Part shown: piece after piece, positions 1 through 64,000 of the stretch
Layout of the letters: each line of letters opens with the position of its first letter
Position numbering within the stretch: position 1 is the first letter of the stretch
NCBI GenBank assembly: GCA_020425925.1
Contig: JAGQRB010000304.1
Span: forward strand, 5,243-69,242
DNA length: 64,000 nucleotides
Origin: Planctomycetota bacterium
Lineage (GTDB): Bacteria > Planctomycetota > UBA1135 > UBA2386
Reading direction: 5' to 3'
Notes under the pieces: generated by a model
What the model was told of the DNA's origin: nothing
Databases searched by the model: none
Seen by the model: the letters and a program-made list of their open reading frames with translations, nothing else
Made by a program: the position numbers and the translations under genes

Positions 1-1
1 C

Positions 2-2110
2 GCGAGTTTCGGCGGCACGTCGGGCGCGACGCCGATGTGCGCCGGCCACAACGCGCTCGCGATCCAGATGTACACCGACTTCCTGTTCGGCAACTCGCCG
101 ACGGTGCCGGGCGGCACCCGGTTCCAGAACCGTCCGCTGGCGCAGACGCTCAAGACGATCATGATCGCGAGCGCGCAGCAGTACGCGTTCACCGGTGCGA
201 GCACCGACAACCGCCGCGAGCACCAGGGCTGGGGCTTCCCGAGCCTGCAGCGGCTCTACGACACTCGCAACCGCATGTTCATCGTGCCCGAGGACCAGCC
301 GCTGCTGCAGGGTCAGACCGACAGCTACACGATCGCGGTCGCGGCCGGTGAGCCCGAGCTCAAGGTGTCGATGTCGTTCGTCGATCCGGCGGGCAACCCG
401 GCGGCGTCGCAGGCGGCGATCAACGACCTGACGCTGCGCCTGACCTCGCCCGGCGGAACGGTCTACTGGGGCAACAACGGCCTGTCGGCCGGCAACTACT
501 CGACGGCCGGCGGCAGCGCCAACACGATCGACACCGTCGAGAACGTGTTCGTGCAGAACCCACAGGCCGGCAACTGGACGGTCGACGTCATCGCGACGCT
601 CGTCGCGCAGGATGCCCACGTCGCCACCGGCGCGGTCGACGCGACCTATGCGCTGACGGTCTTCGGCGGCGTCGAGAGCGCCGCGCCGGCCGTCTGCGCG
701 CGCTACGTGCCCGACAGCAACCCGACGGCCGGCGGCTGCAACGTGATCCCGTTCGGCACCGCGATGAACGCCGCGCTGACCTCGCTGTTCGCCGCCAACA
801 ACGGTGGGTCGACCGGTGGTTGCGTCTACTTCGACATCACCGTCACCAACCAGATCACGATCGAGTCGATCGACGTCAACACGTCGGTCAGCGGCTCGGC
901 GATCGCGATGGAGGTCTATCTGACCCAGCCCGGCGGGACCTACGTCGGCAACCAGACCAACGCCGGCGCGTGGGATTCCGTCGGTCTCGCGAACGGCACC
1001 GCTGCCGGCAGCAACAACCAGTCGAACCTGGTGCTCGCGCAGCCGTTGACGATCCGTCCGGGTAGCTACGGCATGGCGTTCCGGGCCGTGAACTTCAACC
1101 ACCGCTACACCAACGGCACGGGCAGCAACCAGAGCTACTCGAACGCCGACATCGCGCTGCAGTTCGGCAGCGCCACCAACACGCCGTTCTCGGGTTCGGT
1201 GTACGACCCGCGCGTCGCGAACGTCGAGCTCAACTACGCCGTGCCCTCGACGACGACGTGGCGCAACCAGCGCTACCAGACCATCATGACGTCGGCGCAG
1301 CTCGGCGCTGCCGGCAGCATCTCGAGCGTCTCGTTCGCCCCCTGCGGCAGCGGCACGCACGCGAGCGAGAGCCTGCGGATCACGATGTCGCACGTGCCGG
1401 CCGGCTGGAGCCTGTCGAACACGTTCGCGAACAACCTGCCGTCGCCCGTGACCGTGCTGAACATGGCGCCGCACGCGTTCCGCTACCAGCAGAACCAGTG
1501 GGGAGCGGTCGGACTTCAGACGCCGTTCGCCTACAACGGTACCAGTGACCTCGTCATCGAGGTGATCTCGACCGGCAACAAGCCGTTCGAGGACGCCGGC
1601 AGCACCGCGTTCCGCACCGGCTCGGTGAATCGTGTCTACGCCTTCGGCTGGAGCGGTTCGCCGCCGGCGACCGGCACGGTCGGCAGCTCGTCCGCGCTCA
1701 AGATGCGCGTCGAGTTCGGCTGCGCCAACCTGCAGCTCTACGGCACCGGCTGCGGCGGGCTGCGGCTGTCGGCGAGCGGTTCGCCCGTGCTCGGCGGCAG
1801 CTACTCGGTCACCGCGAGCGGCGGTGCGCCGAGCACGACGATCTGGCTCTACACCGGTGCCCTCACCGGGCAGCCGTTCGACTACCACCCGTACGGCTAC
1901 ACCAACTGCTTCGGTTGGCAGGGCTTCTCGAGCGTGAACTCGACGACGACCGATGCCGCCGGCAACGCGACCGTCAACGTCGCCGTGCCGAACAACACCG
2001 CGTTGATCGGTGCGCTCAGCGGCTCGCAGTTCCTGCAGAGCAACCCGAACGTCGCGGGCAGCTTCGGCTTCTCGAACGCCGCGCGGGTCGTGACCGGCCT
2101 GCTGCCGTAG
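2..2110 (+). CDS. S8 (subtilisin/kexin-like) serine peptidase, 5'-truncated at the window edge. Carries a proprotein-convertase-type P-domain, lectin/jelly-roll-like modules and the recurrent C-terminal tail.
   Basis: The frame is open from nt 2. ASFGGTSGATPMCAG is the G-T-S-x-A-x-P catalytic-Ser motif of S8 peptidases. AINDLTLRLTSPGGTVYWGNNG...GNWTVDVIA fits the P-domain pattern. Third codon positions are strongly G/C. The last ~131 aa (about 1715-2107) are the shared tail. Confidence 0.85.
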   Translation, partial: ASFGGTSGATPMCAGHNALAIQMYTDFLFGNSPTVPGGTRFQNRPLAQTLKTIMIASAQQYAFTGASTDNRREHQGWGFPSLQRLYDTRNRMFIVPEDQPLLQGQTDSYTIAVAAGEPELKVSMSFVDPAGNPAASQAAINDLTLRLTSPGGTVYWGNNGLSAGNYSTAGGSANTIDTVENVFVQNPQAGNWTVDVIATLVAQDAHVATGAVDATYALTVFGGVESAAPAVCARYVPDSNPTAGGCNVIPFGTAMNAALTSLFAANNGGSTGGCVYFDITVTNQITIESIDVNTSVSGSAIAMEVYLTQPGGTYVGNQTNAGAWDSVGLANGTAAGSNNQSNLVLAQPLTIRPGSYGMAFRAVNFNHRYTNGTGSNQSYSNADIALQFGSATNTPFSGSVYDPRVANVELNYAVPSTTTWRNQRYQTIMTSAQLGAAGSISSVSFAPCGSGTHASESLRITMSHVPAGWSLSNTFANNLPSPVTVLNMAPHAFRYQQNQWGAVGLQTPFAYNGTSDLVIEVISTGNKPFEDAGSTAFRTGSVNRVYAFGWSGSPPATGTVGSSSALKMRVEFGCANLQLYGTGCGGLRLSASGSPVLGGSYSVTASGGAPSTTIWLYTGALTGQPFDYHPYGYTNCFGWQGFSSVNSTTTDAAGNATVNVAVPNNTALIGALSGSQFLQSNPNVAGSFGFSNAARVVTGLLP

Positions 2111-2310
2111 CGCGCGGCGCGGTCGAAACGCTGTCCGGGCCGTGCCGTTGTGCCAAATCCGCGATTCTCGCGTCGGCGCATCGGCATCCCGGACAGCGAC
2201 TTGCAGCGATTGCGAAAAGCCGGCGGCGACTCGCTCCGGAATCCGCCTCGGGGTTCGAGGTCGGCATGTGGCCGACGCGAATCCCGACGAGTTCCGAGCG
2301 AGACAGACCG

Positions 2311-4197
2311 ATGAGCCTTTCGACCAACCCGTTCCGTTCCTGCTGCCTGACCGCTGCGTTGTTCGCCGCGGCTCCGCTCGCCGCGCAGATGGAGATCACC
2401 TGCGGCGGCTACGTGCTGACGGACAGCAACAGCGTCCGCCTGCTCGATCCGCAAGGCGGCACGGCGTTCCATCTCGTCGCCGGCAGCTTCCCGTACGCGA
2501 CGCTGTCGGCGGTCGGACCGCGCATCGTCGTGACCGAGTCGGCCGGCGTGCGCATCCTCGACCGCAGCGGCGCGCTGGTGGGCGCGCTGATCGCGAAGCT
2601 CGGGAGCTTCCAGAGCGTCGCGCTCGGTGACGACCGCATCGTGGTGATCGACGACGACCGCGTCCGGATCTTCGACCTCGACGGTGCGGCGATCGGCGCG
2701 CCGATCCAGAAGACCGGCACGCAGCGCCAGAGCGTCGAGGTCGGCGGTGGCCGCGTGATCGTCATCGACACCGACCGGGTGCGCATCTTCGATCGCGACG
2801 GCCTGCCGATCGGGGCGCCGATCCCCAACACGGGTCAGTTCAAGCAACGCGTGCAGGTCGCCGGCGACCGCATCGTCGTGACCGACGACAACCGGGTGCA
2901 GATCTTCGACAAGGACGGCCTGCCGAAGGGCGCGCCGATCACGAAGACCGGTACGAACCGCCAGACCGTGATCATCGACGGCGATCGGATCATCGTGATC
3001 GACGACGACCGCGTCCGCATCTTCGACAAGGACGGCTTCCCGCAGGGGGCACCGATCACGAAGACCGGCACGTCGCGGCAGCAGGTCAAGATCGACGGCG
3101 ATCGCATCATCGTGATCGACACCGACCGCGTCCGGGTCTTCGACAAGAACGGGTTCCCGATCGGGGCACCGGTGACCAACACCGGCACCCACCCGCAGAC
3201 CGTCGAGATCACCAAGGACCGAATCATCATCACCGACGACAACCGCACCGAGATCTTCGACCGCGGCATGGTGCCCCAGGGTGCACCGATTGCGAAGACC
3301 GGCACCGACCGCCAGATCGTCGTCGTCTCGGACGACGCGGTGGTCGTGATCGATCAGGATCGCACCCGGATCTTCGACAAGAACGGTCTGGCCCAGGGCG
3401 CGCCGATCCTCAAGACCGGTTGGGACACGCAGCGCGTTCGCATCGACGGCAACCGCATCCTCGTCACCGACACCGATCAGGTCCGCGTCTTCGACCTGAG
3501 CGGCAATCCGATCGGCGCGCCGATCCCGGTCACGCAGGTCGACGAGTACGACGTGCTGCTGTTCCCGACCTGCTTCACGATCGTCGACAACTTCAGCACG
3601 GTGAAGATCTACGACCGCGACGCGCAGCTGCTCGGCAACCCGATCCCGGTCGGTCTCGGCGTGCAGCACGTGCAGGCGACGGCCGATCGGCTGCTGGTCG
3701 TCGATGACAACCGCGTTCGGCAGTTCGACATGCTCGGCCAGCAGATCGGCAGCGCGGTGTTCACGGCGGGCGATCCGGAGGCCCGGCCGCTGTGCTTCGC
3801 AGCGGGCTCGCTCGAGTACTACGGCCCCGCCTGCGGCTCGGCGCAGCAGTCGGCCTACGGCGAACCGATCGTCGGCAGCACCGTGCACTACGAGTTGCTC
3901 GCCGCACCCGCGAGTGCGCTCGCGATGATGAGCATCGGCTTCGGGCGCTTGCCGAGCCCGCTCGATCTCGGCCCCTACGGCGCGCCCGGCTGCCTGGTGC
4001 AGAGTGATACACCGATCGTGTATCCGCTGGTGACCGACACCGAGGGTTACGGCAGCATCGGCGTCGGGCTGCCGGTCGACCAGGTCTGGCTCGGCGTGCA
4101 GTTCACGACCCAGTTCTTCGCCATCGATCCGCCCGCAAACGCACTCGGCGTCGCCGTGACGGGCGCGATCGAGACGACGATCGGCCAGGGCGTCTGA
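2311..4197 (+). CDS. Secreted NHL-like repeat beta-propeller protein with about 12 repeats of ~40 aa and the recurrent C-terminal tail
   Basis: ATG at 2311 gives the signal peptide MSLSTNPFRSCCLTAALFAAAPLAAQ. Very regular repeats follow: DRIIVIDDDRVRIFDKDGfPxGAPItKTGTxRQxV. The tail is at about 3811-4194. The upstream part of ORF 1915..4197 is Arg/Ala-rich junk that overlaps the previous gene. Confidence 0.85.
   Translation: MSLSTNPFRSCCLTAALFAAAPLAAQMEITCGGYVLTDSNSVRLLDPQGGTAFHLVAGSFPYATLSAVGPRIVVTESAGVRILDRSGALVGALIAKLGSFQSVALGDDRIVVIDDDRVRIFDLDGAAIGAPIQKTGTQRQSVEVGGGRVIVIDTDRVRIFDRDGLPIGAPIPNTGQFKQRVQVAGDRIVVTDDNRVQIFDKDGLPKGAPITKTGTNRQTVIIDGDRIIVIDDDRVRIFDKDGFPQGAPITKTGTSRQQVKIDGDRIIVIDTDRVRVFDKNGFPIGAPVTNTGTHPQTVEITKDRIIITDDNRTEIFDRGMVPQGAPIAKTGTDRQIVVVSDDAVVVIDQDRTRIFDKNGLAQGAPILKTGWDTQRVRIDGNRILVTDTDQVRVFDLSGNPIGAPIPVTQVDEYDVLLFPTCFTIVDNFSTVKIYDRDAQLLGNPIPVGLGVQHVQATADRLLVVDDNRVRQFDMLGQQIGSAVFTAGDPEARPLCFAAGSLEYYGPACGSAQQSAYGEPIVGSTVHYELLAAPASALAMMSIGFGRLPSPLDLGPYGAPGCLVQSDTPIVYPLVTDTEGYGSIGVGLPVDQVWLGVQFTTQFFAIDPPANALGVAVTGAIETTIGQGV
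2410..3790 (+). repeat. Tandem in-frame coding repeats, about 12 units of ~117-123 bp (NHL-like blades)
   Basis: The motif (V/I)xDxxxxR(V/I)x(I/V)FDxxGxxxGAPI recurs about every 40 aa in the translated sequence. Confidence 0.8.
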
Positions 4198-4246
4198 CCC
4201 TGGCCTTTGGGGGCGTCGTCCCGGACTTCGCTCGGCCGTATCGGGA

Positions 4247-4268
4247 GTGACCGTATCTTCACGGTCAC
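4247..4268. promoter_or_regulatory. Perfect 8-bp inverted repeat GTGACCGT-N6-ACGGTCAC in the intergenic region. Could be an operator or a weak terminator hairpin.
   Basis: Read directly from the sequence. It lies 50 bp after the stop at 4197 and 83 bp before the ATG at 4351. There is no T-tract. Confidence 0.25.
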
Positions 4269-4350
4269 GGTGTCGCGCCCGCGACCCCGGCTCGCGTTCG
4301 GCCGTTACTCTTCGATGCCCCAAACACCCCTCGAGGCTTCCGGAATCCCA

Positions 4351-6102
4351 ATGCAGCTTTCTTTCGCTCTTCGTTCCTTTGCGTCGCTCGCCGGCGGCGC
4401 CCTGCTCTTGCCCTGCGCGTTTGCGCAGGACGGTTGCACCCCGCCGACCGGCGTGTCGGTCGATTCGATCCCCGGCGGTGCGCCCGTCACCGTGATCTAC
4501 ACCAACTTCCCCGGCGCGCCGACGAACGTCGTGCCGGGTCTCGGCGTCCCGTTCGCGCCGGGCACGTCGACGGTGACCTTCGTGCGCCCGTGGATCTCGG
4601 CGGACGATTCACAGTTCGCGCTCGAGATCGATGCCGACACCGGCAGCACGAGCGACGACAACTGCCTGCTGCTCAACGGCGCGCTGCTGATGCAGGAAGG
4701 CACCCAGGCGCCGTGGGGCGCCCCCGGCGAGCTCATCGGCACGATCGATGATTCGTACGGCATCAACAACGCCGGTGACATCCTGATCGGCAACAACACG
4801 ACCGCGGCCGCGAACGACGACTACGTCGTGCTGATCTCGGGCGGCGTGTTCACCGCGCTCGCGCAGGAGGGTGGTCTCGTCGATCCGTTCCTGCCGTCGC
4901 TCGCCGGCGCCACCTGGGACGATGCGCTCGACACCTGCCGGCTCGCGACGACCGGGCCGCTGTTCAACGGCGACGGCATCGACGGTCTCGCCGGCGGCAC
5001 CATCGGCGACGAGATCCAGCTGATCCCCGGCGGCTTCCTGCGCGAGTCCTTCGACGCGCCGATCGGTCTCGTGACCCCGGCGCTGTGGGAGAACTTCACG
5101 TTCGAGGAGTTCTACGTCTCGGCCGACGGCTCGACCTACGTGCTGATGGGCGACACCGACGGCGCGACGACCGAGGACCAGATCCTCACCGTCAACAACG
5201 TCGTCGTGCTGCAGGAGGGCTTTGCGATCGCCGGCGGCCCGTTCATCGAGCCGATCGACTCGTCGGGCATCGTGCAGGCGTGGCTCGACCACGGCGGCAA
5301 CTGGTACGCGCGCGGCAACAACGACGTCACCGAGCAGGACTGGGTCGTGCGCAACGGCGCGGTCGTCGCGTTCTCGGACGGCAGTGACCCGATCGTCCCC
5401 GGTGCGACCGAGTACTGGAGCGACACCGACTTCTCCGACTGCTTCTTCGGCTTCGATGGCAACAGCAGCGGCGCCTACATCATCGCCGGCGTGACCGATG
5501 CACCGTCGGATGCCAACGGTGTCATCGTCTACGACGACGGCACGGGCAACCGCATGGTCGTCGTCCGCGAGAACGATCCGGTCGACATCGACGGCGACGG
5601 CTTCTACGACGACGACCTCTACTTCAACACGTTCGGCAACGACGACGAGCTGCTGCTCGAGAGCGGCGACGTGATCTTCACCGCGACGCTGCGCAACGGC
5701 GCCGGCGCGACGGTCTGCACCGGCATCTTCCGCGTCACGCCGGGCGGTGCGAGCTGCGCGCTGCGCAACGGCACAGGCATCAACAACCTCGGCTTCGACT
5801 GCTCGACGCTGCCGGTCCTCGGCTCGACGTTCACGGTCGACGTCCCGGTCGGCTCGACCACCGCGCTGACCTTCGCGATGACCGCGTTCGCGCCGATGGC
5901 GCCGCTGCCGCTGCTGACCGGCGAGGTCCTGATCGACACCAACGCGATCAGCATCCCGGGCTTCGGCGCGCACAACATCCCGCTGCCGGCGAACCCGTCG
6001 TTCACGGGCCTGCCGTTCTTCATGCAGGGCTTCCGCTTCGACACCGCCGGCGGCGGCACGATCGTGTTCTACAACGCGATCGACGCGATCGTCGGCAACT
6101 GA
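4351..6102 (+). CDS. Secreted hypothetical protein with the recurrent C-terminal tail
   Basis: ATG at 4351 gives the signal peptide MQLSFALRSFASLAGGALLLPCAFAQ. GC3 bias is consistent with coding. The tail is at about 5755-6099 (FDCSTLPVLGSTFTVDV...IPLPANPSFTGLPFFMQGFRFD...AIVGN). Confidence 0.8.
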   Translation: MQLSFALRSFASLAGGALLLPCAFAQDGCTPPTGVSVDSIPGGAPVTVIYTNFPGAPTNVVPGLGVPFAPGTSTVTFVRPWISADDSQFALEIDADTGSTSDDNCLLLNGALLMQEGTQAPWGAPGELIGTIDDSYGINNAGDILIGNNTTAAANDDYVVLISGGVFTALAQEGGLVDPFLPSLAGATWDDALDTCRLATTGPLFNGDGIDGLAGGTIGDEIQLIPGGFLRESFDAPIGLVTPALWENFTFEEFYVSADGSTYVLMGDTDGATTEDQILTVNNVVVLQEGFAIAGGPFIEPIDSSGIVQAWLDHGGNWYARGNNDVTEQDWVVRNGAVVAFSDGSDPIVPGATEYWSDTDFSDCFFGFDGNSSGAYIIAGVTDAPSDANGVIVYDDGTGNRMVVVRENDPVDIDGDGFYDDDLYFNTFGNDDELLLESGDVIFTATLRNGAGATVCTGIFRVTPGGASCALRNGTGINNLGFDCSTLPVLGSTFTVDVPVGSTTALTFAMTAFAPMAPLPLLTGEVLIDTNAISIPGFGAHNIPLPANPSFTGLPFFMQGFRFDTAGGGTIVFYNAIDAIVGN

Positions 6103-6132
6103 CCGACGCGCGCGGCGCTATTCTCGCCGGCG

Positions 6133-7170
6133 ATGCACGACTGCCACATCTTCACGGCGCTCTGCCTCGCCGGCGCCGCGAGCGCGCAGGGTGGAATCAC
6201 GACCCAATGGACCGCCCTGACGCCGATCGTCGCGCAGTGGGTCAATGCACCCGCGAACGCCCCGAACCCGATCGTCAGCCATCCGGCCGGGCCGTTGCCG
6301 AACGCTCCGCTCGAGGTCGAGGTGTTCGTCGGGACGGGCGGCAGCAACTCGGCTTCGTTCTCGGTGACGCCTCTGCCGCCGCTGCCGGGAGTGGTCGGGC
6401 GGACCGCGCTGCGGGCCGACGCCTACGTGCCGTACTACGAACAGACGCGCACGAGCGCGGACCTGCTGCTACGGATCGCCGGCCCGACTGCCGGCGTCGG
6501 GTCGCTCGAACTCCAGATCGTGTCGCTCGGTGACTTCCCGGACCCGAACGCGCTGCGCGTCGACGTCGGCAACGACGGCACGTTCGAGCTGCGCTCGAAC
6601 CCGACCGCCGGCAGCATCACGGCGCTCGAGCGCCACGCATGGTTCGCGTGGGACTTCGCCAACGGTCCACTCGAGGTTCGCGTCGTGCACGACGTCTACA
6701 GCAGGCCCGCGCCGCAGTTCTACGAACTCGTCACGGCCTTCCGACCGTGGGTCGCCGGCGTCGACACGATCGGTGACGACTGTGGCAGCGAAGCGCCGGA
6801 GCCCGGCTCGACCGGCTACACGACGTGCTACCACCTCGCGGCGCTGCCGCCGTTCCGACCCGAGGACGCGCTGACGCTGCGCGCGAGCGGCATCGGTTAC
6901 TACGGCGCGTTCCTGCTGAGCGATCGCCCGGACACCGTCACGTTCCAGCTCGGGGGATCCCCCTCGCCGGCGTGCGATCTGCTCGACGATGTCGTGTTCA
7001 CCTGCCTCGGCGGGATCTCCGGTGCTCGGACGACGGCATGGGTGCCGCTCGCGACCGAGTGGATCGCGCCGCTGCCGGTGCTGCCACCCGGCCTCGACAT
7101 CCACGTCCAGCATGCGAGCCTGGTGCTGCCGTACCTCGGCCTCACCAACCGCGTGCACATCCGGACCTGA
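6133..7170 (+). CDS. Secreted hypothetical protein. The C-terminus is only a degenerate version of the shared tail.
   Basis: Signal peptide MHDCHIFTALCLAGAASAQ and coding-like composition. No recognisable catalytic motifs. Confidence 0.7.
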   Translation: MHDCHIFTALCLAGAASAQGGITTQWTALTPIVAQWVNAPANAPNPIVSHPAGPLPNAPLEVEVFVGTGGSNSASFSVTPLPPLPGVVGRTALRADAYVPYYEQTRTSADLLLRIAGPTAGVGSLELQIVSLGDFPDPNALRVDVGNDGTFELRSNPTAGSITALERHAWFAWDFANGPLEVRVVHDVYSRPAPQFYELVTAFRPWVAGVDTIGDDCGSEAPEPGSTGYTTCYHLAALPPFRPEDALTLRASGIGYYGAFLLSDRPDTVTFQLGGSPSPACDLLDDVVFTCLGGISGARTTAWVPLATEWIAPLPVLPPGLDIHVQHASLVLPYLGLTNRVHIRT

Positions 7171-8283
7171 TCAGCGCACGACGCCGCCGGCGAGTGAGCT
7201 CGTGCGGATCGGCGCGCTGAGGCCGGCGAAACCCTGGACCCAGACGCCGCGGTCGACGAGCGCCGAGACCAGCGGGATGCTCCAGCTCGCGCTGGCGTTG
7301 CCGGTGGCGTCGGTGAACAGCATGCCGACCGGCTGGCAGCCGCCGCCGAGCAGGTTCGGCTGCTCGAACAGGACGCCCGGTTGGAAGCCGATCAGGAGAT
7401 TCGCGAACACGCCGATCGGCTCGTTCGGCTCGCTGAGGAACGCGAGGTCGAGCGTGCCGCCGGGCGTCATCGGCGCGGTGCGGCGGATGCCGAGCAGCGG
7501 ACCGCTCGGCAGTGCGCCGCAGTTCGGGGTCAACGTCGTGCGCGCCTGCCGGCCGTGCGCACTCGCGGCCTCGATCGGGCAGACCGCGGGGTCGCTGATC
7601 ACGTTCGAGTCGCTGAGCCAGATCGTGCTCTCGGCGTCGGCGATCAACCCGGGTCGGCTCGTCGGACCGTTGCCGCCCTGGATCGTGCAGCCGCTGGCCT
7701 GGAACGTGCCCACGCGCACATCGACACCGACGCTGACGCCGTTGTAGCCGCCGGTCGCGCTGGTGCCCTCGAACGTCGAGCCGATCGCGCTGACGAACGC
7801 GTGGTCGACGACCAGCGCGGCGTTCGGGTTGATGATCGCCGGACCGCGGCCGAGGACCATGCAGTCCTGCATGTGACACCGTCCTCCGACCGCGACCAGG
7901 ATGTCGCCGTTCGAGACGAACGTGCACTGATCGAGGGTCACCGACCCGTTCGTGATCGTGAAGCCGCGGTACTCGAGACCGATGACGTGGATCGCCTTGC
8001 CGGCCGGCGCGGCGATCCCGCTCAGGAACGGCCCGTTCTCGAGCACGACCGTGCCCGGTGTCAGCGCACGCACCGTCAGCGCCTTGTTGATCGAGACGCG
8101 CGGGTAGGTGCCCGGCGCGACATGCACGATGTCACCGTCGACCGCGGCGGCGACGGCGTCGCCGATCGTCGCGAACCCGCCGGGGCCGACCAGGTGGGTC
8201 GTCTGGGCGCCGGCCGGCGCGACCAGCAGGCCGGCGATCAGAGGCGTGACGAGGAGCGCGAGCCGGAGGGGGCGACAGTGCAT
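7171..8283 (-). CDS. Secreted right-handed beta-helix (pectin-lyase-fold-like) protein with the recurrent C-terminal tail
   Basis: ATG at 8283 gives MHCRPLRLALLVTPLIAGLLVAPAGAQ. GDIVHVAPGTY...ITNGSVTLDQCTF...STFEG is a typical beta-helix turn pattern. The tail is at about 7174-7527. The remainder of ORF 7171..9363 is Arg-rich junk antisense to the next gene. Confidence 0.8.
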   Translation of the reverse strand: MHCRPLRLALLVTPLIAGLLVAPAGAQTTHLVGPGGFATIGDAVAAAVDGDIVHVAPGTYPRVSINKALTVRALTPGTVVLENGPFLSGIAAPAGKAIHVIGLEYRGFTITNGSVTLDQCTFVSNGDILVAVGGRCHMQDCMVLGRGPAIINPNAALVVDHAFVSAIGSTFEGTSATGGYNGVSVGVDVRVGTFQASGCTIQGGNGPTSRPGLIADAESTIWLSDSNVISDPAVCPIEAASAHGRQARTTLTPNCGALPSGPLLGIRRTAPMTPGGTLDLAFLSEPNEPIGVFANLLIGFQPGVLFEQPNLLGGGCQPVGMLFTDATGNASASWSIPLVSALVDRGVWVQGFAGLSAPIRTSSLAGGVVR

Positions 8284-8315
8284 GGTCGGATCGTAGCTCC
8301 TCCCGGTTCCGGGGA

Positions 8316-10343
8316 TCAGTCCCCGAGCACGAGCTTGAGGCCCTGGCTCAGGGCGTAGCCGTTCGGCGCGAGGGCGTCGAGCGCGAACGCCTGCGCGAAG
8401 AGCTCGACGCCGCGGAAGGATTCCCACTGCGGCAGCGGCTGCGGGAAGTGCGCGAAGCCGCTGCCGTTCGTGATGCCGACGAGTGCGGCGATCCCCGGCG
8501 CGAGCAGCAGTTCGCAGCCCGATCCGGTCGGTGTGACGCCGCCGAAGGACAAGCCGGTGATGCAGAGGCTGTTCGGCGCCGTGCCGACGACGTCGAGGCC
8601 GAAGGCGGGTTCGCCGAGCACCGGCTCGCCGAACGTGCCGAGCCGCGGCACACGATTCGTCGGGCCGCAGCCCTGACCGAACCGCTCGGCACGCGCGACG
8701 CGGTCGGTGAACGTCATCACGTCGGTTGCATCGGCGAGGACGACGCCGCGACGGCGGTCGAAGACGATGCCGTTGGACGCGAAGTTGGTCGGGGTGGCCT
8801 GGCGCGCGAGCCACTGGTTGCCGTCCCACTCCCACATCGCCAGCAGGCCCTTCATGACCACGCGCTGCGCGACGTTGTCGTAGGTGAGTTCGGGCGTGCC
8901 CTGCGGCAACGCGCCGCGCTGCGTCCAGACGCCGCCGGCGTACTCCCAGTGCTGCGAACCGAGGCCGAGCACGAGCACGTCGCGGAGCTCGTCGTAGACC
9001 AGCGAGCGAGGGTCGAGGCTGTCGGGCGATGTGGTCGCGATCTGGTGCCACGAGGTGCCGTCCCACTCCCAGTGATCGTGGAGCGGGGTGTAGGCGTTCG
9101 GGCCGAAGCCGCCGACGAGCACGGCGCGGCCGCGGCCACGGTCGAACGCGAAGCCGGCGCGCGCGCGAGCCGGTGGACCGCTCGGCAGCTGTTGCCAATC
9201 GGTGCCGTTCCAGCTCCAGAAGTCGTTGCGCCAGCCGGTTCCGGGGTTCAGGCCGCCGAACATCAGCACGCGCTCCGCGATCGGGTCGTAGGTCAGCGCC
9301 GTGTCGCTGCGCGTCGGCGGCACCGTCGCGGGCAGCGGCAGGTGCCACCTGGCGCCGTCCCACTCGGCGGTCTGCGTCGCCGGCTGACCGCTCGCCGGGA
9401 ACTGGACGCGGACGAATCGACCGCGGGCCTCGTCGAACGTGCCGATCCGGTCGCCGAATCCGGGCCCGGCCAGGAACGGCCGCTCGACCGCGACGATCCA
9501 GCTACTGCCGTCGAACTCGCGGAGCTCGTCTCGGAACGAGCCGATCGCGACGAGCCGGCCGCGATCCGGATCGAACACGACCGCGTAACCGAAGTTGTCG
9601 AGCGGGCCGGGTCGCGGCACCCAGCTGCTGCCGTCGAACTCGAGCGCGAAGGAGTTCTGGAATGCCGCGACGCGACCTCGGGTAGGGTCGAAGACGAGCG
9701 TGGGGGCCGCCAGCAGCGGGTGGGCTGCGCTGTGCTGGAGCCAGACTCCGCCCGAGTACTCCCATGACCCGTAGGTGAGAGTTCGGAAGTCGCGGCCGTA
9801 GAGCAGCATCTTGTTGCGGATCGGATCGAACGCCATCGAACGGCCGTGGCCGATGATCCCCGGCGTCGCGGTCGCGATCTGTTGCCAGGAGGTGCCGTCG
9901 TATTCGAACGTGTGGTCGGCGTCGGTCGCGACGAGGACCCCGCGGTTGCTGTCGTAGGCGGCGATAGCCAGCGCCGGCGCGCCGACGAGCGGCTGGAGCT
10001 CGACGCCGTCCCACGCCTCCGAGTAGATCCCGAGCAGCAGCGTCCGCTGCTGCGGCGGGAACCAGAGCACCGTGTTGAAGCTGCCCCGGCCGGGGCCCCT
10101 CGCGAGGTCCGCGCCGCGGAACTCGTAGAGTCCGCCGTCGGCCGCGACCATCACGAGCCGGCCGCGGGCCGCGTCGTGCGTCATGCGGTACTGGCCGCTT
10201 CCGGCCGGGGAATCGAGCGAGGCGTAGTTGTTGCGCTCCGCCAACCAGACGGATTGACTCGGGAGCCCGGCGGTTGCCAGGAGGGCGGGCAGGCCGAAGG
10301 ACAGCGCGGCGAGCGCTGCAGCGGCCAGGGTGCGGTGGTCCAT
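8316..10343 (-). CDS. Secreted Kelch-like (galactose-oxidase-type) beta-propeller protein with the recurrent C-terminal tail
   Basis: Signal peptide MDHRTLAAAALAALSFGLPALLATAGLPSQ. At least 9 repeats have the W-E-[WYF]-D-G-x-x-W signature (FEYDGTSWQQI, WEWDGTSWHQI, WEWDGNQWLAR and others). The tail is at about 8319-8687 (FGQGCGP...GSGCELLL...FAQAFALD...LVLGD). Confidence 0.85.
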   Translation of the reverse strand: MDHRTLAAAALAALSFGLPALLATAGLPSQSVWLAERNNYASLDSPAGSGQYRMTHDAARGRLVMVAADGGLYEFRGADLARGPGRGSFNTVLWFPPQQRTLLLGIYSEAWDGVELQPLVGAPALAIAAYDSNRGVLVATDADHTFEYDGTSWQQIATATPGIIGHGRSMAFDPIRNKMLLYGRDFRTLTYGSWEYSGGVWLQHSAAHPLLAAPTLVFDPTRGRVAAFQNSFALEFDGSSWVPRPGPLDNFGYAVVFDPDRGRLVAIGSFRDELREFDGSSWIVAVERPFLAGPGFGDRIGTFDEARGRFVRVQFPASGQPATQTAEWDGARWHLPLPATVPPTRSDTALTYDPIAERVLMFGGLNPGTGWRNDFWSWNGTDWQQLPSGPPARARAGFAFDRGRGRAVLVGGFGPNAYTPLHDHWEWDGTSWHQIATTSPDSLDPRSLVYDELRDVLVLGLGSQHWEYAGGVWTQRGALPQGTPELTYDNVAQRVVMKGLLAMWEWDGNQWLARQATPTNFASNGIVFDRRRGVVLADATDVMTFTDRVARAERFGQGCGPTNRVPRLGTFGEPVLGEPAFGLDVVGTAPNSLCITGLSFGGVTPTGSGCELLLAPGIAALVGITNGSGFAHFPQPLPQWESFRGVELFAQAFALDALAPNGYALSQGLKLVLGD

Positions 10344-10406
10344 GCCGTGTCTTGCCGCGAGCGACCCGGATCGTGGCGGCGGAGTTCGGTTTTCCCACGC
10401 CGCCGC

Positions 10407-11843
10407 CTACGGCAGCACGGTCAGCTGGACTCCCGCGGATGCACCGAGCTGCAGTGCTGCGTCGAGGCTGAAGGCCTGCCCGAACACCGGCAGGTCGACG
10501 AGGCCGGGGTCGTTCGGCAGCGGCAACGGCACGTCCGTGGCGGCTGCCGGCACCAGCAGCCGGCTGACGAGCGGGTCGACCAGGACGTCGAGGCCCGCGA
10601 TCGACAGCGAAACCCGCTGGACCCCGAGCACGATGCCGGCGAACAGCGGCGGCGTGCTCGCCGTGAGCCGCAGCGCGAATGCGGCGTTGCCGATGCGCGG
10701 TAGCCCGGCCGCGCTCGGCGCCACCTGCCATTCGAGCACCAGCGGGCTCGGACCGCTGCGGTCGCCGTAGACCTCGGGGTCGGGATCGATGTCGAGACCG
10801 CTCGCGACGCCCCAGCCGCCGGCCGGCGCGGTCACCGCCAACGACAGCGTGCCGGTCGACGGGCTCGCCGGCGACAGCCGGTAGACGTCGCGCTCGCTGC
10901 AGCCCGTGCCGGCGACGACGAACGCGTCGCCGGTGGCGGGCTCGATGCGGATGCACTCGGCGTAGAACAGCGCGTTCAGCTGCGGGAACGCAGTCGCGCC
11001 CGCGGTCGCCGGATCGACGTGCAGCAGCTGAGCGCGGCCGTCGGACACCGCATAGCTGGTTGCGAGCAGCGTGCCGTCGTGCTGCAGTGCGAGGCCGGTG
11101 ACGAGCTCGCCCGGCATGTCGACGAGATGGACCGGCGCGCCGCCCTGCGGGAAGTCGACGCGGTAGATCGCGCTGCTCGACTGCGCGAAGACACCGAGCC
11201 AGGCGACGCCGCGGGCGGCATCGAACGCGAGCGCGTTGGTGTCGCCGGGCAGCGTCGTCATCGGCACCGGGAGCAGCGCGTTCGGATCGGTCGGCGGCAG
11301 GCTCGGGTCGAGCACCGCCAGCAGGGTGTTGGTCAGCGGTTCCCCGGCCTGGAACGTCAATGGATCGACCGCGAGCAGCACCCGGCCGTCGGGCAGCGCC
11401 TCGGCTTGCGGCAGACCCGCGGCGCCCCACGCCCCCGGTCCGACGATGCCGGCGTCGTAGCGCGTCACCGCGGTGACGTTCAGGCCGGCGAGATCGAGCA
11501 CGTAGATCGGCATCTGCTGTCCGATCGTGCCGTCGCCCCACGCGTTGGTGACGACTCGGCTGCGGTGTGGCAGCCGCAGTCCGAAGTCGGCGCCGTGGAT
11601 GAACGTGCTGGTCGTGCCATTGCCGAGCACGTCGGCCGGCACGCCGGTGAGCGCCTGCACGGCGCCGCTCCGGGGGTCGACCTCGTAGAGTCCGCCGGGC
11701 CCCGGCACCGCGCACGGCAGGGTTCCGGTGAAGCGGTAGCAGCCCGCGAGCAGCGCGCCGTCGCGGATCTGGGCACGCAAGGTGGGCGCGGCGGCGGCCG
11801 CGGCGAGGGCGAGAAGGGTGCTGGGGATCGGGTGCATGTCCAC
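10407..11843 (-). CDS. Secreted hypothetical protein, probably a beta-propeller, with the recurrent C-terminal tail in a Cys-less variant
   Basis: Signal peptide MDMHPIPSTLLALAAAAAAPTLRAQ. The tail is at about 10410-10769 (LPRIGNAAFALRL...VPLPLPNDPGLVDLPVFGQAFSLD...LTVLP). Confidence 0.8.
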   Translation of the reverse strand: MDMHPIPSTLLALAAAAAAPTLRAQIRDGALLAGCYRFTGTLPCAVPGPGGLYEVDPRSGAVQALTGVPADVLGNGTTSTFIHGADFGLRLPHRSRVVTNAWGDGTIGQQMPIYVLDLAGLNVTAVTRYDAGIVGPGAWGAAGLPQAEALPDGRVLLAVDPLTFQAGEPLTNTLLAVLDPSLPPTDPNALLPVPMTTLPGDTNALAFDAARGVAWLGVFAQSSSAIYRVDFPQGGAPVHLVDMPGELVTGLALQHDGTLLATSYAVSDGRAQLLHVDPATAGATAFPQLNALFYAECIRIEPATGDAFVVAGTGCSERDVYRLSPASPSTGTLSLAVTAPAGGWGVASGLDIDPDPEVYGDRSGPSPLVLEWQVAPSAAGLPRIGNAAFALRLTASTPPLFAGIVLGVQRVSLSIAGLDVLVDPLVSRLLVPAAATDVPLPLPNDPGLVDLPVFGQAFSLDAALQLGASAGVQLTVLP

Positions 11844-11926
11844 CCATGTCCCGAACGCCCGCGCTCGGACACCGATTCTCGGAACGCTTCATCCGGCCGG
11901 GTCCGGTGGCTATCCTGTTCGCCCCG

Positions 11927-12460
11927 ATGACCGAGGCTGGCAATACCAACAAGGTGCTCGCGACGTTCACCGTGAACGGCGAGCCGCGCGAGGTGGCGTT
12001 CGCGCCGCACAAGACGCTGCTCGAGGTGCTCCGCGAGGAGCTCGAGCTCACCGGCACGAAGCACGGCTGCGAGCTCGGCGAGTGCGGCGCCTGCACCGTC
12101 CAGATCGACGGCACCCCGATCCTGAGCTGTCTCTACCTCGCGCTCGACGCGGTCGGTCGCGACGTCCGCACGGTCGAGGGCCTGGCGCAGGGCAGCGAAC
12201 TCGCGCCCCTGCAGCACACCTTCGCGGACCTCGGCGCCGCCCAGTGCGGCTACTGCACACCCGGCATCCTGATGGCGGCCGATGCGCTGCTCGCGGCGAA
12301 CGCGAACCCGACCCGCGCCGAGATCAAGGAGTGCCTCGCCGGCAACCTGTGTCGATGCACGGGCTATCTGAAGATCTTCGAGGCCGTCGAGCTCGCCGCC
12401 GCGCGCATGCGCGGCGAGGACGCCGAACCGAGCGAGGAGTCGATCTATGGTTCTCGATGA
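11927..12460 (+). CDS. [2Fe-2S]-binding small subunit of a xanthine-dehydrogenase/CO-dehydrogenase-family molybdenum hydroxylase
   Basis: GCELGECGACTV and CGYCTPG...CRCTGY are the two classic 2Fe-2S cysteine motifs. I chose the start at the ATG giving MTEAGNTNKVLATFTVNGEP. Confidence 0.9.
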   Translation: MTEAGNTNKVLATFTVNGEPREVAFAPHKTLLEVLREELELTGTKHGCELGECGACTVQIDGTPILSCLYLALDAVGRDVRTVEGLAQGSELAPLQHTFADLGAAQCGYCTPGILMAADALLAANANPTRAEIKECLAGNLCRCTGYLKIFEAVELAAARMRGEDAEPSEESIYGSR

Positions 12461-14969
12461 TCCGTCGACCCGGGGCGACGCCGCCGCGCGCAAGGACGAC
12501 GCGCCGTGGCAGCACGACAAGGCGGCGAAGGACCTCAAGGTCATCGGCAAGCCGATCCGCAAGGTCGACGCCCGCAGCAAGGTCAGCGGTCTGACGCAGT
12601 TCGCCGACGACCTGAAGCTGCCGCGCATGCTGCACATGAAGCTGCTGCGCAGCACCGTGCCGCACGCCGAGATCGTGTCGATCGACACCAGCAAGGCCGA
12701 GGCGCTGGCGGGCGTGAAGGGCGTGCTCACGGGCAAGGACATGCCGACGCCGTTCGGCATCCTGCCGGTCAGCCAGGACGAGCACGCGCTCTGCGTCGAT
12801 CGGGTGCGTTTCGTCGGCGATCCCGTGGTCGCGATCGCTGCGACCGAGGAGGAGATCGCCTGGGATGCGTGCCGGCTCGTCGACGTCGAATACCGCGAGC
12901 TGCGGACGATCGGCGGCATCGAGGAGGCCGCAGCGAACGACGAGCCGCGGCTGCACGACTACGGCGTGCGCGGCAACATCCACCGGCTCGAGAACCTCGA
13001 GTTCGGCGATCTGCAGCAGGGTTTCGCGCAGGCGACCCACGTCCGTGAGGACACGTTCTTCTTCGAGGGCAACACACACCTGCCGATGGAGCAGCACGCG
13101 ACCCTCGCGCACTTCGACAAGGACGGCAAGCTGACGGTCTGGTCGAGCACGCAGACGCCGCACTACCTGCACAAAGCGCTGGCGCGCGTGTTGCACCCGC
13201 TGCCCGCGCACCGCATCCGGGTGATCGCGTGTCCGAACGGCGGCGGCTTCGGCGGCAAGAGCGATCCGTTCAACCACGAGATCGCGGCCGCGAAGATGTC
13301 GATGCTGACCGGCCGGCCGGTCAAGATCGCGCTGACCCGCGAGGAGGTCTTCTTCTGCCACCGCGGCCGTCACCCGGTGCTGATGCAGAGCCGCATCGGG
13401 GTCAACGCGACCGGGCGCATCACGGCGCTCGACTTCCGCAGCTTCCTCGACGGCGGCGCCTACGGCAGCTACGGCACCGCGAGCACCTTCTACACCGGTG
13501 CGCTGCAGACCGTGACCTACGCGGTCGACAACTACCACTTCCGCGGTGCCCGCTTCTTCACCTGCAAGGCGCCGTGCGGGCCGAAGCGCGGCCACGGCAC
13601 GCCGCAGCCGCGTTTCGCACTCGAGGTGCAGCTCGACAAGATCGCCTGCGACCTCGGCATCGACCCGGCGAAGCTGCGGCTCGACAATCTCGCGCCGCGG
13701 GACTCGCTGACCGCGAACTTCCTGCGCATCGGTTCGATGGGGCTCGGCGCGTGCATCGAGAAGGTGGTCGCCGGCTCGCGCTGGCACGAGCGCCGCGGCA
13801 AGAAGGAACGCACCGCCGACGGTCGCATCCGTGGCCTCGGGCTGGCCTGCAGCAGCTACCTCTCGGGCGCGGGTCTGCCGATCTACTGGAACGGCATGCC
13901 GCACTCGGGCGTACAGCTGCAGCTCGACCGCAGCGGTCTCGTGACCGCGTTCTGCGGCAGCACGGATATCGGCCAGGGCAGCGACAGCGTGCTCGGCTGG
14001 ATCATCGGCGAGGTGCTCGGGCTCGATCCACTCGACATCAAGGTCGTGACCGCCGACACCGACCTGACGCCGGTCGATCTCGGCAGCTACAGCTCACGCG
14101 TCACGGTCATGACCGGCAATGCCGCGATGCAGGCGGCGGAGCGCGCGCGCGAGCTGGTCGCGAGCGCGGTTGCGGAGAAGCTCGGCGTGCCCGCCGGACG
14201 GCTGGTGTTCGCCGACGCCAAGGTGTTCGACGCCGAGGAGCCGAAGACCGGCATGACCTGGCAGGAGGCGGTCTGCGTCGCCGAGGCGCGGCACGGCACG
14301 CTCGGCACGGTCGGCAGCTACGCGCCGCCGCCGTCGGCCGCCAAGTTCCGTGGCGGTGGCGTCGGCCCGAGCCCGAGCTACAGCTACTCGGCCGCGGTCG
14401 TGGAGGTCGAGGTCGATCCCGACACCGGCGTCTACCGCGTGCCGAAGGTCTGGATGGCGCACGACATCGGCCGCGCGCTCAACGCGGCGATCGCGATGGG
14501 GCAGATCGAGGGCTCGGTCTACATGGGCCTCGGCGAGGCCATGATGGAGGAGCAGGTCTATCGCGACCGCTCGCACAAGGGCCATCGCATCTTCGTGCAC
14601 AAGATCCCGTCGCTGCTCGAGTACAAGAGTCCGACGACGCTCGAGATGCCCGAGGTCGTGACCTATGTCGTCGAGGACCCGGACAAGAACGGGCCGTTCG
14701 GCGCCAAGGAGGTCGGTCAGGGACCGCTGCTGCCGATGATGCCGGCGGTCGCGAACGCGGTCTACGATGCCGTCGGCGTGCGCGTCGACGAGATCCCGGT
14801 GTCGTTCGAGAAGGTCTTCGCCGCGCTGCAGCGCGAGGACAAGCGTCACGGTCCCGCGGGCGTGCCCGACGTCGATTTCGGCGAATCGCTGCAGGTCGAG
14901 ACGCCGTGGCAGGGCGGCGACGGTCGCGCCAAGAACGACCCCAAGCGCACCAAGAAGGCCGCGAAGTAG
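12447..14969 (+). CDS. Molybdopterin-binding large subunit of an aldehyde-oxidase/xanthine-dehydrogenase-family enzyme
   Basis: 840 aa. VIGKPIRKVDARSKVSGLTQFADD is the typical N-terminus, with GGGFGGK, MEQH and AHDIGRALN-type motifs. GAGGAG lies 8 nt upstream of the ATG. It overlaps the previous gene by 14 nt. Confidence 0.9.
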   Translation: MVLDDPSTRGDAAARKDDAPWQHDKAAKDLKVIGKPIRKVDARSKVSGLTQFADDLKLPRMLHMKLLRSTVPHAEIVSIDTSKAEALAGVKGVLTGKDMPTPFGILPVSQDEHALCVDRVRFVGDPVVAIAATEEEIAWDACRLVDVEYRELRTIGGIEEAAANDEPRLHDYGVRGNIHRLENLEFGDLQQGFAQATHVREDTFFFEGNTHLPMEQHATLAHFDKDGKLTVWSSTQTPHYLHKALARVLHPLPAHRIRVIACPNGGGFGGKSDPFNHEIAAAKMSMLTGRPVKIALTREEVFFCHRGRHPVLMQSRIGVNATGRITALDFRSFLDGGAYGSYGTASTFYTGALQTVTYAVDNYHFRGARFFTCKAPCGPKRGHGTPQPRFALEVQLDKIACDLGIDPAKLRLDNLAPRDSLTANFLRIGSMGLGACIEKVVAGSRWHERRGKKERTADGRIRGLGLACSSYLSGAGLPIYWNGMPHSGVQLQLDRSGLVTAFCGSTDIGQGSDSVLGWIIGEVLGLDPLDIKVVTADTDLTPVDLGSYSSRVTVMTGNAAMQAAERARELVASAVAEKLGVPAGRLVFADAKVFDAEEPKTGMTWQEAVCVAEARHGTLGTVGSYAPPPSAAKFRGGGVGPSPSYSYSAAVVEVEVDPDTGVYRVPKVWMAHDIGRALNAAIAMGQIEGSVYMGLGEAMMEEQVYRDRSHKGHRIFVHKIPSLLEYKSPTTLEMPEVVTYVVEDPDKNGPFGAKEVGQGPLLPMMPAVANAVYDAVGVRVDEIPVSFEKVFAALQREDKRHGPAGVPDVDFGESLQVETPWQGGDGRAKNDPKRTKKAAK

Positions 14970-14980
14970 AGCCGAACACC

Positions 14981-15961
14981 ATGCTGCGACTGCCGACCTT
15001 CACCTACCACCGGCCGAAGACCGCCGAAGCCGCCGTCGCGCTCGCCTGCGAGCACGGCGCGAGCGCGATGTTCGTGGCCGGCGGCACCGACCTCTATCCG
15101 AACATGAAGCGTCGGCACCAGGTGCCGGCGCACGTGATCTCACTGCAGGACCTGCCCGGCATCGATCGGGTCGAGGTCCACGAGCAGGGCGGCGTCCGGA
15201 TCGGCGCGATGACGAAGCTCGCGACGCTCGAACACGACCCGCATCTGCGCGAGCACTTCCCGGCGTTCGCCCACGCGGTGCGCGAGATCAGCACGCCGCT
15301 GCTGCGCAACATGGGCACGATCGGCGGCAACCTGCTGCTCGACACGCGCTGCACCTACTACGACCAGTCGCACGAGTGGCGCGAGTCGATCGACTTCTGC
15401 ATGAAGAAGGACGGCGCGATCTGCTGGGTCGCGCCGGGCTCGCCGCGCTGCTGGGCGGTGCAGAGCAGCGACACGGTGCCGGTGGTGTGCGCGCTCGAGG
15501 CCGAGGTCGAGCTCGTCGGTCGCGACGGCCGGCGCCGGATTCCGGCGGGCGAGCTCTACCAGGACGACGGCATCCAGTACCTGACGAAGAAGCCCGAGGA
15601 GCTGCTGACGTATCTCTATCTGCCGCCGGCCGGCGGCTGGAAGGCGAGCTACCTGAAGCTGCGGCGCCGCGACACGTTCGACTTCCCCGTGCTCGGAGTC
15701 GCGGTCTGCCTGTGGTTCGACGATGCCGGCACGGTCACGAAGGCCAACATCCGGCTCGGCGGCGCGGGCTCGTACGCGATCCCGGCGACCGCGAGCGAGG
15801 AGCTGCTCGTCGGCCAGCGGCTCACCGACGAGCTGATCGCGGCTGCCGGCTCGGCCGCGATGAAGCCGGCGCGCACGATGGACAACACCGACCTCGACGT
15901 CTACTGGCGGCGCAAGGTCGCGCCGGTCTACGTCGCGCGCGCGATCGCCGCGTGCCGGTGA
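14981..15961 (+). CDS. FAD-binding medium subunit (CoxM/HcrB-like) carrying a 4-Cys insertion
   Basis: FVAGGTDLYPNMK and TIGGNL are FAD-binding motifs. The extra loop is C-x15-C-x7-C-x8-C (Cys124/140/148/157). Only the last 327 codons of ORF 13229..15961 are credible. Confidence 0.9.
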   Translation: MLRLPTFTYHRPKTAEAAVALACEHGASAMFVAGGTDLYPNMKRRHQVPAHVISLQDLPGIDRVEVHEQGGVRIGAMTKLATLEHDPHLREHFPAFAHAVREISTPLLRNMGTIGGNLLLDTRCTYYDQSHEWRESIDFCMKKDGAICWVAPGSPRCWAVQSSDTVPVVCALEAEVELVGRDGRRRIPAGELYQDDGIQYLTKKPEELLTYLYLPPAGGWKASYLKLRRRDTFDFPVLGVAVCLWFDDAGTVTKANIRLGGAGSYAIPATASEELLVGQRLTDELIAAAGSAAMKPARTMDNTDLDVYWRRKVAPVYVARAIAACR

Positions 15962-16908
15962 GCCGCGTGCGTGTCGCGATCTGCGGTTGTTTCGCCGCTC
16001 TGCTCGCCGGGTGCTCGCCGGAGCCGATCGGGATCGGGATCGGGTGGGCGATTCCCGTGCTCGCCGCCGAGCAGCCCCGAGATCGAACGGCCTTCGAGTT
16101 CCATTGGCCGGTGCCGAGCACCGTGCACGTCACCGAGGACGCGACGAAGCGAGGCACCAAGACCACCGCGTCGTACGACGTCACGTTGCGTCCCTCGGAC
16201 GAGGAAGGCGTGCTCGTGGGCAGGATCGAGAACTACCGGATCGACTGGGTCGACGGCATGTCCGCCGCCGCATTGCACCCGGCCGCCCGCGAGCAGCTCG
16301 TCGCCATGACCGCGGCCATTCCGGGGTTCCTTGTCCGAGCCGATGGGGCCTTCCTCGGCATCGCGGATTTCGACGCGTTCCTCGATTCGATGGAGGACCT
16401 GCGCGGTCCGATGCCCGGGTTGCGCGCGGCGATGGAGCAGCCGAACCTGCGTCTCGGGTTCGAGCGGCAGGTCGGGCGCTTCTGGCGCGCCTGGGTCGAG
16501 AACTGGATCGGTATGAACGCCGTCGCCGGGTCGTCGGCGACGATTCCGTTCGACGCCGGGCAGGTGTCGGGGATCGAGATGGGTTCCGATCTCGCGGCCG
16601 AACCGCCGCGAACTGAGCGAGCCTTCCGTGGGTGGACGGCGGTGGGTGGGCAAGCACACGTCACGTGGCGCCTGCAGTGGCAGCCCGATGCTGCCGTGAT
16701 GCGAGGTTTGACCGGCGTCGTCGGTGCCGATGGCGCCGGCGTGGAAGGCGTGGCGCGGGTCCGCAGCACAGCCGAGGCCGTGCTCGATCCTGCTACCCTG
16801 CAGCCGAGCTCGGCGTACTGGGCCGAGGAGATCGAGGTCGAAATCGACGGCCGGATGGAACACCGACTCGAGCGGCGCGAGTACTCCTTCGACTGGCGCG
16901 CCCGCTGA
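15958..16908 (+). CDS. Hypothetical lipoprotein
   Basis: GTG at 15958 overlaps the upstream TGA (GTGA). The N-terminus is VSRVRVAICGCFAALLAGCS with lipobox L-A-G-C. No domain was recognised. Confidence 0.7.
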   Translation: MSRVRVAICGCFAALLAGCSPEPIGIGIGWAIPVLAAEQPRDRTAFEFHWPVPSTVHVTEDATKRGTKTTASYDVTLRPSDEEGVLVGRIENYRIDWVDGMSAAALHPAAREQLVAMTAAIPGFLVRADGAFLGIADFDAFLDSMEDLRGPMPGLRAAMEQPNLRLGFERQVGRFWRAWVENWIGMNAVAGSSATIPFDAGQVSGIEMGSDLAAEPPRTERAFRGWTAVGGQAHVTWRLQWQPDAAVMRGLTGVVGADGAGVEGVARVRSTAEAVLDPATLQPSSAYWAEEIEVEIDGRMEHRLERREYSFDWRAR

Positions 16909-16924
16909 TCGGCGGCGGCGCCGC

Positions 16925-18262
16925 TCAGAATGGACTGACGGCGATCTCGAACAGGTGCGTCACGATCCGGTCGTTGCCGCGGAAGGACTGCATGCCGACC
17001 CTCCACATGCCGTACAGGGTGTTCGGAATCGGGAACTCGCGCAGCAGCGGGCCGCCGGTCGCCGGGACCACGAACGCATCCACGATGACGCCGTTGGCGG
17101 TGATCTGGGCCGGTGAGCCGGCGACGCAGTCGAGGTCCTCGAAGAACACCTGCAGGAAGTCCTCCGACGAGGTGCGGTCACTGCGACGGGTCAAGGCCAT
17201 CTCGATGCAGTTGCGGTCGAGGTAGCGATCCTCGACGGGGCGACCGATCATGCGTTCAGCCACGAAGCTGGCATCGTCCATGTCGCCGAGCGGGTCGTTG
17301 GAGCACGCGCCGCGATACCTGCTGCCGGACGGCAGCCCGAGCGATCCCGACGAGAACGAGGCGCCGCTCTCGTTGGTGTAGACGCCGGTGAACTGCGGCT
17401 GATCCCACTCCTGATCGTGGGTCGCGACGTAGAGCTCGTGGCTCGCGTCGATGGCCCAGAGGATCGTCTTCCTCTGGTCGTCGACGCACAGCGCGGTGAT
17501 CTGGTCGTCGGGGTCGCAATCCAGGTCCCTGTAGGTCTTGAAGCAGCTCGGCGACGACCATGCCGGGCCGCTCGAGGTGATCTTCAGGATCGTCGCGGCG
17601 CTCTTCTCGCAGGGCACCGTTGTTCCGGCGGGCTGGAACCACTGGTCGTCGAACAGATAGAGCGAGTCGCGGTCGACAGTGAAGTAGAACGTCGCGTTCG
17701 CCAGCTCGGCGACGTCGCCGATCGCACCGTCGAGCAGGACGGCCGTCATGTTGTGGTCGATGTCCGCGAGCTGTCCGACCCCGAGGTGCTGGCCGTCGCG
17801 CGCCTTCTCGACGATCCCGACGAAGTCGCCGTCGATCGCGCTGCCGTCGACCCAGTACGAGAAGATGTCACCGGCGATGCCACCGGGTCCGTTGACCTCG
17901 TCGACGTAGACCTGGGCGGCGCCCGGGCCGATGGTCTCGACGACGAACTGCAGCGCGCCCCAGGACTCGGGGCCCGTGACGACGGCGCGGCCGTCGGACA
18001 GGTTCGCAACGATGCGCGAACTGCCGCTCGAGAACGAGCTCAGCCTGAACGGTGAGGTGACCGCCGGCAGCATCGCCGCGTGCGAGAAGCGCGCGTCCAT
18101 GGTGGAGAACGGTACCGGCGTCGCAGGGGCGGGGCCGGCGGCAACGAACAGCAGCTCGTCCGAGATGTTGTGGTCCTGGACGACCCAGGGGCGCATCAGG
18201 AAGGCGCCGGAGGAGTCCCCTTGAGGAGCGAGGACGGCGAGGGACACGAGCGTTGACAGCAT
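16925..18262 (-). CDS. Secreted hypothetical protein
   Basis: 445 aa with a balanced amino-acid composition. The N-terminus is MLSTLVSLAVLAPQ. No recognised motifs. Confidence 0.7.
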   Translation of the reverse strand: MLSTLVSLAVLAPQGDSSGAFLMRPWVVQDHNISDELLFVAAGPAPATPVPFSTMDARFSHAAMLPAVTSPFRLSSFSSGSSRIVANLSDGRAVVTGPESWGALQFVVETIGPGAAQVYVDEVNGPGGIAGDIFSYWVDGSAIDGDFVGIVEKARDGQHLGVGQLADIDHNMTAVLLDGAIGDVAELANATFYFTVDRDSLYLFDDQWFQPAGTTVPCEKSAATILKITSSGPAWSSPSCFKTYRDLDCDPDDQITALCVDDQRKTILWAIDASHELYVATHDQEWDQPQFTGVYTNESGASFSSGSLGLPSGSRYRGACSNDPLGDMDDASFVAERMIGRPVEDRYLDRNCIEMALTRRSDRTSSEDFLQVFFEDLDCVAGSPAQITANGVIVDAFVVPATGGPLLREFPIPNTLYGMWRVGMQSFRGNDRIVTHLFEIAVSPF

Positions 18263-18310
18263 GTTTTCGTTCGATGTTTGGCGAGGAAGACTGCGGAAGG
18301 GGAGTAGCGA

Positions 18311-20818
18311 CTACTTGGGTTGGACCGGGACGTTGCGCGCCTGGCTGGCGAGCACCTTGCGGACGCGTTCGAGGATCCGTGCCGGCAGACCGTCGAACCG
18401 CAGCTCGTCGCGCCCGAGCAGGTCGGCGGCGGCGTCGAGCAGGATGCTGTTCAGCGGGCGACCTTCGAGCTGGTCGAGCAGTTCCAGCAGCAGCGTCTGC
18501 GGATCTTCGATCGCGAGGCTCACGAGCACCGCGCGACCTGCGAACACCTGTCGCGACTCTTCGTCGTCCGGGGGCAGGAGCTCGCGCGCGCGTTCGCAGA
18601 ACGCGATCACGTTCGCGGCCGCTGCCGCCGTCGCCTCGCGGTCGTCGCGGCCGAGGTGGTAGAGGTAGCGGCCGATCTCGATGTCGGTGCGCACCCAGAG
18701 GCGATCGATCTCGGTGATGAGGTCACCTTCGCCGAGCTGCTCGAGGCGGGCCTCGGCTGCGTCGAACTCGCCGCGCTCGCTGAACACGTCGATGAGCTGC
18801 AGCGACGCATTGAGGTTCCACGGCCGCAGCGCGATTGCTTCCTGCAGCACCGTCGCGGCGTCGTCGAGGCGGTGGAGGTCGCGGTAGGTCAGACCGAGGT
18901 TGCACAGCGTGCCGAACGCTTCGGGCTGCAGCGCGCGTGACCGTTCGAGGTCCAGGCGCGCGGCTTCGAGGTCCTCGAGCTGCATGAGAGCGGTGCCGCG
19001 GAAGTAGCACGTGCGGGCCGTCGGGCCACCGAGCTCCTCCTGGACCGCGTTGGTGAGCTCGGTCAGCTCGCGCATGCGCGAACGGTGCGCTTCGCGTTCG
19101 TTCTCGCCGAACGCGAGGTGGAGCGCGACGCCGAGGTTCAGATAGCGGGCCGGGAAGAAGGTCGGCGCCGCGGCGAGCAACGGTTGCGCCGCGGCGGCGT
19201 CGCCGCGGCGCCAATGGTGGAACGCCGCGAGGAAGCGACCGAGGTCGGTTTCCGGGGCCGGCGGGTCGGCGAGATCGAGATCGCCGACTCCGCGACCGCT
19301 CGCCGGAAAGGCGCGGTAGCGCGCGACCAGCCAATCGAGGAATGCGGTCCGCGTCGGGCTCGTGCGCGCGATCGTCTCGATGTCGGCGGCTGCGGCGCTC
19401 GTGTTGCCCTGGTCCTGATGGAGCGCGGCGCGCAGCGTGCGTGAGTAGACGTCGTCCTCGCGCAGCGCGAGGATCGCGTCGAGCTGCGCGATGTGGCCGG
19501 CGCGTTCGTCGCGGTCCATCTCGAGGCGTCGCTCGACGCTGCCTTCGACCGCGAGCGAGGCGGCGACGGTGGCGAACAGGCGCGCGTGGTCGGTTCGCGC
19601 GCGGGCCTCGGCCTCGCGCCACGCCGGCGGCACGAACAGCGCGAGCGCGATCGCGGCCAGCGCCATGCCCGCCACGAAGTAGATCGGTCGCCGGCGGAGA
19701 TGGCGCCACGCCCGCGTGACCCGTGTGATCGGCCGCGCCTTCACGGGCAGGTGGGCGAGGAATGCGCGCAGATCGGCCTCGAGCTCGACCATGTCGCGGT
19801 AGCGCCGTCGCGGATCGCGCTCGAGGCCCTTCTCGACGATGGCGCAGAGGTCGCGCGGCAGGCGCGGATCGATCGCGAGCAGCGCCTTCGGCTCCTCGCG
19901 CTGGAGCCTCGCCAGCACCTCGATCGAGTCGCCGGCGTACGGTGGCTGCATCGCGATCAGGTGGTAGAGCGTGGCGCAGACGCCGTACACGTCCATCGCC
20001 GGTGTCGCCGCCTCGTCGCGGGCGATCTGCTCGGGTGCCATGTAGGCCGGGGTGCCGAGCGCGCTGCCCTTGGTCGTCATCGAGGCGTCGCCGCGCCGTG
20101 CCGCGATGCCGAAATCGAGCAGGACGACGTTGCCCTCCTCGGTTAGGAAGATGTTCGACGGCTTGACGTCGCGGTGGCAGATGCCGTGTTCGTGTGCGGT
20201 CCGCAGCGCAGCGACGACGTCGAGCAGCCAATGCACGACCTGCGGGATGTAGTCCGCGGTGGCCACCGGCAGCCCGAGCTCGCTGGCGAGCCAGCCCGTC
20301 GGCGGAACGCCACGGCGTCCTTCGGTGGCCGGCGAGCTGTGCGTCGGGCTCACGACTCGCGCCAGCGAGCAGCCGCGCAGCCGCTCCATGACGAGGTAGT
20401 GCAGGCCGTGCGCGGCCTGGCCGTGGTCGTGGACCGGTACGATGTTCGGGTGCTTCAGCGCCGCGAGGGCCTGGGCCTCGCGGCGGAAGCGTTCGCGCCG
20501 CTTCTGTTCGCCGAACGAGCCGGGCGGCAGGACCTTGACCGCGACCGTTCGTTCGAGCGAGAGGTCCCGGGCCTCGTAGACCGCGCCCATCGCGCCGATC
20601 CCGATGCACTCGCCGAGCCGGTAGCGGCCGTTGAGCGTCTTCCCTGCCAGGCCGTCGTCCCGCGAGCCGGCCGCGAGGTCGTCGAGCGCGAGCGTCTCGC
20701 GCACGGCGTCGAGCAGGTCGGGTGCATCGCGGCACAGCTCGGCGAGATCGACGGTTTCGCCCGCATCCTGGAGCTCGATCGCCTTCCGAACGTAGCGCAG
20801 CAGTCGGTCTTCGGTCAT
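18311..20818 (-). CDS. Membrane Ser/Thr protein kinase with an extracytoplasmic TPR-like domain
   Basis: Hanks motifs are present: GIGAMGAVYEA, VAVKVL, HRDVKPSNIFL, DFGIA, GTPAYMAPE. There is one TM helix (IYFVAGMALAAIALALFVP). The C-terminal half is helical and TPR-like. The start lies 3 nt after the sigma-factor stop. Confidence 0.9.
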   Translation of the reverse strand: MTEDRLLRYVRKAIELQDAGETVDLAELCRDAPDLLDAVRETLALDDLAAGSRDDGLAGKTLNGRYRLGECIGIGAMGAVYEARDLSLERTVAVKVLPPGSFGEQKRRERFRREAQALAALKHPNIVPVHDHGQAAHGLHYLVMERLRGCSLARVVSPTHSSPATEGRRGVPPTGWLASELGLPVATADYIPQVVHWLLDVVAALRTAHEHGICHRDVKPSNIFLTEEGNVVLLDFGIAARRGDASMTTKGSALGTPAYMAPEQIARDEAATPAMDVYGVCATLYHLIAMQPPYAGDSIEVLARLQREEPKALLAIDPRLPRDLCAIVEKGLERDPRRRYRDMVELEADLRAFLAHLPVKARPITRVTRAWRHLRRRPIYFVAGMALAAIALALFVPPAWREAEARARTDHARLFATVAASLAVEGSVERRLEMDRDERAGHIAQLDAILALREDDVYSRTLRAALHQDQGNTSAAAADIETIARTSPTRTAFLDWLVARYRAFPASGRGVGDLDLADPPAPETDLGRFLAAFHHWRRGDAAAAQPLLAAAPTFFPARYLNLGVALHLAFGENEREAHRSRMRELTELTNAVQEELGGPTARTCYFRGTALMQLEDLEAARLDLERSRALQPEAFGTLCNLGLTYRDLHRLDDAATVLQEAIALRPWNLNASLQLIDVFSERGEFDAAEARLEQLGEGDLITEIDRLWVRTDIEIGRYLYHLGRDDREATAAAAANVIAFCERARELLPPDDEESRQVFAGRAVLVSLAIEDPQTLLLELLDQLEGRPLNSILLDAAADLLGRDELRFDGLPARILERVRKVLASQARNVPVQPK

Positions 20819-20821
20819 CTC

Positions 20822-21499
20822 TCAGAGTCCGACGCGAGTCGCGGTGACGCCCCGGCGGCGCAGGCCGACCGCGATCCTGGCCCGGATGTCGTTGAAGGCT
20901 TGCCGCGCGACGTCGGCGCTCGAGTAGCCGTGCGCCGCGGCGATGTCCGCCCAGGAGCACGCGCCGCGCGTGCGCATCTCCCAGATGGCGCGCTGCTTCT
21001 CGCTGAGCGACTCCAGAACGGTTTCGAGCGCGCCGACGTACTCGCGCAGCGCGGCGTCGACCGACGGCGACCGGTCGGGCGCGGCCTTCGCCATGGCCTC
21101 GAGTTCCGCCGATTCGGACTTCTTGTCGCGGCGGACGTCACGCCGTTCGGCCCGGTGGTGGCGCAGCGCATCGAGCAGGTTGTGCTTCACCGCGGCTGCG
21201 AGGTAGCCGAGGAACGCTTCCTCTTCGGTCGAGCGGACGTCTTTGAGGTTGTCGAGCACCCGCAGGAAGACGTTCTGAACCACGTCGCCGGTGCTGAACG
21301 CGGCCTGCATCCAGGCGTGCTTGCGCCGGAAGTCGAGCCGGAGCTGACGTTGCACGATCTCGCGGACCCGCGGGTAGTAGCGCTCGGCGAGCGCGGCGAA
21401 CTCGCGCCGGTCGCCGTTCCGCACCCCGCGAATCGCTCGGGCGAGGTCGAAGTTGCCGTTGCTCGGCGGGATCGGGCGAGTCGGCATCGGCTGGAGCAT
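20822..21499 (-). CDS. ECF-type RNA polymerase sigma-70 family factor
   Basis: A region-2-like segment (DVVQNVFLRVL...) and a region-4 HTH (LSEKQRAIWEMRTRGACSWADIAAAHGYSSADVARQAFNDIR). It lies directly upstream of the kinase and in the same direction. Confidence 0.85.
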   Translation of the reverse strand: MLQPMPTRPIPPSNGNFDLARAIRGVRNGDRREFAALAERYYPRVREIVQRQLRLDFRRKHAWMQAAFSTGDVVQNVFLRVLDNLKDVRSTEEEAFLGYLAAAVKHNLLDALRHHRAERRDVRRDKKSESAELEAMAKAAPDRSPSVDAALREYVGALETVLESLSEKQRAIWEMRTRGACSWADIAAAHGYSSADVARQAFNDIRARIAVGLRRRGVTATRVGL

Positions 21500-21668
21500 A
21501 GCTTTCGAACATGGTCCGGGTCACGGACGACGGCGCGGCACCGCGCCGCACCCGACCAGAGCTGGCGCGGCCCGGCGGCGAAGCGGAGGACGAATTCCGC
21601 GAGTTTCTCGTCGGCTGGCGCCGATTCGGGTCTCGAGCTGCGGTTGCCCTCCTGCCGATAGCAAGGGC

Positions 21669-22394
21669 ATGCTGGACCTGCGGCGGATCGCCAAGAAGCT
21701 CGTCACGCCGTTCCGGCAGTACCTCGGTCGGCTCACGGTCGCCGACCGCCATCTGCGCGGCGCCGGGCTCGAGATCGGCGCACTGCAGGATCCGATGCCG
21801 ATGCCGAAGGGCACGAGAGTTCGCTACGTCGACATCGCGCCCACCGAGCAGCTGCGCGCGATGTACCCGGCCAAGACGCGGCGCTGGCTCGTCGACGTCG
21901 ACGTCGTCGACGACGGCGAGAAGCTGGCGACGGTCGCGGACGACTCGCAGGACTTCGTCGCCAGCAACCACTTCTTCGAGCACGCCGAAGACCCGATCGG
22001 CGCGCTGCGCAACATGCTCCGCGTCGTGCGGCCGGGCGGCGTGGTCTACATGTCGGTGCCCGACAAACGGCTGACGTTCGACCACGCGCGGCCCGCGACC
22101 ACCGTCGAGCACGTCGTACGCGACCACGAGGACGGCCCCGAGGGGTCGCGGCACGGGCACTACGAGGAGGTCGTGAAGCACACCTCGACGTTGACCGAGC
22201 CGGCCGCGATCGCGGCCCGGGTCGCAGAGCTCGAGGCGCAGGACTTCCGCATCCACTTCCACTGCTGGTCGCAGACGGAGTTCCTCGAGCTGCTCTGCGC
22301 GCTGCAGCGGCGTCCGGGCTTCCCGCCGTTCGACGTCGCCGAGTTCGTCGCCAACCAGTGCGAGATGATCGTCGTGCTGCGGAAGCGCAGCTGA
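21669..22394 (+). CDS. Class I SAM-dependent methyltransferase
   Basis: LEIGAL (motif I-like) and DFVASNHFFEHAEDPIGALRNMLRVVRPGGVVYMSVPD (Methyltransf_11-like) are present. The start is the ATG giving MLDLRRIAKK. Confidence 0.8.
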   Translation: MLDLRRIAKKLVTPFRQYLGRLTVADRHLRGAGLEIGALQDPMPMPKGTRVRYVDIAPTEQLRAMYPAKTRRWLVDVDVVDDGEKLATVADDSQDFVASNHFFEHAEDPIGALRNMLRVVRPGGVVYMSVPDKRLTFDHARPATTVEHVVRDHEDGPEGSRHGHYEEVVKHTSTLTEPAAIAARVAELEAQDFRIHFHCWSQTEFLELLCALQRRPGFPPFDVAEFVANQCEMIVVLRKRS

Positions 22395-22418
22395 CCGAAG
22401 TAGCGTAGATTCCCGATC

Positions 22419-23096
22419 GTGTCGCTCTGGTCCGCGATTGCGTTGGGGTTCGGTCCGAGCCTGTTCTGGCTCTGGCTGGTGCATCGCCACGACGATCACG
22501 AGCGCGAGCCCTGGTCCCACATCGTCGCGGCGCTCGCACTCGGCGCGCTCTCGGTGCTCGGCGTGCTCTGGTCGCGGCCGTGGCTCGCAGACCTGCTCGG
22601 GCCGTGCCCGCCGCTGCTCGAGACGTTCGTGCTCACGGCGCTCAACGAGGAGGTCTGGAAGATCGCCGCGATGCTGCCGCTGCTCTGCTGCGCCGAGCTC
22701 GACGAGCCGCTCGACGGCGTGGTCTACGGCGCCGCCTGCGGACTCGGCTTCGCCGGCGTCGAGAACGTGCTCTACGCCCAGCTCGGTGCCGGCTTCTCCG
22801 TGCCGATCCAGCGCGCCTTCACCGCGACGCTGTTGCACGCGGCCTGCTCGGGCAGCTTCGGTTTCGCGCTCGCGATGGTCAAGCTCGACCGCGGCGGTCG
22901 CTGGCGCGCGCTCTGGCCGCTGTTCGGGCTGCTGCTCGCCGTCACGGTCCACGGGCTCTACGACGCGTTCCTCGATGGCGATCGCGTGCGCGCCCAGGTC
23001 TCGCTGTTCCTGGTGCTGCCGGCGGCGCTCTACCTGTTGACCGTCAAGATGCACTGGGCGCGCGCGCGCTCGCCGCACTACCATCCCGACGAGTGA
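22419..23096 (+). CDS. PrsW-family intramembrane protease
   Basis: Multi-pass hydrophobic protein with the E-E-x-x-K motif (LNEEVWK) and H-x-x-x-D (VHGLYDAF). GTG start. Confidence 0.8.
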   Translation: MSLWSAIALGFGPSLFWLWLVHRHDDHEREPWSHIVAALALGALSVLGVLWSRPWLADLLGPCPPLLETFVLTALNEEVWKIAAMLPLLCCAELDEPLDGVVYGAACGLGFAGVENVLYAQLGAGFSVPIQRAFTATLLHAACSGSFGFALAMVKLDRGGRWRALWPLFGLLLAVTVHGLYDAFLDGDRVRAQVSLFLVLPAALYLLTVKMHWARARSPHYHPDE

Positions 23097-24049
23097 GCCA
23101 GCCTCTGCCGCCGCCCGCGAGCGACGACATCGCGCGCATCGCGCGGTTGCGCGATCGCTTCCTCGACGATTCGCGCGGGTCGCGACGGCTGCCCGACTAC
23201 TGGCGCGACGAGCACGATCTGCTGGCCTACGACCGCGTGCTCGCCGCACGCATCGGCTGGAAGTGGGACGCCGCGCTCGCCGAGTGTGCCGACCGCGGGT
23301 TGTCGGTGGCGGCGGGGGCGACCGTGCTCGACTTCGGCTGCGGCACCGGCATCGCGGCGCGCCGGTTCGTCGCGCGCTTCGGTGGCGATCAGCGTGAGGT
23401 GCTGTGCCACGACCGTTCGCCGCTGGCGATGGCGTTCGCCGCGCGAGCGCTGGCAGCCGCCGCACCCGCGGTCGCCGTGCGCGCGCTCGCGGACGTTCGC
23501 GAGGTGGCGCCCGACGTGCTGCTCGTCAGCCACGTGCTCGGCGAACTCGACGACCGCGGGCTCGCGGAGCTGCGTGCGCTCGCCGAGCGTGCGCGCTGCG
23601 TCGTGATCGTCGAAGCCGGCAATCACACGACGTCGCGGCGGCTCTCGCAGCTGCGCGACGAGCTGCTGCCCGGTTTCCGGATCGTCGCGCCGTGTCCGCA
23701 TGCTGCTGCGTGTCCGGCGCTCGCGAACGACGACGACTGGTGCCACTTCTTCGCGCCGCCACCGCCGGAGGTGTTCACCGATGGCGCCTGGGTGCGAACC
23801 GCACGCGAGCTCGGCATCGACCTGCGTTCGCTGCCGTATGCGTTCGTTGCGCTGTCGCGCGATTCGGTGGCGGTGCCGATGCCGCCGAACCGCACGCTCG
23901 GTCGCCCGAAGCTGCGTTCGCGCGATGCGCTCGTCCAGGTCTGTCGCGAGGGTGCGCTGCGAACGGCGACCGTCGGCAAGCGTGAAGACGTCGAGACCTG
24001 GCGCGCGTTGAAGAAGCACCCGGAGACCGTGCGGTCACTGTCCGACTGA
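23093..24049 (+). CDS. Rsm22-like SAM-dependent methyltransferase
   Basis: VLDFGCGTG (motif I), LLVSHVLGEL and the cysteine cluster CPHAAACP...WCHF. GTG at 23093 overlaps the PrsW stop (GTGA). Confidence 0.8.
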   Translation: MSQPLPPPASDDIARIARLRDRFLDDSRGSRRLPDYWRDEHDLLAYDRVLAARIGWKWDAALAECADRGLSVAAGATVLDFGCGTGIAARRFVARFGGDQREVLCHDRSPLAMAFAARALAAAAPAVAVRALADVREVAPDVLLVSHVLGELDDRGLAELRALAERARCVVIVEAGNHTTSRRLSQLRDELLPGFRIVAPCPHAAACPALANDDDWCHFFAPPPPEVFTDGAWVRTARELGIDLRSLPYAFVALSRDSVAVPMPPNRTLGRPKLRSRDALVQVCREGALRTATVGKREDVETWRALKKHPETVRSLSD

Positions 24050-24317
24050 CGCGGTGCACAGAGGGCCGGCCGGCGCTTGGGCTGCGTACTCGTCCCCGAG
24101 TTTGGCGGCAGGTTCTCGGTCCATCGCTACGAGACGCCCGACACGCCGGGGTCACCAGTCGGCCGAGATGCCGAAACCGCCGCCGCGTCGGAAGTTCGGT
24201 GTGCGCCAGCAGCAACTCGTGGGTCAAGCCGCGCGGGGGAGCTGCGCGGTGACCCGGTTGCCGAGCACGCAGGGAGGCCGTAAGACACAGTCTGTGAAGC
24301 CGGAATCGGGGACCCAC

Positions 24318-24364
<47 letters not shown>

Positions 24365-24370
24365 GCCGCT

Positions 24371-27300
24371 TTGAGTACGCCCGGCGCTGCGCAGGCGCCG
24401 GTCGTTGGCAACGGGGTCGCGGGTAGTTTGCCTGGCACCCAGCGCTGGATCATCTTCCTGAAGGACAGGGGCTACTCGCTGAACCAGGCCCTGCAGGCGA
24501 TCCGGAACGAGACGACGGTTGCGGGGCGCCGAGCCAGGCTGGCGACCCTGCGCCAACTCGCGAGCACGGATCAAAGCGTGATCGCACAGACCGTTGTCGG
24601 CTTGGGTGGCGTTGTGGACCGGAATCTATGGATGGCGAACGCGATCTCGGTGCACTTGCCGCGGGCCCGTCTGGCGCAGATCGCCATGGATCCGCGAGTC
24701 CGGCGACTCGAGCCGGTCCGAGCCTACCCGTTGGGCGACGTCGACGCTCCGACCGCTTTCTTGGGGTCGGTGCCAATGCCGATCGGCACGTCGACCAACC
24801 AGCACAACCACAACAAGGCGGCCGCCTGGACGATCCTGGGTGAGGGTCAAGGGGACTACAAGGGGGCCGGCGCGCGGATTGCCGTGTTCGACAGTGGCAT
24901 CGACGCCGATGTCGACGGTGCCACGCCGACGGTGGTCGACGACCACCCTGAGTTCCTGAGCACGGGTGGGGTGACGCGGATCGAAGCGTTCCTGCAGGGG
25001 CAGGACGTCAATATGACGACGCGGCACGCTGACGTGAACATCCTCCAGACGTCGGCTCCCTCACCTTACGTCGGGTTGACTCCGCCACATGGTTTTCGAC
25101 AATCGAGTCACCACACCGTAGCTGGCCATGGTACAGCGATGGCAGCCATCGCCGCGGGCTCCACCGATGGCCATGCTCCGGAGGCTGCCTTGATCGATGT
25201 GGCCATTACGAGCTATCCGTTCCTGGGTGGGTCTGCCCTATTCCGGTGGGAGACTCTCGACGTGGGCTATCTCGGGGGCATCGAGCGGTTGACCGAGTTC
25301 ATCCTCGAGAACAAGCCGGAGCAGCAGGCCACCGCCTACGTGCACGTGATTACGATCTCCTCGGGTGGCCCGCCGTCTCCCGACAGCGAGGTTGCCAAGG
25401 CACTCGACTCGCTTGCACGCTGGGAGGACATCCTGATCATCGCGAATGCCGGCAATGAGGCCGATACGACGCAAGCGAGTCACGGCTTCTACCATGGCGT
25501 CGCCGTCGGGGCGGTTCACGCCCGCGCGCCAGGCGCCGGCGCCACGACGAACTTCTCCTTCCTGCCGATGTTCTGGTCGAGCCGTGGTCCGCTGTTCGGC
25601 GATCCCGCCCGGTTGTATCCAGACCTGTGTGCGACGGGGGCGGGCCCGGGGTCGATCACCAACGGCCCGGTCGGTGCGGCTCGCCGCTTCGTCTACCCCG
25701 GGGACTTCTTCAACGTGGAAGCGCGGGGCTCCTGCCTCTTGATGCCGGGGATCGACGTCGGCGACCTGCAGTCGCAGACGCCGGCCAACAACACCTCGCC
25801 CGTGCGCTACAACTTCGGCACGAGCGAGGCCGCGGCGCAGGTTGCCGGGGCGGCTGCGCTCTACCGCGGCAAGCGATCGAGCCTGCCGAACTACGCGACG
25901 GCGGAGGAGACCCGCGCGGCTCTGCTGCTGAACGTGCTCGGAACCTTCGCGACGAAGTCCGGGACTTCGGCCGACCCTGCCGGGCAACACTGGTTCACGA
26001 ACCGCAACACGTACGGCGTGGGCTACGTTCGCGACGATCTGCTCGCCGAGTTCGCGGTACGGGATGCCGGCATCGTACCGTTGGCCGAAGTCGTCACTCT
26101 GAGCGAGACGACGACCGAGACGACGGTCTCGTACGGCCCGTTGGCCGCTGGCGAACGATACGGGGTGGTCGCCTGCTGGCGGCGCTACTTCGACGTCGAG
26201 AGCGATCAGGTGCCGCCGCCTGAGCTCGAGCTCCCGAACGTCGATCTGGTCGTGGAGTACAACGGCAACGTGATCGCAAGGTCTCAATCGACGGCCAACA
26301 GCTACGAGCGCGCGGTGTTCGAGGCACCTGCCGGCTCGTCGGGCAACAGCGCGACGCTGCGCGTCCGCCTCGCGAGCACGCCGCGCCCGGAGCAGGGTGT
26401 GGTCGTCCAGATCGTCGCCCGCAAGTTTGCTGCTGACATCGATCCTGACACCACGGAAGATCCAGTTCTCGCCTCGACGGGCGAACTCGCCGAGCTGCCG
26501 GCGGGCGCGGGCTGCACGATGCAGGCGGAGGAATGGACGGTCGCGCGGGTCGTTCCAGAGGCCTACGCCAACGCGGACGCTTGGGGTAGCGCGCCATTCC
26601 AAGTCTCGTGGAACCCGACGGGGACCTGGTACCAGCACCGCGGCTACAGTCGTGGCTTCGACCTGACGCCGTCGGGAGGCAATGGCGCGACCTACAAGTG
26701 GGTGCGCTTCTACTACGCGAGCACGGAAGTTGGCGGTGCGATGACCATCGACGGCCTCGCATTCCGCTCCTCGACGCCGCTCGATGCTCCGTCCGATATC
26801 CCCGTCGACATCCACATCGCGCTGGGGAACTTCCCAGCGAACCAGAATCCGCTGAGCTCCTACGTCACGCAAGGGACCCTCACGAGGATCCCCGATTCGG
26901 CTGGAGACTTGAGGCGAGATCACTTTCCGGTCCAACTACGCTTCGCCAACCCGTTTTCGTATCCGGGCGGGAGCCCGCTGAATATCTGGATCGTGGCGCC
27001 GACGAGCCAGATCGGCAGCAAGTTCGAAGTCGACGGCATGGACGATGGCGGGGGTGGCTACCTGTCGTATCGGCCCGTGGACAATTCTGGTCAGCTCACC
27101 TACCTGACCCAGCCGGGTGTAGCGCCGATGCTCGGCCTGCTTCAGAAGTCCTCGCCCGGCCCGAGGGTGGCTACGATTGCCGTCAGCGGCGAGCCATGGA
27201 GCGGCAACGGCGCGGTCGATTGCGAGCTGATGTGGCGGCTCGACGCGGCGTCGAACACGGCGTACGTCATGAGCCTCGGCTTCGTCGCAGCCTCGCCTCA

Positions 27301-27502
27301 GCTCGTTGGATCCTGCAACTATTGGCTGCAACCCGGGTCGGAGGCGACGCTCGCGATTGCGACGACGGATTCGGCGGGGACGGCCGTCGGATACTTGACG
27401 ATCCCACCCGCCTGGGTGAACAGCGAGCTGGGTCTCCAAGCCGTGTTCGCGCCGAGCCTGTTCTCGAATGCGATGCGCCTGACGATCGGAGGTGGGCTGT
27501 GA
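24371..27502 (+). CDS. S8 subtilase with an I9-like propeptide and the recurrent C-terminal tail. The start codon and signal peptide are unresolved (see findings).
   Basis: The catalytic triad motifs are AVFDSGID (Asp), HGTAMAA (His) and GTSEAAAQVAGAAALY (Ser), with ANAGNE for the oxyanion Asn. The tail is at about 27188-27499. The frame is open from 24284, but its only in-frame start is TTG 24371 and there is no signal peptide. Confidence 0.88.
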   Translation: MSTPGAAQAPVVGNGVAGSLPGTQRWIIFLKDRGYSLNQALQAIRNETTVAGRRARLATLRQLASTDQSVIAQTVVGLGGVVDRNLWMANAISVHLPRARLAQIAMDPRVRRLEPVRAYPLGDVDAPTAFLGSVPMPIGTSTNQHNHNKAAAWTILGEGQGDYKGAGARIAVFDSGIDADVDGATPTVVDDHPEFLSTGGVTRIEAFLQGQDVNMTTRHADVNILQTSAPSPYVGLTPPHGFRQSSHHTVAGHGTAMAAIAAGSTDGHAPEAALIDVAITSYPFLGGSALFRWETLDVGYLGGIERLTEFILENKPEQQATAYVHVITISSGGPPSPDSEVAKALDSLARWEDILIIANAGNEADTTQASHGFYHGVAVGAVHARAPGAGATTNFSFLPMFWSSRGPLFGDPARLYPDLCATGAGPGSITNGPVGAARRFVYPGDFFNVEARGSCLLMPGIDVGDLQSQTPANNTSPVRYNFGTSEAAAQVAGAAALYRGKRSSLPNYATAEETRAALLLNVLGTFATKSGTSADPAGQHWFTNRNTYGVGYVRDDLLAEFAVRDAGIVPLAEVVTLSETTTETTVSYGPLAAGERYGVVACWRRYFDVESDQVPPPELELPNVDLVVEYNGNVIARSQSTANSYERAVFEAPAGSSGNSATLRVRLASTPRPEQGVVVQIVARKFAADIDPDTTEDPVLASTGELAELPAGAGCTMQAEEWTVARVVPEAYANADAWGSAPFQVSWNPTGTWYQHRGYSRGFDLTPSGGNGATYKWVRFYYASTEVGGAMTIDGLAFRSSTPLDAPSDIPVDIHIALGNFPANQNPLSSYVTQGTLTRIPDSAGDLRRDHFPVQLRFANPFSYPGGSPLNIWIVAPTSQIGSKFEVDGMDDGGGGYLSYRPVDNSGQLTYLTQPGVAPMLGLLQKSSPGPRVATIAVSGEPWSGNGAVDCELMWRLDAASNTAYVMSLGFVAASPQLVGSCNYWLQPGSEATLAIATTDSAGTAVGYLTIPPAWVNSELGLQAVFAPSLFSNAMRLTIGGGL

Positions 27503-28824
27503 TCTCTCGAGTGGCAAGCTGGTTCTCGGCGGTCGGCTTCGCTTCGGTCGGGCTTCCGGCGCAATTGACGCAGTCGTCGCTGGCAGGGCCGACAACCCTC
27601 CCGGCATACTACGACGATGTCCGCGACGTCCTCGTGTGCTGGGGAGTCAGCGGCAGCACCGTCAGTGGAATGTGGGAGTTCGACGGCGCGAACTGGGCGT
27701 TCCTAACAACGTCCTTCAACCCGCTTCATTCGGGCAAGTCCGTTGCCTTCGACCGAGGTCGCGGCGTCCTGGTCGTCGTCGACCAGTTCTATGGGGACAC
27801 GTGGGAGTGGGACGGAGCGAACCTCGTAAACGTCGGTCCGGCACCGGTCGTGCCGCTGGCCAACCAATGGCTGCCCAACAGTTACAACTTCCACGTCGCG
27901 TACCATGAAACGCGGCAGAGGGTCATGTTGTTCAGCGAGTCCTTCTACGAATGGGATGGAGCCTCCTGGCGCCCGGTCCTGTCGGCGAACACGCCGCCCG
28001 TGATCGCGACCCCGTTTGGTCCGACGTTCTACCGCTACGGCGGCATGACCTACGATGCGCGGCTCGACAAGATGGTGCTGTGCGGACGCATTCACTCGTT
28101 GCCGAACAGTCCGGTGGAAACCAAGTCCTGGGAGTGGGACCCCGCCACCGGCTGGGTCGAGTATCCGGCATCCGGTCCACTGACTGGCGGCGCCGTGTGG
28201 TTCGACGAGCACCGCGGCGTGGTGCTGAAGGCCAGGACGATCAACAGCAACGGCTACCACGGCGTGTACTACCGTGACACCTCCCGCGCCTGGGTGCAGC
28301 TGCAGTCGACGGACTTCGACGTCTTCTCAGGCTGCTACGACCGCAACGCGAACCGCTTCTTCTTCGCGACGCAGACCGGAATCGGCATCCTCCACGATGT
28401 GCATCCGGCCGCCTTCGGGTCGCACGCGCCGGGCTGCACACCCGCGAGTCCGTGGAACCTGACGCTTTCGCAGCCCGGCACCCGCGCATGGATCGGCCGG
28501 ACCTTCGCCGTCGAGGTCGGCACTCCGTCGACGCTGGCGTTGCTCGCGATGGGGTTCTCCGATCAGCTCTTCCAGTCCGTGCAGTTGCCGTTCGACCTCA
28601 CGGCCGCAGGCCTGACCGGCTGCAGCCTCAATGTCGCGCCCGATGCCATCGCATTCGGCGCCGGCAGCGCGGGCAGCGCCGCATTCGCGCTCGCGATCCC
28701 GAACGGCGTCGGCCTGCTCGGGACGACGTTCTTCCAGCAGGGGTTTGCGCTCGCACCGGGCGCGAACCCGGCCGGTCTGGTCGCGACCGACTCGGTCCGC
28801 GCGACCGTGGGGCGTTTCCAATAG
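27499..28824 (+). CDS. Secreted Kelch-like beta-propeller protein with the recurrent C-terminal tail
   Basis: GTG at 27499 overlaps the upstream TGA (GTGA). Signal peptide VISRVASWFSAVGFASVGLPAQ. Repeats include MWEFDGANW, TWEWDGANL, FYEWDGASW and SWEWDPATGW. The tail is at about 28414-28821. Confidence 0.85.
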   Translation: MISRVASWFSAVGFASVGLPAQLTQSSLAGPTTLPAYYDDVRDVLVCWGVSGSTVSGMWEFDGANWAFLTTSFNPLHSGKSVAFDRGRGVLVVVDQFYGDTWEWDGANLVNVGPAPVVPLANQWLPNSYNFHVAYHETRQRVMLFSESFYEWDGASWRPVLSANTPPVIATPFGPTFYRYGGMTYDARLDKMVLCGRIHSLPNSPVETKSWEWDPATGWVEYPASGPLTGGAVWFDEHRGVVLKARTINSNGYHGVYYRDTSRAWVQLQSTDFDVFSGCYDRNANRFFFATQTGIGILHDVHPAAFGSHAPGCTPASPWNLTLSQPGTRAWIGRTFAVEVGTPSTLALLAMGFSDQLFQSVQLPFDLTAAGLTGCSLNVAPDAIAFGAGSAGSAAFALAIPNGVGLLGTTFFQQGFALAPGANPAGLVATDSVRATVGRFQ

Positions 28825-28833
28825 GCTGCCGCG

Positions 28834-28865
28834 CTGCGCGGGAGGGCGACGTTGCCTCCGCGCAG
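28834..28865 (+). terminator. GC-rich hairpin (CTGCGCGG-N16-CCGCGCAG) 10 nt after the stop. Possible intrinsic terminator without a U-tract.
   Basis: The inverted repeat was read directly from the sequence. No T-run follows, so the function is uncertain. Confidence 0.3.
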
Positions 28866-29016
28866 GACAGGGGACTGTCTTCCAGGCAAGACACCGGTCG
28901 ATCGCCGGCGCCGGCGCCGTCGGGGTGCAAGTTCGCAAGCCGATCTGCAGTGCCCACTTGCATGCGCATGCCGTTTGCCTTCGGCACCGGCTCCGGATTT
29001 GCAGCAGGCCGCGGCC

Positions 29017-30111
29017 ATGAAACTCGAAGGACCCCTCTCCGCCGTTCTCCCACTCCTCTTCTGTGCGGGCCTCGCCGTGGCCCAACAACCCGCGGGCCTG
29101 CTGACCGGCCTGCCGCCGGCCGGGCTGGCGCAGTCGAGCGTCGGCGCCGGTGTGGGTGACGAGCTGATCTCGCGCATTCCCGGTGAGGCCTACCGCGGCA
29201 TCGGTGAGTACGTGCCCGGCAGCGGCTATCAGATCCGCGGCGTCGTGCTCCGGCTGCGCAATGGTGCGCCGGCCGAGCCGGCGACGTTCGACCTGCACGT
29301 CTACGCCGAGGCGGGCAACACCAACCGGCCGACGATCCCGGCCAACGCGGCCCCCGGAACGACGGCGCTCGTGTCCGTGCTCGACGTCGCGATGCCGATC
29401 GGTTCGCAGGCACCCGAGGTCACGGTGGTGTTCCAGTCGCCCGTGACCGTGCCGTTCGGCAGCGACATCTTCGTGTCGTTCGTGGCGAACTCGCCGAACC
29501 TGTTGATGCAGACGCTCGCCGGCACGAGCGATCTCGCGTTCAACCTCAACAACTTCGACCCGTGTGGTCCGGCCCTCGCACCCGGCGAGAGCTACCTGCT
29601 GCTGCATGCGTTGACGCAGCTCGTCGAACTCAACATCACGACCATCGGCTGGCAGGGTCTCGTCGACCTGCTCGTCGACGGCAGCAGCGGCGTCGGCGTC
29701 TGCCGCGTGAACGGTGCGTCGGCGCCGATCGCGAGCTTCTACTCCGGCCTCCACCCCGACGTCGCGGATCCGCCGCACCACCCCGGTCGCCACGACGTGC
29801 CGGGCTACTACTTCCGCAGCAACGGCACGCTGCCGATCGGTTCGCCGGTGTTCCTGCTGGGTTCGACCGACGGCTTCGCGAACGGCCCGTTCGTCGTGCT
29901 GTCGCCCGGCAACGCGGTGCTGCAGCTGCCGCTGCTGTCGTCGTTCCCGCTCGGCATGCAGCCGACCGGTGCGGACGGCAACGCGCTGCTCGAATGGCCC
30001 GTGCCGCAGGCCGCCGGGCTGCGCGGGCTCGGTGTCGCGACGCAGGCGTTCGGGTTCGATCTCACGAACGGCTTCGTGCGCGCGGGCGCTGCGGTTCGGC
30101 AGCGGTTCTGA
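29017..30111 (+). CDS. Secreted hypothetical protein with the recurrent C-terminal tail
   Basis: ATG at 29017 gives MKLEGPLSAVLPLLFCAGLAVAQ. The tail is at about 29850-30108 (ADGNALLEWPVPQAAGLRGLGVATQAFGFD...). Confidence 0.8.
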   Translation: MKLEGPLSAVLPLLFCAGLAVAQQPAGLLTGLPPAGLAQSSVGAGVGDELISRIPGEAYRGIGEYVPGSGYQIRGVVLRLRNGAPAEPATFDLHVYAEAGNTNRPTIPANAAPGTTALVSVLDVAMPIGSQAPEVTVVFQSPVTVPFGSDIFVSFVANSPNLLMQTLAGTSDLAFNLNNFDPCGPALAPGESYLLLHALTQLVELNITTIGWQGLVDLLVDGSSGVGVCRVNGASAPIASFYSGLHPDVADPPHHPGRHDVPGYYFRSNGTLPIGSPVFLLGSTDGFANGPFVVLSPGNAVLQLPLLSSFPLGMQPTGADGNALLEWPVPQAAGLRGLGVATQAFGFDLTNGFVRAGAAVRQRF

Positions 30112-30157
30112 GCGGCGAGGCAGTCGCGGTCGACGGACGTACCCGGAGCTGGCCGGA

Positions 30158-31347
30158 ATGGCCGAGTTCGAACGCGCCGCGGCCGCCGTCCTTGCAGGCC
30201 GCCTCCGCGAGCGTCGGCGGTTCCTTCAGGTCGTGTCCGGCCCGAGGCAGGTAGGCAAGACGACTCTGGTCCAGCAGGCGGTCGCGCGCAGCGGATTGCC
30301 CGTGCAATGGGCATCCGGAGACGACCAGTCGCCCGTGGACGCGACCTGGATCGAGCAGCAGTGGGAGGCGGCGCGCGTAGCAGCCGGCGGTGATCGCGCC
30401 GTGCTCGTCATCGACGAGGTGCAGAAGGCGAGGAACTGGCCCGAGACGGTCAAGCGCCTCTGGGACGAGGACTCGCGCAAACGCCGCGACCTCGTGGTCG
30501 TTCTGCTCGGCTCGGTACCGCGGCTGATCCAGCAGGGCCTCACCGAGAGTCTGGCGGGCAGGTTCGAGGTGCATCCCGTCCGACAGTGGTCGTTCGCCGA
30601 GATGCAGGCCGCCTTCGGCATGACCCTGGACGAGTACCTCTACTTCGGTGGCTATCCGGGGGCGGCGCCGCTGCGCGACGACGGCAAGCGCTGGCAGAGC
30701 TATGTGCGCAGCGCGTTGATCGAGACGACGATCTCGTTCGACGTGTTGCAGCTCGTCCGCGTCGACAAGCCCGCGCTCCTGCGGCGCGTCTTCGAGCTCG
30801 CCTGTCGCTATTCCGGCCGGGAACTCTCCTACACCAAGATGCTGGGCCAGCTACAGGACGCCGGGAACACGGTCACGATTGCACACTACCTCGAGCTGCT
30901 CGACGCCGCCGGCATGGTCGCCGGGTTGCAGAAGTTCGCCGGCGACATCGCGCGTCGCAGGGCGTCGAGCCCAAAGCTACAGGTCCACGATCAGGGCCTC
31001 GTCAACGCGCTCGAAGGTGTACCGCTCGCTGATCTCAAGTCGGACCCCGAGCGGTGGGGGCGCATCGTCGATCGACGATCGGCTCGCACCTGTTGCACGC
31101 CGCGGCACGCGACGAATGTGAGTTGTTCTACTGGCGCGATGGCGGCCACGAAGTCGACTTCGTGATCCGTTCGGGGCGTCGCGTGGTGGCGATCGAGGTC
31201 AAGAGTGGCCGCCGGCGCGACGGCACCCCGGGCATTGCTGCGATGGCGGCTGCCCACCGCCTGCATCGCAAGCTGTTGGTCGGCGCGCAGGGCATCGCGA
31301 TCGCGGACTTCCTCGAGCGCCCCGTCGTCGACTGGTTCGCCGACTGA
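30158..31347 (+). pseudogene. AAA ATPase of the AAA_14/DUF4143 type, disrupted by a 1-nt frameshift near 31070-31072
   Basis: The N-terminal part (frame of 30158) has Walker A GPRQVGKTT and Walker B VLVIDEVQ. Reading ...SDPERWGRIV in that frame, the homologous continuation STIGSHLLHAA...ELFYWRDGGHEVDFVIR...AIEVKSG is in the frame of ORF 31054..31347. Only 2 nt (GA) lie where a codon is expected. Confidence 0.75.
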
Positions 31348-31380
31348 CCGTGTCGCCCGCCTGTTGGGACTTGCGCCGAC

Positions 31381-31410
31381 CCGACCGACAGTTTATTCTG
31401 TCGGCGTCGG
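31381..31410. promoter_or_regulatory. Imperfect inverted repeat around an AT-rich core (CCGACCGACAG-TTTATT-CTGTCGGCGTCGG), a candidate operator upstream of the SRPBCC-ArsR operon
   Basis: Read directly. It lies 32 bp upstream of the ATG at 31442. It is one of the few AT-rich hexamers in the window. It could instead be a terminator for the upstream pseudogene. Confidence 0.25.
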
Positions 31411-31441
31411 AGCTGAGCATGGCCCGGCGGAGATTCGACGT

Positions 31442-32272
31442 ATGTCCAGTAACAACAGAAAGTTCGAGATGGAGATCGAGATCGCGGCGAGCCCCGACCA
31501 GGTGTGGTCGGCGATCGCCGACGCGCGCGAGCTGGCCCGCTGGTTCGCCCCGACGACGGCGGTCGAGCCCGAGGTCGGCGGGCGGATCGTCTGGCAGTGG
31601 GGCGCGCACCACGTCTGGCCCCAGACGATCGAGGCCTTCGAGCCGGGGCAGCACCTGCGCACGCGCTACGACTCCGCCGTCGATGACGGCGCCGGCGGCA
31701 AACGACCGCTGTTCGTCGACTTCTTCCTGCGCGGCGACGGCGGCACGACGAAGCTGCGGTTGGTCCACTCGGGCTTCGGGCCCGAGGCCGGGTTCGATGC
31801 CGAGTTCGACGGCATCAGCGACGGCTGGCCGGTCGAGCTGCGCAGCCTGCGCCACTACCTCGAGCACCATCGCGGCAAAGACCGCATGGTGGCGTGGAGC
31901 CTGTGGACGACGCCGCTGCCGCCGGCCGAGGCGTGGGCGCGCCTGACGGGCGACGGCGGTCTCGCGCTCGGCGGACTGCACGACCTGCGCGAGGGCGAGG
32001 CCTACTCGTTCGACGTTCCGGGCGCCGGTCCGATCGCGGGGCGCGTGCTGTTCTCGCCGAGCGAACGCGAGTTCTCGGGCACGGTCACCAACCTCGCGGA
32101 TGGCTGGTTCCGGGTGCACTGCGAACACTGGGGCGGCACGACCAACGTCTGGCTCTGGCTCGCGGTCTACGACGGTCCGTCGGACCGCGTCGCGAGCTAC
32201 GAGCGCGCGTTCGATGCGGTGCTCGGGCGCGTGCTCGCGGACGGTGCGAAGGTGGCCGGAGTGTCGGCGTGA
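31442..32272 (+). CDS. SRPBCC-superfamily (AHSA1/START-like) protein, apparently with two domains
   Basis: EIEIAASPDQVWSAIADARELARWF is the typical AHSA1/polyketide-cyclase-like N-terminus. A second similar half is present (PPAEAWARLTGDGG...). Confidence 0.8.
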   Translation: MSSNNRKFEMEIEIAASPDQVWSAIADARELARWFAPTTAVEPEVGGRIVWQWGAHHVWPQTIEAFEPGQHLRTRYDSAVDDGAGGKRPLFVDFFLRGDGGTTKLRLVHSGFGPEAGFDAEFDGISDGWPVELRSLRHYLEHHRGKDRMVAWSLWTTPLPPAEAWARLTGDGGLALGGLHDLREGEAYSFDVPGAGPIAGRVLFSPSEREFSGTVTNLADGWFRVHCEHWGGTTNVWLWLAVYDGPSDRVASYERAFDAVLGRVLADGAKVAGVSA

Positions 32273-32859
32273 GCGAGTCGGTGGTCGTCGTCGGTGAGAC
32301 CGAACGGGCGCGCACGCTGCTGCAGGAGACCCGGCTCGACATCCTCGAGCGCCTCGCCGAGCCCGGTTCGGCGGTGACGCTCGCGCGCGCGATGGAGCTG
32401 CCGCGCCAGCGGATCAACTACCACCTGCGCGAGCTCGAGGCCCAGCGCCTGATCGAGGTCGAGCGCGAGCAGCAACGCGGCAGCGTGCGCGAGCGGGTCT
32501 ACCGCCGCGCCGGCGACAGCTTCGCGATCTCGCCGAACGCGCTCGGGGCGCTCGGCAGTCGACCCGAACGCGTCCAGGACCGCTTCTCGTCGGCCTACCA
32601 GATCGCGCTCGCGAGCCAGGCGATCGCCGACCTCGCGAGCCTGCGAAGCGGCGCGGCGGCGGCCGGTCAGGCGCTGGCGACGCTGAGCCTCGAGGTCGAC
32701 GTGCGCTTCGCCGACGCCGAGCGGCGCAGCGCGTTCGCGCAGGAACTCTCCGAGGCGGTCGCGGCGCTGGCTCGCAAGTACCACGACGAGAACGCGTCCG
32801 GCGGGCGGACCTTCAAGCTCTACCTCGGGTGTTATCCGAAGGTGACGGCGCCCGGCTGA
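32269..32859 (+). CDS. ArsR/SmtB-family winged-helix transcriptional regulator
   Basis: ETRLDILERLAEPGSAVTLARAMELPRQRINYHLRELEAQRLIEV is an ArsR HTH. GTG at 32269 overlaps the upstream TGA (GTGA). Confidence 0.85.
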   Translation: MSESVVVVGETERARTLLQETRLDILERLAEPGSAVTLARAMELPRQRINYHLRELEAQRLIEVEREQQRGSVRERVYRRAGDSFAISPNALGALGSRPERVQDRFSSAYQIALASQAIADLASLRSGAAAAGQALATLSLEVDVRFADAERRSAFAQELSEAVAALARKYHDENASGGRTFKLYLGCYPKVTAPG

Positions 32860-32978
32860 GCCGGAACGGCGTCGGAAAGCCGGAACTATCGCGGCGTGCC
32901 ACGGCACTACCGAGTGCTCATGTCGAGCTGCGGTACGACCGCCGGCTCTGACCTGCCCGAGTTCCCGAGAGGATCACG

Positions 32979-35168
32979 ATGCTCGTTCCCCGTTTCGTCC
33001 CGCTCGCGGTGCTGCTCGCCACTGCGCCGGCGGCGTTCGCCCAGACGACCCTTGTCGTGCCGGCGCCGACCGGCAACGCGTTGGCCGACACCGGCAACAT
33101 CTTCAGCCAGCTGAACCAGATCGCGACATCGCCGCCGCCGGTGACCGTGCAGTTCCAGGCCGGGACCTACGTCTGGAACGACTTCGGCCCGACGACACCC
33201 GCGGCGATGTCGCGGACGATCACCGGGATCTCCGGCCTCACCCTGCAGGGCGCGATCGTCGGCGGCCAGCCGGCGACGCGCATCGAGTTCGAGGGCTTCG
33301 ACCCGGCCAAGCCGGGGCCCGGACCTCACGACGTTCCCTTGCCGTGGGATGCGGGGTTCCGGATCCAGGACTGCTCCGACGTGGTGGTATCCGGGTTCGA
33401 GTTCGCCCCGAAGAAGGTCGGCAGTCCCGTCGGCACGGTGCGTCCGCTCGCCAGCGAGGGCGAGCTGCTGCAGGTCGTCCCGGCGACGACCGCGAACCCC
33501 CGGCACCGGATCACGATCGAGATCAGTGATCCCGACATGTTCCTGCCGGTCGGCAACTGGGTGGCGAGCAGCGGGTCGCCGCGCTTGTTCAACCTCGAGG
33601 TGATCTTCGTGACGCACGCCGTAGGAACCCCATACGAGCGGCAGTGCATCAACAAGGTGACGCTCTATGGGCTCCAGAACGGCACGCCCCTCGTGCTCGA
33701 AGAGAACGTCACGTCGACCGGTGCGACCCAGCTCGTCGACGTGTACCTCGACGACTCGGTGGCGAACTACAACACGCGCGTCGCCGAGATGGCCCAGGTG
33801 CTCGCCGCTTCGGCTACGCCGCTCACCGGCGTGTTGTCGCATCAGTTCGGTGCCTACGGCGTGGCGAAGGGTTTCTACTTCGACGAGTGCACGAACTCGT
33901 CGATCCAGGACTGTCGGATGCTCTCGATGCATCATCCGGTAACGCTCGAGAACGGTTCCGACCACACCAGCGACGGCGTCACGATCGCGCCTGCGAAGTC
34001 GAGCTGGGTGGTCGGCAGCATGCGCGGTGGCTACGGCGGCAACTACGGCATCGGTGGCAACCTGGTGTTCCGGCATCTCGACGTCACCGGGGCGTTCGAC
34101 GACTGCATCGACGTCGTGTCGGTGATGTGGACCCAGGTGGCGTACGTCTACGGCGCCCGCGTCGCGCTGGTGGGGCCCGAGTGGCATCCGACACTCAACC
34201 CGGCCGCGCCTGAACTCGATAACGGACTGGAGCCGGGTCGCTGGGGTTCGGGCAGTCTCGCGCCCGGCGCCGAGATCCAGTTCTGGAGCCCCGATCTGAC
34301 CGCCATCAAGGCCACGACGACGATCGCGGGGGTCGGCTCACCCTACGCGCCCTGGGACCCGAACCTGCAGGACGGGCCGTGGAACCTCGGGCTGAGTTCG
34401 GCGCCCGCCGGGGTGGCGGTCGGTGATCCAGTCGCGCTGCGCGGCAATGTCTGGAACGCGGTGCTGGTCGAGGACTGCTCGTTCGTCGGCGGCAAGGGCG
34501 GTGGCGTGATGGTCTCGGGGCCGAACGTCACGGTGCAGCGCTGCAGCTTCACGAACATGTCGGGCCCGGCGATCCGGACCCACACGATCTACGATCAGTT
34601 CGCCTACGAGGCCTCGCTCAACGTCATCGGCGAGCCGGTGTTCAACCTGCAGATCGTCGAGAACGTGATCGTCGGCTGCAACCGCGAGCAGGCGCCGTGG
34701 GAGGAGTGGCCGTGGCGGCACTTCTCGCACTGGCGGAACGGCATCGGGGCCATCGACATCGCGGTGGAGACGGTCGACAACTCACCCCAGCGCCGCGTGC
34801 AGCACGTGCCGCTGGTGCCTGCGAGCGGCAGCAATCCCGCGTTCGCACCGGCGGCGGGCGTGCTGATCCAGCGCAACACGATCACCGACACGGGGCGAGC
34901 CGGCATCCGGGTGGCGTCCTGCCGCGTCGCCGCGATCGACGACAACACCTTCTCCCAGATCGGGAACGACAACGACGTCGCGCCGGAGCAGAACTCGGTG
35001 ATCTACCTGGCGGAATGCGACACGATCTACGTGATCAACAACACCTGGGTCGGCACGTTGCCTGTGCCCGCACCGCTGGAGCTGCTGCGGCAGGGGCCGA
35101 ACGTGCAGAACCTCGTCAACCTGGCGAACACGCCCGATCTCGGCAGCAGCAGTCTCGGCGAGTGGTGA
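32979..35168 (+). CDS. Secreted right-handed parallel beta-helix repeat protein
   Basis: Signal peptide MLVPRFVPLAVLLATAPAAFAQ, with GAGAGGA 6 nt upstream of the ATG. Beta-helix-type repeats include VEDCSFVGGKGGGVMVSGPNVTVQRCSF and IQRNTITDTGRAGIRV. It has no shared tail. Confidence 0.85.
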   Translation: MLVPRFVPLAVLLATAPAAFAQTTLVVPAPTGNALADTGNIFSQLNQIATSPPPVTVQFQAGTYVWNDFGPTTPAAMSRTITGISGLTLQGAIVGGQPATRIEFEGFDPAKPGPGPHDVPLPWDAGFRIQDCSDVVVSGFEFAPKKVGSPVGTVRPLASEGELLQVVPATTANPRHRITIEISDPDMFLPVGNWVASSGSPRLFNLEVIFVTHAVGTPYERQCINKVTLYGLQNGTPLVLEENVTSTGATQLVDVYLDDSVANYNTRVAEMAQVLAASATPLTGVLSHQFGAYGVAKGFYFDECTNSSIQDCRMLSMHHPVTLENGSDHTSDGVTIAPAKSSWVVGSMRGGYGGNYGIGGNLVFRHLDVTGAFDDCIDVVSVMWTQVAYVYGARVALVGPEWHPTLNPAAPELDNGLEPGRWGSGSLAPGAEIQFWSPDLTAIKATTTIAGVGSPYAPWDPNLQDGPWNLGLSSAPAGVAVGDPVALRGNVWNAVLVEDCSFVGGKGGGVMVSGPNVTVQRCSFTNMSGPAIRTHTIYDQFAYEASLNVIGEPVFNLQIVENVIVGCNREQAPWEEWPWRHFSHWRNGIGAIDIAVETVDNSPQRRVQHVPLVPASGSNPAFAPAAGVLIQRNTITDTGRAGIRVASCRVAAIDDNTFSQIGNDNDVAPEQNSVIYLAECDTIYVINNTWVGTLPVPAPLELLRQGPNVQNLVNLANTPDLGSSSLGEW

Positions 35169-35177
35169 GACGGCCCG

Positions 35178-35201
35178 CGACCCGCCGGCTGCGGTGGGTC
35201 G
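35178..35201 (+). terminator. 10-bp stem / 4-nt loop hairpin (CGACCCGCCG-GCTG-CGGTGGGTCG, with one G.U pair) 10 nt after the stop
   Basis: Read directly. It is followed by GTCGACTTCTCGAG, which is only a weak T-rich stretch. Confidence 0.35.
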
Positions 35202-35258
35202 GTCGACTTCTCGAGAATCCGTTCAGGCCACGGTCGGCTCCTGGCGCACGAGCCCGCG

Positions 35259-36272
35259 ATGAACACCCGACTCTCGACCCTCGCCGGGGTCGCGGCGCTG
35301 TGCTGCGGCCTCGCGGCCCAGGTCTGCCACTTCCATCCGAGCGACACTCCGGCCGTCGGCACGCCGGATCCCCGGCCGTTCGGCAGCGGCGTCCCGACCG
35401 ACCCGGTCTACGGCTCGATGCGCTACCAGATGCAGATCCCGACGGCGGTGCTGGGGAACCAACCCCTCGACATCGTCGAGATCTTCGCCGCGCCCGCCGG
35501 CACGCAGACGCGGAGCTACACCGAGATCAAGCTGCGGCTCGGGCACAACCCGAACCCGCTGACCAGCGCGATGGGGCTCAACATGGTCGGCTTCACCGAC
35601 TCGCCGCTGGCCCACAACTACGTCTCGTTCGCGACGACGGCCGACCAGTGGCTGCCGCTCGGCATGGCCCATCCGTTCCACTACGACCCGGCGAACGGCA
35701 TGCTCGTCGTCGAGTTCTTCGTGCGCGATGCCGCCGCGACCGGCAGCGGCAGCACGGGCTTTCGTACCGACCCCGCGATCCCGTTCGTGTGGCGCACTGG
35801 CAGCAGCTACAACAACGGCATTCTCGAGGCCGGTGGCGGCATCAAACTGCGCTTCTGCACCGACGCCCACGGCACGACGGAGTATCTCGAGGGTGGTTGC
35901 CCGGGCAGCAACAGCCTGCATCCGCAGCTCTCCTACGGCGGTTCGCCGCAGCTCGGCAGCACGCTCGACATCCACGTCACGAACGGCCCCGGCGCGGCCG
36001 GATCGCTCGCCGTGCTGGTGTTCAGCTTCCGGCCGCGGATCGGGCCGTTTGCGCTCGATGGCTTCGGCGGTACCGGCTGCACGACCTACGTATTCAGTGA
36101 CGTCGTCAGCTGGCTGGTGACGAGCGGTGGCAGCCACACGGTCTCGTTGCCGCTCGCGACCGGGCTGCAGCCCGGCTTCCCGCTCTGGAACCAGTGGTTC
36201 TTCTTCGACCCCGGCGCGAACCCGCTCGGGCTCTCCGGGTCGAACTTCGGCCGGTTCATGATCGGGAACTGA
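35259..36272 (+). CDS. Secreted protein with a lectin/jelly-roll-like module homologous to one in the first S8 peptidase, plus the recurrent C-terminal tail
   Basis: Signal peptide MNTRLSTLAGVAALCCGLAAQ. The module at about 35376-35856 aligns with about 1241-1713 (MRYQMQIP.../QRYQTIMT...; GSTGFRTD/GSTAFRTG; IKLRF/MRVEF). The tail is at about 35883-36269. Confidence 0.85.
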   Translation: MNTRLSTLAGVAALCCGLAAQVCHFHPSDTPAVGTPDPRPFGSGVPTDPVYGSMRYQMQIPTAVLGNQPLDIVEIFAAPAGTQTRSYTEIKLRLGHNPNPLTSAMGLNMVGFTDSPLAHNYVSFATTADQWLPLGMAHPFHYDPANGMLVVEFFVRDAAATGSGSTGFRTDPAIPFVWRTGSSYNNGILEAGGGIKLRFCTDAHGTTEYLEGGCPGSNSLHPQLSYGGSPQLGSTLDIHVTNGPGAAGSLAVLVFSFRPRIGPFALDGFGGTGCTTYVFSDVVSWLVTSGGSHTVSLPLATGLQPGFPLWNQWFFFDPGANPLGLSGSNFGRFMIGN

Positions 36273-36287
36273 CCGGCTCGCGCGGAC

Positions 36288-38873
36288 TCACGGAGAGATC
36301 GCGCGCACCGCCCGCACGCCGATGCGCGGCGACTTGCGGAACGGCTGTAGCGAGTTGCGTGACGCGACGCGGCTCAGATGGCTGCCCTCCGCGAAGTCGC
36401 CGCCACGATGCATGCGCACGGTCGGCGGATCGTCCTCGGCGATCGGCTCGCGCAGCCCGTCGCCGGGTCGCGTCGGACGCACGTAGGAGACGAGCCAGTC
36501 GCGACACCACTCCGCGACGTTGCCGTGGACATCGTGCAGACCGAAGGCGTTGGGGTGGAAGGAGCCGACCGGCGCGGTGTGGGGATAGCCGTCGTCGAGA
36601 CCCGCTTCGATCCGTGCCCCGACGATGCCGCGGGCGCTCTCGTCGGCGAGGTTGGCGCAACGATCGAGTTCTTCAGGATCGTTGCCGCAGGCCCAGATCG
36701 TCGCCGTGCCGGCGCGGGCGAAGTACTCCCATTGCGCTTCCGTCGGCAGCACGAGGCCGTGGTGGGCGAGCGCGTCCGCGGCCTCGAACCAGGTGATCTG
36801 TTCGACGGGATGACGCAGGTCGACTCCGGGCACGCTGGTCGCGCGCGATACGAAGCTCGGGCGCTCGCCGGTGAAACGCAGCCACTGGCCCTGGGTGCAC
36901 TCGTGTTTCGCGACGAACAGCGCGTCGAGGTGCAGCTCGTGCACGAACTGCTCCATCGGGGCCGCCCCCGGATCGATCGGTGCCTCGCCCGAATGCTCGT
37001 CGCCGACCGGGATCGCGCCGATCACGAAGCGGCCGGCAGGAACCAGGACGAAGACCATGCCGGTGTCGATCCCGATCGCGACCGCGGTGAGCCGTCCTTC
37101 GGCATCGCGTTCGGTCACCGGTGCGGCGCCGCTCTCGACGTGCCAGAACTCGTAGAGGCCGGAGTTCGCATCGATGCCGAGTGGCACCAGGCCGACCTGC
37201 GGCCCGGGCAGCCGCAGGCCCGCGTAGGCCGGACAGATCGTGGGATCGGCGATCGCCGCGATCGCATGTCGCCAGCTGTCGCCGGCCTCGACGAGACTAA
37301 CGCGGCCGACCCGCTCGGCCTCGGCCCGGCGGTGGGCGATGCCGGCGAGGTTGTCGATCGCGGGGGCCGCGGCGGCGAGCTCGTCGAGCCCCGTGATCAG
37401 GCGCTCGAGCACCTGGCGCTGGTAGCCGAGCTCGTCGCGGCGCTCGGCGTCGACGACGGTGGCGAACTCGGCGGCGAGCTCGACGGCGCGCGCCTCGAGA
37501 TCGCTGCGGCGCCCGAGCAGCGTCCGCGCACGCTGCTGCCACTGGTCGAGTCGCTCGATGTTCGCGGGCCACGGCGGCCAGAGCTCCTCGCGGGCCTCGA
37601 TGCGGAGATCCTGCAGGCGCTTGTCGTCGACGAGGCGACGGTAGTCGTTCCAGTTGGTCTCGGCGCGATCCCAGAGCTGCGCGAACACGACCAGGCCGGC
37701 GACCAGCACGAGGGCGAGTCCGCCGCTCAACGCAGCCGCGAGGCGGTGGCGCCGGAGGAACCTGCCGCCGACGTAGGTCCAGGTCGGCGGCCGCGCAGTG
37801 ACCGGCTCGTGGCGTCGAGCGCGCCGGACGTCGTGCTGGAACTCGCGCACGGTGGCATAGCGCCGCTCGGGCTCGATCGCGAGTCCGCGCAGCGTCACCC
37901 AGTCGAGATCGGACGGCAGCTCCACGGCCGTGGTGCGGGTCGGGCGTTCGGGCACCGTGGCCCACTCGGCCGGGTCGCCGCCCGATACGGGGCCGCGGGG
38001 CAGCCTGCCCGTCAGCATCTCGTAGAGGATCACCGCCAGGGCGTAGACGTCGCTGCGGGCGTCGGCGCTGCCGGCGTCACTGCATTGCTCCGGGCTCATG
38101 TAGCCGAGCGTGCCCATCGCCGAGTTCGCCGCGGTGTGAAGCGGCGCGGGGCCGTCGCCGGGATCGAGGAAGCGCGCGATCCCGAAGTCGATGACACGCG
38201 GTTCGGGCCCGTCCGAGCCGTCGACCACGAGCACGTTCGACGGCTTGAGATCGCGGTGGATGATCCCTTTGCCGTGCGCGTGTTGGACGGCGTCGCAGAG
38301 ACCGTCGAACAGATCCAGGCGGGCCGCGATCGTCGGCTGCGGTTCGCGCGCGACCCAGCTCTGCAGCGGCGTTCCGTCGACGAGGTCCATCACGAGGTAG
38401 GGCCGGCCGTCGCGCAGGTGGCCTCCGTCGAGCACGCGAGCGATGCCGCGATGCTGCAGCCGCGCGAGCGCCTGCTGCTCCGCCTGGAACCGCAGCCGTC
38501 CCGTCGGCGTCGAGGCCGTGCCCTTGAGCACTTTGATCGCGACGTTCCGCCGCACCGGGTCGCGCTGCGTCGCGCGATACACCCGACCCATGCCGCCCTC
38601 GCCGATCTCGTCGATGATCTCGTAGGGCGGAACCGCGGGCACGACATCGACCACGCGGTCTGCGATCGGCGAATGGAACCGAGTCTGCGTCTGCTCGCGA
38701 TCGGCCGCCAGCAGCGCGAGGACTTCGGCGGCGAGCCCGTCGGCATCGGCCTCTCCTGCGCACGTTGCGAGCACGTACTCGCGCCGCCGCTCGCAGGGCA
38801 GCGCCAGTGCCCGGTGGAAGAGGTCGGAGATCAACTCCTCGCGGCGGTCGGCCTGTTCGCGATCGCGTGGCAC
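36288..38873 (-). CDS. Membrane Ser/Thr protein kinase with an extracytoplasmic coiled-coil and a C-terminal FGE-sulfatase (SUMF1-like) domain
   Basis: Hanks motifs are present: GEGGMGRVYRA, VAIKVLK, HRDLKPSNVLV, DFGIA, GTLGYMSPE. There is a TM helix (LAAALSGGLALVLVAGLVVFA). FGE motifs are HPVEQITWFEA, LPTEAQWEYFARAG, GLHDVHGNVAEWC, RGGDF and IGVRAV. GTG start. Confidence 0.9.
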   Translation of the reverse strand: MPRDREQADRREELISDLFHRALALPCERRREYVLATCAGEADADGLAAEVLALLAADREQTQTRFHSPIADRVVDVVPAVPPYEIIDEIGEGGMGRVYRATQRDPVRRNVAIKVLKGTASTPTGRLRFQAEQQALARLQHRGIARVLDGGHLRDGRPYLVMDLVDGTPLQSWVAREPQPTIAARLDLFDGLCDAVQHAHGKGIIHRDLKPSNVLVVDGSDGPEPRVIDFGIARFLDPGDGPAPLHTAANSAMGTLGYMSPEQCSDAGSADARSDVYALAVILYEMLTGRLPRGPVSGGDPAEWATVPERPTRTTAVELPSDLDWVTLRGLAIEPERRYATVREFQHDVRRARRHEPVTARPPTWTYVGGRFLRRHRLAAALSGGLALVLVAGLVVFAQLWDRAETNWNDYRRLVDDKRLQDLRIEAREELWPPWPANIERLDQWQQRARTLLGRRSDLEARAVELAAEFATVVDAERRDELGYQRQVLERLITGLDELAAAAPAIDNLAGIAHRRAEAERVGRVSLVEAGDSWRHAIAAIADPTICPAYAGLRLPGPQVGLVPLGIDANSGLYEFWHVESGAAPVTERDAEGRLTAVAIGIDTGMVFVLVPAGRFVIGAIPVGDEHSGEAPIDPGAAPMEQFVHELHLDALFVAKHECTQGQWLRFTGERPSFVSRATSVPGVDLRHPVEQITWFEAADALAHHGLVLPTEAQWEYFARAGTATIWACGNDPEELDRCANLADESARGIVGARIEAGLDDGYPHTAPVGSFHPNAFGLHDVHGNVAEWCRDWLVSYVRPTRPGDGLREPIAEDDPPTVRMHRGGDFAEGSHLSRVASRNSLQPFRKSPRIGVRAVRAISP

Positions 38874-38890
38874 AATGCGAGTCTACCGCG

Positions 38891-39433
38891 ATGCCGCGAC
38901 ACGATCTGACCCGGCTGCTCAACGATGCCGCGCGTGGCCATGCCGGCGCGGCGGATCGCCTCCTGCCGGTGATCTACGACGAACTGCGCGGGATGGCGCG
39001 GCGCCACGCCGCGGGCGAATCGCCGACCGTCGAGCCGACGGCGCTGGTCCACGAGGCCTGGCTGCGGCTTGCGGGGGACGGTAGCGGATGGAGCCATCGC
39101 GGCCACTTCTTCGGCGCGGCGGCCCGGGCGATGCGGCGGCTCCTGGTCGAGAGTGCGCGTCGGCGCCGCGCCGGCAAGCGCGGTGGCGACGCGATCCGAG
39201 CGCCGGCCGACGATCTGGCGATCGTCGACCCGGATCCGGCGCGGACGCTCGACCTCGACGAGGCGCTCGCGGGCCTCGAACGCGAGCACCCGCGTGAAGC
39301 CCGTGTCGTGGAGCTGCGGTACTTCGGTGGGCTCTCGGTCGAGGAAGTCGCCGAGGTGCTCGGCGTTTCGGTCGGCACGGTCGAGCGCGACTGGCGTCTC
39401 GCCCGTGCGCGCTTGTCGCGGCGACTCGGCTGA
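38891..39433 (+). CDS. ECF sigma factor of the subfamily typically paired with Ser/Thr kinases
   Basis: TRLLNDAARGHAGAADRLLPVIYDELRGMARRH...EPTALVHEAWLRL and a C-terminal HTH (GLSVEEVAEVLGVSVGTVERDWRLARARL). It is divergent from the kinase with a 17-bp spacer. Confidence 0.9.
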   Translation: MPRHDLTRLLNDAARGHAGAADRLLPVIYDELRGMARRHAAGESPTVEPTALVHEAWLRLAGDGSGWSHRGHFFGAAARAMRRLLVESARRRRAGKRGGDAIRAPADDLAIVDPDPARTLDLDEALAGLEREHPREARVVELRYFGGLSVEEVAEVLGVSVGTVERDWRLARARLSRRLG

Positions 39434-40501
39434 CTACTTGTCCGTGCCGGCCGCCGCGATCCGGGCGTAGCCGATACCGTCGGGCCCGGCGCCGGCCTTC
39501 AGCCGATCGACGACGCGGCCCGCCGCGAGGTCGATCACGGCGACGAACTCGCCGCGGCCGCACGCCACGTAGCAGCGCGCGCCGTCGGGGTCGAGGCAGA
39601 GCCCCATCGGCATCGCACCCTGTTCGCTGCCGTCGGCGGTGATCGAGATCGACTCCGCGAGCTCGCGTTTCGCTGCGTCGAAGACCGCGACCACGCCGCC
39701 CTCGGCGCACGAGACCACCGCCTTGCCGCCGTCGGGGGTGAACGCGATCCGGAACGGGAACTCCGCGGTGTCGAGCGTCGCGGTCACCTTTCCCGTCGCG
39801 GGGTCGACGATCGACACGGTGTTGGCCGCGCGGTTGCCGACCCAGACCTCGACGTCCGATCCGGGGCGCACCGCCAGGCCTTCGGCGCCGTCACCGGTCG
39901 GAACGATCCGCGGGCCCGCGTCGGTCTCGCCGTCGATTGCGAACAGCGCGAGCGACCCCTCGCGGATACTCGTCGCCGCCGCGAAGCGCCCGGCCGGGTC
40001 GAGCGCGACCATGTGCATCGTGGTCTGCGGCGTCGTCCAGTCCGCCGTGACCGTGCCGCTCGCGAGCTCGACGCGGGCCAGGCGGCGGGCGCGTTCGCTC
40101 GTCAGCAGGACGACGCCGGGTGCGACGAACTGGATGCCGTGTGGACGCAGGTAGTCGAACGGCTGCTCGCCGTCGTCGCCCTGCCGCCGGCCCGCGAGCG
40201 TAATCGTGTTCGTGACCTTCGCGGCCAGCACGTCGACCACCGTCAGCGTGCGCCCCGGCTTCTGGGCACCGTAGTCGCTGACCACTGCGGTGCGGCCGTC
40301 GGGCGAGATCGCGACCTCGTGCGGTCCCTCGCCGGTCGGCAGCACTGCGAGCTGCTCGCGGGTCCGGGGATCGAAGATCGAGACCGTGTGGTCGGCCTTG
40401 TTGCAGACCAGTAGACGGTCGACGGGATCCTGCGCGCGCGGCGTGGCGGCCGCGAGCAGCAGAGCGAGGGCGGGAGCGAACGCGGTTGGGGGGAGGTGCA
40501 T
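39434..40501 (-). CDS. Secreted YVTN-type beta-propeller repeat protein
   Basis: Signal peptide MHLPPTAFAPALALLLAAATPRAQ. Repeats include NKADHTVSIFDPRT...GEGPHEVAISPDGRTAVVS, NTVSIVDPATGKV and FTPDGGKAVVS. Confidence 0.85.
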   Translation of the reverse strand: MHLPPTAFAPALALLLAAATPRAQDPVDRLLVCNKADHTVSIFDPRTREQLAVLPTGEGPHEVAISPDGRTAVVSDYGAQKPGRTLTVVDVLAAKVTNTITLAGRRQGDDGEQPFDYLRPHGIQFVAPGVVLLTSERARRLARVELASGTVTADWTTPQTTMHMVALDPAGRFAAATSIREGSLALFAIDGETDAGPRIVPTGDGAEGLAVRPGSDVEVWVGNRAANTVSIVDPATGKVTATLDTAEFPFRIAFTPDGGKAVVSCAEGGVVAVFDAAKRELAESISITADGSEQGAMPMGLCLDPDGARCYVACGRGEFVAVIDLAAGRVVDRLKAGAGPDGIGYARIAAAGTDK

Positions 40502-40596
40502 CGGGGTGCCCGTGATACGGCTGCAACGGCGCCGCTGCGCGTTGCACCGCGAGAAAGGTGGCGGTCGGTGGGGCCCGGTGACGCTGCAGGGGTGCC

Positions 40597-43056
40597 ATGT
40601 TCACGTCGCATCCAGTCGTCTCTCGCCTCGGCCGCTGCCTGCTGGCGGGCGTGCTCTCGGCCCTCGCGGTCGCCCAGACACCGATCAGCGGCCCGCTCAG
40701 CGGCACGCTCGCCGCCGGGGTCTACATCGCGGGCAGCATCAGCGTGCCGCCGGGCCAGACGCTGACCTGCGCGCCCGGCGTGATCGTCAAGTTCGCCGGG
40801 GCGCAGCAGTTCGTCGTCAGCGGCACACTGATCTGCAACGGCACGGTCGGCAATCCGGTGATCTTCACCGACGACGCCGACGACAGTGCAGGTGGCGACA
40901 CCAACAACAACGGCCCGAGCGTCGGCGTACCGGGCGCCTGGTACGACATCGTGTTCGCGTCGACCGCTGCAGCCAGCGTGCTGAACCACACCGAGGTGCG
41001 GTTCGCCGGGACGGCCGGCTACTCGGCGATCGACCTGCAGGGCGCCGACATCGTGCTGCAGGACTGCACGGTGCGCGATTGCGCGGCGCGCGCGTTCGAC
41101 CTCAGCGGCAACTCGTATCCGACGATCACCGGCTGCAGCGTCGTGAACAACGCCGGCAACGCGATCGACTTCGTGCCGATCCACGCGGTTCCGGGGCTCA
41201 CCAACAACACCGCGAGCGGCAACGCGCTCGACGCGCTGCGGATCACGACCGGTGCAATCACCTCGAACCTGACGCTCGGTCTGTCGTCGATGCTCGACGG
41301 CGCGTTCCTGGTGACCACGAGCGTGAGCGTCGCGCAGGGCGTGACGCTGACGCTGCCGGCCGGTGCGATCGTGAAGTGGGTCGGCAACCAGCAGCTCGTC
41401 GTGGCCGGCACGCTCGACTGCCAGGGCACGGCGCAGGACCCGGTGATCTTCACCGACGACACCGACGACAGCGCCGGCGGCGACACCAACAGGGACGGCG
41501 CCAGCACCGGGACTCCGGGAGCCTGGTACGATGCCGTGTTCACGTCGACGGCAGCGGCCTCGACGCTGGCGTTCACGGAAGTGCGATTCGCCGGGACGGC
41601 CGGCTACTCGGCGATCGATCTGCAGGGCGCCGACGTCGCGCTGCAGAACTGCACGGTACGCGATTGCGCGGCGCGCGGGATCGACCTGAGCGCCAATTCG
41701 CACCCGACGATCACGGACTGCACCGTCGTGGACAATGCCGGCAATGCGATCGACCACGTCCGGCTCGACGCCCTGCCAGGGCTCTGCAACAACACCTGCT
41801 CGGGCAACCGCATCGACTGCGTGCGCATCACCAGCGCGACGGTCGACGTGCCGCTGACGATCGGCACCGAGTCGATGCCGGCGGGTGCGTTGGTACTCGC
41901 CACCGGCCTCAACGTGACGGTGACCGGCGACCTGACGGTGCAGCAGGGCGTCGTCTTCAAGATCGAGGGCGCACAGCAGCTCGTGTTCACCGGGCCGACG
42001 CGGCTCCTGGGCACCGCCTACGAGCCGATCGTCTTCACCGACGACGCCGACGATTCGATCGCCGGCGACACCGACAAGAACGGTCCGAGCACCGGGGTGC
42101 GAGGCGCGTGGTACGACCTCGTGTTCCCGCCCGCCGCGGCGGCGCGCACGGTCGAGAACGTGGTCGTTCGGTTCGCCGGCACGGCGGGCTACGACGCAGT
42201 CGACGTCCGCGACTCCAACGTCCGACTGCGCGCCGTCCGGGTCGACCACGCCGGTGCCCGCGGTTTCCGCCTGCAGAACGTCGGTCCCGCGCCGGTCAAC
42301 CTCGTGGCCTGGGACTGCGGATCCGACGGCATCTGGCTGCAGGGCGGCAGCTTCGACCTCTGGCACGCGACGGTGGCCGGCAACGGTGGCGACGGCATCG
42401 AGGCGTTGGCGGCGTGGAACGGCACGATCGTCAACACCAACAGCCACGGCAACGCCGGCGCGAACTACGCCGGCCTCACCGCGGCCCGGGTCGTGCGCAG
42501 CAACGGCGGTTTCGCCGGCACCAACGGCAACCTCGACCTCGATCCGCTGTTCGTCGACCTGCCGAACGGCGATCTGCATCTCGCGGCTGGCTCGCCGTGT
42601 CTCGGGGCCGCCGACCCGACGTTCGCGACGATGACCGCGAAGGACTTCGACGAGAACCCGCGACTGCTCGACCACGCGCTCAGCGGTCTGGCCGCGGCCG
42701 ACATCGGCGCGTTCGAGCGCGGCAACTGGCGGATGGAGGTGGTCAACACTCCGCGACCGGGCGAGACCGTGTTCCTGACGATGCAGGGTCCGGCCGGCAG
42801 CTCGTTCCTCGGCTTCGGCCTCAACGACGGCAGTGCGCTGGTGCCGCCCTACGGCGTGCTGCTCTGCGGCAGCCTCACGACCACGGCGCTGGTCTTCACG
42901 TTCCCGATCCCGATCGGTCAGACGATTCCGCTGACGGTGCCGAACGATCCCGGCCTCGCCGGCACGATCATCGGACTGCAGACGCTGAACTTCCCGCTCG
43001 GCAACCTCGCGGTCGGCAACTTCGGGCCGCTCTATCGTCCGCTCGTTCGTCCGTAG
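40597..43056 (+). CDS. Secreted right-handed beta-helix protein built from three ~230-aa tandem modules plus the recurrent C-terminal tail
   Basis: Signal peptide MFTSHPVVSRLGRCLLAGVLSALAVAQ. The block PVIFTDDaDDSaGGDTNxxGpSxGxPGAWYDxVF...VRFAGTAGYSAIDLQGAD...CTVRDCAARG occurs three times. The tail is at about 42736-43053. Confidence 0.85.
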   Translation: MFTSHPVVSRLGRCLLAGVLSALAVAQTPISGPLSGTLAAGVYIAGSISVPPGQTLTCAPGVIVKFAGAQQFVVSGTLICNGTVGNPVIFTDDADDSAGGDTNNNGPSVGVPGAWYDIVFASTAAASVLNHTEVRFAGTAGYSAIDLQGADIVLQDCTVRDCAARAFDLSGNSYPTITGCSVVNNAGNAIDFVPIHAVPGLTNNTASGNALDALRITTGAITSNLTLGLSSMLDGAFLVTTSVSVAQGVTLTLPAGAIVKWVGNQQLVVAGTLDCQGTAQDPVIFTDDTDDSAGGDTNRDGASTGTPGAWYDAVFTSTAAASTLAFTEVRFAGTAGYSAIDLQGADVALQNCTVRDCAARGIDLSANSHPTITDCTVVDNAGNAIDHVRLDALPGLCNNTCSGNRIDCVRITSATVDVPLTIGTESMPAGALVLATGLNVTVTGDLTVQQGVVFKIEGAQQLVFTGPTRLLGTAYEPIVFTDDADDSIAGDTDKNGPSTGVRGAWYDLVFPPAAAARTVENVVVRFAGTAGYDAVDVRDSNVRLRAVRVDHAGARGFRLQNVGPAPVNLVAWDCGSDGIWLQGGSFDLWHATVAGNGGDGIEALAAWNGTIVNTNSHGNAGANYAGLTAARVVRSNGGFAGTNGNLDLDPLFVDLPNGDLHLAAGSPCLGAADPTFATMTAKDFDENPRLLDHALSGLAAADIGAFERGNWRMEVVNTPRPGETVFLTMQGPAGSSFLGFGLNDGSALVPPYGVLLCGSLTTTALVFTFPIPIGQTIPLTVPNDPGLAGTIIGLQTLNFPLGNLAVGNFGPLYRPLVRP
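40702..42280 (+). repeat. Three tandem in-frame coding repeats of about 690 bp each (beta-helix modules)
   Basis: Seen in the translation. Copies 1 and 2 are near-identical over long stretches, and copy 3 is more diverged. Confidence 0.75.
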
Positions 43057-43111
43057 TGACGCACCGCGGTGTGCTCCGTATGGTCCTGGCCGACCCTCTC
43101 GGAGCTGCCGC

Positions 43112-46100
43112 ATGAACCACCCGCTCTCCACCACGGCGATCGCGCTCGCGATCGCCGCGCCCGTTCCGGCCCAAGGCCAGCCGACCCAGCGCGAGCCCGT
43201 TCCGGCCACCGACGCGCTCGAGTATCGCTGCATCGGGCCGAGCCGAGGTGGCCGCGTCACCGCGGTCGCGGGCGTCGAGCAACAGCCGGGCACCTTCTAC
43301 ATGGGGGCGACCGGTGGCGGTGTCTGGAAGACCTCCGACTGGGGGCAGCAATGGCGCAACGTCAGCGACGGCAGCTTCGCATCGCCGTCGATCGGCGCGA
43401 TCGCGGTCGCGCACGCGGATCCCGAGGTGGTCTGGGTCGGCACCGGCTCCGACGGTCTGCGCAGCAACGTGATCCCCGGTCGCGGCGTCTACAAGTCGAC
43501 CGACGGTGGCGAGACCTGGCGGTGCTGCGGGCTCGAGGCGACCGGTCACATCGGCGCCGTCGTGATCGACCCGACGCGCACCGACACCGTGTTCGTTGCC
43601 GCGATCGGCAACGCGTTCGCGCCGAACGACGAACGCGGGGTGTACCGCACGACCGACGGCGGTACGAGCTGGCAGCGCGTCCTGCATGTCTCGAACACCT
43701 GCGGCGCGGTGGACCTCGAGCTGCACCCGGCCGACCCCGCGACGGTCTACGCGTCGATGTGGGAGACCGTTCGCAAGCCGTGGACGATCGTCAGCGGTGG
43801 CACGCAGGGTGGCGTCTGGCGCAGCACCGATGCCGGTGACGGCTGGCAACAGCTCGGCGGCGGGCTGCCGACCGGCGTCGTCGGCAAGAGTGATCTCGCG
43901 GTCTCGCGCGCCGAGCCCGACCGGCTCTGGGTGCTGATCGAGGCCGCGACGAAGCCCGGGCTCTACCGTTCCGACGATCGCGGCGCGACGTTCGAGCTGG
44001 TGTCGTCGGAACGGGGGCTCCTGCTGCGGCCGTTCTACTACTGCAACGTCGACTGCGATCCGAGCGATGCCGACCACCTGTTCGTGTCGGCCACCGGCTA
44101 TCACGAATCGGCCGACGGTGGTCGCACCTGGCGACGGCGGTCGACGCCGCATGGCGACAACCACGGCGTCTGGATCGATCCAACCAACCCGAGGGTGATG
44201 ATCCAGTGCAACGACGGCGGCGCCAACGTCACGATCGACGGCGGCCGGACCTGGTCGACGCAGAACAACCAGTCGACCGCCGAGATCTATCAGGTCGCGG
44301 TCGACGACCGCTTCCCGTACTGGGTCTACGGCGGGCAGCAGGACAACAGCACGATCCGCGTGCCGAGCCGGTCACCGGGCAGCGCGGCGGCCGGCGATCC
44401 GGGCTACTGGGAGGTCGTCGGCGGCTGTGAGACCGGGCCGGTGGTGCCCAAACCCGGCGATCCCGACATCGTCTACGCCAACTGCAAGGGCCGCTTCGGG
44501 GTCTACGACCACCGGCTGCGGCAGGAACGGCAGTACTACGTCGGCGCCGCCAATCTCTACGGTCACGATCCGAAGGACCTCGCGTACCGCTTCCAGCGCG
44601 TCGCACCGATCACGGTGTCGCCGCACGATCCGAACGTGGTCTACCACGGCTCGCAGTTCGTGCACCGGACCGACGACGGCGGCGTGCACTGGCAGCGGAT
44701 CTCGCCCGATCTCACCGCCAACGAGCCCGGCAAGCAGGTCGTCTCGGGCGAGCCGATCACGCGCGACATCACCGGCGAGGAGTACTACTCGACGCTCTAC
44801 GAGATCGCCGAGTCGCCGGTCCGGGCCGGCGTGATCTGGGCCGGCAGCAACGATGGTCCGATCCATGTCACCCAGAACGGCGGCAGCGAGTGGTTGGACG
44901 TGACGCCCGCGATGCCGCCCGGCGGGCGCGTGCAGACGATCGAGCCGTCGTGGCGCGCGGCCGGCACGGCCTACGCCTGCGTGCTGCGCTACCAGCTCGG
45001 CGATCCGGCGCCCTGGGTCTGGCGGACGACGGACTTCGGCGCGAGCTGGCGGCGCATCGTGAGCGGCCTGCCCGACGACTGCCCGGTGCGCGTGCTGCGC
45101 GAGGATCCGCAGGATCCGAACGTGCTGTACCTCGGCGCCGATCACGGCATGTTCGTGTCGCTCGACGCTGGCGACTCGTGGCGGCCGTTCCAGCAGAACC
45201 TGCCGATCGTGCCGGTGACCGACCTCGTGATCCACGACGACGACCTCGTGCTGTCGACGATGGGGCGCTCGTTCTGGATCCTCGACGACGTATCGCCGGT
45301 GCGCTCGCTGCGCGCGCTCGACGCTGGCGCGGTGACGCTGCTACCGCCGCGTCCGGCGGTGCGCACGCGGCTGCGCGGCGCCGCTGCGACCGTGCACTAT
45401 GTCCTGCCCGACGGTGTCGAGGAACTGCGGCTGGAGATCTACGCGCTCGGTGATGGCGAACCGCGCCTGGTCCGTTCGTTCGCCGCGCGCGAGCGGGCGG
45501 AACGCGGCGAACGCGGCGGTAAGGGCGGCGACGAGGGCGAGTCCGAACCGGATGGCGGTGGCGGCGATGGCGAGGAAGGCGAGATGCGCGGTCCACGGCG
45601 CCGTGGGGGCCGCGCCGGCGGGCTGCCGGCCGGCCCGGGTCTGCAGCGCTTCCGCTGGGATCTGCGCGCCGATGCCGAACGCGGCCGCGGACCGTTGGTC
45701 GCGCCGGGTGACTACGAGCTGCGGCTGGTGCACGCCGGCGGGCAGAGCGTGCAGCGCCTCGCGGTCGGACTCGATCCGCGCCTCGCCGCGGCCGGGATCA
45801 CCGTCGCCGACCTCCGGGCGCAGTCGGAGCTCATCCTGCGTCTGCAGGCGGTGCAGCAGCGCGCGGGTGCGCTGGTCGGCCGCGTCGACGAGCTCGAGGC
45901 CGGCGACCTCGACGAGGATCGGAAGGCGCGCCTCGCGGCGGTCAAGGCGCGGCTCGTCGACCAGCGCGGCATCGAGTACCCGCAGCCGATGCTGGTCGCG
46001 CAGCTGCGCTACCTGGCGTCGATGCTCGACCGCGCCGATCAGCGCCCGGGGCAGGACGCGTACGGGCGGCTCGAGGAACTCGAGACCGAGCTCTCGCGGT

Positions 46101-46129
46101 GCGAGGCCGAGGTCGCCGCGCTCGAGTGA
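43112..46129 (+). CDS. Secreted BNR/Asp-box repeat protein (sortilin/VPS10-like, GH74-like double propeller) with a C-terminal helical region
   Basis: At least 10 Asp-box motifs of the form S/T-x-D-x-G-x-T/S-W: YKSTDGGETW, YRTTDGGTSW, WRSTDAGDGW, SADGGRTW, TIDGGRTW, RTDDGGVHW, TQNGGSEW, TTDFGASW, SLDAGDSW. The signal peptide ends in VPAQ. Confidence 0.9.
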   Translation: MNHPLSTTAIALAIAAPVPAQGQPTQREPVPATDALEYRCIGPSRGGRVTAVAGVEQQPGTFYMGATGGGVWKTSDWGQQWRNVSDGSFASPSIGAIAVAHADPEVVWVGTGSDGLRSNVIPGRGVYKSTDGGETWRCCGLEATGHIGAVVIDPTRTDTVFVAAIGNAFAPNDERGVYRTTDGGTSWQRVLHVSNTCGAVDLELHPADPATVYASMWETVRKPWTIVSGGTQGGVWRSTDAGDGWQQLGGGLPTGVVGKSDLAVSRAEPDRLWVLIEAATKPGLYRSDDRGATFELVSSERGLLLRPFYYCNVDCDPSDADHLFVSATGYHESADGGRTWRRRSTPHGDNHGVWIDPTNPRVMIQCNDGGANVTIDGGRTWSTQNNQSTAEIYQVAVDDRFPYWVYGGQQDNSTIRVPSRSPGSAAAGDPGYWEVVGGCETGPVVPKPGDPDIVYANCKGRFGVYDHRLRQERQYYVGAANLYGHDPKDLAYRFQRVAPITVSPHDPNVVYHGSQFVHRTDDGGVHWQRISPDLTANEPGKQVVSGEPITRDITGEEYYSTLYEIAESPVRAGVIWAGSNDGPIHVTQNGGSEWLDVTPAMPPGGRVQTIEPSWRAAGTAYACVLRYQLGDPAPWVWRTTDFGASWRRIVSGLPDDCPVRVLREDPQDPNVLYLGADHGMFVSLDAGDSWRPFQQNLPIVPVTDLVIHDDDLVLSTMGRSFWILDDVSPVRSLRALDAGAVTLLPPRPAVRTRLRGAAATVHYVLPDGVEELRLEIYALGDGEPRLVRSFAARERAERGERGGKGGDEGESEPDGGGGDGEEGEMRGPRRRGGRAGGLPAGPGLQRFRWDLRADAERGRGPLVAPGDYELRLVHAGGQSVQRLAVGLDPRLAAAGITVADLRAQSELILRLQAVQQRAGALVGRVDELEAGDLDEDRKARLAAVKARLVDQRGIEYPQPMLVAQLRYLASMLDRADQRPGQDAYGRLEELETELSRCEAEVAALE

Positions 46130-46131
46130 CC

Positions 46132-47820
46132 CTACGACTCGACGGTCAACTCGACCTCGGTGGCGCTACCGTCGTCGAGGTCGATCGACTGACCCTGCGC
46201 GCCGGCGTCGGACCATACCCAGTAATTGCCGGCCGGCAGCGCGCGCACGGCGAACCGGCCGCGACGATCGGCATGCAGCAGAACCGGAGGGGACAGGCCG
46301 CGGCGCATCGACTTCACCGATACCAGCGCGCCCGCCACGGGCGCACCGGTACGGTCGACGACGGCGCCGCGCAGTTCTGCCGCAGGCTGCAGCTCCAGCG
46401 TCCCGAGATCGCTCGGCGAGCCGGGTTGCAGCGTCGTCTCGAAGGTCCCGAATCCGCTCGGGCCGCGCGCGACGAGCGCGAGCGAGGTCGGCGGATCGAG
46501 CCGCAGCGAGCGCATCACGACGCCGCCGTCGAGCCCGCTGATGCCACTGCCGATCGCGACCCAGTTGCCACCGGTCTCGGCCTTCGACAGCGTCACGAGG
46601 CAGCCGGGAGCCGGCGCACCGCGCGGATCGACGAGCTGCAGGCGCAGCGTCGTCGCAGGGCGGACCTCGAGCTCGATCTCGCCGTTCGGATCCGGCGCCT
46701 GGACGAACCAGACGGCGTTGGCGTTGTTGCCGACCAGCACGACCTCGGGTGACATCGAGCGCAGCGCGAAGCGGCCGTCGCGATCGTCGTAGTCGATCGG
46801 CGACTGGATCGTGAACGTGCCGTCCGGCCGCGAGACGCAGGCGGCGCGGCGCGAATTGATCTGCGGCGCCCGACTCATCGGCTGCACCAGCAGCGGCACA
46901 CCGCCGACCGGGGCACCGTCGGCATCCCGCAGCGTGCCCCGGATCCGGCCCTCCGGCTCGCCGAGTCGGAGGCGGGGGCTGAGCGAGCCGGTGCCGACCG
47001 GCACGACCCGCTCGCACGGGAGCGTTGTCGCTCCCGGCAGGACGAGCCACGCGTGCAGGTCGTCGGCGATCGTCCAGCCGTTGACCTGCCACTGGCCTGG
47101 CTCGACCTGTCGAGGCCGTGCGAGCGGCGGCGGCAGCGGCGTCTCGAACCCGAAGTGGCGTGCGACGACGTGGAGCTCGGCGGCGGCGAGTTGTTCGGCC
47201 GTGGCGCCGTCGAGCGCGAACGTGCACCACTCCGCTTCGTCGCGCTTCACGACGCAGTCGAGCGCCGCGTCGGTTCGGCCGTCGACCTTGCCGGCGAACG
47301 CCTGGGCGTCGTGGCGATCGGTCCATGCCCGCACCAACACCTCGCCGAACGGCACGTGCTCGAGTTCGTAGTGCCCCTCGGCATCGGCCTGTGCGCGGCA
47401 GTGCATGTGTGCCCGCCGGTCGCGGCAGTCGGGCGATGCGAGCACCCACGCGCCGGCGACCGGTTCGCCGAGATCGTCCCGCACGACGCCGGTGACCTTT
47501 CGCGCGGGGCCGGTGCGCACCGTCACGAAGCCGCGCTTCTCGCCCCAGAGATCGACGAGCTCCGCGCCGATGTCCGGCGCGTCGGTCGTCGCGCGGACCA
47601 GCACGTACTGCGCCGGGACCTTCGTGAACAGGAACGCGCCGCTGCCGTCGCTGCGCGTCGTCGCCGTGATGACACCGTCGTGCTCGACGACGATCTCGGC
47701 ATTCGCGACCGGTTCGTGCATCGGGTCGACGACGAGGCCCTCGAGTCGCGCGGTGTCCTGCGCCGCAACCGGCAGGGCGAGCAGGAACGCAGCGGCCTGC
47801 AGACGGCTGCAGGCGTTCAT
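46132..47820 (-). CDS. Secreted protein made of carboxypeptidase-regulatory-like (CarboxypepD_reg) beta-sandwich repeats, paralog B
   Basis: Signal peptide MNACSRLQAAAFLLALPVAAQ. Repeated G-x-V-x-D-x-x-G-x-P-V-x-G-A pattern (LEGLVVDPMHEPVANAEI, TGVVRDDLGEPVAGAWV, RGAVVDRTGAPVAGALV). The first ~130 aa are highly similar to the upstream paralog. Confidence 0.8.
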   Translation of the reverse strand: MNACSRLQAAAFLLALPVAAQDTARLEGLVVDPMHEPVANAEIVVEHDGVITATTRSDGSGAFLFTKVPAQYVLVRATTDAPDIGAELVDLWGEKRGFVTVRTGPARKVTGVVRDDLGEPVAGAWVLASPDCRDRRAHMHCRAQADAEGHYELEHVPFGEVLVRAWTDRHDAQAFAGKVDGRTDAALDCVVKRDEAEWCTFALDGATAEQLAAAELHVVARHFGFETPLPPPLARPRQVEPGQWQVNGWTIADDLHAWLVLPGATTLPCERVVPVGTGSLSPRLRLGEPEGRIRGTLRDADGAPVGGVPLLVQPMSRAPQINSRRAACVSRPDGTFTIQSPIDYDDRDGRFALRSMSPEVVLVGNNANAVWFVQAPDPNGEIELEVRPATTLRLQLVDPRGAPAPGCLVTLSKAETGGNWVAIGSGISGLDGGVVMRSLRLDPPTSLALVARGPSGFGTFETTLQPGSPSDLGTLELQPAAELRGAVVDRTGAPVAGALVSVKSMRRGLSPPVLLHADRRGRFAVRALPAGNYWVWSDAGAQGQSIDLDDGSATEVELTVES

Positions 47821-49508
47821 CGCAGCGTGAGTTCGACCTCGGTGGTCGCGCCAGCGTCGACGTGGTACTGGAAGACCGGCGGCTGCTTCGGCCCGGCCAG
47901 CACGAAGGTGTAGTCGCCGCCCTTCAAGCCGCGGATCACGAAGTTGCCGTCGCGGTCGCAGGCCACGCCGTGGATCGGTTGCTGGAACACCGGCGGCCAG
48001 ACACGCTGGATCACGATCGGCGCGCCGGCGACCGGTGCACCGGCGGCATCGACCACGCGGCCGCGCAGCTCGCTCGGGGGCTCGAGTCGGAACTTTCCGA
48101 GTCGGATGTCACCGCGGCGGGCGATCTTCGTGTCGAATACGCCATCACCCTCCGGCCCGTTCATCGCGAGCCGCAACTCGACCGGGGTCGGCAGCGTCAG
48201 GCAATCGATGTCGACGCTGCCGTCGAGGCGACTGACCCCCACACCGAGCTGCCGTTCGCGGCCGTGGTCGTCGCGAACCGAGACCGCGACGTAGGTGCCT
48301 GGCGCCGGCGTGCCGTCGTCGCGCGTGACATCGAGTCGCACCGCATCGGCCGGCGCGGCCCAGAGCCGCCATTCCTTGCCGACCTCCTGGTCGCCGACGA
48401 ACCAGACCGGGTTGCTGTCGTTGCCGGCGAGCACTGTGCCGGCGGACATCGAGCGGATCGCGAGCTTGTGGCCCGCGACGACCGGCGACTGCACCGTGAA
48501 CGAGCCGTCGGCGGCGGTCACGGCGACGCGGCGGTACGCGTTCACGATTACGAACTCGCCGAACGGCTGCAGCAGCAGCGCGCAGCCCGCGACCGGCTTG
48601 CCAGCGGCATCGGTCAGCCGACCCGTGACCCGGCACTCGGGGTCGCCGAGCACGAACCGCCGCGTCGATGCGCCGAGACCGCCTTCGACCCAGTGTGCCG
48701 GCGGCCACATGATCGCGCCGTCGAGCACCACGAACGCCGCGGTCGCGTCGGCGCGGGCCCAGCCGCGCAGCTCCCAGCGGCCGGGCTCACCGGCGCGCGG
48801 GCGGGCGAGCGCGGGTGGCAGCGGGACCGGTGAGCCCGCGGAGAACGCCAGCATCCGCAGCTCGGCGAGTGCCACCCGTTCGGGCGTCGCGCCGTCGAGC
48901 CGGTAGCTCTGCCAGTCGTCCTCGTCGCGCGGCAGCTCGCAGTCGAGCGTCTCGTCGCTGCTGTCCATGAGCCGGCCCTCGAACGTCCCCGTGTCGGCAC
49001 GATCGCACCAGGCGCGCAAGTTGACCGAACCCATCGCGACGTGCGTCAGCTCGTAGCGGCCCTCACCGTCGGCCTGCGCGGTGCAGTGCGAGCTGGTCCG
49101 TTGCCACGGCGTCGGCGATGCGAGCACCCACGCGCCCGGGACGGGATTCCCGGCATCGTCGCGGACGACGCCGCCGACCCTGCGCGCCGGACCGGTGCGC
49201 ACGGTCACGAAACCGCGCCGTTCGCCCCAGAGGTCGATGCTCTCGGCACCGATGTCGGGTGCGTCGGTCGTCGCTCGCACGACGACGAACTGCGCCGGCA
49301 CCTTCGGGAACAGGAATGCGCCGCTGCCGTCCGAGCGCGTCGTCGCAACCGCGACGCCGTCGAGCTCGACGACTACTTCGGCGTTCTGCACCGGCTCGTG
49401 CAGCGGGTCGACGACGACGCCTTCGAGCCGGGTCTGCAGCGGGTCCTGGGACCGCGCGGCGAACGCTAGGAGCAGCAGCGCGAGAGGGAGAGGGGTCTCT
49501 GCTCGCAT
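47817..49508 (-). CDS. Secreted CarboxypepD_reg-like repeat protein, paralog A
   Basis: The signal peptide ends in AARSQ. The architecture matches 46132..47820. Its stop overlaps the start of the downstream paralog by 4 nt. Confidence 0.8.
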   Translation of the reverse strand: MRAETPLPLALLLLAFAARSQDPLQTRLEGVVVDPLHEPVQNAEVVVELDGVAVATTRSDGSGAFLFPKVPAQFVVVRATTDAPDIGAESIDLWGERRGFVTVRTGPARRVGGVVRDDAGNPVPGAWVLASPTPWQRTSSHCTAQADGEGRYELTHVAMGSVNLRAWCDRADTGTFEGRLMDSSDETLDCELPRDEDDWQSYRLDGATPERVALAELRMLAFSAGSPVPLPPALARPRAGEPGRWELRGWARADATAAFVVLDGAIMWPPAHWVEGGLGASTRRFVLGDPECRVTGRLTDAAGKPVAGCALLLQPFGEFVIVNAYRRVAVTAADGSFTVQSPVVAGHKLAIRSMSAGTVLAGNDSNPVWFVGDQEVGKEWRLWAAPADAVRLDVTRDDGTPAPGTYVAVSVRDDHGRERQLGVGVSRLDGSVDIDCLTLPTPVELRLAMNGPEGDGVFDTKIARRGDIRLGKFRLEPPSELRGRVVDAAGAPVAGAPIVIQRVWPPVFQQPIHGVACDRDGNFVIRGLKGGDYTFVLAGPKQPPVFQYHVDAGATTEVELTLR

Positions 49509-49534
49509 GCCGCGATGTTACCGCGGCGACCGCA

Positions 49535-50095
49535 TCAGCGCTGGCCGTCGGGCGGCGGCACGGTCGGCTGCACGCAGATGCGGCCTTGGATCGCCTGCTC
49601 CTCGGGCGTCGGCGGGACGAGGTCGCCCATGATCGCGATCTCGCCCTGAAGCTGCGGCTGGTCGACCGGCTGGCCCATCGTCGCCGGATCGGCGGGGGTC
49701 ACCGGGGTCGCTGGGGCCGCACCCACCGCCGGTTCGCGCGGCTCGCTGCGGCAGCCGAGGAACGCGAACGCGGCGGTGCACATCGCGACCAGGCGCGATG
49801 CCGTTCGCCGCAGCCGCTGCCGCAGTCCGACCGGGCAGTCGCGGGTGAGCACGGTGCCATCGGCGCGACGCGTGAACCGTACGCAGAGTCGCCGACTGCT
49901 GCCGTCGTCGCCGCCGAGCCGTGACCGCACCAGGGCTTCGGCTTCCGGCCGTGTCAGCGCGCTGAGATCGAACACGTGCAGCGAGCACTGCGAGCAGAAG
50001 CGACAGCGGTCGTCGCCCTGCATGGCGTTCCAGTCGGCAGTGCAGGGCGCGGCAACATCGATGGTATCGAGCCAGGCGGTCGGGTCTTTCTTCAT
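49535..50095 (-). CDS. Small membrane protein with an N-terminal 4-Cys (zinc-ribbon-like) motif, one TM helix and a Pro-rich C-terminal tail
   Basis: C-x13-C-x2-C-x2-C (APCTADWNAMQGDDRCRFCSQCSLHVFDLS). The TM helix is LVAMCTAAFAFLG. The family is not confidently named. Confidence 0.65.
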   Translation of the reverse strand: MKKDPTAWLDTIDVAAPCTADWNAMQGDDRCRFCSQCSLHVFDLSALTRPEAEALVRSRLGGDDGSSRRLCVRFTRRADGTVLTRDCPVGLRQRLRRTASRLVAMCTAAFAFLGCRSEPREPAVGAAPATPVTPADPATMGQPVDQPQLQGEIAIMGDLVPPTPEEQAIQGRICVQPTVPPPDGQR

Positions 50096-50149
50096 GGCGG
50101 CAGCCTTCGACGCAGGCCGCAGGCACCAGTTCCCGAATCCGACGAGTCG

Positions 50150-50971
50150 CTACGGCATCGTCGGCGGTGGCGTCAGCAACACCTCGTCGCAGCCGGCCGG
50201 ATCGTCGAGTGCGAGCTCGTCGACCGTCGCCAGGAAGCCCTGGGTGTGCATCGCGCAGAACGCCTCGCAGGCGGTCGCGCCGGGCGCGAGCGGCGCGTGC
50301 GCGCGCGCCAGCGTGTCGACGATGTGGGCGTAGTCGAGGAACTCGAACTGCGAGGCGTAGAGCCGGATCAGCGCGACCTTCTCGGCGAGCTCGGCCGAGA
50401 TGTCGACGACGAGCCCGGGCGGCACGAACGACCAGACCTCGTAGCCGCAGACCGTCGGTGTGTGCGACGAACCGCGCAGCGCGTCGGCCAGCAGCAGGTT
50501 GGTGTAGCGGTGGTCGACGTGCTGGTCGGTGACCCACGGCAAGAACACGCCGTCGGGCCGGAACTCGTCGAGCTGTGCCCGTACCAGCGCCGTGATGTCG
50601 GCGCGGCGCGCCGGGTCGCGGAACGTCCGTTCGGGGCACGCCAGGATCACCGGCGACGGCAGCCCGAGGCGCTGCGAGACCGCCTCGGCCTCGGCGCGAC
50701 GGATGACGGCGAAATGCGCGTCGCGCGCCGGTTCGCCGACCGCGCTGCCGTCCGTGAGATAACACAGTCGCACCTGTCGGTCGGCCGCGAGCAGCTTCTG
50801 CAGCGTGCCGCCGCAGCCGATCTCGATGTCGTCGGGGTGCGGCGCGAGGAACAGCGAGCGCTGGAAGTCCGGGAACTCGACGATGCGGCGGTGGATGAAA
50901 TGGCGCAGCATCGCGCGGCTGCCGGCGAGGAAGCCGCGGGTCGCGGCGACGCGGTCGTCGCGCGCGTTCAT
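50150..50971 (-). CDS. PIG-L/LmbE-family deacetylase
   Basis: APHPDDIEIGCGGT (P-H-P-D-D motif) and HVDH. ATG at 50971 overlaps the upstream stop (ATGA). The rest of ORF 50150..51862 is Arg-rich junk. Confidence 0.85.
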   Translation of the reverse strand: MNARDDRVAATRGFLAGSRAMLRHFIHRRIVEFPDFQRSLFLAPHPDDIEIGCGGTLQKLLAADRQVRLCYLTDGSAVGEPARDAHFAVIRRAEAEAVSQRLGLPSPVILACPERTFRDPARRADITALVRAQLDEFRPDGVFLPWVTDQHVDHRYTNLLLADALRGSSHTPTVCGYEVWSFVPPGLVVDISAELAEKVALIRLYASQFEFLDYAHIVDTLARAHAPLAPGATACEAFCAMHTQGFLATVDELALDDPAGCDEVLLTPPPTMP

Positions 50972-51978
50972 CCGGCGCTCCCGATGCGGAACAGGAAGTC
51001 GCCGTCGCCCGGCGACAGCAACCAGTCCTTCGGGTCCACCGTGCCGCCGAGCAGCAGCAGCACCGGCTCGGGTGCGCCGGTCGGCATCGCGGTGAAGTCG
51101 TTCTCGTGCAGGATCGGCTGCAGCGACGGCCGCCGTTCGAGCGCGAAGATCGCCTCGAGCTCGCGTTCGCGCGCCGCGTCGGCGAGGGCCGCGAGCAGCG
51201 CGCGCGCCGCGGCGAGGTCGTGCGGTTCGACCGCGAGCTCGGCGACGTAACCCTGCGGCTCGGTCGGCGACAGCGTCAGCACCCCGAGGCCGCGCATCGC
51301 ACCGTCGTTCGCGCCGGCGGCTTCGAACGCGCCGAACACGACGTGCCGGACGTACGGGTCGCCGACGTAGCGCCAGCGCAGGTAGGCTGCGTCGCGCACG
51401 GTCACGAACCGATGGTGCGGCGCCAGGCGCGCCGCGAGGGCATCGCACTCGCCGCCGAAGCCGGTCAGCTGCCGCACTTCCAGCGCCGCGGCCGCCGCCG
51501 TCGGTGCGGCGGTCGGCAGCGAGCCGGGCCGCGCGAACAGCGCACCCTCGGCGGCGGCGTCGACGACGCCGGCGCCGCGTTCCTGCATCAGCGCGGTCGT
51601 CGCGGCCGTCGGCGAGGTGATGAAGCGGAAGCGCGAGCCCGCGGTTTCGACCATCGCGGCGGTGAGTCGGCGCCCGAGCCCGCGCCCGCGCAGCTCGGGC
51701 GCGACGCAGAAGTCGACGCCGCAGATCGCCGGGGTCGCGGTGCCGTCGATGTAGACCTTCGCCGGCAGCATGCCGTAGGTGCCGACGACCTCGCCGTCGA
51801 GCTCGGCGATCCAGCACGGCGGCATGCCGTCCTGACGCGCCGGGTTGTCGTCGAACGCCCACTTGCGGCGCACGCGCTCGCGCTCGAGGTCGAGGCCGTC
51901 GAAGCAGCGTGCCCGCAGCGCCAGCAGAGCGTCGAGGTCGCGGTCTTCGAACGGGCGGATGATCTCGGGGGCGGACAT
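50968..51978 (-). CDS. GNAT-family N-acetyltransferase
   Basis: VAPELRGRGLGRRL is the GNAT motif A (R-x-x-G-x-G). The start is the ATG giving MSAPEIIRPFEDRD. Confidence 0.8.
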   Translation of the reverse strand: MSAPEIIRPFEDRDLDALLALRARCFDGLDLERERVRRKWAFDDNPARQDGMPPCWIAELDGEVVGTYGMLPAKVYIDGTATPAICGVDFCVAPELRGRGLGRRLTAAMVETAGSRFRFITSPTAATTALMQERGAGVVDAAAEGALFARPGSLPTAAPTAAAAALEVRQLTGFGGECDALAARLAPHHRFVTVRDAAYLRWRYVGDPYVRHVVFGAFEAAGANDGAMRGLGVLTLSPTEPQGYVAELAVEPHDLAAARALLAALADAARERELEAIFALERRPSLQPILHENDFTAMPTGAPEPVLLLLGGTVDPKDWLLSPGDGDFLFRIGSAG

Positions 51979-52040
51979 GCGGAGCCGCGGGCTTACGTGC
52001 TGCGGGGCGCGGGTGTCAAGCGGCACGTCCGTCCGTTGCC

Positions 52041-55000
52041 CTACGACCCGCCTTGGGTCCCGTTCGTGACCATGTGCTTGAGGCCGGAAGGCGCGGTCGA
52101 GTCCTCGCCGCCGACGACCTCGAGCACGCCGTCCAGGTTGCTGTCCGACACGATCACCTGCAGCGGATGGCTGGAGTCCTGATCGAGTGGCGATCGGATC
52201 ACGCGGACATCGGGTTGCTCGTTCGGGCCGGAGATCGACTGCAGCAGTCGGATCTCGCTCCGAGTGCCTTCGGGGTCGTCGTCGTCGATCAGCAGGAAGC
52301 CACCTGCTCGCGAGTCGCGTCGTCGGTCGAAAGCGAAGGCCCGCACCGCGGATTCTGCAAAGGGCGCCTCGAACTCGGCGAGCGTCGTGATCGCGGCCGG
52401 CCGACCGACGCCCTTCGTCGGATCGGGATCCTGCTCGATGCAGAGCACCCGGAAGACGACGGAGTCGTTGGCGAGCTGCTCGGTCGTCAGCACGCACAGA
52501 TCCTCGAATGCGTCGCTTCCGACCGAGGCCTCGGCGATCCGGACCACGTCTTGATCGAGCGTCACGACCCGGGTCGCGTAGTTCATGTGCGACTCGAACA
52601 CGATGATCCTGGTGTGGTCGTTCGCGTCCACGACGGCGATGTCCTGGGTCGCGCGCTCGCTACCCTCGCCTGTCGGTGACAACGGTTCGCGCCGAACGAG
52701 CGCCATGCCGGCCTCGACGTAGAAGCCTCCCGGCCAGGCCGAGAACGCTTCCGGCGACGGCGCGTTGGCGAGATCGATGGAGAAGAGCTGTGCACCCGAC
52801 GATCCGGTCGGCGGCGGTTCGACCAGTCCGATCAGGTCCTTGATCTGGTGCGCGGTCGAGGTCGGCCGCATCCAGGCGCGGACGTCGAAGAGCCTGCCGT
52901 TCGCGGCGAACGTGAAGTCGTACGCGGGGCTGACGGTCAGATCCGGTGACCCGAGACCGTCGAGCCGGTCGATCGTTCCGACGCCCGATGCGGGATCGAA
53001 TGCGAGCACATCGGTCGAATCCTCGTTCCCGCCGAGGTGGATCCGCTCGACGCGGTGGATCGTGTGAGAGCCGCCGCGAAAGCCGCCGATCGTCGGTGTG
53101 TAGCTGCCTTCGAGGTTCGCCAGGTGCAGGCGACCACCCGTGATCAGATCGTCGTAGCCATCGCGGTTCGCGTCGATCAGGCCGGGACGAAGCGAGCGGT
53201 AGAACGGATTGCCCGCCGATTGCTGGAGCTCCCCGAGCCGGCCCGCGACGCTCGACAGCGAGGAAGCGAGATAGTTGAAATGACTCGGGTCGGAACTCGA
53301 GTTGCCGACCGACTCGCACGTCAGCAGATCGAGCCGGCGATCGCCGTTCACGTCGGCGAGCTGGAACCTGTCGGCCCAGGTGTTTCCGGCATCGTTCGGC
53401 GGCGGCTGCAGATCGTGGGGATCGAGCGCCCGCAGATCCTCGACGATCCGGCGCCACTCACCGACCGGTCCGGCATCCGGCGCGAGCAGCCATACCTCGG
53501 CGGCTCGCTGCCCCTGGCCGTACGGGCGACTCAGCACGGCGAGCAGGTCCGAGCCGGGGATACCGCCGCTGCTGCCATCGAGGTCCTCGGCGAAGATGCG
53601 CTGCAGGTTCCAGCTGCCGGCGCTGACCTCGGGGCCATCCGCAGGCGCGATCGCCCGCCAGGAGGCCGCGAAACCACCGCTCGCGGTTCGATCGAGCAGG
53701 TGCACGTCGAGGCGATGACGGGTCGTGCTGCCGACGCGGGGAAGGAGCTCGCGGACGAGCACGAGCCCGCGTTTGCCGTCGCCGGGGTCCCAGCCGGCCA
53801 GCCGCCAGACCCTCGCGTCGTCGTCGGCTGCTTCGATCGCAGGGGCTCGCGGCAGGGCTTCCGGGGTCGCGGAGATCGCCAGCGGCGGCGTGCTGCCGGA
53901 CAGACCGATGTGCCACATGTGCAGCAGGCCGTGCCCGGGGGAGAGGAACTCGGTCCCGGCGTTGCCGAGGACGACTTCCCAGGTGCTCGGGTCGCCGTCG
54001 AACTCGCCGCCGACCGTGGCGATCCGGATCGGTACGTCCATCGGAGGAGCCGAGACGAGCGGGATCGTCGCCTGTTGGTTCTGGACGTACCAGTCCTGCT
54101 GCGGATCCAGCACGACGGCGTTCAGTTCGACGTCGAGGTTCGCGCCGGACCTGACCCAGGTGGTGAACATCGCCACGCGGTAGACCCCGTTCGCACCGGT
54201 GAGCTCGAATGCGAACGCCTCGTCGCCGGGGGTATGGTCGGCCGTGGCGCCGGGGAGGAGCGCTCCCGTCGGCATGCAGATGCCGCCGCAGCTCTTCGGC
54301 CAGCTGACGTAGTAGAAGTTCCTGGCGGCGCGAACGATGCAGTCGGGCCCCATGGCGGAATCCGTCGCCACGATGCCGGTCACCCCATTCGAGAGGCCGA
54401 GGTCGAATGGCGGCGGTGGGGGCAGGATCTGCCGGGCTGCGAACTGTTGGCTCAGGCCGACCAGCGTTTCCTGCGTATTGGCGCCCTTCCGCGTGAAGAA
54501 CAGGTCGCGAGTTGCGCCGTCGGGCTCGCTGCCCGGCCAGACGTGGATCGCATCGGGCAGCAGGTTGGCGCGGAAACTCACGAACGGATTCGTGTTGAGC
54601 ATCGAGAAGCCCGCGCGGATCGCGGTCTCGAGCGGAGAGCCGCGGCGAGCCGCCGTGACCCTCACCTCGGCGACTCGCGGATCGGAGAAGCGCAGACCCA
54701 GGCCTTCGTCGCGGACGACGTTCCAGACGAAGAAGTGCGTCTTCCGCTCGAGTGGGGCGAGCGCGACGAGGGTCTGCGACTGCGGGTCGCCACGCTCGAA
54801 CGGCGTCGCCGGCCGCCAGGCGCCGTCGATGCGGTACTCGCCGCGCAGGTCGACCTCCATCGCCTGGGTCGGTGAGGGGTTGCGCAGGTCGAGAACGACG
54901 GGCAGCCGCAGCCACGGAGACCCCGGATCATCGGGTCTGGTGAGCATCGCGCTCGGATCGACGATCGAGGCGGCCTGGATCAACGGGGCGTAGCCGACGT

Positions 55001-55946
55001 TCGCGTTGGGCTCGGCGAGGCTCGACACGGTCTCGGCTTCGAACGGTGCGACCGTGCCGCTGCCGCGCTCCGCCGGGTAGACCTCGCGGTGCCGGATGCG
55101 CAGCCAGAGTCGCTCGTGCTGCCCGAGCGGGATCGAGTTGGTCGGAACGAGCGGATCGATCGTGAACTCGAGCGCGGATTCGACGAAGCCGTCGGGCCTC
55201 GGTTCCTGGAGGCCGTTCTGTCGCGCGACCTCCCCGAGGACCACCCAGTCCGTGGACGTCGGTGCTGCCGACGTCAGCGCGAATGCGAACTCGAACTCGG
55301 TGATGTCGCGGTCGCCGCCGCGGTCCAGCAGCGTCGCCGCGACGACGAACTCGCTCTCCGGGTCGGTGGCAGCTTTGCGGGTCAGTTCGACATCGGCGAG
55401 GTTGCCGAGCTCGCGGCCGATCGTCGCGTTGGTGAGCAACGGCCGCTTCGCCGCTACTGCCCGTGCGAAGCCGGGCGGTCGACTGGCGTCGACGAACACC
55501 GCGTCGAGGTCGACGTTGCGCACTTCGACCCGGCCCAGCGTTCGGCCGTGCTGCCAAAGGAGCAGATAGACCTCGACCGTCGCGGACGTGGCGAGTTCGA
55601 AACTGTCGCCCGAACTCGCGAGGGGCAGCGGGTTCGATGCGGCGTCGATCCGCTCGACGTCGGACGGCGGGACCTTCCGTGGGCCTTCACCGTCGCCGAG
55701 ATCGTATTCGAGGCGCAGGCGGATCGGGCGGGCCTCGGGCCGATTCACGGCGATCGCGATCAGGGTCGCGTCGTGCGCGACCTGTATCGAGGCTTGTATG
55801 GGCCCGGGAACGACGCTGGCTTCGCTGAGCTCCGGGGTGTCACGACCCTGCGCGTCGTCGACCACGAGTCCGACTACGGCCGGACCACACGCGGAAGCGC
55901 CGAGCAGCGATGCGAGCGCCGCGAACCTGATGATCGTTGTGGTCAA
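52041..55946 (-). CDS. Giant (~1300 aa) lipoprotein with FG-GAP/VCBS-like Ca-binding repeats
   Basis: TTG at 55946 is preceded by a perfect AGGAGG 8 nt upstream and gives LTTTIIRFAALASLLGASAC, with lipobox L-G-A-S-A-C. An in-frame ATG at 56018 is the alternative start. DVNGDRRLDLLT, DANRDGYDDLITGG and EDLDGSSGGIPGSDLLAV resemble FG-GAP loops. Confidence 0.8.
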   Translation of the reverse strand: MTTTIIRFAALASLLGASACGPAVVGLVVDDAQGRDTPELSEASVVPGPIQASIQVAHDATLIAIAVNRPEARPIRLRLEYDLGDGEGPRKVPPSDVERIDAASNPLPLASSGDSFELATSATVEVYLLLWQHGRTLGRVEVRNVDLDAVFVDASRPPGFARAVAAKRPLLTNATIGRELGNLADVELTRKAATDPESEFVVAATLLDRGGDRDITEFEFAFALTSAAPTSTDWVVLGEVARQNGLQEPRPDGFVESALEFTIDPLVPTNSIPLGQHERLWLRIRHREVYPAERGSGTVAPFEAETVSSLAEPNANVGYAPLIQAASIVDPSAMLTRPDDPGSPWLRLPVVLDLRNPSPTQAMEVDLRGEYRIDGAWRPATPFERGDPQSQTLVALAPLERKTHFFVWNVVRDEGLGLRFSDPRVAEVRVTAARRGSPLETAIRAGFSMLNTNPFVSFRANLLPDAIHVWPGSEPDGATRDLFFTRKGANTQETLVGLSQQFAARQILPPPPPFDLGLSNGVTGIVATDSAMGPDCIVRAARNFYYVSWPKSCGGICMPTGALLPGATADHTPGDEAFAFELTGANGVYRVAMFTTWVRSGANLDVELNAVVLDPQQDWYVQNQQATIPLVSAPPMDVPIRIATVGGEFDGDPSTWEVVLGNAGTEFLSPGHGLLHMWHIGLSGSTPPLAISATPEALPRAPAIEAADDDARVWRLAGWDPGDGKRGLVLVRELLPRVGSTTRHRLDVHLLDRTASGGFAASWRAIAPADGPEVSAGSWNLQRIFAEDLDGSSGGIPGSDLLAVLSRPYGQGQRAAEVWLLAPDAGPVGEWRRIVEDLRALDPHDLQPPPNDAGNTWADRFQLADVNGDRRLDLLTCESVGNSSSDPSHFNYLASSLSSVAGRLGELQQSAGNPFYRSLRPGLIDANRDGYDDLITGGRLHLANLEGSYTPTIGGFRGGSHTIHRVERIHLGGNEDSTDVLAFDPASGVGTIDRLDGLGSPDLTVSPAYDFTFAANGRLFDVRAWMRPTSTAHQIKDLIGLVEPPPTGSSGAQLFSIDLANAPSPEAFSAWPGGFYVEAGMALVRREPLSPTGEGSERATQDIAVVDANDHTRIIVFESHMNYATRVVTLDQDVVRIAEASVGSDAFEDLCVLTTEQLANDSVVFRVLCIEQDPDPTKGVGRPAAITTLAEFEAPFAESAVRAFAFDRRRDSRAGGFLLIDDDDPEGTRSEIRLLQSISGPNEQPDVRVIRSPLDQDSSHPLQVIVSDSNLDGVLEVVGGEDSTAPSGLKHMVTNGTQGGS

Positions 55947-56095
55947 GGCGGCTTCCTCCTGCAGAGCCGGGGAGTGGTTGATGCAGTCTCCCGGGACCAG
56001 TCTAGCCGCTCGCCGCAACGAGGCACAGCGACGGGATCCGGCGTTGGGATCGATGCGATGGCTCGGCTCTTTCGCGTGCGCCGTTCGCTCCTACA

Positions 56096-58108
56096 ATGCG
56101 AGCCATGGAAGGCGAGCCTTACCGCCCGTCGTGCGTCGTGGCCTCGTGGCTCGCCGGAGTCGTGTCGCTGTGGCTGGCCACGGCCACGCCCGGACAGCGC
56201 GCACGAGCGCAACGGCCCACCCGAGGCGAACCGGAGTCGACGGTCCTGTCGCCGGCCGATCGGCGGGCCTGGCGGAGCGACTACCTCGTCCGATCGGACG
56301 AGTTGGAAGCGGCAATCGCGGAGAAGCAGCAGCTTCTGCAGGCCATCGACAAAGTGCTGGAAGCCACGCCGCGCGACCACCCCGGGCTCGAGTCGCTGCG
56401 AGGCGTCCGCGCGGACGTTGCCGATGCAGAGGGCGCGCTGGCGGGGCAGCGGGCGCTCGTGCGGCAAGTGCTCGAGGGCCTCTACCTCGCAACGACCGCG
56501 AATCGGGACGGGGTACCGTCCGAGGTCGCCCACTTCGACATCGCGATAAGCGAGACGGCGCTGGTGAAAGCCCTCCTGGCTCGCTGCGGGGCCTTCGAGG
56601 ATCAGGTCAAACGGTGGGAGCCTCCCCGCTTGGAGATGCTCGAGCGGCTGGCGAACGACTCCCCGTTCCCCGAGACGGTGCGCGAGCGCCTGAGCGGAAT
56701 CGTCCCGGAAGAACGGGGTCGCCGCGCCGGCATCCTCGAGACGGAGAGAATCAGACTCACGGGGGGAACCCCGCCCCGGCAGATCCTCGAAACGCTCGAG
56801 GCATCGAAACACCTGTTCGAACAGGAGCCCGAGTTGTGCGGCGTCTGTCGTCGCGCCAGCGAACTGGCGTCCGCGGTCGAAGCGGGTTGGTCGCGCGCCA
56901 GGGCCGATCGTTTCGCGAGGATCCGGGGGCTCGCGCGCACGCTGGAGCTGGTGGACGACGAACCGGCGGAACTGCAATCGTGGAAGGTCGCGCGGCTCGA
57001 GCGGCATGCAGAGGATTGGGTGGGGGAGCTCGAGCGCGATCTGAAGGCCCTCCGGGACGGCTACTTCGAGAACTGGCAGGCGCTCGATGCGAAGCCGTCG
57101 TACGAGCGCGGTGACAGCCCTATCGTGGCCAGCTGCCGCGATCAGCGCGGCCGCTACGCGGAGCTGTTGGAGCAGCTTCGGGCGTTGCGCTCCGACCTGC
57201 CGCAGCTCGCGCCGCTGCTCAGGAACCTGCAGGCCCCGCCGGTCGAGAGTCTGCCGCCGATCCGGTTGCGCGAGTTCCCTGCGACGTGGAGCGGCGAAGC
57301 GCGACGACTCTGGCCCGAGCGCTTCGGGCCCGTCGGTCAGCGACGAAACGTCCGCTTCGAGCACGGCTATTGGTTCGTCGAGGGGCGCTCGACGGAGATG
57401 GTGCTGGTGCCACCGCGGCTCGAGCGGCCACCGGTCTTCTCGTTCGCGGGGGCGTGCACCGTGCCCGCCGTGCTGCTGCCGCCGCGCGTGCTGGCGCCGT
57501 TCCTGGTCGATCGGACTGAGGTCACCTGTAGTGAGTTCTGCGCGCGGATGAGCCGCGACCCTGGCGCGCGAACCATCGCGCTCGACCGCTGGTGGAACGA
57601 GCATCGCTTCAGCGTGTCGGCGTCCGTCGAAAGCGATCCGATGGCGTTGATCCACGGCATCAGCTTCGTGGTGGCGCGGGACTTCGCCGCGACTCTGGTC
57701 CCGGGTCTCGACCAGCCGCTGCGATTGCCGACCTGCGCGCAGTGGGACGCGGCCTGGGATCTTGCCGGGCTCGTCGCCACGCCGCTCGAGGTCCCCGATG
57801 CGAGTCAACTCGTCATCGAGCCGTCGGTCCCTGCGGACTCGACCGCTGGGTCGATGGCGATCCGCGGGCTCGACGGGGGGGTGGCGGAGTGGTGTCGCTT
57901 CGATGGCGAGATCAGGGTGGTCGTGTCCGGTGTTTCCCTGTTCAAGCCCTGGACCGACGTCCGCGGCGGCTTCGAGGCCTGGGAGTCGGCGATGGACGAG
58001 TACTTCGGCGATCCCCGGCGGCGATCGGAGCGCCCCGCCTATCTGTGCGCCCCGGCCTACGGGTTCCGATGTGTCTACGAGCTCCAGGAGGACCCATGGC
58101 AACGATGA
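56096..58108 (+). CDS. Membrane-anchored coiled-coil protein with a degenerate C-terminal FGE-sulfatase-like domain
   Basis: The N-terminal hydrophobic segment is CVVASWLAGVVSLWLATA. A long helical, charged region follows. The C-terminus has VDRTEVTCSEF, LRLPTCAQWDAAW, GLDGGVAEWC and YGFRCV, which mirror FGE-sulfatase motifs. It was preferred over the antisense ORF 55943..58102. Confidence 0.75.
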   Translation: MRAMEGEPYRPSCVVASWLAGVVSLWLATATPGQRARAQRPTRGEPESTVLSPADRRAWRSDYLVRSDELEAAIAEKQQLLQAIDKVLEATPRDHPGLESLRGVRADVADAEGALAGQRALVRQVLEGLYLATTANRDGVPSEVAHFDIAISETALVKALLARCGAFEDQVKRWEPPRLEMLERLANDSPFPETVRERLSGIVPEERGRRAGILETERIRLTGGTPPRQILETLEASKHLFEQEPELCGVCRRASELASAVEAGWSRARADRFARIRGLARTLELVDDEPAELQSWKVARLERHAEDWVGELERDLKALRDGYFENWQALDAKPSYERGDSPIVASCRDQRGRYAELLEQLRALRSDLPQLAPLLRNLQAPPVESLPPIRLREFPATWSGEARRLWPERFGPVGQRRNVRFEHGYWFVEGRSTEMVLVPPRLERPPVFSFAGACTVPAVLLPPRVLAPFLVDRTEVTCSEFCARMSRDPGARTIALDRWWNEHRFSVSASVESDPMALIHGISFVVARDFAATLVPGLDQPLRLPTCAQWDAAWDLAGLVATPLEVPDASQLVIEPSVPADSTAGSMAIRGLDGGVAEWCRFDGEIRVVVSGVSLFKPWTDVRGGFEAWESAMDEYFGDPRRRSERPAYLCAPAYGFRCVYELQEDPWQR

Positions 58109-59079
58109 AGTCGCTGCGCTCCGGCCTGCTCGCTGCGGGCTTGGGGCTGCTCGGCGCCTGCGCGGCTCCGAAACGCGTCGAGGGACCGCCGGCCAACCTG
58201 CGAGTGCTCGTCCTCGGCCTCGAGGATCCCGAGGGCCATTCCTTCGGGGAACGGGTTCTGCGCGGCTTCTCGGGGAAACTCGTCCAGGCGTTGGGGCGAA
58301 CCGACGGCGGTCTCGAAGCCGCGGTCGCAGTCCGGATTCCGAACTCGTCCGTGCCGCTCGAACTCGACTGCGAGAACGCCGACATCGTCATTCGCCCGAT
58401 CTGCCCGATTCGACCCGAGATCGAGGTCCGGGAGACGCGCTGGGGTTGGGCGCTGTCGCTGCCGCTGTGGATGGGCACCTGGATCCTCGGTCTCGTGATC
58501 GAAGACTGCCAGCTGTCGTTCGGTGACCGCTTCCGGCTCGAGTTCGAGATCGCGCCCGGCGGTGAACCGAGAGCCCCGTTCTACAAGCACAGTGTGGTGC
58601 CCGAGCCGATCCCGCTGACATTCTGGGAGCGCAACGATTTCTGGAGTTGGCCGACGGTGCTCACGCTGTTCTGTCCGCCCGTCATCCTGCCGTCGAAGGA
58701 TGTTCGCGGCGACGAACTCGTGGCGAGCGTGGCGCGCCAGCTCACCGTCTTCCTCAAGAACGACTTCGAGAGGGCGGCGTTCGAGCAGGGGGCCGGCAGC
58801 ATGGAACTCGAGTGCCGATCCTGCGACCACGACGCCGGCAACTTCGAGCTCGCCGGGACGATCCGCAGTCGCCGGGCCCCGATCGCGGAGGTGTTCGCGA
58901 CGATCGGCGGCCGGATCGTCGCCCTCGACCCGATCGCCGTACCGGGGGAACACGACGCGGTCGCGATATCGGCGACGTTGCCGTTTCCGCCCGAGCTCCC
59001 GGAAGGAGAGGCGCTCGATATCGTGGTGCGCGCGAGCTCCGACCAGGCGTTCTCGCGGACGCTGCGCGTCGTCCGATGA
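58096..59079 (+). CDS. Hypothetical lipoprotein
   Basis: AGGAGG lies 5 nt upstream of the ATG. MATMKSLRSGLLAAGLGLLGAC has lipobox L-L-G-A-C. It overlaps the upstream gene by 13 nt. Confidence 0.7.
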   Translation: MATMKSLRSGLLAAGLGLLGACAAPKRVEGPPANLRVLVLGLEDPEGHSFGERVLRGFSGKLVQALGRTDGGLEAAVAVRIPNSSVPLELDCENADIVIRPICPIRPEIEVRETRWGWALSLPLWMGTWILGLVIEDCQLSFGDRFRLEFEIAPGGEPRAPFYKHSVVPEPIPLTFWERNDFWSWPTVLTLFCPPVILPSKDVRGDELVASVARQLTVFLKNDFERAAFEQGAGSMELECRSCDHDAGNFELAGTIRSRRAPIAEVFATIGGRIVALDPIAVPGEHDAVAISATLPFPPELPEGEALDIVVRASSDQAFSRTLRVVR

Positions 59080-59080
59080 A

Positions 59081-61975
59081 TCAACGCTCGGGCTGCGGAT
59101 CGGTCGGCAACTTCTGCGACGTTCGGCTGCAGTAGAGCTCGAGCAGCTCTTTGCCGGCAAGCCGCGTCCCGCCGTCCGTCGGGATCGGGCGAGAGGGTGT
59201 CCAGATGCGAATCTCCTGCCCCCTTTCCTGATCGTGCACCGTGAGCAGGTAGACGCCATCGCGGCTGTAGGTTGCCCGCACGACCCGATCGAGCACGTCG
59301 AGTTCCGTGTCTCGCTTCCTGGTCGCAACGTCGAAGAACATCGCCGTTCCGTCCTCGGACACCGTGAATACGCGGTCATTGCCGAAACCGAACGTCGCGG
59401 CGGTCACCGCCTTGAGGTGGCCTTCGAGCTCGGCAACGAGGTGCCCGTCCTGGGCGGAATAGACCCGAGCGACCTTGTCCTCGCATGCCGTGACGATCCG
59501 GGAGCCGTCGGGCGAGAAGGACACCGCCGTCGGGATCGCGCCGGCGGCAATCGGGTCGGACTCGGGCAGCGTGCCGAGGCGCGTCGTCCCGTCCCACGAC
59601 ACCGTGGCGAAGCGATCGCCGCCGATCGCGAGGTCGAGGACGGCGCGGGTGTGGCCATGGGTCACCCTTCTCTGGGCCTTCTCGGCATGCAGCTGCCACA
59701 GTCCCACTTCGGCCGACGAGGAACTCGCGGCGAGCCAGCGGCCATCGGCACTGAAGCGCAGATTGCCCGGGACGCCGCCGAGGAGGTCGCCCGGGATGCC
59801 GGGCGCCTCGGGGTCGACCGTCAAGTCGATGCTGCGCCAGCGCGCGTCGGCGAATCGCCAGAGGGCAACCTGACCGGCCGCATCGGCGGTCGCGATCGCC
59901 GGACCGGGGCCGAACTCGATCACCCGGATGTCGCTGGTCGACGACAGCTCCTCCGCTGCGGCTGCCGTCGTGTTGCCGACCTTCCAGACCCGCAGGCCGT
60001 CGTCCGCGGCGGCGGCGACGAGCCGCCCGTCGGCGCTGAGGGCCGCCGTGCGGCAGTCACCCGGCATCACCCACTCGGCTGGCTCGCGCGAATACTCGAA
60101 CGTCAGCACGCGGGCTTCGCCCTCGGTCGACACGACGAGCACTCGGCGCGAGTCCGGCTGCGTCTCCTCCGTTGCGAAGGCCGCGACCCGAAATGCGACC
60201 GGAGCGTGGTCAGCCGACGGCCATCGGTGCAGCAAGCCGTGACGCCAGATCCTGTCGACCTTGCTCTCGAGCTCGGGCGGAGTGCCTCGCAGCTTCGCGA
60301 GCCGCAGACCAGCGAGGTCGTAGTCCTCCGCAGCCAGACTCTCGTTGGCCCGCTGCAGGATCTCCTTGTCGAGCTCGGCCTCGGCTCTCGATCGTTGGCG
60401 CGCAAAATAGGTATAGACCAGGATCAGGAGCAGCACGAGCGCGAGAACGCCGGTCACGATCCAGCGCACGCCCTGCCAGAACTTGTTGCTCCGCTCGCGC
60501 TGCCGCTCGCGTTCCGCGTCGGCCTCGCTGTCGCGGAAGAACCGATGGGCCGTTTCGAAGTCTTTCGCCGTGACCTCGTGGCGTTCGGCCCACGTGGCGT
60601 TCGGTCGGTTCGCTTCCACCCAGGCGCGGGTCAGCGCGAGTCGTGGGCCCTGGAGCCAGCTGCCCTCGCTACGGGCCTTCTCGCGCGCGCTCTTGACCAG
60701 GTCGCGCAGCCGATCGCGCGCGCGACGTTCGTCGTCGACCCATCTCGACAGCAGTGGCCACCGACGGATCAGGCTCTCGTGCGAGATGTCGACGCGCGGG
60801 TCCGCTTCGCTCGCATCGGAGAAGTAGACCAGACAGCGATCCTCGGCGCGGAACGGGTCGAGCACCGCGAGGATGGCCGCTTTCGACAGATTCGTGATCG
60901 CCTCGATCTCGCTGATACGGGCCGGGCGGCGCACACGGCGGTTGTTTTCGTCGGTGTCGGTCAGGCAGCGGAACACCTTCTGTGCGTCGGCCGCGTCGCA
61001 CAACGCGAGCGCTTCCCGGGCATCCTCGCTGAGCGCGAACGCGAGTCCGCCGGCGGTGTCGAAGTCGTCACGATCGATCCGTCCTGCCGCGCCTGCGGCC
61101 TGCCAGAGCTTCCAGGCGCGGAACAAGGCGTGTTGCAGGATCGGCAGCCTGTCCGAGCGGCTGCCGAGTTCGTTGAGCAGATAGTCGACGAGCCGCGGCG
61201 CCAGGTCGGTGCCGACGCTGCGCGCCGGTCCCGCGATCGCCTGGCGGAGCTGCTGTCGCGTCAACCGGGGCACGAGATAGCGCCCGCGGTTCATGGCCTC
61301 GGGAAGCCCGTAGAAGACGTCGCAGTCGCCGAGGAAGTCCGTACGCATCGTCAGCACGGTGTAGACCGGCAACTGTGACTCGCGGCCGAGCCGCACGATG
61401 AGGTCGACGAATGCCGCGGCTTCCTCGCGTTTCCGCGCGTCCTCGGCGGCGCGTGCCGGTGATACCGATCCGACGCGCACCGTGTTGTCCGTGTCGTCCT
61501 CCGGCGGACGGAATGCGAAGATCTCCTCGAACTGGTCGATGAGCAGCAGCAGGTTGTCGCGTGCACCGACCCGGCGCTCGATCCGGTCGAGAACCGCCTG
61601 TGCGTGCCGCTCGTGGATGTCCGCGAGCAGCGCATCGACGTCCGCCGCTGCCGGGGTTTCGTCATCGCCGGTCAGCAGCGCTCGCGCGAGATTGCGCAGC
61701 GGGGTGTCGCCGGGTTTGGCCTTCGCCACCTGCCACGAATCACGGCGTTCGACGAGGAACCCGGCGCGGAGCGCAGGGATCAGGCCGGCGCGGATCAGGG
61801 ACGATTTGCCGCATCCCGAGCTGCCGACGACGGCGAGGAAGCGGTAGCGATCGAGCGACGCGAGCAGCTCCGACGTCTGTTCGCGGCGGCCGAAGAAGCG
61901 GCGGATGTCCTCCGGCGTGTCGTCGAACGGTCGGAGGCCGACGAACGGGTTCTCGGTTGTGGCGACGCTCGTCAC
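59081..61975 (-). CDS. STAND (NACHT-like) P-loop NTPase with a single TM helix and a C-terminal WD40 beta-propeller
   Basis: GTG at 61975 overlaps the TGA of the TIR gene (GTGA). NPFVGLRPFDD...FFGRREQTSELL, Walker A VVGSSGCGKSSL and Walker B LLLLIDQFEE are present. The TM helix is WIVTGVLALVLLLILVYTYF (about 60404-60475). WD-like blades include LSADGRLVAAAADDGLRVW, FSADGRWLAASSSSAEVGLW, GHTRAVLDLA...TVSWDGTTRL, FSPDGSRIVTACEDKVARVY and GHLKAVTAATF...TVSEDGTAMFF. Confidence 0.9.
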   Translation of the reverse strand: MTSVATTENPFVGLRPFDDTPEDIRRFFGRREQTSELLASLDRYRFLAVVGSSGCGKSSLIRAGLIPALRAGFLVERRDSWQVAKAKPGDTPLRNLARALLTGDDETPAAADVDALLADIHERHAQAVLDRIERRVGARDNLLLLIDQFEEIFAFRPPEDDTDNTVRVGSVSPARAAEDARKREEAAAFVDLIVRLGRESQLPVYTVLTMRTDFLGDCDVFYGLPEAMNRGRYLVPRLTRQQLRQAIAGPARSVGTDLAPRLVDYLLNELGSRSDRLPILQHALFRAWKLWQAAGAAGRIDRDDFDTAGGLAFALSEDAREALALCDAADAQKVFRCLTDTDENNRRVRRPARISEIEAITNLSKAAILAVLDPFRAEDRCLVYFSDASEADPRVDISHESLIRRWPLLSRWVDDERRARDRLRDLVKSAREKARSEGSWLQGPRLALTRAWVEANRPNATWAERHEVTAKDFETAHRFFRDSEADAERERQRERSNKFWQGVRWIVTGVLALVLLLILVYTYFARQRSRAEAELDKEILQRANESLAAEDYDLAGLRLAKLRGTPPELESKVDRIWRHGLLHRWPSADHAPVAFRVAAFATEETQPDSRRVLVVSTEGEARVLTFEYSREPAEWVMPGDCRTAALSADGRLVAAAADDGLRVWKVGNTTAAAAEELSSTSDIRVIEFGPGPAIATADAAGQVALWRFADARWRSIDLTVDPEAPGIPGDLLGGVPGNLRFSADGRWLAASSSSAEVGLWQLHAEKAQRRVTHGHTRAVLDLAIGGDRFATVSWDGTTRLGTLPESDPIAAGAIPTAVSFSPDGSRIVTACEDKVARVYSAQDGHLVAELEGHLKAVTAATFGFGNDRVFTVSEDGTAMFFDVATRKRDTELDVLDRVVRATYSRDGVYLLTVHDQERGQEIRIWTPSRPIPTDGGTRLAGKELLELYCSRTSQKLPTDPQPER

Positions 61976-63408
61976 GACAGCAACGGCTCGAGGGTCTGCG
62001 GATCGAAACCGTCGACGTTGACCGCGACGTGGACGTCGAACGGCTTGAAGCTCAGGTCCTTCTTCTCCTTCTGCGGGGGCGCGGCGTACACCGCGATCTT
62101 GCGCTCGAGCTCGTGATCCCAGATCAGCTTGGTGGCGGCCTCGAGGCGCGCGCGAACCCAGTCCCGCGAGGCTTCGCCGAAGACGATGATGAAGAGCTGG
62201 GACTGCAGGAAGCGCTCCGTGAACTCCTGCATCGAGGGCTCGGCGGCCGAGAGCATCGGCCTGATACTGCGTCGATTCAGGTAGTCGACCATCGGTGCGG
62301 CGTTGCCGAGGTCCTTGGAGTAGAGGTCGACGAGCGCCGTGAGCGTGCCCTGCTCGACCACTTCCTGACGCCGGGCTTCCTCGATCTCGGCCTTCTTCGC
62401 GAGAATCTCGTCCAGCATCCGGTGCTTGTCGGTGCGCACTATCTCGAAACGCTTCGGCTCGCGCTCGCGTTCCTCGAGCTGGGTGAGGAAGTCCCGGTCG
62501 GCCGGATCCTCGATACGCCCGATCACGATCTCCTGCGGCTGGAGCACGAGTTGCGAGCGCGCATGCTCGAAGCCGATCCGGAGCTGCTCGAGCGGGAACG
62601 TCTTCAGCGGATCTCCGTCCACCTCGATCTGCGCGCCCGAGCCCTTGCCGAGCAGGTGGACCGTGAGGTCGGCGCGCTGCACCGCCGCCGCGACGCTGGT
62701 GGCGTGTTCGGCCGGCTCGAACGGCGGGGGAGCATGTGGCAGAACCCGGACGCCTTCGCGCTCGAGGTCGCGCTCGAGCGACCGCGCCAGGGCCTCCATG
62801 TCGTCGGCCGCGTGCGACAGGAAGACCTCGAACGCTGCTTCGGCTGGCGGCGCACCGGCGTTGCCGGCGAAGAGCTCGAGTGCCTCGCTGAGCTCCTCGG
62901 CGAGCGTTCCCATCGCCTTGTCGTAGTCCTCGCTGTCGGGCTTCAGGTAGTCGCCGATCCGATCTTCGCCGGGCGGCACGTTGTGGAACGCGTGTCCCGA
63001 GGTGCCGGGCAGGACCTTGCTCCATTCCTCGTGCGGGATGTTCTGCGTCAGCACGACGATGATCCGGCTGAAGGTTCCGACGCTCAGACCCTGCGGCTGC
63101 GCCTTGGCGCTGGCGAGGAAGAACTCGCGCTCCTTCGTGCAGTAGGGTGACGACTTGAGATAGGTGGCGCTGACCAGGACGACGAGAAAGCGCGAGCCCG
63201 CGAGGGCTTCTTCGATCGCGGGGCCGAAGTTCTGGCTGCGTCGGAGCTGCTTGGTGTCCTGCCAGACGTTGATGTCACGGCGTCCCGTGATGCGTCGCAG
63301 TCGCACGTCGAGCTGGCGCTCGAACTGCTCCACCCACCCGGATGCCTCGTTGTCGACGTGGGCGTAGCTGACGAACACGTCGATCTGCGGGTCGTGCGAA
63401 GGGCTCAT
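61972..63408 (-). CDS. TIR-domain protein with two further TIR-like/flavodoxin-like modules
   Basis: IDVFVSYAHVDNE...FLVVLVSATYLKSSPYCTKEREFF has the TIR_2-type beta-A strand and the S-x-[WY]-C-x-x-E motif. The second module is EVFLSHAADD...ADLTVHLLG and the third is LFIIVFGEASRDWV. I prefer the start at ATG 63408, because the 26 codons up to the alternative ATG at 63486 have poor GC3. Confidence 0.85.
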   Translation of the reverse strand: MSPSHDPQIDVFVSYAHVDNEASGWVEQFERQLDVRLRRITGRRDINVWQDTKQLRRSQNFGPAIEEALAGSRFLVVLVSATYLKSSPYCTKEREFFLASAKAQPQGLSVGTFSRIIVVLTQNIPHEEWSKVLPGTSGHAFHNVPPGEDRIGDYLKPDSEDYDKAMGTLAEELSEALELFAGNAGAPPAEAAFEVFLSHAADDMEALARSLERDLEREGVRVLPHAPPPFEPAEHATSVAAAVQRADLTVHLLGKGSGAQIEVDGDPLKTFPLEQLRIGFEHARSQLVLQPQEIVIGRIEDPADRDFLTQLEEREREPKRFEIVRTDKHRMLDEILAKKAEIEEARRQEVVEQGTLTALVDLYSKDLGNAAPMVDYLNRRSIRPMLSAAEPSMQEFTERFLQSQLFIIVFGEASRDWVRARLEAATKLIWDHELERKIAVYAAPPQKEKKDLSFKPFDVHVAVNVDGFDPQTLEPLLS

Positions 63409-63557
63409 CGGAAACGGTCGTTGGCGAGGCGGGTCCAGTGATTCCGGCGCCGGGCTCCCTCGGCGATGGATCATGGCTTCGGACATCGATGAATGCCATC
63501 GCCATTCGCCATTGGCGTTCGTCGGACCTCGTCCGCTCCATACACTCCCGCCCGCCG

Positions 63558-64000
63558 ATGGACTTCTTCTCGATCCACAATCTGCTCACCCTGCTGATGC
63601 TGATCCTGCTGCAGGCGGTGCTCGGCTTCGACAACCTGCTCTACATCTCGATGGAGAGCAAACGCGTCGTCGAGTCCGAACGGCAGCGCGTCCGGCGGCT
63701 CGGCATCGGCATCGCGATCGTGCTGCGCATCCTGCTGCTGTTCGTGCTGACACAGGCGATCGGCTACTTCCAGGAAGCGTTCGTGCACGTCGACACGTTC
63801 GCGATCCGGTTCGCGCTCAGCGGGCACGCGCTGATCGTGCTCGTGGGCGGCGGCTTCATCCTCTACACCGCCGTCAAAGAGATCTTCCACATGTTGGCGC
63901 CGGTGGATCTCGAGGAGCGCGAAGCGGCGGCGACGCAGCGCACGCCGGCGCAAGCCGTGACGGTGATCGTGCTGATGAACCTGGTGTTCTCGTTCGACTC
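63558..64000 (+). CDS. TerC-family integral membrane protein, 3'-truncated at the window edge
   Basis: My own translation gives MDFFSIHNLLTLLMLILLQAVLGFDNLLYISMES...VIVLMNLVFSFDS. The paired LGFDNL / FSFDS motifs in TM helices are characteristic of TerC/YjbE-type proteins. The ORF runs off the window, so it is absent from the ORF track. Confidence 0.85.
   Translation, partial: MDFFSIHNLLTLLMLILLQAVLGFDNLLYISMESKRVVESERQRVRRLGIGIAIVLRILLLFVLTQAIGYFQEAFVHVDTFAIRFALSGHALIVLVGGGFILYTAVKEIFHMLAPVDLEEREAAATQRTPAQAVTVIVLMNLVFSFD

Follow-up and report, generated by a model that had tools for sequence, protein, structure and literature searches.

The PEP-CTERM, LPXTG, GlyGly-CTERM and MYXO-CTERM tails are C-terminal features common to many exported proteins per genome, signals of ~25-35 aa in which a motif is combined with a TM helix and a basic cluster. 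The type A CTD of the T9SS (TIGR04183/PF18962), from Bacteroidota, is a beta-sandwich of ~80-100 aa and about 7 strands; we know of no T9SS from Planctomycetota. Dockerin, a ~70-aa Ca-binding helical domain, and SLH, which is also helical, serve as handles on unrelated secreted proteins, mostly at the C-terminus and sometimes at the N-terminus, with cohesin or a secondary cell-wall polymer as partner. PPC (PF04151) and carbohydrate-binding modules (CBMs) are small C-terminal beta-sandwiches on secreted enzymes, and some secreted peptidases are known to carry a beta-sandwich domain at the C-terminus that assists their folding or secretion. Here we describe a module of ~130 aa that shares traits with each of these, from a stretch of 64,000 nt (hereafter, the window) of a Planctomycetota bacterium (UBA1135; UBA2386; GCA_020425925.1, contig JAGQRB010000304.1, 5,243-69,242).

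Module copies in the window

Six of seven consecutive genes (2..11843, g1 to g7 below) end in one homologous module, in agreement with the original prediction, from whose coordinates the HMM envelopes differ by at most about 40 bases. The E-values in the list are, unless otherwise indicated, those of an external profile of 125 modules taken only from other organisms, scored against the 514 six-frame ORFs of the window.

2..2110 (+), g1: C-terminal ~700 aa of an S8 peptidase of ~1300 aa, truncated by the left end of the window; module copy 1 at 1715-2107 (+), E 5e-22, both conserved Cys
2311..4197 (+), g2: signal peptide, propeller of 39-aa repeats, then module copy 2 at 3799-4194 (+), E 1e-31, the copy modelled by AlphaFold2
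4315 (alternative start 4351)..6102 (+), g3: signal peptide, passenger without family assignment, then module copy 3 at 5740-6099 (+), E 2e-9, shortened and without both conserved Cys
6133..7170 (+), g4: signal-peptide protein without detectable module
7171..8283 (-), g5: signal peptide, probable right-handed beta-helix, then module copy 4 at 7174-7560 (-), E 2e-3, divergent, in register at the C-terminus, both Cys
8316..10343 (-), g6: signal peptide, Kelch-like propeller, then module copy 5 at 8319-8708 (-), E 1e-18; annotated as 'hypothetical protein' (NCBI MCA8949797.1)
10407..11843 (-), g7: signal peptide, passenger without family assignment (weak ScyD/ScyE-like match), then module copy 6 at 10410-10796 (-), E 3e-8, without both conserved Cys
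24371..27502 (+): second S8 peptidase (Pfam Peptidase_S8, 2e-17); the module, at ~27167-27499, is probable and divergent
27499..28824 (+): second Kelch-like protein, module at 28408-28821, E 7e-41
29017..30111 (+): protein with a signal peptide and the C-terminal half of a module, at 29809-30108
35259..36272 (+): 337-aa protein with signal peptide, ~190-aa beta domain without family assignment and module at 35859-36269, E 1e-27
40597..43056 (+): large beta-helix protein (Pfam Beta_helix, 1e-18); the module, at ~42730-43053, is probable and divergent

The N-terminal parts of the seven proteins are diverse. In g1 the Ser motif GTSGATP lies at the window start and is followed by a P-domain-like region, two beta domains of ~190 aa without family assignment and the module; a weak PPC / P-domain match lies at residues 105-200, outside the module. 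The ortholog of g1, P0023 (1301 aa), is 64% and 51% identical to it in two segments and starts with a signal peptide; the S8 motif GTSGATP is found there too. The propeller of g2 is encoded by a 117-bp tandem repeat at 2610-3261, and the stop codon of g4 adjoins that of the convergent g5. The passenger labels originally assigned could be tested in part: the Kelch label of g6 has a Pfam match of 7e-7, yet below the cut-off, the NHL-like propeller label of g2 has weak matches and the 39-aa repeat, and the beta-helix label of g5 rests on a PDB sequence match to AlyGC, a PL6 lyase (E 0.018). The 'degenerate trace' of the module proposed for g4 was not detected: HMM searches had no match at E<10, and the hhalign probability was 0.4%, at a position that is not C-terminal.

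Signal-peptide-like N-termini, ending in A-x-A or AQ, occur in g2 to g7. In the last 60 residues of the same six products there is no hydrophobic segment (KD19 >1.6) and no basic tail; the maximum KD19 was 0.74-1.49, the final 10 residues contain 0-3 K/R, and a sorting-tail motif is absent. This bears out the earlier observation that the proteins lack a terminal TM helix and a basic tail.

The feature extends beyond the run for which it was proposed. The window contains 9 to 11 copies, all C-terminal, of which six are in the gene run, three more are solid and two are probable and divergent; roughly a fifth of the genes in the 64 kb carry a module. The top-scoring copy is that of the second Kelch-like protein (62% identity to the P0020 module), and the partial module at 29809-30108 was found with E 5e-5 by the external profile and 3e-13 by the profile of the window copies. 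Of the two divergent candidates, ~27167-27499 aligns in register to the C-terminus (hhalign E 2.4e-4; HMM search not significant) and ~42730-43053 has an HMM E of 6e-3 and an hhalign E of 2.4e-4. Where a close relative has been sampled (g1, g2 and the second Kelch), window modules are 46-62% identical to a module from another genome, whereas they are at most 32% identical to any neighbouring module, which points to old paralogs and not to recent tandem duplication. By these sequence comparisons, the seven genes belong with others to a more extensive group of old paralogs that encode putative surface proteins.

Homology, consensus and predicted fold

The module is a genuine homologous domain and not a compositional similarity, because a profile built independently of the window recovers its copies, with E-values down to 1e-31 in the gene run, and because control sequences are clean (best E 0.28 for reversed and 0.8 for shuffled sequences). 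For the divergent module of g5, the window profile gives E 4e-39, although this copy is part of its training set. The alignment of 171 domains yields the consensus g.gC.g..p.l...g.P.lG ... G.s...lP.dL...G.pGC.l ... G.a.....iPn...L.G..f..Q....d..aN..G...Sn......G., with which the motifs listed in the original prediction agree. A provisional definition of the family is G-x-G-C ... P-x-L-G ... L-P-x-D-L-x3-G-x-P-G-C ... I-P-N-x3-L-x-G ... Q ... D-x2-A-N-x2-G-x3-S-N-x6-G, in terminal position on a protein with a signal peptide; it describes nine copies in the window and probably two more, but not g4. Of 155 modules, 147 have both conserved Cys; among the window copies, six retain the pair, three lack it entirely and a lone Cys does not occur. 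Since they are conserved and lost together, the two residues are most likely joined by one disulfide.

AlphaFold2 predicts the g2 module as a 10-strand beta-sandwich (pLDDT 96.9, pTM 0.89), with the conserved residues concentrated in loops, and the same all-beta fold appears in the whole-protein prediction for 35259..36272 (pLDDT 83.7). Neither Pfam-A (2025 copy) nor NCBIfam 20.0, libraries that include TIGR04183/PF18962, PEP-CTERM and other CTERM models, contains a model that covers the module in the seven window proteins or in 60 full-length homologs. A PDB sequence search gave no match to the module and Foldseek found no specific relative (TM 0.2-0.58, none at E<=1e-3). Its weak top PDB matches were ML lipid-binding domains (GM2A, NPC2), LPMOs and one CBM35, and Ig/FN3/MG-like sandwiches predominate among the weak matches. 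The absence of a library assignment was thus confirmed.

Several known families can be set beside this fold. The T9SS CTD and the module are both beta-sandwiches without a TM helix at the extreme C-terminus of Sec-exported proteins, and are alike in their very diverse passengers, many paralogs per genome and restriction to one lineage. However, the module has ~130 aa, 10 strands and a conserved Cys pair, compared with the shorter CTD of about 7 strands, and its hosts are Planctomycetota without T9SS genes seen in the window or in 28 loci. As already noted in the original prediction, there was no CTD match: TIGR04183/PF18962 gave nothing at E<=0.1 with the seven window proteins or at E<=0.01 with the 60 homologs, and CTD structures were absent from the top 50 Foldseek PDB matches. 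Identity with the type A CTD was rejected on these grounds, on the 10 strands and on the N-terminal, stand-alone and extended forms described below. The PEP-CTERM, LPXTG, GlyGly-CTERM and MYXO-CTERM tails differ from the module, a folded domain of 130 aa, and were rejected because it has no hydrophobic helix, basic cluster, motif or NCBIfam match. Dockerin (PF00404) and SLH (PF00395), of unrelated fold and sequence, were rejected for lack of a Pfam match over the module. The same applies to PPC and CBMs, with CBM35 at rank 46 in Foldseek (TM 0.23); unlike theirs, the passengers of the module are mostly not peptidases or CAZymes. The ML domains (GM2 activator, NPC2) are of similar size, form a beta-cup or sandwich and contain disulfides, but the weak matches to them do not speak for homology, with TM values of 0.33-0.41, below 0.5, and an rmsd of 6-13 Å (E 1.8e-3 to 1e-2, 11-14% identity).

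Architectures, passengers and hosts

In a search of protein clusters (50% identity), the profile of module copies had 12,194 matches at E<=1e-3, of which 2,420 reached <=1e-10. The sequence evidence indicates a new, large domain family without a name in the libraries searched. The module is present once per protein and in terminal position. Architecture counts rest on the top 150 matches, among which sequences similar to the window profile are over-represented; within this limit, the module ends at most 6 residues from the C-terminus in 156 of the 166 module-bearing proteins retrieved (94%), and a crude heuristic detects a signal-peptide-like N-terminus in 95 of 116 long matches. The conserved final strand ends in G plus 0-3 residues. 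Passengers recognised by Pfam/NCBIfam in 60 homologs comprise Kelch, FG-GAP, RCC1, S8, trypsin, beta-lactamase, LamG, PKD and F5/8C, with lectin-like domains among them, as well as c7 and decahaem (multihaem) cytochromes, and one homolog has a weak match to choice-of-anchor R (E 2e-4).

There are rare departures from this arrangement. In five cases with three architectures (L003, L004, L007, P0034 and P0071) the module directly follows the signal peptide and precedes 370-620 further residues; three proteins (P0005, P0007 and P0163) consist of the module alone; and in eight loci (L013, L014, L016, L019-L021, L023 and L028) a conserved extension of 33-46 aa lies C-terminal to the module, with four tandem genes for the extended form in L016.

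All 26 genome loci are from MAGs, and 24 of them are named as Planctomycetota or a planctomycete subgroup. One carrier MAG, that of L004, belongs to c__UBA1135 / SILVA OM190 (PMC8012365 supplement), which corresponds to the Saltatorellus clade (bioRxiv 10.1101/817700). The carrier lineage of Planctomycetota thus includes at least the UBA1135/OM190 (Saltatorellus-type) class. Across 28 module neighbourhoods there was no recurrent candidate receptor or partner, the only recurrent genes being those for Ser/Thr kinases and ECF sigma factors, both common in the phylum. Likewise, no secretion-system component was found among the window proteins scanned (64 kb), nor machinery genes in the 28 loci.

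Candidate roles of the module

We infer function from architecture alone, and tentatively consider, at somewhat less than an even chance, that the module may be an autonomous all-beta terminal handle on Sec-exported proteins, a surface anchor comparable to dockerin or SLH and not a cleavable secretion signal. The N-terminal signal peptide, which was found, would lead to crossing of the cytoplasmic membrane; the module would fold and be oxidised outside the cytoplasm; its loops (LPxDL...GAPGC, IPN...LxG and DPxAN..G) would bind one shared envelope protein or polymer; and the unrelated passengers (propellers, beta-helices, proteases and cytochromes) would be retained or displayed on the cell surface. 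Docking of the dockerin/SLH type, with a presumed single shared partner, is the closest functional analogy to this putative mechanism, although no such partner of the module was apparent in the 28 neighbourhoods. The rare N-terminal, stand-alone and extended forms argue for docking or anchoring and against a strict C-terminal secretion signal. The original suggestion of a sorting, anchoring or secretion tag, or a common ligand-binding module, fits the near-obligatory C-terminus, the signal peptides and the unrelated passengers. It counts against anchoring that the mechanism does not account for passage across the outer membrane, and that the C-terminal bias and the conserved last strand would also suit a signal recognised at the C-terminus.

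Such a signal might be the cargo tag of an undescribed pathway of outer-membrane secretion and attachment, similar to the T9SS CTD, recognised in the periplasm by a dedicated translocon and maybe cleaved or exchanged for an anchor. The single copy at the extreme C-terminus (94%), the final strand, the diverse cargo, the many paralogs per genome and the lineage restriction would all be consistent with it, as would a beta-sandwich without a TM helix, as in the T9SS CTD, and the weak match to choice-of-anchor R, a type otherwise paired with sorting tails. We nevertheless regard it as unlikely, in view of the variant architectures, the lack of CTD matches in sequence and among the top 50 structures, the lack of machinery genes in the window and the 28 loci, and a phylum from which, to our knowledge, T9SS is not described. 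A lectin- or CBM-like domain that targets the passengers to an external substrate (for instance a polysaccharide, a lipid, or the surface of a particle or of prey), instead of the cell's own envelope, would suit a beta-sandwich of ~130 aa with conserved residues mainly in loops, and binding modules are typically found at one end or the other of a protein, or on their own; the weak ML, LPMO and CBM35 matches point the same way. Against this, every structural match is poor, the module matches neither a CBM nor a lectin in Pfam, glycoside hydrolase and lyase families are absent from the Pfam census of 60 homologs, the passengers are for the most part binding scaffolds in their own right or non-CAZymes, and the C-terminal bias exceeds that expected of CBMs, so that we consider external ligand binding improbable.

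It is very unlikely that the module is purely structural, that is, a stalk or spacer, an oligomerisation element or a PPC-like aid to intramolecular folding and stability without a targeting role. The generic Ig/FN3/MG-like sandwiches among the structural matches, and the domains that help secreted peptidases to fold or be secreted, agree with such a role, but structural elements are usually repeated or internal and the module is single and terminal, is found on proteins that are not enzymes and also by itself as a secreted protein, and has no PPC match. Moreover, the strong conservation of its loop motifs over >100 distant members suggests a specific interaction.

Beyond the anchoring role that we favour, there is a small chance that the module is the cargo-recognition domain of a so far undescribed system of export and surface attachment, similar to the T9SS of Bacteroidota but of independent origin and specific to OM190/Saltatorellus-type planctomycetes, bacteria reported to crawl and change shape. 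If so, much of their surface proteome (adhesin-like propellers, proteases and extracellular cytochromes) would be routed via one tag. More generally, a model of the module would annotate thousands of 'hypothetical proteins' of a family without a Pfam-A/NCBIfam name or a solved relative, and would delimit the likely surface proteome of a planctomycete lineage that branches deeply and is for the most part uncultured. Saltatorellus, Engelhardtia and Rohdeia are cultured members of the clade that also includes one carrier MAG, and experiments may be feasible if they possess the module. The envelope and the protein-sorting routes of Planctomycetota are poorly understood, and a common terminal handle would offer a concrete experimental entry point.

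Module copies in the window

Seven ORFs, g1 to g7, are arranged back-to-back in two convergent runs, in a window of about 70 % G+C. The NCBI annotation of these genes is in all cases "hypothetical protein" (locus tags KDE27_09855 onwards, proteins MCA8949795 to MCA8949814).

Genes of the seven-gene run (coordinates, strand, description)
2..2110, +, g1: S8 peptidase, C-terminal half, with the N-terminus beyond the window edge
2311..4197, +, g2: ORF with a signal-peptide-like start
4315..6102, +, g3: ORF with a signal-peptide-like start
6133..7170, +, g4: ORF with a signal-peptide-like start, module not detected
7171..8283, -, g5: ORF with a signal-peptide-like start
8316..10343, -, g6: ORF with a signal-peptide-like start
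10407..11843, -, g7: ORF with a signal-peptide-like start

The stop codons of g4 and g5 abut at 7170/7171 (7168-7173), with zero intergenic bases, which leaves no room for separate terminators. Gene g1 opens within the subtilase Ser motif, GTSGATP, and two segments spanning all of it show 64 % and 51 % identity to the orthologous protein P0023 (1301 aa, with a signal peptide); g1 is therefore what the window contains, as a C-terminal half, of a large peptidase of the S8 family. The N-termini of g2 to g7 are signal-peptide-like segments ending in A-x-A or AQ; as had been noted originally, none of their C-termini carries a hydrophobic helix or a basic tail. Gene g2 also contains a 117-bp (39-aa) tandem repeat (2610-3261, 5.6 copies, 73 % DNA identity), whose units are propeller blades still recognisable as a repeat at the DNA level.

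Blast comparisons among the tails were weak but non-random (g1-g2, 8e-9; g6-g7, 1e-3; g3-g7, 5e-3). An HMM built from the six tails of the original prediction picked up more ORFs in the window, each with the module in C-terminal position, and a later external profile, containing 125 modules from other organisms only, was searched against the 514 six-frame ORFs of the window.

Further module ORFs (coordinates, strand, description, E-values with the six-tail HMM and the external profile)
35259..36272, +, 337-aa protein: 1e-9; 1e-27
27499..28824, +, Kelch-like gene, the second in the window: 2e-9; 7e-41
29017..30111, +, module ORF: 9e-6; 5e-5
24371..27502, +, second S8 peptidase, end of the protein: borderline with the six-tail HMM
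40597..43056, +, second large beta-helix protein, end of the protein: borderline; 6e-3

The external profile bore out the six copies originally described, with E-values of 1e-31 for g2, 5e-22 for g1, 1e-18 for g6, 2e-9 for g3, 3e-8 for g7 and 2e-3 for g5, the most divergent copy, while the best E-values from reversed and shuffled controls were only 0.28 and 0.8, respectively. Additionally, hhalign aligned two further tails in register with the profile, those of the second S8 peptidase and the second beta-helix protein, at E 2.4e-4 in both cases. In total, the window contains nine solid and two probable copies of the module. The degenerate trace once proposed for g4 is rejected, as the external profile did not match it and hhalign gave a probability of 0.4 % at a non-C-terminal position.

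Three more module genes follow one another at 24371-30111, coding for the S8 peptidase, the Kelch-like protein and a hypothetical protein; this second run partly echoes the gene composition of the first cluster, and in it the S8 gene ends on a stop codon that overlaps the GTG start of its Kelch-like neighbour (27499-27502). Just upstream of the called TTG start of this S8 peptidase (24371) there is a perfect (CT)x19.5 tract (24323-24361). An ATG at 24318 would give M-R-(S-L)n-VAALSTPGAAQA, which makes a good signal peptide; in the assembly, this reading and the S8 ORF downstream of it are out of frame by one base, and the loss of one CT unit, or the gain of two, would restore the S8 frame. Either the tract is a phase-variable switch working by strand slippage, or the assembly has its length wrong.

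Predicted fold and conserved residues

The g2 module was modelled by AlphaFold2 from a 46-sequence alignment with a pLDDT of 96.9 and a pTM of 0.89, and shows ten beta strands and two short 3-10 turns. The full-length model of the 337-aa protein (pLDDT 83.7) has two all-beta domains, the second of which is the module. Foldseek searches of PDB and BFVD gave zero matches at E<=1e-3, the best ones being to GM2 activator, NPC2, LPMOs, SoxZ, macroglobulin MG domains and FN3, with TM values of 0.3-0.58 and high rmsd. The domain is confidently predicted as a beta-sandwich, of a generic type for which the searches showed no specific relative among solved structures.

The conserved residues are situated mainly in turns and loops, in the motifs G-x-G-C, P-x-L-G, G-F, L-P-x-D-L...G-A-P-G-C, I-P-N...L-x-G and D-P-x-A-N..G, together with an invariant Gln in strand 9; the motifs first read from the window agree with the family consensus from 171 aligned domains. 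Two conserved Cys (Cys12 and Cys65 of the modelled domain) are present as a pair in 147 of the 155 external modules; of the window copies, six carry the pair, three (g3, g7 and 29017..30111) lack both Cys, and none retains a single one. This both-or-neither pattern fits a predicted disulfide and, with it, an extracytoplasmic location.

A second beta domain, of about 190 aa and without a Pfam match, is common to g1 (about 1175-1708, residues about 392-569), the 337-aa protein (35259-35858) and many homologs of about 330 aa (P0019, P0030, P0032, P0136 and others). It contains the motif C-N-V-I-P-F-G in relatives and was modelled confidently by AlphaFold2 (pLDDT mostly 85-95), with no PDB relative found by Foldseek.

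The family in other genomes

Searched exhaustively by HMMER with a nine-copy profile, a set of 1.84 billion representative proteins gave 12,194 matches at E<=1e-3, of which 2,420 reached E<=1e-10. It was this search that revealed the family; word-index searches with a single tail and with profiles A1 and A3 gave only 1, 6 and 14 short matches. In 156 of 166 retrieved module-bearing proteins (94 %) the end of the module lies no more than 6 residues from the C-terminus, and by a crude heuristic 95 of 116 long module proteins have a signal-peptide-like N-terminus. Annotation of 60 full-length homologs with Pfam and NCBIfam revealed very diverse passengers, including Kelch propellers (12 of the 60), FG-GAP and RCC1; S8 and trypsin peptidases; c7/c3 and decahaem cytochromes; class C beta-lactamase-like proteins; LamG, PKD and F5/8 type C domains; DUF4082; and one weak match to choice-of-anchor R. 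The module represents a large, lineage-restricted, unnamed domain family, nearly always terminal in signal-peptide proteins with unrelated passengers.

The view that the tail is unassigned stands: no Pfam or NCBIfam model covered it in the 60 homologs or the seven window proteins, a PDB sequence search with the module gave no match, and these searches together with Foldseek identified nothing specific. Tails of the PEP-CTERM, LPXTG or GlyGly type are excluded, and T9SS CTD models did not match. We found no earlier description in the literature on planctomycete C-terminal sorting and secreted domains, choice-of-anchor and OM190/UBA1135, which was partially covered and does not prove absence; the family appears to be undescribed within the libraries and literature searched.

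A scan of one genome per GTDB species, with a pattern from the narrower alignment A4 that samples one subfamily, identified 26 loci, all in MAGs, and 24 of these bear the name Planctomycetota or that of a planctomycete subgroup; the loci are a sample and do not amount to a census. Among the carriers, Kalu_18-Q3-R12-55_BAT3C.357 (JADJWQ, 9.0 Mb, locus L004) is classified as p__Planctomycetota; c__UBA1135; o__UBA2386, SILVA OM190 (PMC8012365 supplement). Three genera of shape-shifting bacteria in culture, Saltatorellus, Engelhardtia and Rohdeia, with 67-70.5 % G+C, belong to the UBA1135/OM190 clade (bioRxiv 10.1101/817700). Module genes are often clustered, with four in tandem in locus L016, three in L022 and four in 20 kb in L002. 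The window modules show 46-62 % identity to modules from other genomes, where a close relative was sampled, and never more than 32 % to any neighbour. The paralogs are old, and the idea that the cluster arose by recent tandem duplication is rejected.

Role of the module

A shared terminal domain on exoproteins is of a well-known general kind. We tentatively favour, at somewhat less than even odds, the module as a common handle that would dock the passengers to a shared envelope partner, leading to their retention or display at the surface. A cargo tag for an as yet undescribed outer-membrane export pathway has perhaps half that chance. Both readings are favoured by the passengers, many of which are binding scaffolds, proteases and extracellular-type cytochromes, and not CAZymes. 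A binding module of the lectin or CBM kind, directed at ligands outside the cell, is slightly less probable than the cargo tag, and a purely structural or folding domain is the least probable reading.

Exceptions to the usual architecture bear on the mechanism. In L003 and L004 (with P0034), L007 and P0071, which represent three different architectures, the module directly follows the signal peptide and precedes 370-620 further residues (L003 5776-8205; L004 5320-8208; L007 5932-7521); L003, L004 and P0034 have a downstream domain in common, which contains the motif D-x-C-x-R-x-M-x-P. In P0005, P0007 and P0163 the module is essentially the whole mature protein, and in L013, L014, L016, L019-L021, L023 and L028 it leads into a conserved extension of 33-46 residues, which has no TM helix, ends in L-x-L-x-G-x-F-N/Q/Y or similar, and may add strands or be a further recognition element. 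The four tandem genes of L016 (2891-7819) have this extension. A signal requiring a free C-terminus would not tolerate these N-terminal, stand-alone and extended forms, and a binding or docking domain would.

Tandem double modules in P0022, P0037, P0081 and similar proteins are rejected, because only the short motif Y/F-G-x-G-C recurs, and the region between it and the module is a different domain, matching DUF4082 in some. In homologs of about 307 aa (P0022, P0037, P0060, P0081) the module opening, S-Y-x-x-F/Y-G-x-G/A-C-x-G-S, stands alone after the signal peptide; the opening hairpin may be a separable element.

The search for a co-occurring processing or secretion apparatus was negative: on clustering the neighbours of 28 loci and the window, no candidate machinery recurred, the only recurrent neighbours being Ser/Thr kinases (5 loci) and ECF sigma factors (4 loci), and Pfam annotation recognised no secretion components in the rest of the window. 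This encodes kinases, an ECF sigma factor, a PrsW protease, a molybdopterin oxidoreductase, CarboxypepD_reg proteins, a sortilin/BNR protein and a TIR protein. Ser/Thr kinases fused to an FGE-sulfatase domain or TPR repeats (36288-38873, -; 18311-20818, -; L001 6648-9665) lie near module genes in the window and four other loci, and the ECF sigma factor (20825-21520, -) recurs likewise; this proximity probably just reflects gene content typical of the phylum. The TIR protein (61972-63486, -; 504 aa, N-terminal TIR_2, 6.5e-21) is possibly defence-related and unconnected with the module.

It is conceivable, at rather long odds, that the module would be the tag of an independent system of secretion and attachment in these unusual bacteria.

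Follow-up and report, generated by a model that had tools for sequence, protein, structure and literature searches.

Gene organisation of the locus

The 64,000-nt stretch of planctomycete DNA that was analysed (referred to as the window) carries two overlapping genes on its minus strand, here called gene A and gene B, and both open reading frames were found at the coordinates given in an earlier sequence-only reading of this DNA. The features of the pair, in window coordinates, are as follows.

61972..63408, minus strand: gene A, 478 aa, predicted cytoplasmic effector subunit with a TIR domain, M2, a linker helix and M3 (open reading frame and translation)
62854..63387, minus strand: M1, catalytic-type TIR domain, residues 8-185 (Pfam TIR_2, 4.9e-21; Foldseek)
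63130..63132, minus strand: Glu93 codon, predicted catalytic glutamate of a CxxE motif (alignment and conservation)
62428..62841, minus strand: M2, TIR/DUF4062-like module lacking a conserved catalytic Glu, residues 190-327 (TIR_2, 33.3 bits)
62350..62427, minus strand: long linker helix between M2 and M3, residues 328-353 (DSSP on AlphaFold2 models)
61975..62349, minus strand: M3, divergent flavodoxin/TIR-like module, residues 354-478 (predicted five-unit beta-alpha fold)
61972..61975, minus strand: GTGA stop/start overlap of genes A and B (TGA 61974-61972, GTG 61975-61973; read directly)
59081..61975, minus strand: gene B, 964-aa predicted bitopic membrane protein with an nSTAND1 NTPase, a transmembrane (TM) helix and WD40 repeats
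60680..61948, minus strand: nSTAND1 NTPase module, residues 10-432 (PF20703 match)
61802-61825, minus strand: Walker A, GSSGCGKS, residues 51-58 (motif read in the sequence)
61523-61552, minus strand: Walker B, LLLLIDQFEE, residues 142-151 (motif read in the sequence)
60401..60463, minus strand: single TM helix WIVTGVLALVLLLILVYTYFA, residues 505-525 (hydropathy scan)
59084..60400, minus strand: post-TM region, predicted extracytoplasmic, residues 526-964 (WD40 beta-propeller, Pfam matches 638-926)

The gene A product is identical to an NCBI-annotated TIR protein of a Planctomycetes MAG (P0001), and the TGA/GTG overlap described earlier is present as GTGA.

Gene A begins with a catalytic-type TIR domain

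M1 is a genuine TIR domain. Gene A matched Pfam TIR_2 well above the cutoff (E 4.9e-21, 75.9 bits; cutoff 28) and also Pfam TIR (E 1.7e-7, 31.7 bits; cutoff 21.3), in line with the TIR domain that had been read at its start from DVFVSYAHVD (residues 10-19) and SSPYCTKEREFF (residues 86-97). With the AlphaFold2 model (pLDDT 82.6), Foldseek matched the TIR domains of AbTir (7uxu; TM-score on target 0.69), SARM1, RPP1 and SPARTA at probability 1.00. The Glu previously suggested to occupy the catalytic position is Glu93, which in a sequence alignment lies opposite the Glu that closes 'SSWCLDE' in plant TIR NADases, and in the alignment with RPP1 chain 7crb the last RPP1 residue is 158, opposite Glu93. 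Glu158 is the published catalytic Glu of RPP1. Glu93, Cys90 and Phe97 are each invariant in 89/89 relatives of gene A, and on sequence grounds M1 is likely to be an NAD-cleaving TIR enzyme.

Gene B encodes an nSTAND1 NTPase

Gene B matched the nSTAND1 family (PF20703) with an E value of 2.2e-83 and 281.5 bits (cutoff 27.1) over model positions 1-370 of 379, and both Walker motifs are intact. The STAND NTPase claimed for this gene is therefore confirmed, and the HMM searches gave strong matches for TIR and STAND alike. The propeller placed at the end of gene B was likewise recovered, by WD40 (E 5.7e-19) and by many other beta-propeller models in Pfam. The nSTAND1 module begins at residue 10, and neither an effector nor an effector-associated domain is fused to its N-terminus. 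Nor does the N-terminus of gene B offer a domain for homotypic pairing with M2-M3.

The arrangement had been described as one that matches no named system. This holds for the gene pair, as no PADLOC system matched genes A and B, but not for the NTPase family, which has been named nSTAND1 (PMC8195603).

M2 and M3 as a probable TIR-derived adaptor

Downstream of M1, the AlphaFold2 models (pLDDT 82.6 and 86.8) show M2 and M3 as distinct alpha/beta modules. Two such modules, each with a TIR-like first strand, had been proposed; the modules are present, but the segment cited for M3, LFIIVFGEAS (residues 405-414), is its third strand, the first being TALVDLY (residues 357-363).

M2 by itself passes the TIR_2 cutoff of 28 bits, and DUF4062 matches M2 in 6/10 family members (best E 3.4e-5), the M2 of gene A scoring 13.3 bits against the DUF4062 cutoff of 24.7. 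M3 matched TIR_2 or ThsB_TIR below threshold (E 1e-4 to 0.05) in four of five members. Among the relatives aligned, M2 conserves Gln275 (98%) and His251 (91%) while Glu274 varies; in M3, Asp366 (99%) and Trp417 (96%) are conserved and the equivalent helix holds no conserved acidic residue. Protein P0002 carries M2 in duplicate.

No significant similarity was found when the M1, M2 and M3 profiles were compared with each other using hhalign (probabilities under 5%), thus internal triplication is not demonstrable by this method. The M2 profile found nothing significant among PDB sequences, where the top TIR match was 4lzp (E 0.5). Foldseek matched the M2-M3 model mostly to generic tandem Rossmann/flavodoxin-like doubles (GFAT SIS domains, PleD Rec-Rec and CTP synthase) and weakly to single TIR domains; fold support for calling M2-M3 'TIR-like' is therefore not decisive.

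An exhaustive HMM search with the M2-M3 profile recovered 1,534 cluster representatives (E<=1e-10; clusters at 50% identity). The head N-terminal to M2-M3 is TIR in the majority, the other types including CHAT, trypsin+TIR, ParA-like+TIR and DUF4062, and one carrier is a TIR-M2M3-nSTAND1 fusion protein. Genes for CHAT-M2M3 proteins were followed by nSTAND1-TM genes at 5/5 loci. As CHAT, trypsin and DUF4062 heads sit on the same M2-M3, the likeliest reading of this part is an unvarying adaptor derived from TIR domains, not a set of extra effectors. The earlier count of three TIR-like modules in gene A can be kept in that M2 and M3 appear TIR-derived, but not in the sense of three effector modules.

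The gene pair is conserved and widespread

An nSTAND1 gene was found immediately 3' of the gene A homologue in 76/76 genome loci with downstream DNA, and the same order, a gene of the gene A type and then an nSTAND1 gene, was seen in metagenome loci. At one degenerate locus (L011), nSTAND1 fragments alone remain, ~1 kb downstream. Overall, pairing was found at every locus with readable downstream DNA (~90 loci from at least 10 phyla), confirming that the two genes are kept as neighbours in relatives, and the agreement of these loci rules out chance adjacency of unrelated genes. Among 84 distinct junctions in relatives, an NTGA overlap is possible in 43 and a 1-bp overlap in seven, and 80 are of <=15 bp. 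In the reverse test, two arbitrarily picked nSTAND1-TM-WD40 homologues, one of them from Desulfosarcina ovata (AP021879.1), were preceded by a ~500-aa TIR-M2-M3 gene with a 4-bp overlap.

The gene pair is a large family that spans phyla, not a one-off, and nSTAND1-TM proteins number in thousands. A genome scan using the TIR first-strand motif gave 551 matches at E<=1e-3, the best 80 of which were checked at full length, though 551 is not usable as the family size because the motif may pick up sharing of the TIR domain only. That a word-indexed search returned just 12 proteins was an artefact of its sensitivity, as both the exhaustive HMM search and this genome scan show. Carriers of the cassette are over-represented among environmental lineages (Planctomycetota, Acidobacteriota, Bacteroidota and Cyanobacteria), some genomes carry several cassettes (L029 with L031; L060 with L074), and cultured carriers include D. 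ovata, Aequorivita antarctica, Robiginitalea myxolifaciens and Arenibacter amylolyticus.

Predicted membrane topology and the variable sensor

The TM helix that had been noted between the NTPase and the sensor of gene B is a family trait. It occurs at the same position in most of the 120 top gene B homologues, and in 64/69 complete partners a single helix of ~21-27 residues separates two large soluble regions. Lys and Arg residues flanking the helix are on average more numerous on the N-terminal side across the family (5.9 vs 3.3; N-terminal excess in 88/98), predicting a cytoplasmic NTPase and an external sensor, though in gene B itself the bias is weak (5 vs 4).

Beyond the helix, partners were found to carry three PASTA domains, B_lectin, Peptidase_M15_4, DUF1566, WD40, TPR or HEAT. 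PASTA, B_lectin, M15 peptidase and DUF1566 are typical extracytoplasmic domains, and the PASTA, lectin and M15 peptidase cases fit an external sensor. One partner has TPR+FHA in this position, which is at odds with an external sensor as FHA domains are normally cytoplasmic. From the charge bias and these domains, the NTPase is probably cytoplasmic, with the WD40 sensor outside the cytoplasm. The C-terminal domain of the family diverges fast and is interchangeable; gene B shares 50-55% identity with near relatives in the NTPase and 28-33% in the outer domain.

Comparison with known systems

The nearest described systems are the nSTAND1 conflict systems (Kaur, Iyer, Burroughs and Aravind 2021, eLife, PMC8195603), which have the same NTPase family (PF20703), variable C-terminal repeat or lectin-type sensors, alternative TIR, caspase and trypsin effectors, and a predicted NTP-dependent activation. 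In those systems, the NTPase carries a fused effector or effector-associated domain (EAD) at its N-terminus and pairs of EADs link separate effectors (PMC8195603), whereas here a translationally coupled gene of its own encodes the effector, and nothing on the NTPase corresponds to the M2-M3 adaptor. That account of nSTAND1 also describes neither the single TM helix nor the probable external sensor.

Avs/AVAST and bNACHT proteins similarly combine an effector (TIR or protease among them), a STAND switch and a repeat sensor, and are activated by oligomerisation. However, they use other NTPase families, are single cytoplasmic polypeptides with no TM helix, and respond to phage proteins within the cell. 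Gene B matched no Avs model in PADLOC or Pfam; PADLOC gave only weak P-loop matches to mad3 and mad8 (E ~1e-3), and NACHT was not among the 25 Pfam families listed at E<=0.1.

A TIR/DUF4062-like domain ahead of a STAND NTPase and WD40 or TPR repeats is also found in the DUF4062/NIR-NACHT-WD40 proteins (human TEP1, NWD1/2 and NPHP3; bacterial Swarozyc, Vulcan and DUF4062-Avs2). These proteins are fused and soluble, whereas gene A has a canonical TIR ahead of its DUF4062-like M2. The DUF4062 domains of NWD1, NWD2 and NPHP3 showed no NADase activity in vitro (2026 preprints), a parallel to the proposed inactivity of M2.

Like Thoeris (ThsA/ThsB), the cassette is a small operon in which the TIR protein is a separate gene, but the partner is a STAND NTPase and not a ThsA-type effector with SIR2, Macro or SLOG. 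Thoeris was rejected, as ThsB_TIR scored 18 bits (cutoff 21.2) and the PADLOC ThsB match (E 0.0015) covers 29 residues; no ThsA-like gene was found in the neighbourhood of the pair. Two further candidates were also rejected, FxsC / FxSxx-COOH (FxsC_Nterm equivalog 37.4 bits; cutoff 130) and PADLOC PDC-S66, whose 282-position model aligns at 144-215 with residues 4-85 of gene A, the TIR core alone.

By analogy only, the layout resembles that of animal Toll-like receptors, which combine an external sensor made of repeats, one TM helix, a cytoplasmic TIR output and TIR-like adaptor modules, but these receptors share no homology with gene B in the sensor or TM helix, lack an NTPase switch and use the TIR as a scaffold, not an enzyme. 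Surveys of defence modules have come across membrane-spanning STAND proteins before, as a single sentence of bioRxiv 10.1101/2025.11.14.688446 names 'transmembrane STAND ATPases' as the sensors of Pepco-protease modules. Those proteins are fused to proteases and have no TIR-M2-M3 partner, and their topology was not analysed there. No description of the present cassette was found in the literature searched, in which subscription journals were thinly covered.

Proposed mechanism and alternative explanations

The TIR-M2-M3 and nSTAND1-TM cassette is a predicted, as yet unnamed, bacterial conflict module. We hold with moderate confidence that the locus is an example of a two-gene conflict module of wide distribution, in which a membrane receptor works with a TIR effector as set out below. 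Gene B would be a bitopic inner-membrane receptor, with its nSTAND1 NTPase in the cytoplasm, one helix across the membrane and its variable C-terminal domain, here one WD40 propeller, towards the periplasm or cell envelope. Gene A would be the soluble effector subunit, made up of a TIR NADase and the constant M2-M3 adaptor through which it may dock onto the NTPase, and translational coupling would yield the two proteins in fixed proportion. On sensing a ligand or a perturbation of the envelope, the outer domain would signal via the TM helix and a juxtamembrane helical region, and the nSTAND1 module would then exchange nucleotide and oligomerise. This would cluster the bound TIR domains so that active sites form, and cleavage of NAD+, by depletion or possibly through a signal nucleotide, would lead to growth arrest or cell death. 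Activation driven by oligomerisation is known for TIR and DUF4062 NADases (bioRxiv 10.64898/2026.05.01.722283), and nSTAND1 has been predicted to serve as the NTPase of conflict systems whose effectors are TIR, caspase or trypsin (PMC8195603). We infer an immune role for the gene pair, directed against phage or serving another conflict, with a ligand or an envelope perturbation as the presumed trigger.

The cassette may instead serve transmembrane signalling of a non-immune kind, monitoring the state of the envelope or cell wall or contact between cells, with the TIR making a second messenger nucleotide or causing developmental death. The genomic context leaves room for this. Among 144 flanking proteins from ~30 loci, raw counts of PADLOC matches gave no clear defence-island signal, the matches being sporadic (caspase in four, plus generic helicases and ATPases), and the window around the pair encodes kinases, proteases and dehydrogenases but no defence genes. 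The cassette is chromosomal, and as tblastn searches with gene A found no match in plasmid and phage collections, it is not obviously mobile. The PASTA, M15 peptidase and lectin ectodomains of some partners have links with the cell wall, and the enrichment in the four lineages named above also suits such a role. However, exchange of TIR, CHAT caspase, trypsin and DUF4062 heads while the adaptor stays the same is a signature of conflict effectors (PMC8195603), several cassettes occur in some genomes, the sensor domains are fast-diverging and interchangeable, and the conserved pair encodes no dedicated receptor for a TIR-made signal. We regard a non-immune role as unlikely.

Sensing could also be intracellular, as in other NLR-like proteins, if the hydrophobic segment acts as a tether or does not span the membrane and cytoplasmic WD40 or TPR domains recognise phage proteins in the manner of Avs or Apaf-1. 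WD40, TPR and HEAT are the usual sensors of cytoplasmic STAND proteins (PMC7159879; bioRxiv 10.64898/2026.01.04.697583), and the FHA domain of one partner and the near-balanced flanks of gene B point the same way. But the single helix lies between two large soluble parts in nearly all complete partners, so these could share one side only if the helix were not inserted, and the family-wide charge bias and the PASTA, B_lectin, M15 peptidase and DUF1566 domains also argue against it, making a wholly cytoplasmic receptor quite improbable.

That all three gene A modules are NADases, or that M2 is catalytic and the N-terminal TIR regulatory, is very improbable, for although M2 matches TIR_2 and DUF4062, and DUF4062 has an NADase fold (2026 preprints, including bioRxiv 10.64898/2026.05.01.722283), the invariant Glu occurs in M1 only, the residue nearest the expected M2 site is Gln275 (a putative equivalence) next to the variable Glu274, M3 lacks a conserved acidic residue in the equivalent helix, and M2-M3 also stands behind non-NADase heads such as CHAT.

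Implications

The surface-surveillance reading goes further than the two-gene conflict module. The cassette would be a receptor of an undescribed kind, in which a STAND switch threaded through the membrane carries an outward, Toll-like sensor built of repeats or cell-wall-binding domains, and M2-M3, a hitherto unrecognised adaptor of two TIR-derived domains, recruits interchangeable heads (TIR, DUF4062, CHAT caspase or trypsin). We put this forward tentatively, as a possibility short of an even chance. Characterised STAND/NLR-like bacterial immune proteins (Avs and bNACHT) are soluble and detect phage proteins inside the cell, whereas the cassette, if this reading is true, senses attack on the envelope, such as phage adsorption or lysis enzymes, peptidoglycan damage or competitors. 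It would then be a membrane-spanning STAND protein with an outward, rapidly diversifying sensor, uniting NLR switching with the topology of a Toll-like receptor, and the adaptor would let one switch carry NADase or protease heads through a concrete, testable docking interface. Even as an abortive-infection system of the ordinary cytoplasmic kind, the cassette would be a common, unnamed TIR-STAND defence candidate. As the family is large and has cultured carriers, experiments are feasible and their result would generalise. If surface surveillance is correct, one may ask what it is that bacteria detect at their envelope.

A conserved pair of TIR and STAND genes

The pair of a TIR gene and a STAND-WD40 gene proposed in the sequence-only reading as a candidate conflict system is real and that reading is supported; the cassette formed by the two genes is no curiosity but stands for a large and conserved family that has no name, and is classified with the TIR-STAND conflict systems, as a variant. 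Both genes are on the minus strand, in a region with a G+C content of ~69%, and the window contains one cassette with no second copy.

Genes of the cassette
63408 to 61972, minus strand: gene A, TIR-M2-M3 gene, 478 aa
61975–61973 (GTG start) to 59081, minus strand: gene B, nSTAND1-TM-WD40 gene, 964 aa

Gene A is given the start used by NCBI for an identical protein (P0001) from a Planctomycetes MAG. The overlap of the two genes noticed earlier was read directly in the DNA as GTGA, in which the GTG of gene B shares TG with the TGA of gene A (61974–61972).

When one genome per GTDB species was scanned, the best 80 matches were full-length relatives, distributed over the following phyla and orders: Planctomycetota, Acidobacteriota, Bacteroidota, Rhodothermales, Calditrichia, Cyanobacteria, Nitrospinota, Verrucomicrobiota, Deferribacteres and Proteobacteria. 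Cultured carriers include Aequorivita antarctica, Robiginitalea myxolifaciens, Arenibacter amylolyticus, Ilyomonas limi, Maribacter sp. and Leptothoe kymatousa. The check proposed in the sequence-only reading, whether the two genes are kept as neighbours, came out positive: a same-strand nSTAND1 ORF, detected using home-built HMMs, was next in all 76 loci with downstream sequence. In close homologues, the TIR gene was directly upstream of the nSTAND1 gene at every locus with readable downstream DNA, and the same was found for relatives with 21–25% identity identified using the M2-M3 profile. The exception was a degenerate copy (locus L011; coordinates 8397–10144), in which the TIR-M2-M3 gene is followed, after ~1 kb, by mere fragments of nSTAND1. 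In the reverse direction, two nSTAND1-TM-WD40 homologues picked arbitrarily were each preceded by a TIR-M2-M3 gene of ~500 aa with a 4-bp overlap. One was P0016, the other P0055, encoded in the complete Desulfosarcina ovata genome (AP021879.1, locus at 4976346–4992164). Among 84 distinct junctions, 43 permit an NTGA overlap and 7 an overlap of 1 bp, and in 80 the genes lie no more than 15 bp apart, hence tight coupling is a conserved trait. The pair is an obligatory cassette.

Two separate cassettes were found in one Prolixibacteraceae MAG (L029 and L031) and in one Acidobacteriota MAG (L060 and L074), which suggests paralogous expansion. The L029 partner is ~1,326 aa, and L031 stops at the contig edge before the partner gene. 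The neighbourhood of L011 includes an RHS-like gene and a NERD-domain gene. The locus encoding P0168 (JGI 3300056388) carries an extra 191-aa TIR-only gene overlapping the start of the TIR-M2-M3 gene, with a reverse transcriptase (RVT_1) gene ~2 kb further upstream.

Modules of the gene A product

The fold of the gene A product was modelled using AlphaFold2 from 12 homologues (pLDDT 82.6), giving three alpha/beta modules.

Modules in the AlphaFold2 model
Residues 8–185: M1, alpha/beta module
Residues 190–327: M2, alpha/beta module
Residues 328–353: linker helix between M2 and M3
Residues 354–478: M3, alpha/beta module

Gene A has a Pfam TIR_2 match (4.9e-21), and Foldseek matched M1 to the TIR domains of AbTir, SARM1, RPP1 and SPARTA; M1 is a bona fide TIR domain. 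The Glu proposed from the sequence as catalytic aligns as predicted, with Glu93 of the CxxE motif opposite the plant TIR NADase Glu within 'SSWCLDE'. The stretch of RPP1 (chain 7crb) aligned with gene A stops exactly at residue 158, the published catalytic residue. The M1 residues C90, E93 and F97, together with its first-strand motif F-x-S-Y-A-H-x-D, are 100% conserved across the 89 distinct family members that were aligned.

M2 scanned alone exceeded the TIR_2 cutoff (33.3 bits; cutoff 28), and DUF4062 matches M2 in 6 of 10 members, while M3 gave sub-threshold TIR_2 or ThsB_TIR matches only, in 4 of 5 members. All three modules have a hydrophobic first strand and, nine residues later, an Asp (D19, D203 and D366). 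No conserved acidic residue was found at the expected catalytic-Glu site of M2 or M3 in the 89-member alignment, where E274 of M2 is variable and the neighbouring Q275 (codon at 62584–62586, minus strand, near the start of the third helix) is 98% conserved. Q275 may lie at about the position of the catalytic Glu in TIR and DUF4062 NADases, and E-to-Q is the mutation by which a 2026 NIR paper inactivated the enzyme. Q275 may be the mark of a ligand-binding pseudo-enzyme.

Profile-profile comparison among M1, M2 and M3 detected no significant similarity, Foldseek returned generic matches for a separate M2-M3 model (pLDDT 86.8), and the M2 profile had no decisive match among PDB sequences. From the module scans, residue conservation and these comparisons, the earlier description of three TIR-like modules is fair for M1 and M2 and only plausible for M3, and M1 alone looks catalytic. 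'LFIIVFGEAS', previously read as the first strand of the last module, is its third strand in the AlphaFold2 model. In a 658-aa homologue (P0002; L003 coordinates 5628–7604, L004 coordinates 2365–4341), M2 is duplicated in tandem, indicating that M2 is an independent unit.

M2-M3 as a probable constant adaptor

An exhaustive HMM search of 1.84 billion representatives using the M2-M3 profile identified 2,879 proteins at E<=1e-3, of which 1,534 reach E<=1e-10. Most are 480–520 aa with M2-M3 from residue ~200, and therefore have a TIR ahead of M2-M3. Longer proteins carry other N-terminal heads.

Other arrangements of M2-M3
CHAT caspase-like protease head: P0183, P0203, P0209, P0248, P0268
Trypsin + TIR head: P0181
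ParA-like ATPase + TIR head: P0238
DUF4062 head: P0195
TIR-M2M3 fused to the start of nSTAND1: P0308

Full-length loci were recovered by a metagenome scan with a CHAT-M2M3 alignment, and in 5 of the 5 with downstream DNA the CHAT-M2M3 gene was followed by an nSTAND1 gene whose product has a TM helix near residue 500. Swapping of heads on a fixed module neighbouring one NTPase is the criterion of the Aravind group for conflict effectors and adaptors (PMC7159879; PMC8195603). We infer that M2-M3 serves as an adaptor that stays constant while the heads are exchanged, the extra modules being probably adaptor rather than additional effectors. In contrast to EAD pairs, the NTPase has no domain matching M2-M3; heterotypic docking would be required.

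NTPase, membrane helix and putative sensor in gene B

The STAND NTPase motifs and WD40 end recognised earlier in the downstream gene were recovered. nSTAND1 (PF20703) matches residues 10–432 (2.2e-83), including Walker A (GSSGCGKS, 51–58) and Walker B (LLLLIDQFEE, 142–151), residues 505–525 form a strongly hydrophobic helix, and WD40 and many other beta-propeller models in Pfam match residues ~638–926. Most of the 120 best homologues have a single hydrophobic helix at ~480–550, directly after the NTPase, irrespective of the type of C-terminus (WD40, TPR or HEAT), and some include RDD multi-pass domains or DUF1566. Exactly one helix within ~50 residues of the nSTAND1 module was found in 64 of 69 complete partners of the TIR gene.

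Lys/Arg residues in the 15 residues flanking the TM average 5.9 on the N side versus 3.3 on the C side, with the N side exceeding the C side in 88 of 98 family proteins. From this excess, the NTPase is predicted to be cytoplasmic and the C-terminus extracytoplasmic. The regions after the TM are very diverse.

Post-TM regions of the partners
One or two WD40 propellers
TPR
Short unknown domains, 210–250 aa: common in Bacteroidota
WD40 + three PASTA domains: L013
WD40 + B_lectin: L028
Peptidase_M15_4: L002

PASTA, lectin and M15 are typically envelope-side domains. However, the L021 partner has a TPR+FHA tail after the TM, which runs counter to an external C-terminus. Gene B shares 50–55% identity with its nearest relatives in the NTPase and only 28–33% in the outer domain, a divergence that fits a fast-evolving sensor.

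Relationship to known systems

The earlier failure to match the pair to any named defence system was upheld in PADLOC v2, which has no model matching gene B. For gene A, PDC-S66 was rejected because the PADLOC v2 match was partial, covering the TIR core only, and FxsC because NCBIfam FxsC_Nterm scored far below its cutoff.

The nSTAND1 clade of conflict-system STANDs was named by Kaur et al. 2021 (PMC8195603), who describe effectors or EADs fused N-terminally and lectin-fold sensors; the TM helix and the separate TIR-M2-M3 gene are not mentioned there. A 2025 preprint refers in passing to 'transmembrane STAND ATPases' as sensors of Pepco-protease modules (bioRxiv 10.1101/2025.11.14.688446), hence membrane-spanning STANDs have already been seen, though without analysis. 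DUF4062 (NIR) is a TIR-like NADase fold according to three 2026 preprints, used by Swarozyc, Vulcan, Vesta, Evangelion, some Avs2 proteins and human TEP1. In TEP1 and NWD1, DUF4062 directly precedes a NACHT-WD40 unit, the nearest architectural parallel to M2 beside nSTAND1-WD40. NWD1, NWD2 and NPHP3 had no activity in vitro (2026 preprints), which would fit a non-catalytic role for an M2-like domain.

Genomic context

The neighbourhood of the cassette in the window is not a defence island.

Other genes in the window
58096–59079 (approximate), plus strand: probable lipoprotein, MATMKSLRSGLLAAGLGLLGAC..., no Pfam match
56096–58108, plus strand: 670-aa protein, sub-threshold FGE-sulfatase (19 bits; cutoff 23.3)
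52041–56018, minus strand: 1,325-aa protein beyond the 670-aa gene, weak FG-GAP-like repeats, no other recognisable domain
36288–38882, minus strand: Ser/Thr kinase (Pkinase 2.5e-37) fused to a full FGE-sulfatase (1.1e-34; C-type-lectin-fold)
18311–20821, minus strand: second kinase, with TPR repeats

The first two are downstream of gene B and convergent with it, the lipoprotein stop (59079) being one nucleotide from the gene B stop (59081), without space for a terminator. A subtilase, a molybdopterin dehydrogenase and surface-type repeat proteins are encoded elsewhere. PADLOC analysis of 144 flanking proteins from ~30 low-GC loci gave scattered matches only (caspase in 4, generic helicases and ATPases), and tblastn of gene A against plasmid and phage collections found no match. 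An anti-phage role is therefore neither supported nor excluded by context. At L001, a PemK/MazE toxin-antitoxin pair (7894–8477) lies immediately downstream of the cassette.

Proposed mechanism

Domain logic, the invariant residues and conservation point, with reasonable probability, to a general mechanism in which sensing outside or at the envelope would cause nSTAND1 to oligomerise at the membrane in an NTP-dependent manner, the adaptor-bound TIR domains would cluster, and NAD+ would be cleaved. The outward-facing topology, the least secure element of this model, is also the one of greatest consequence.
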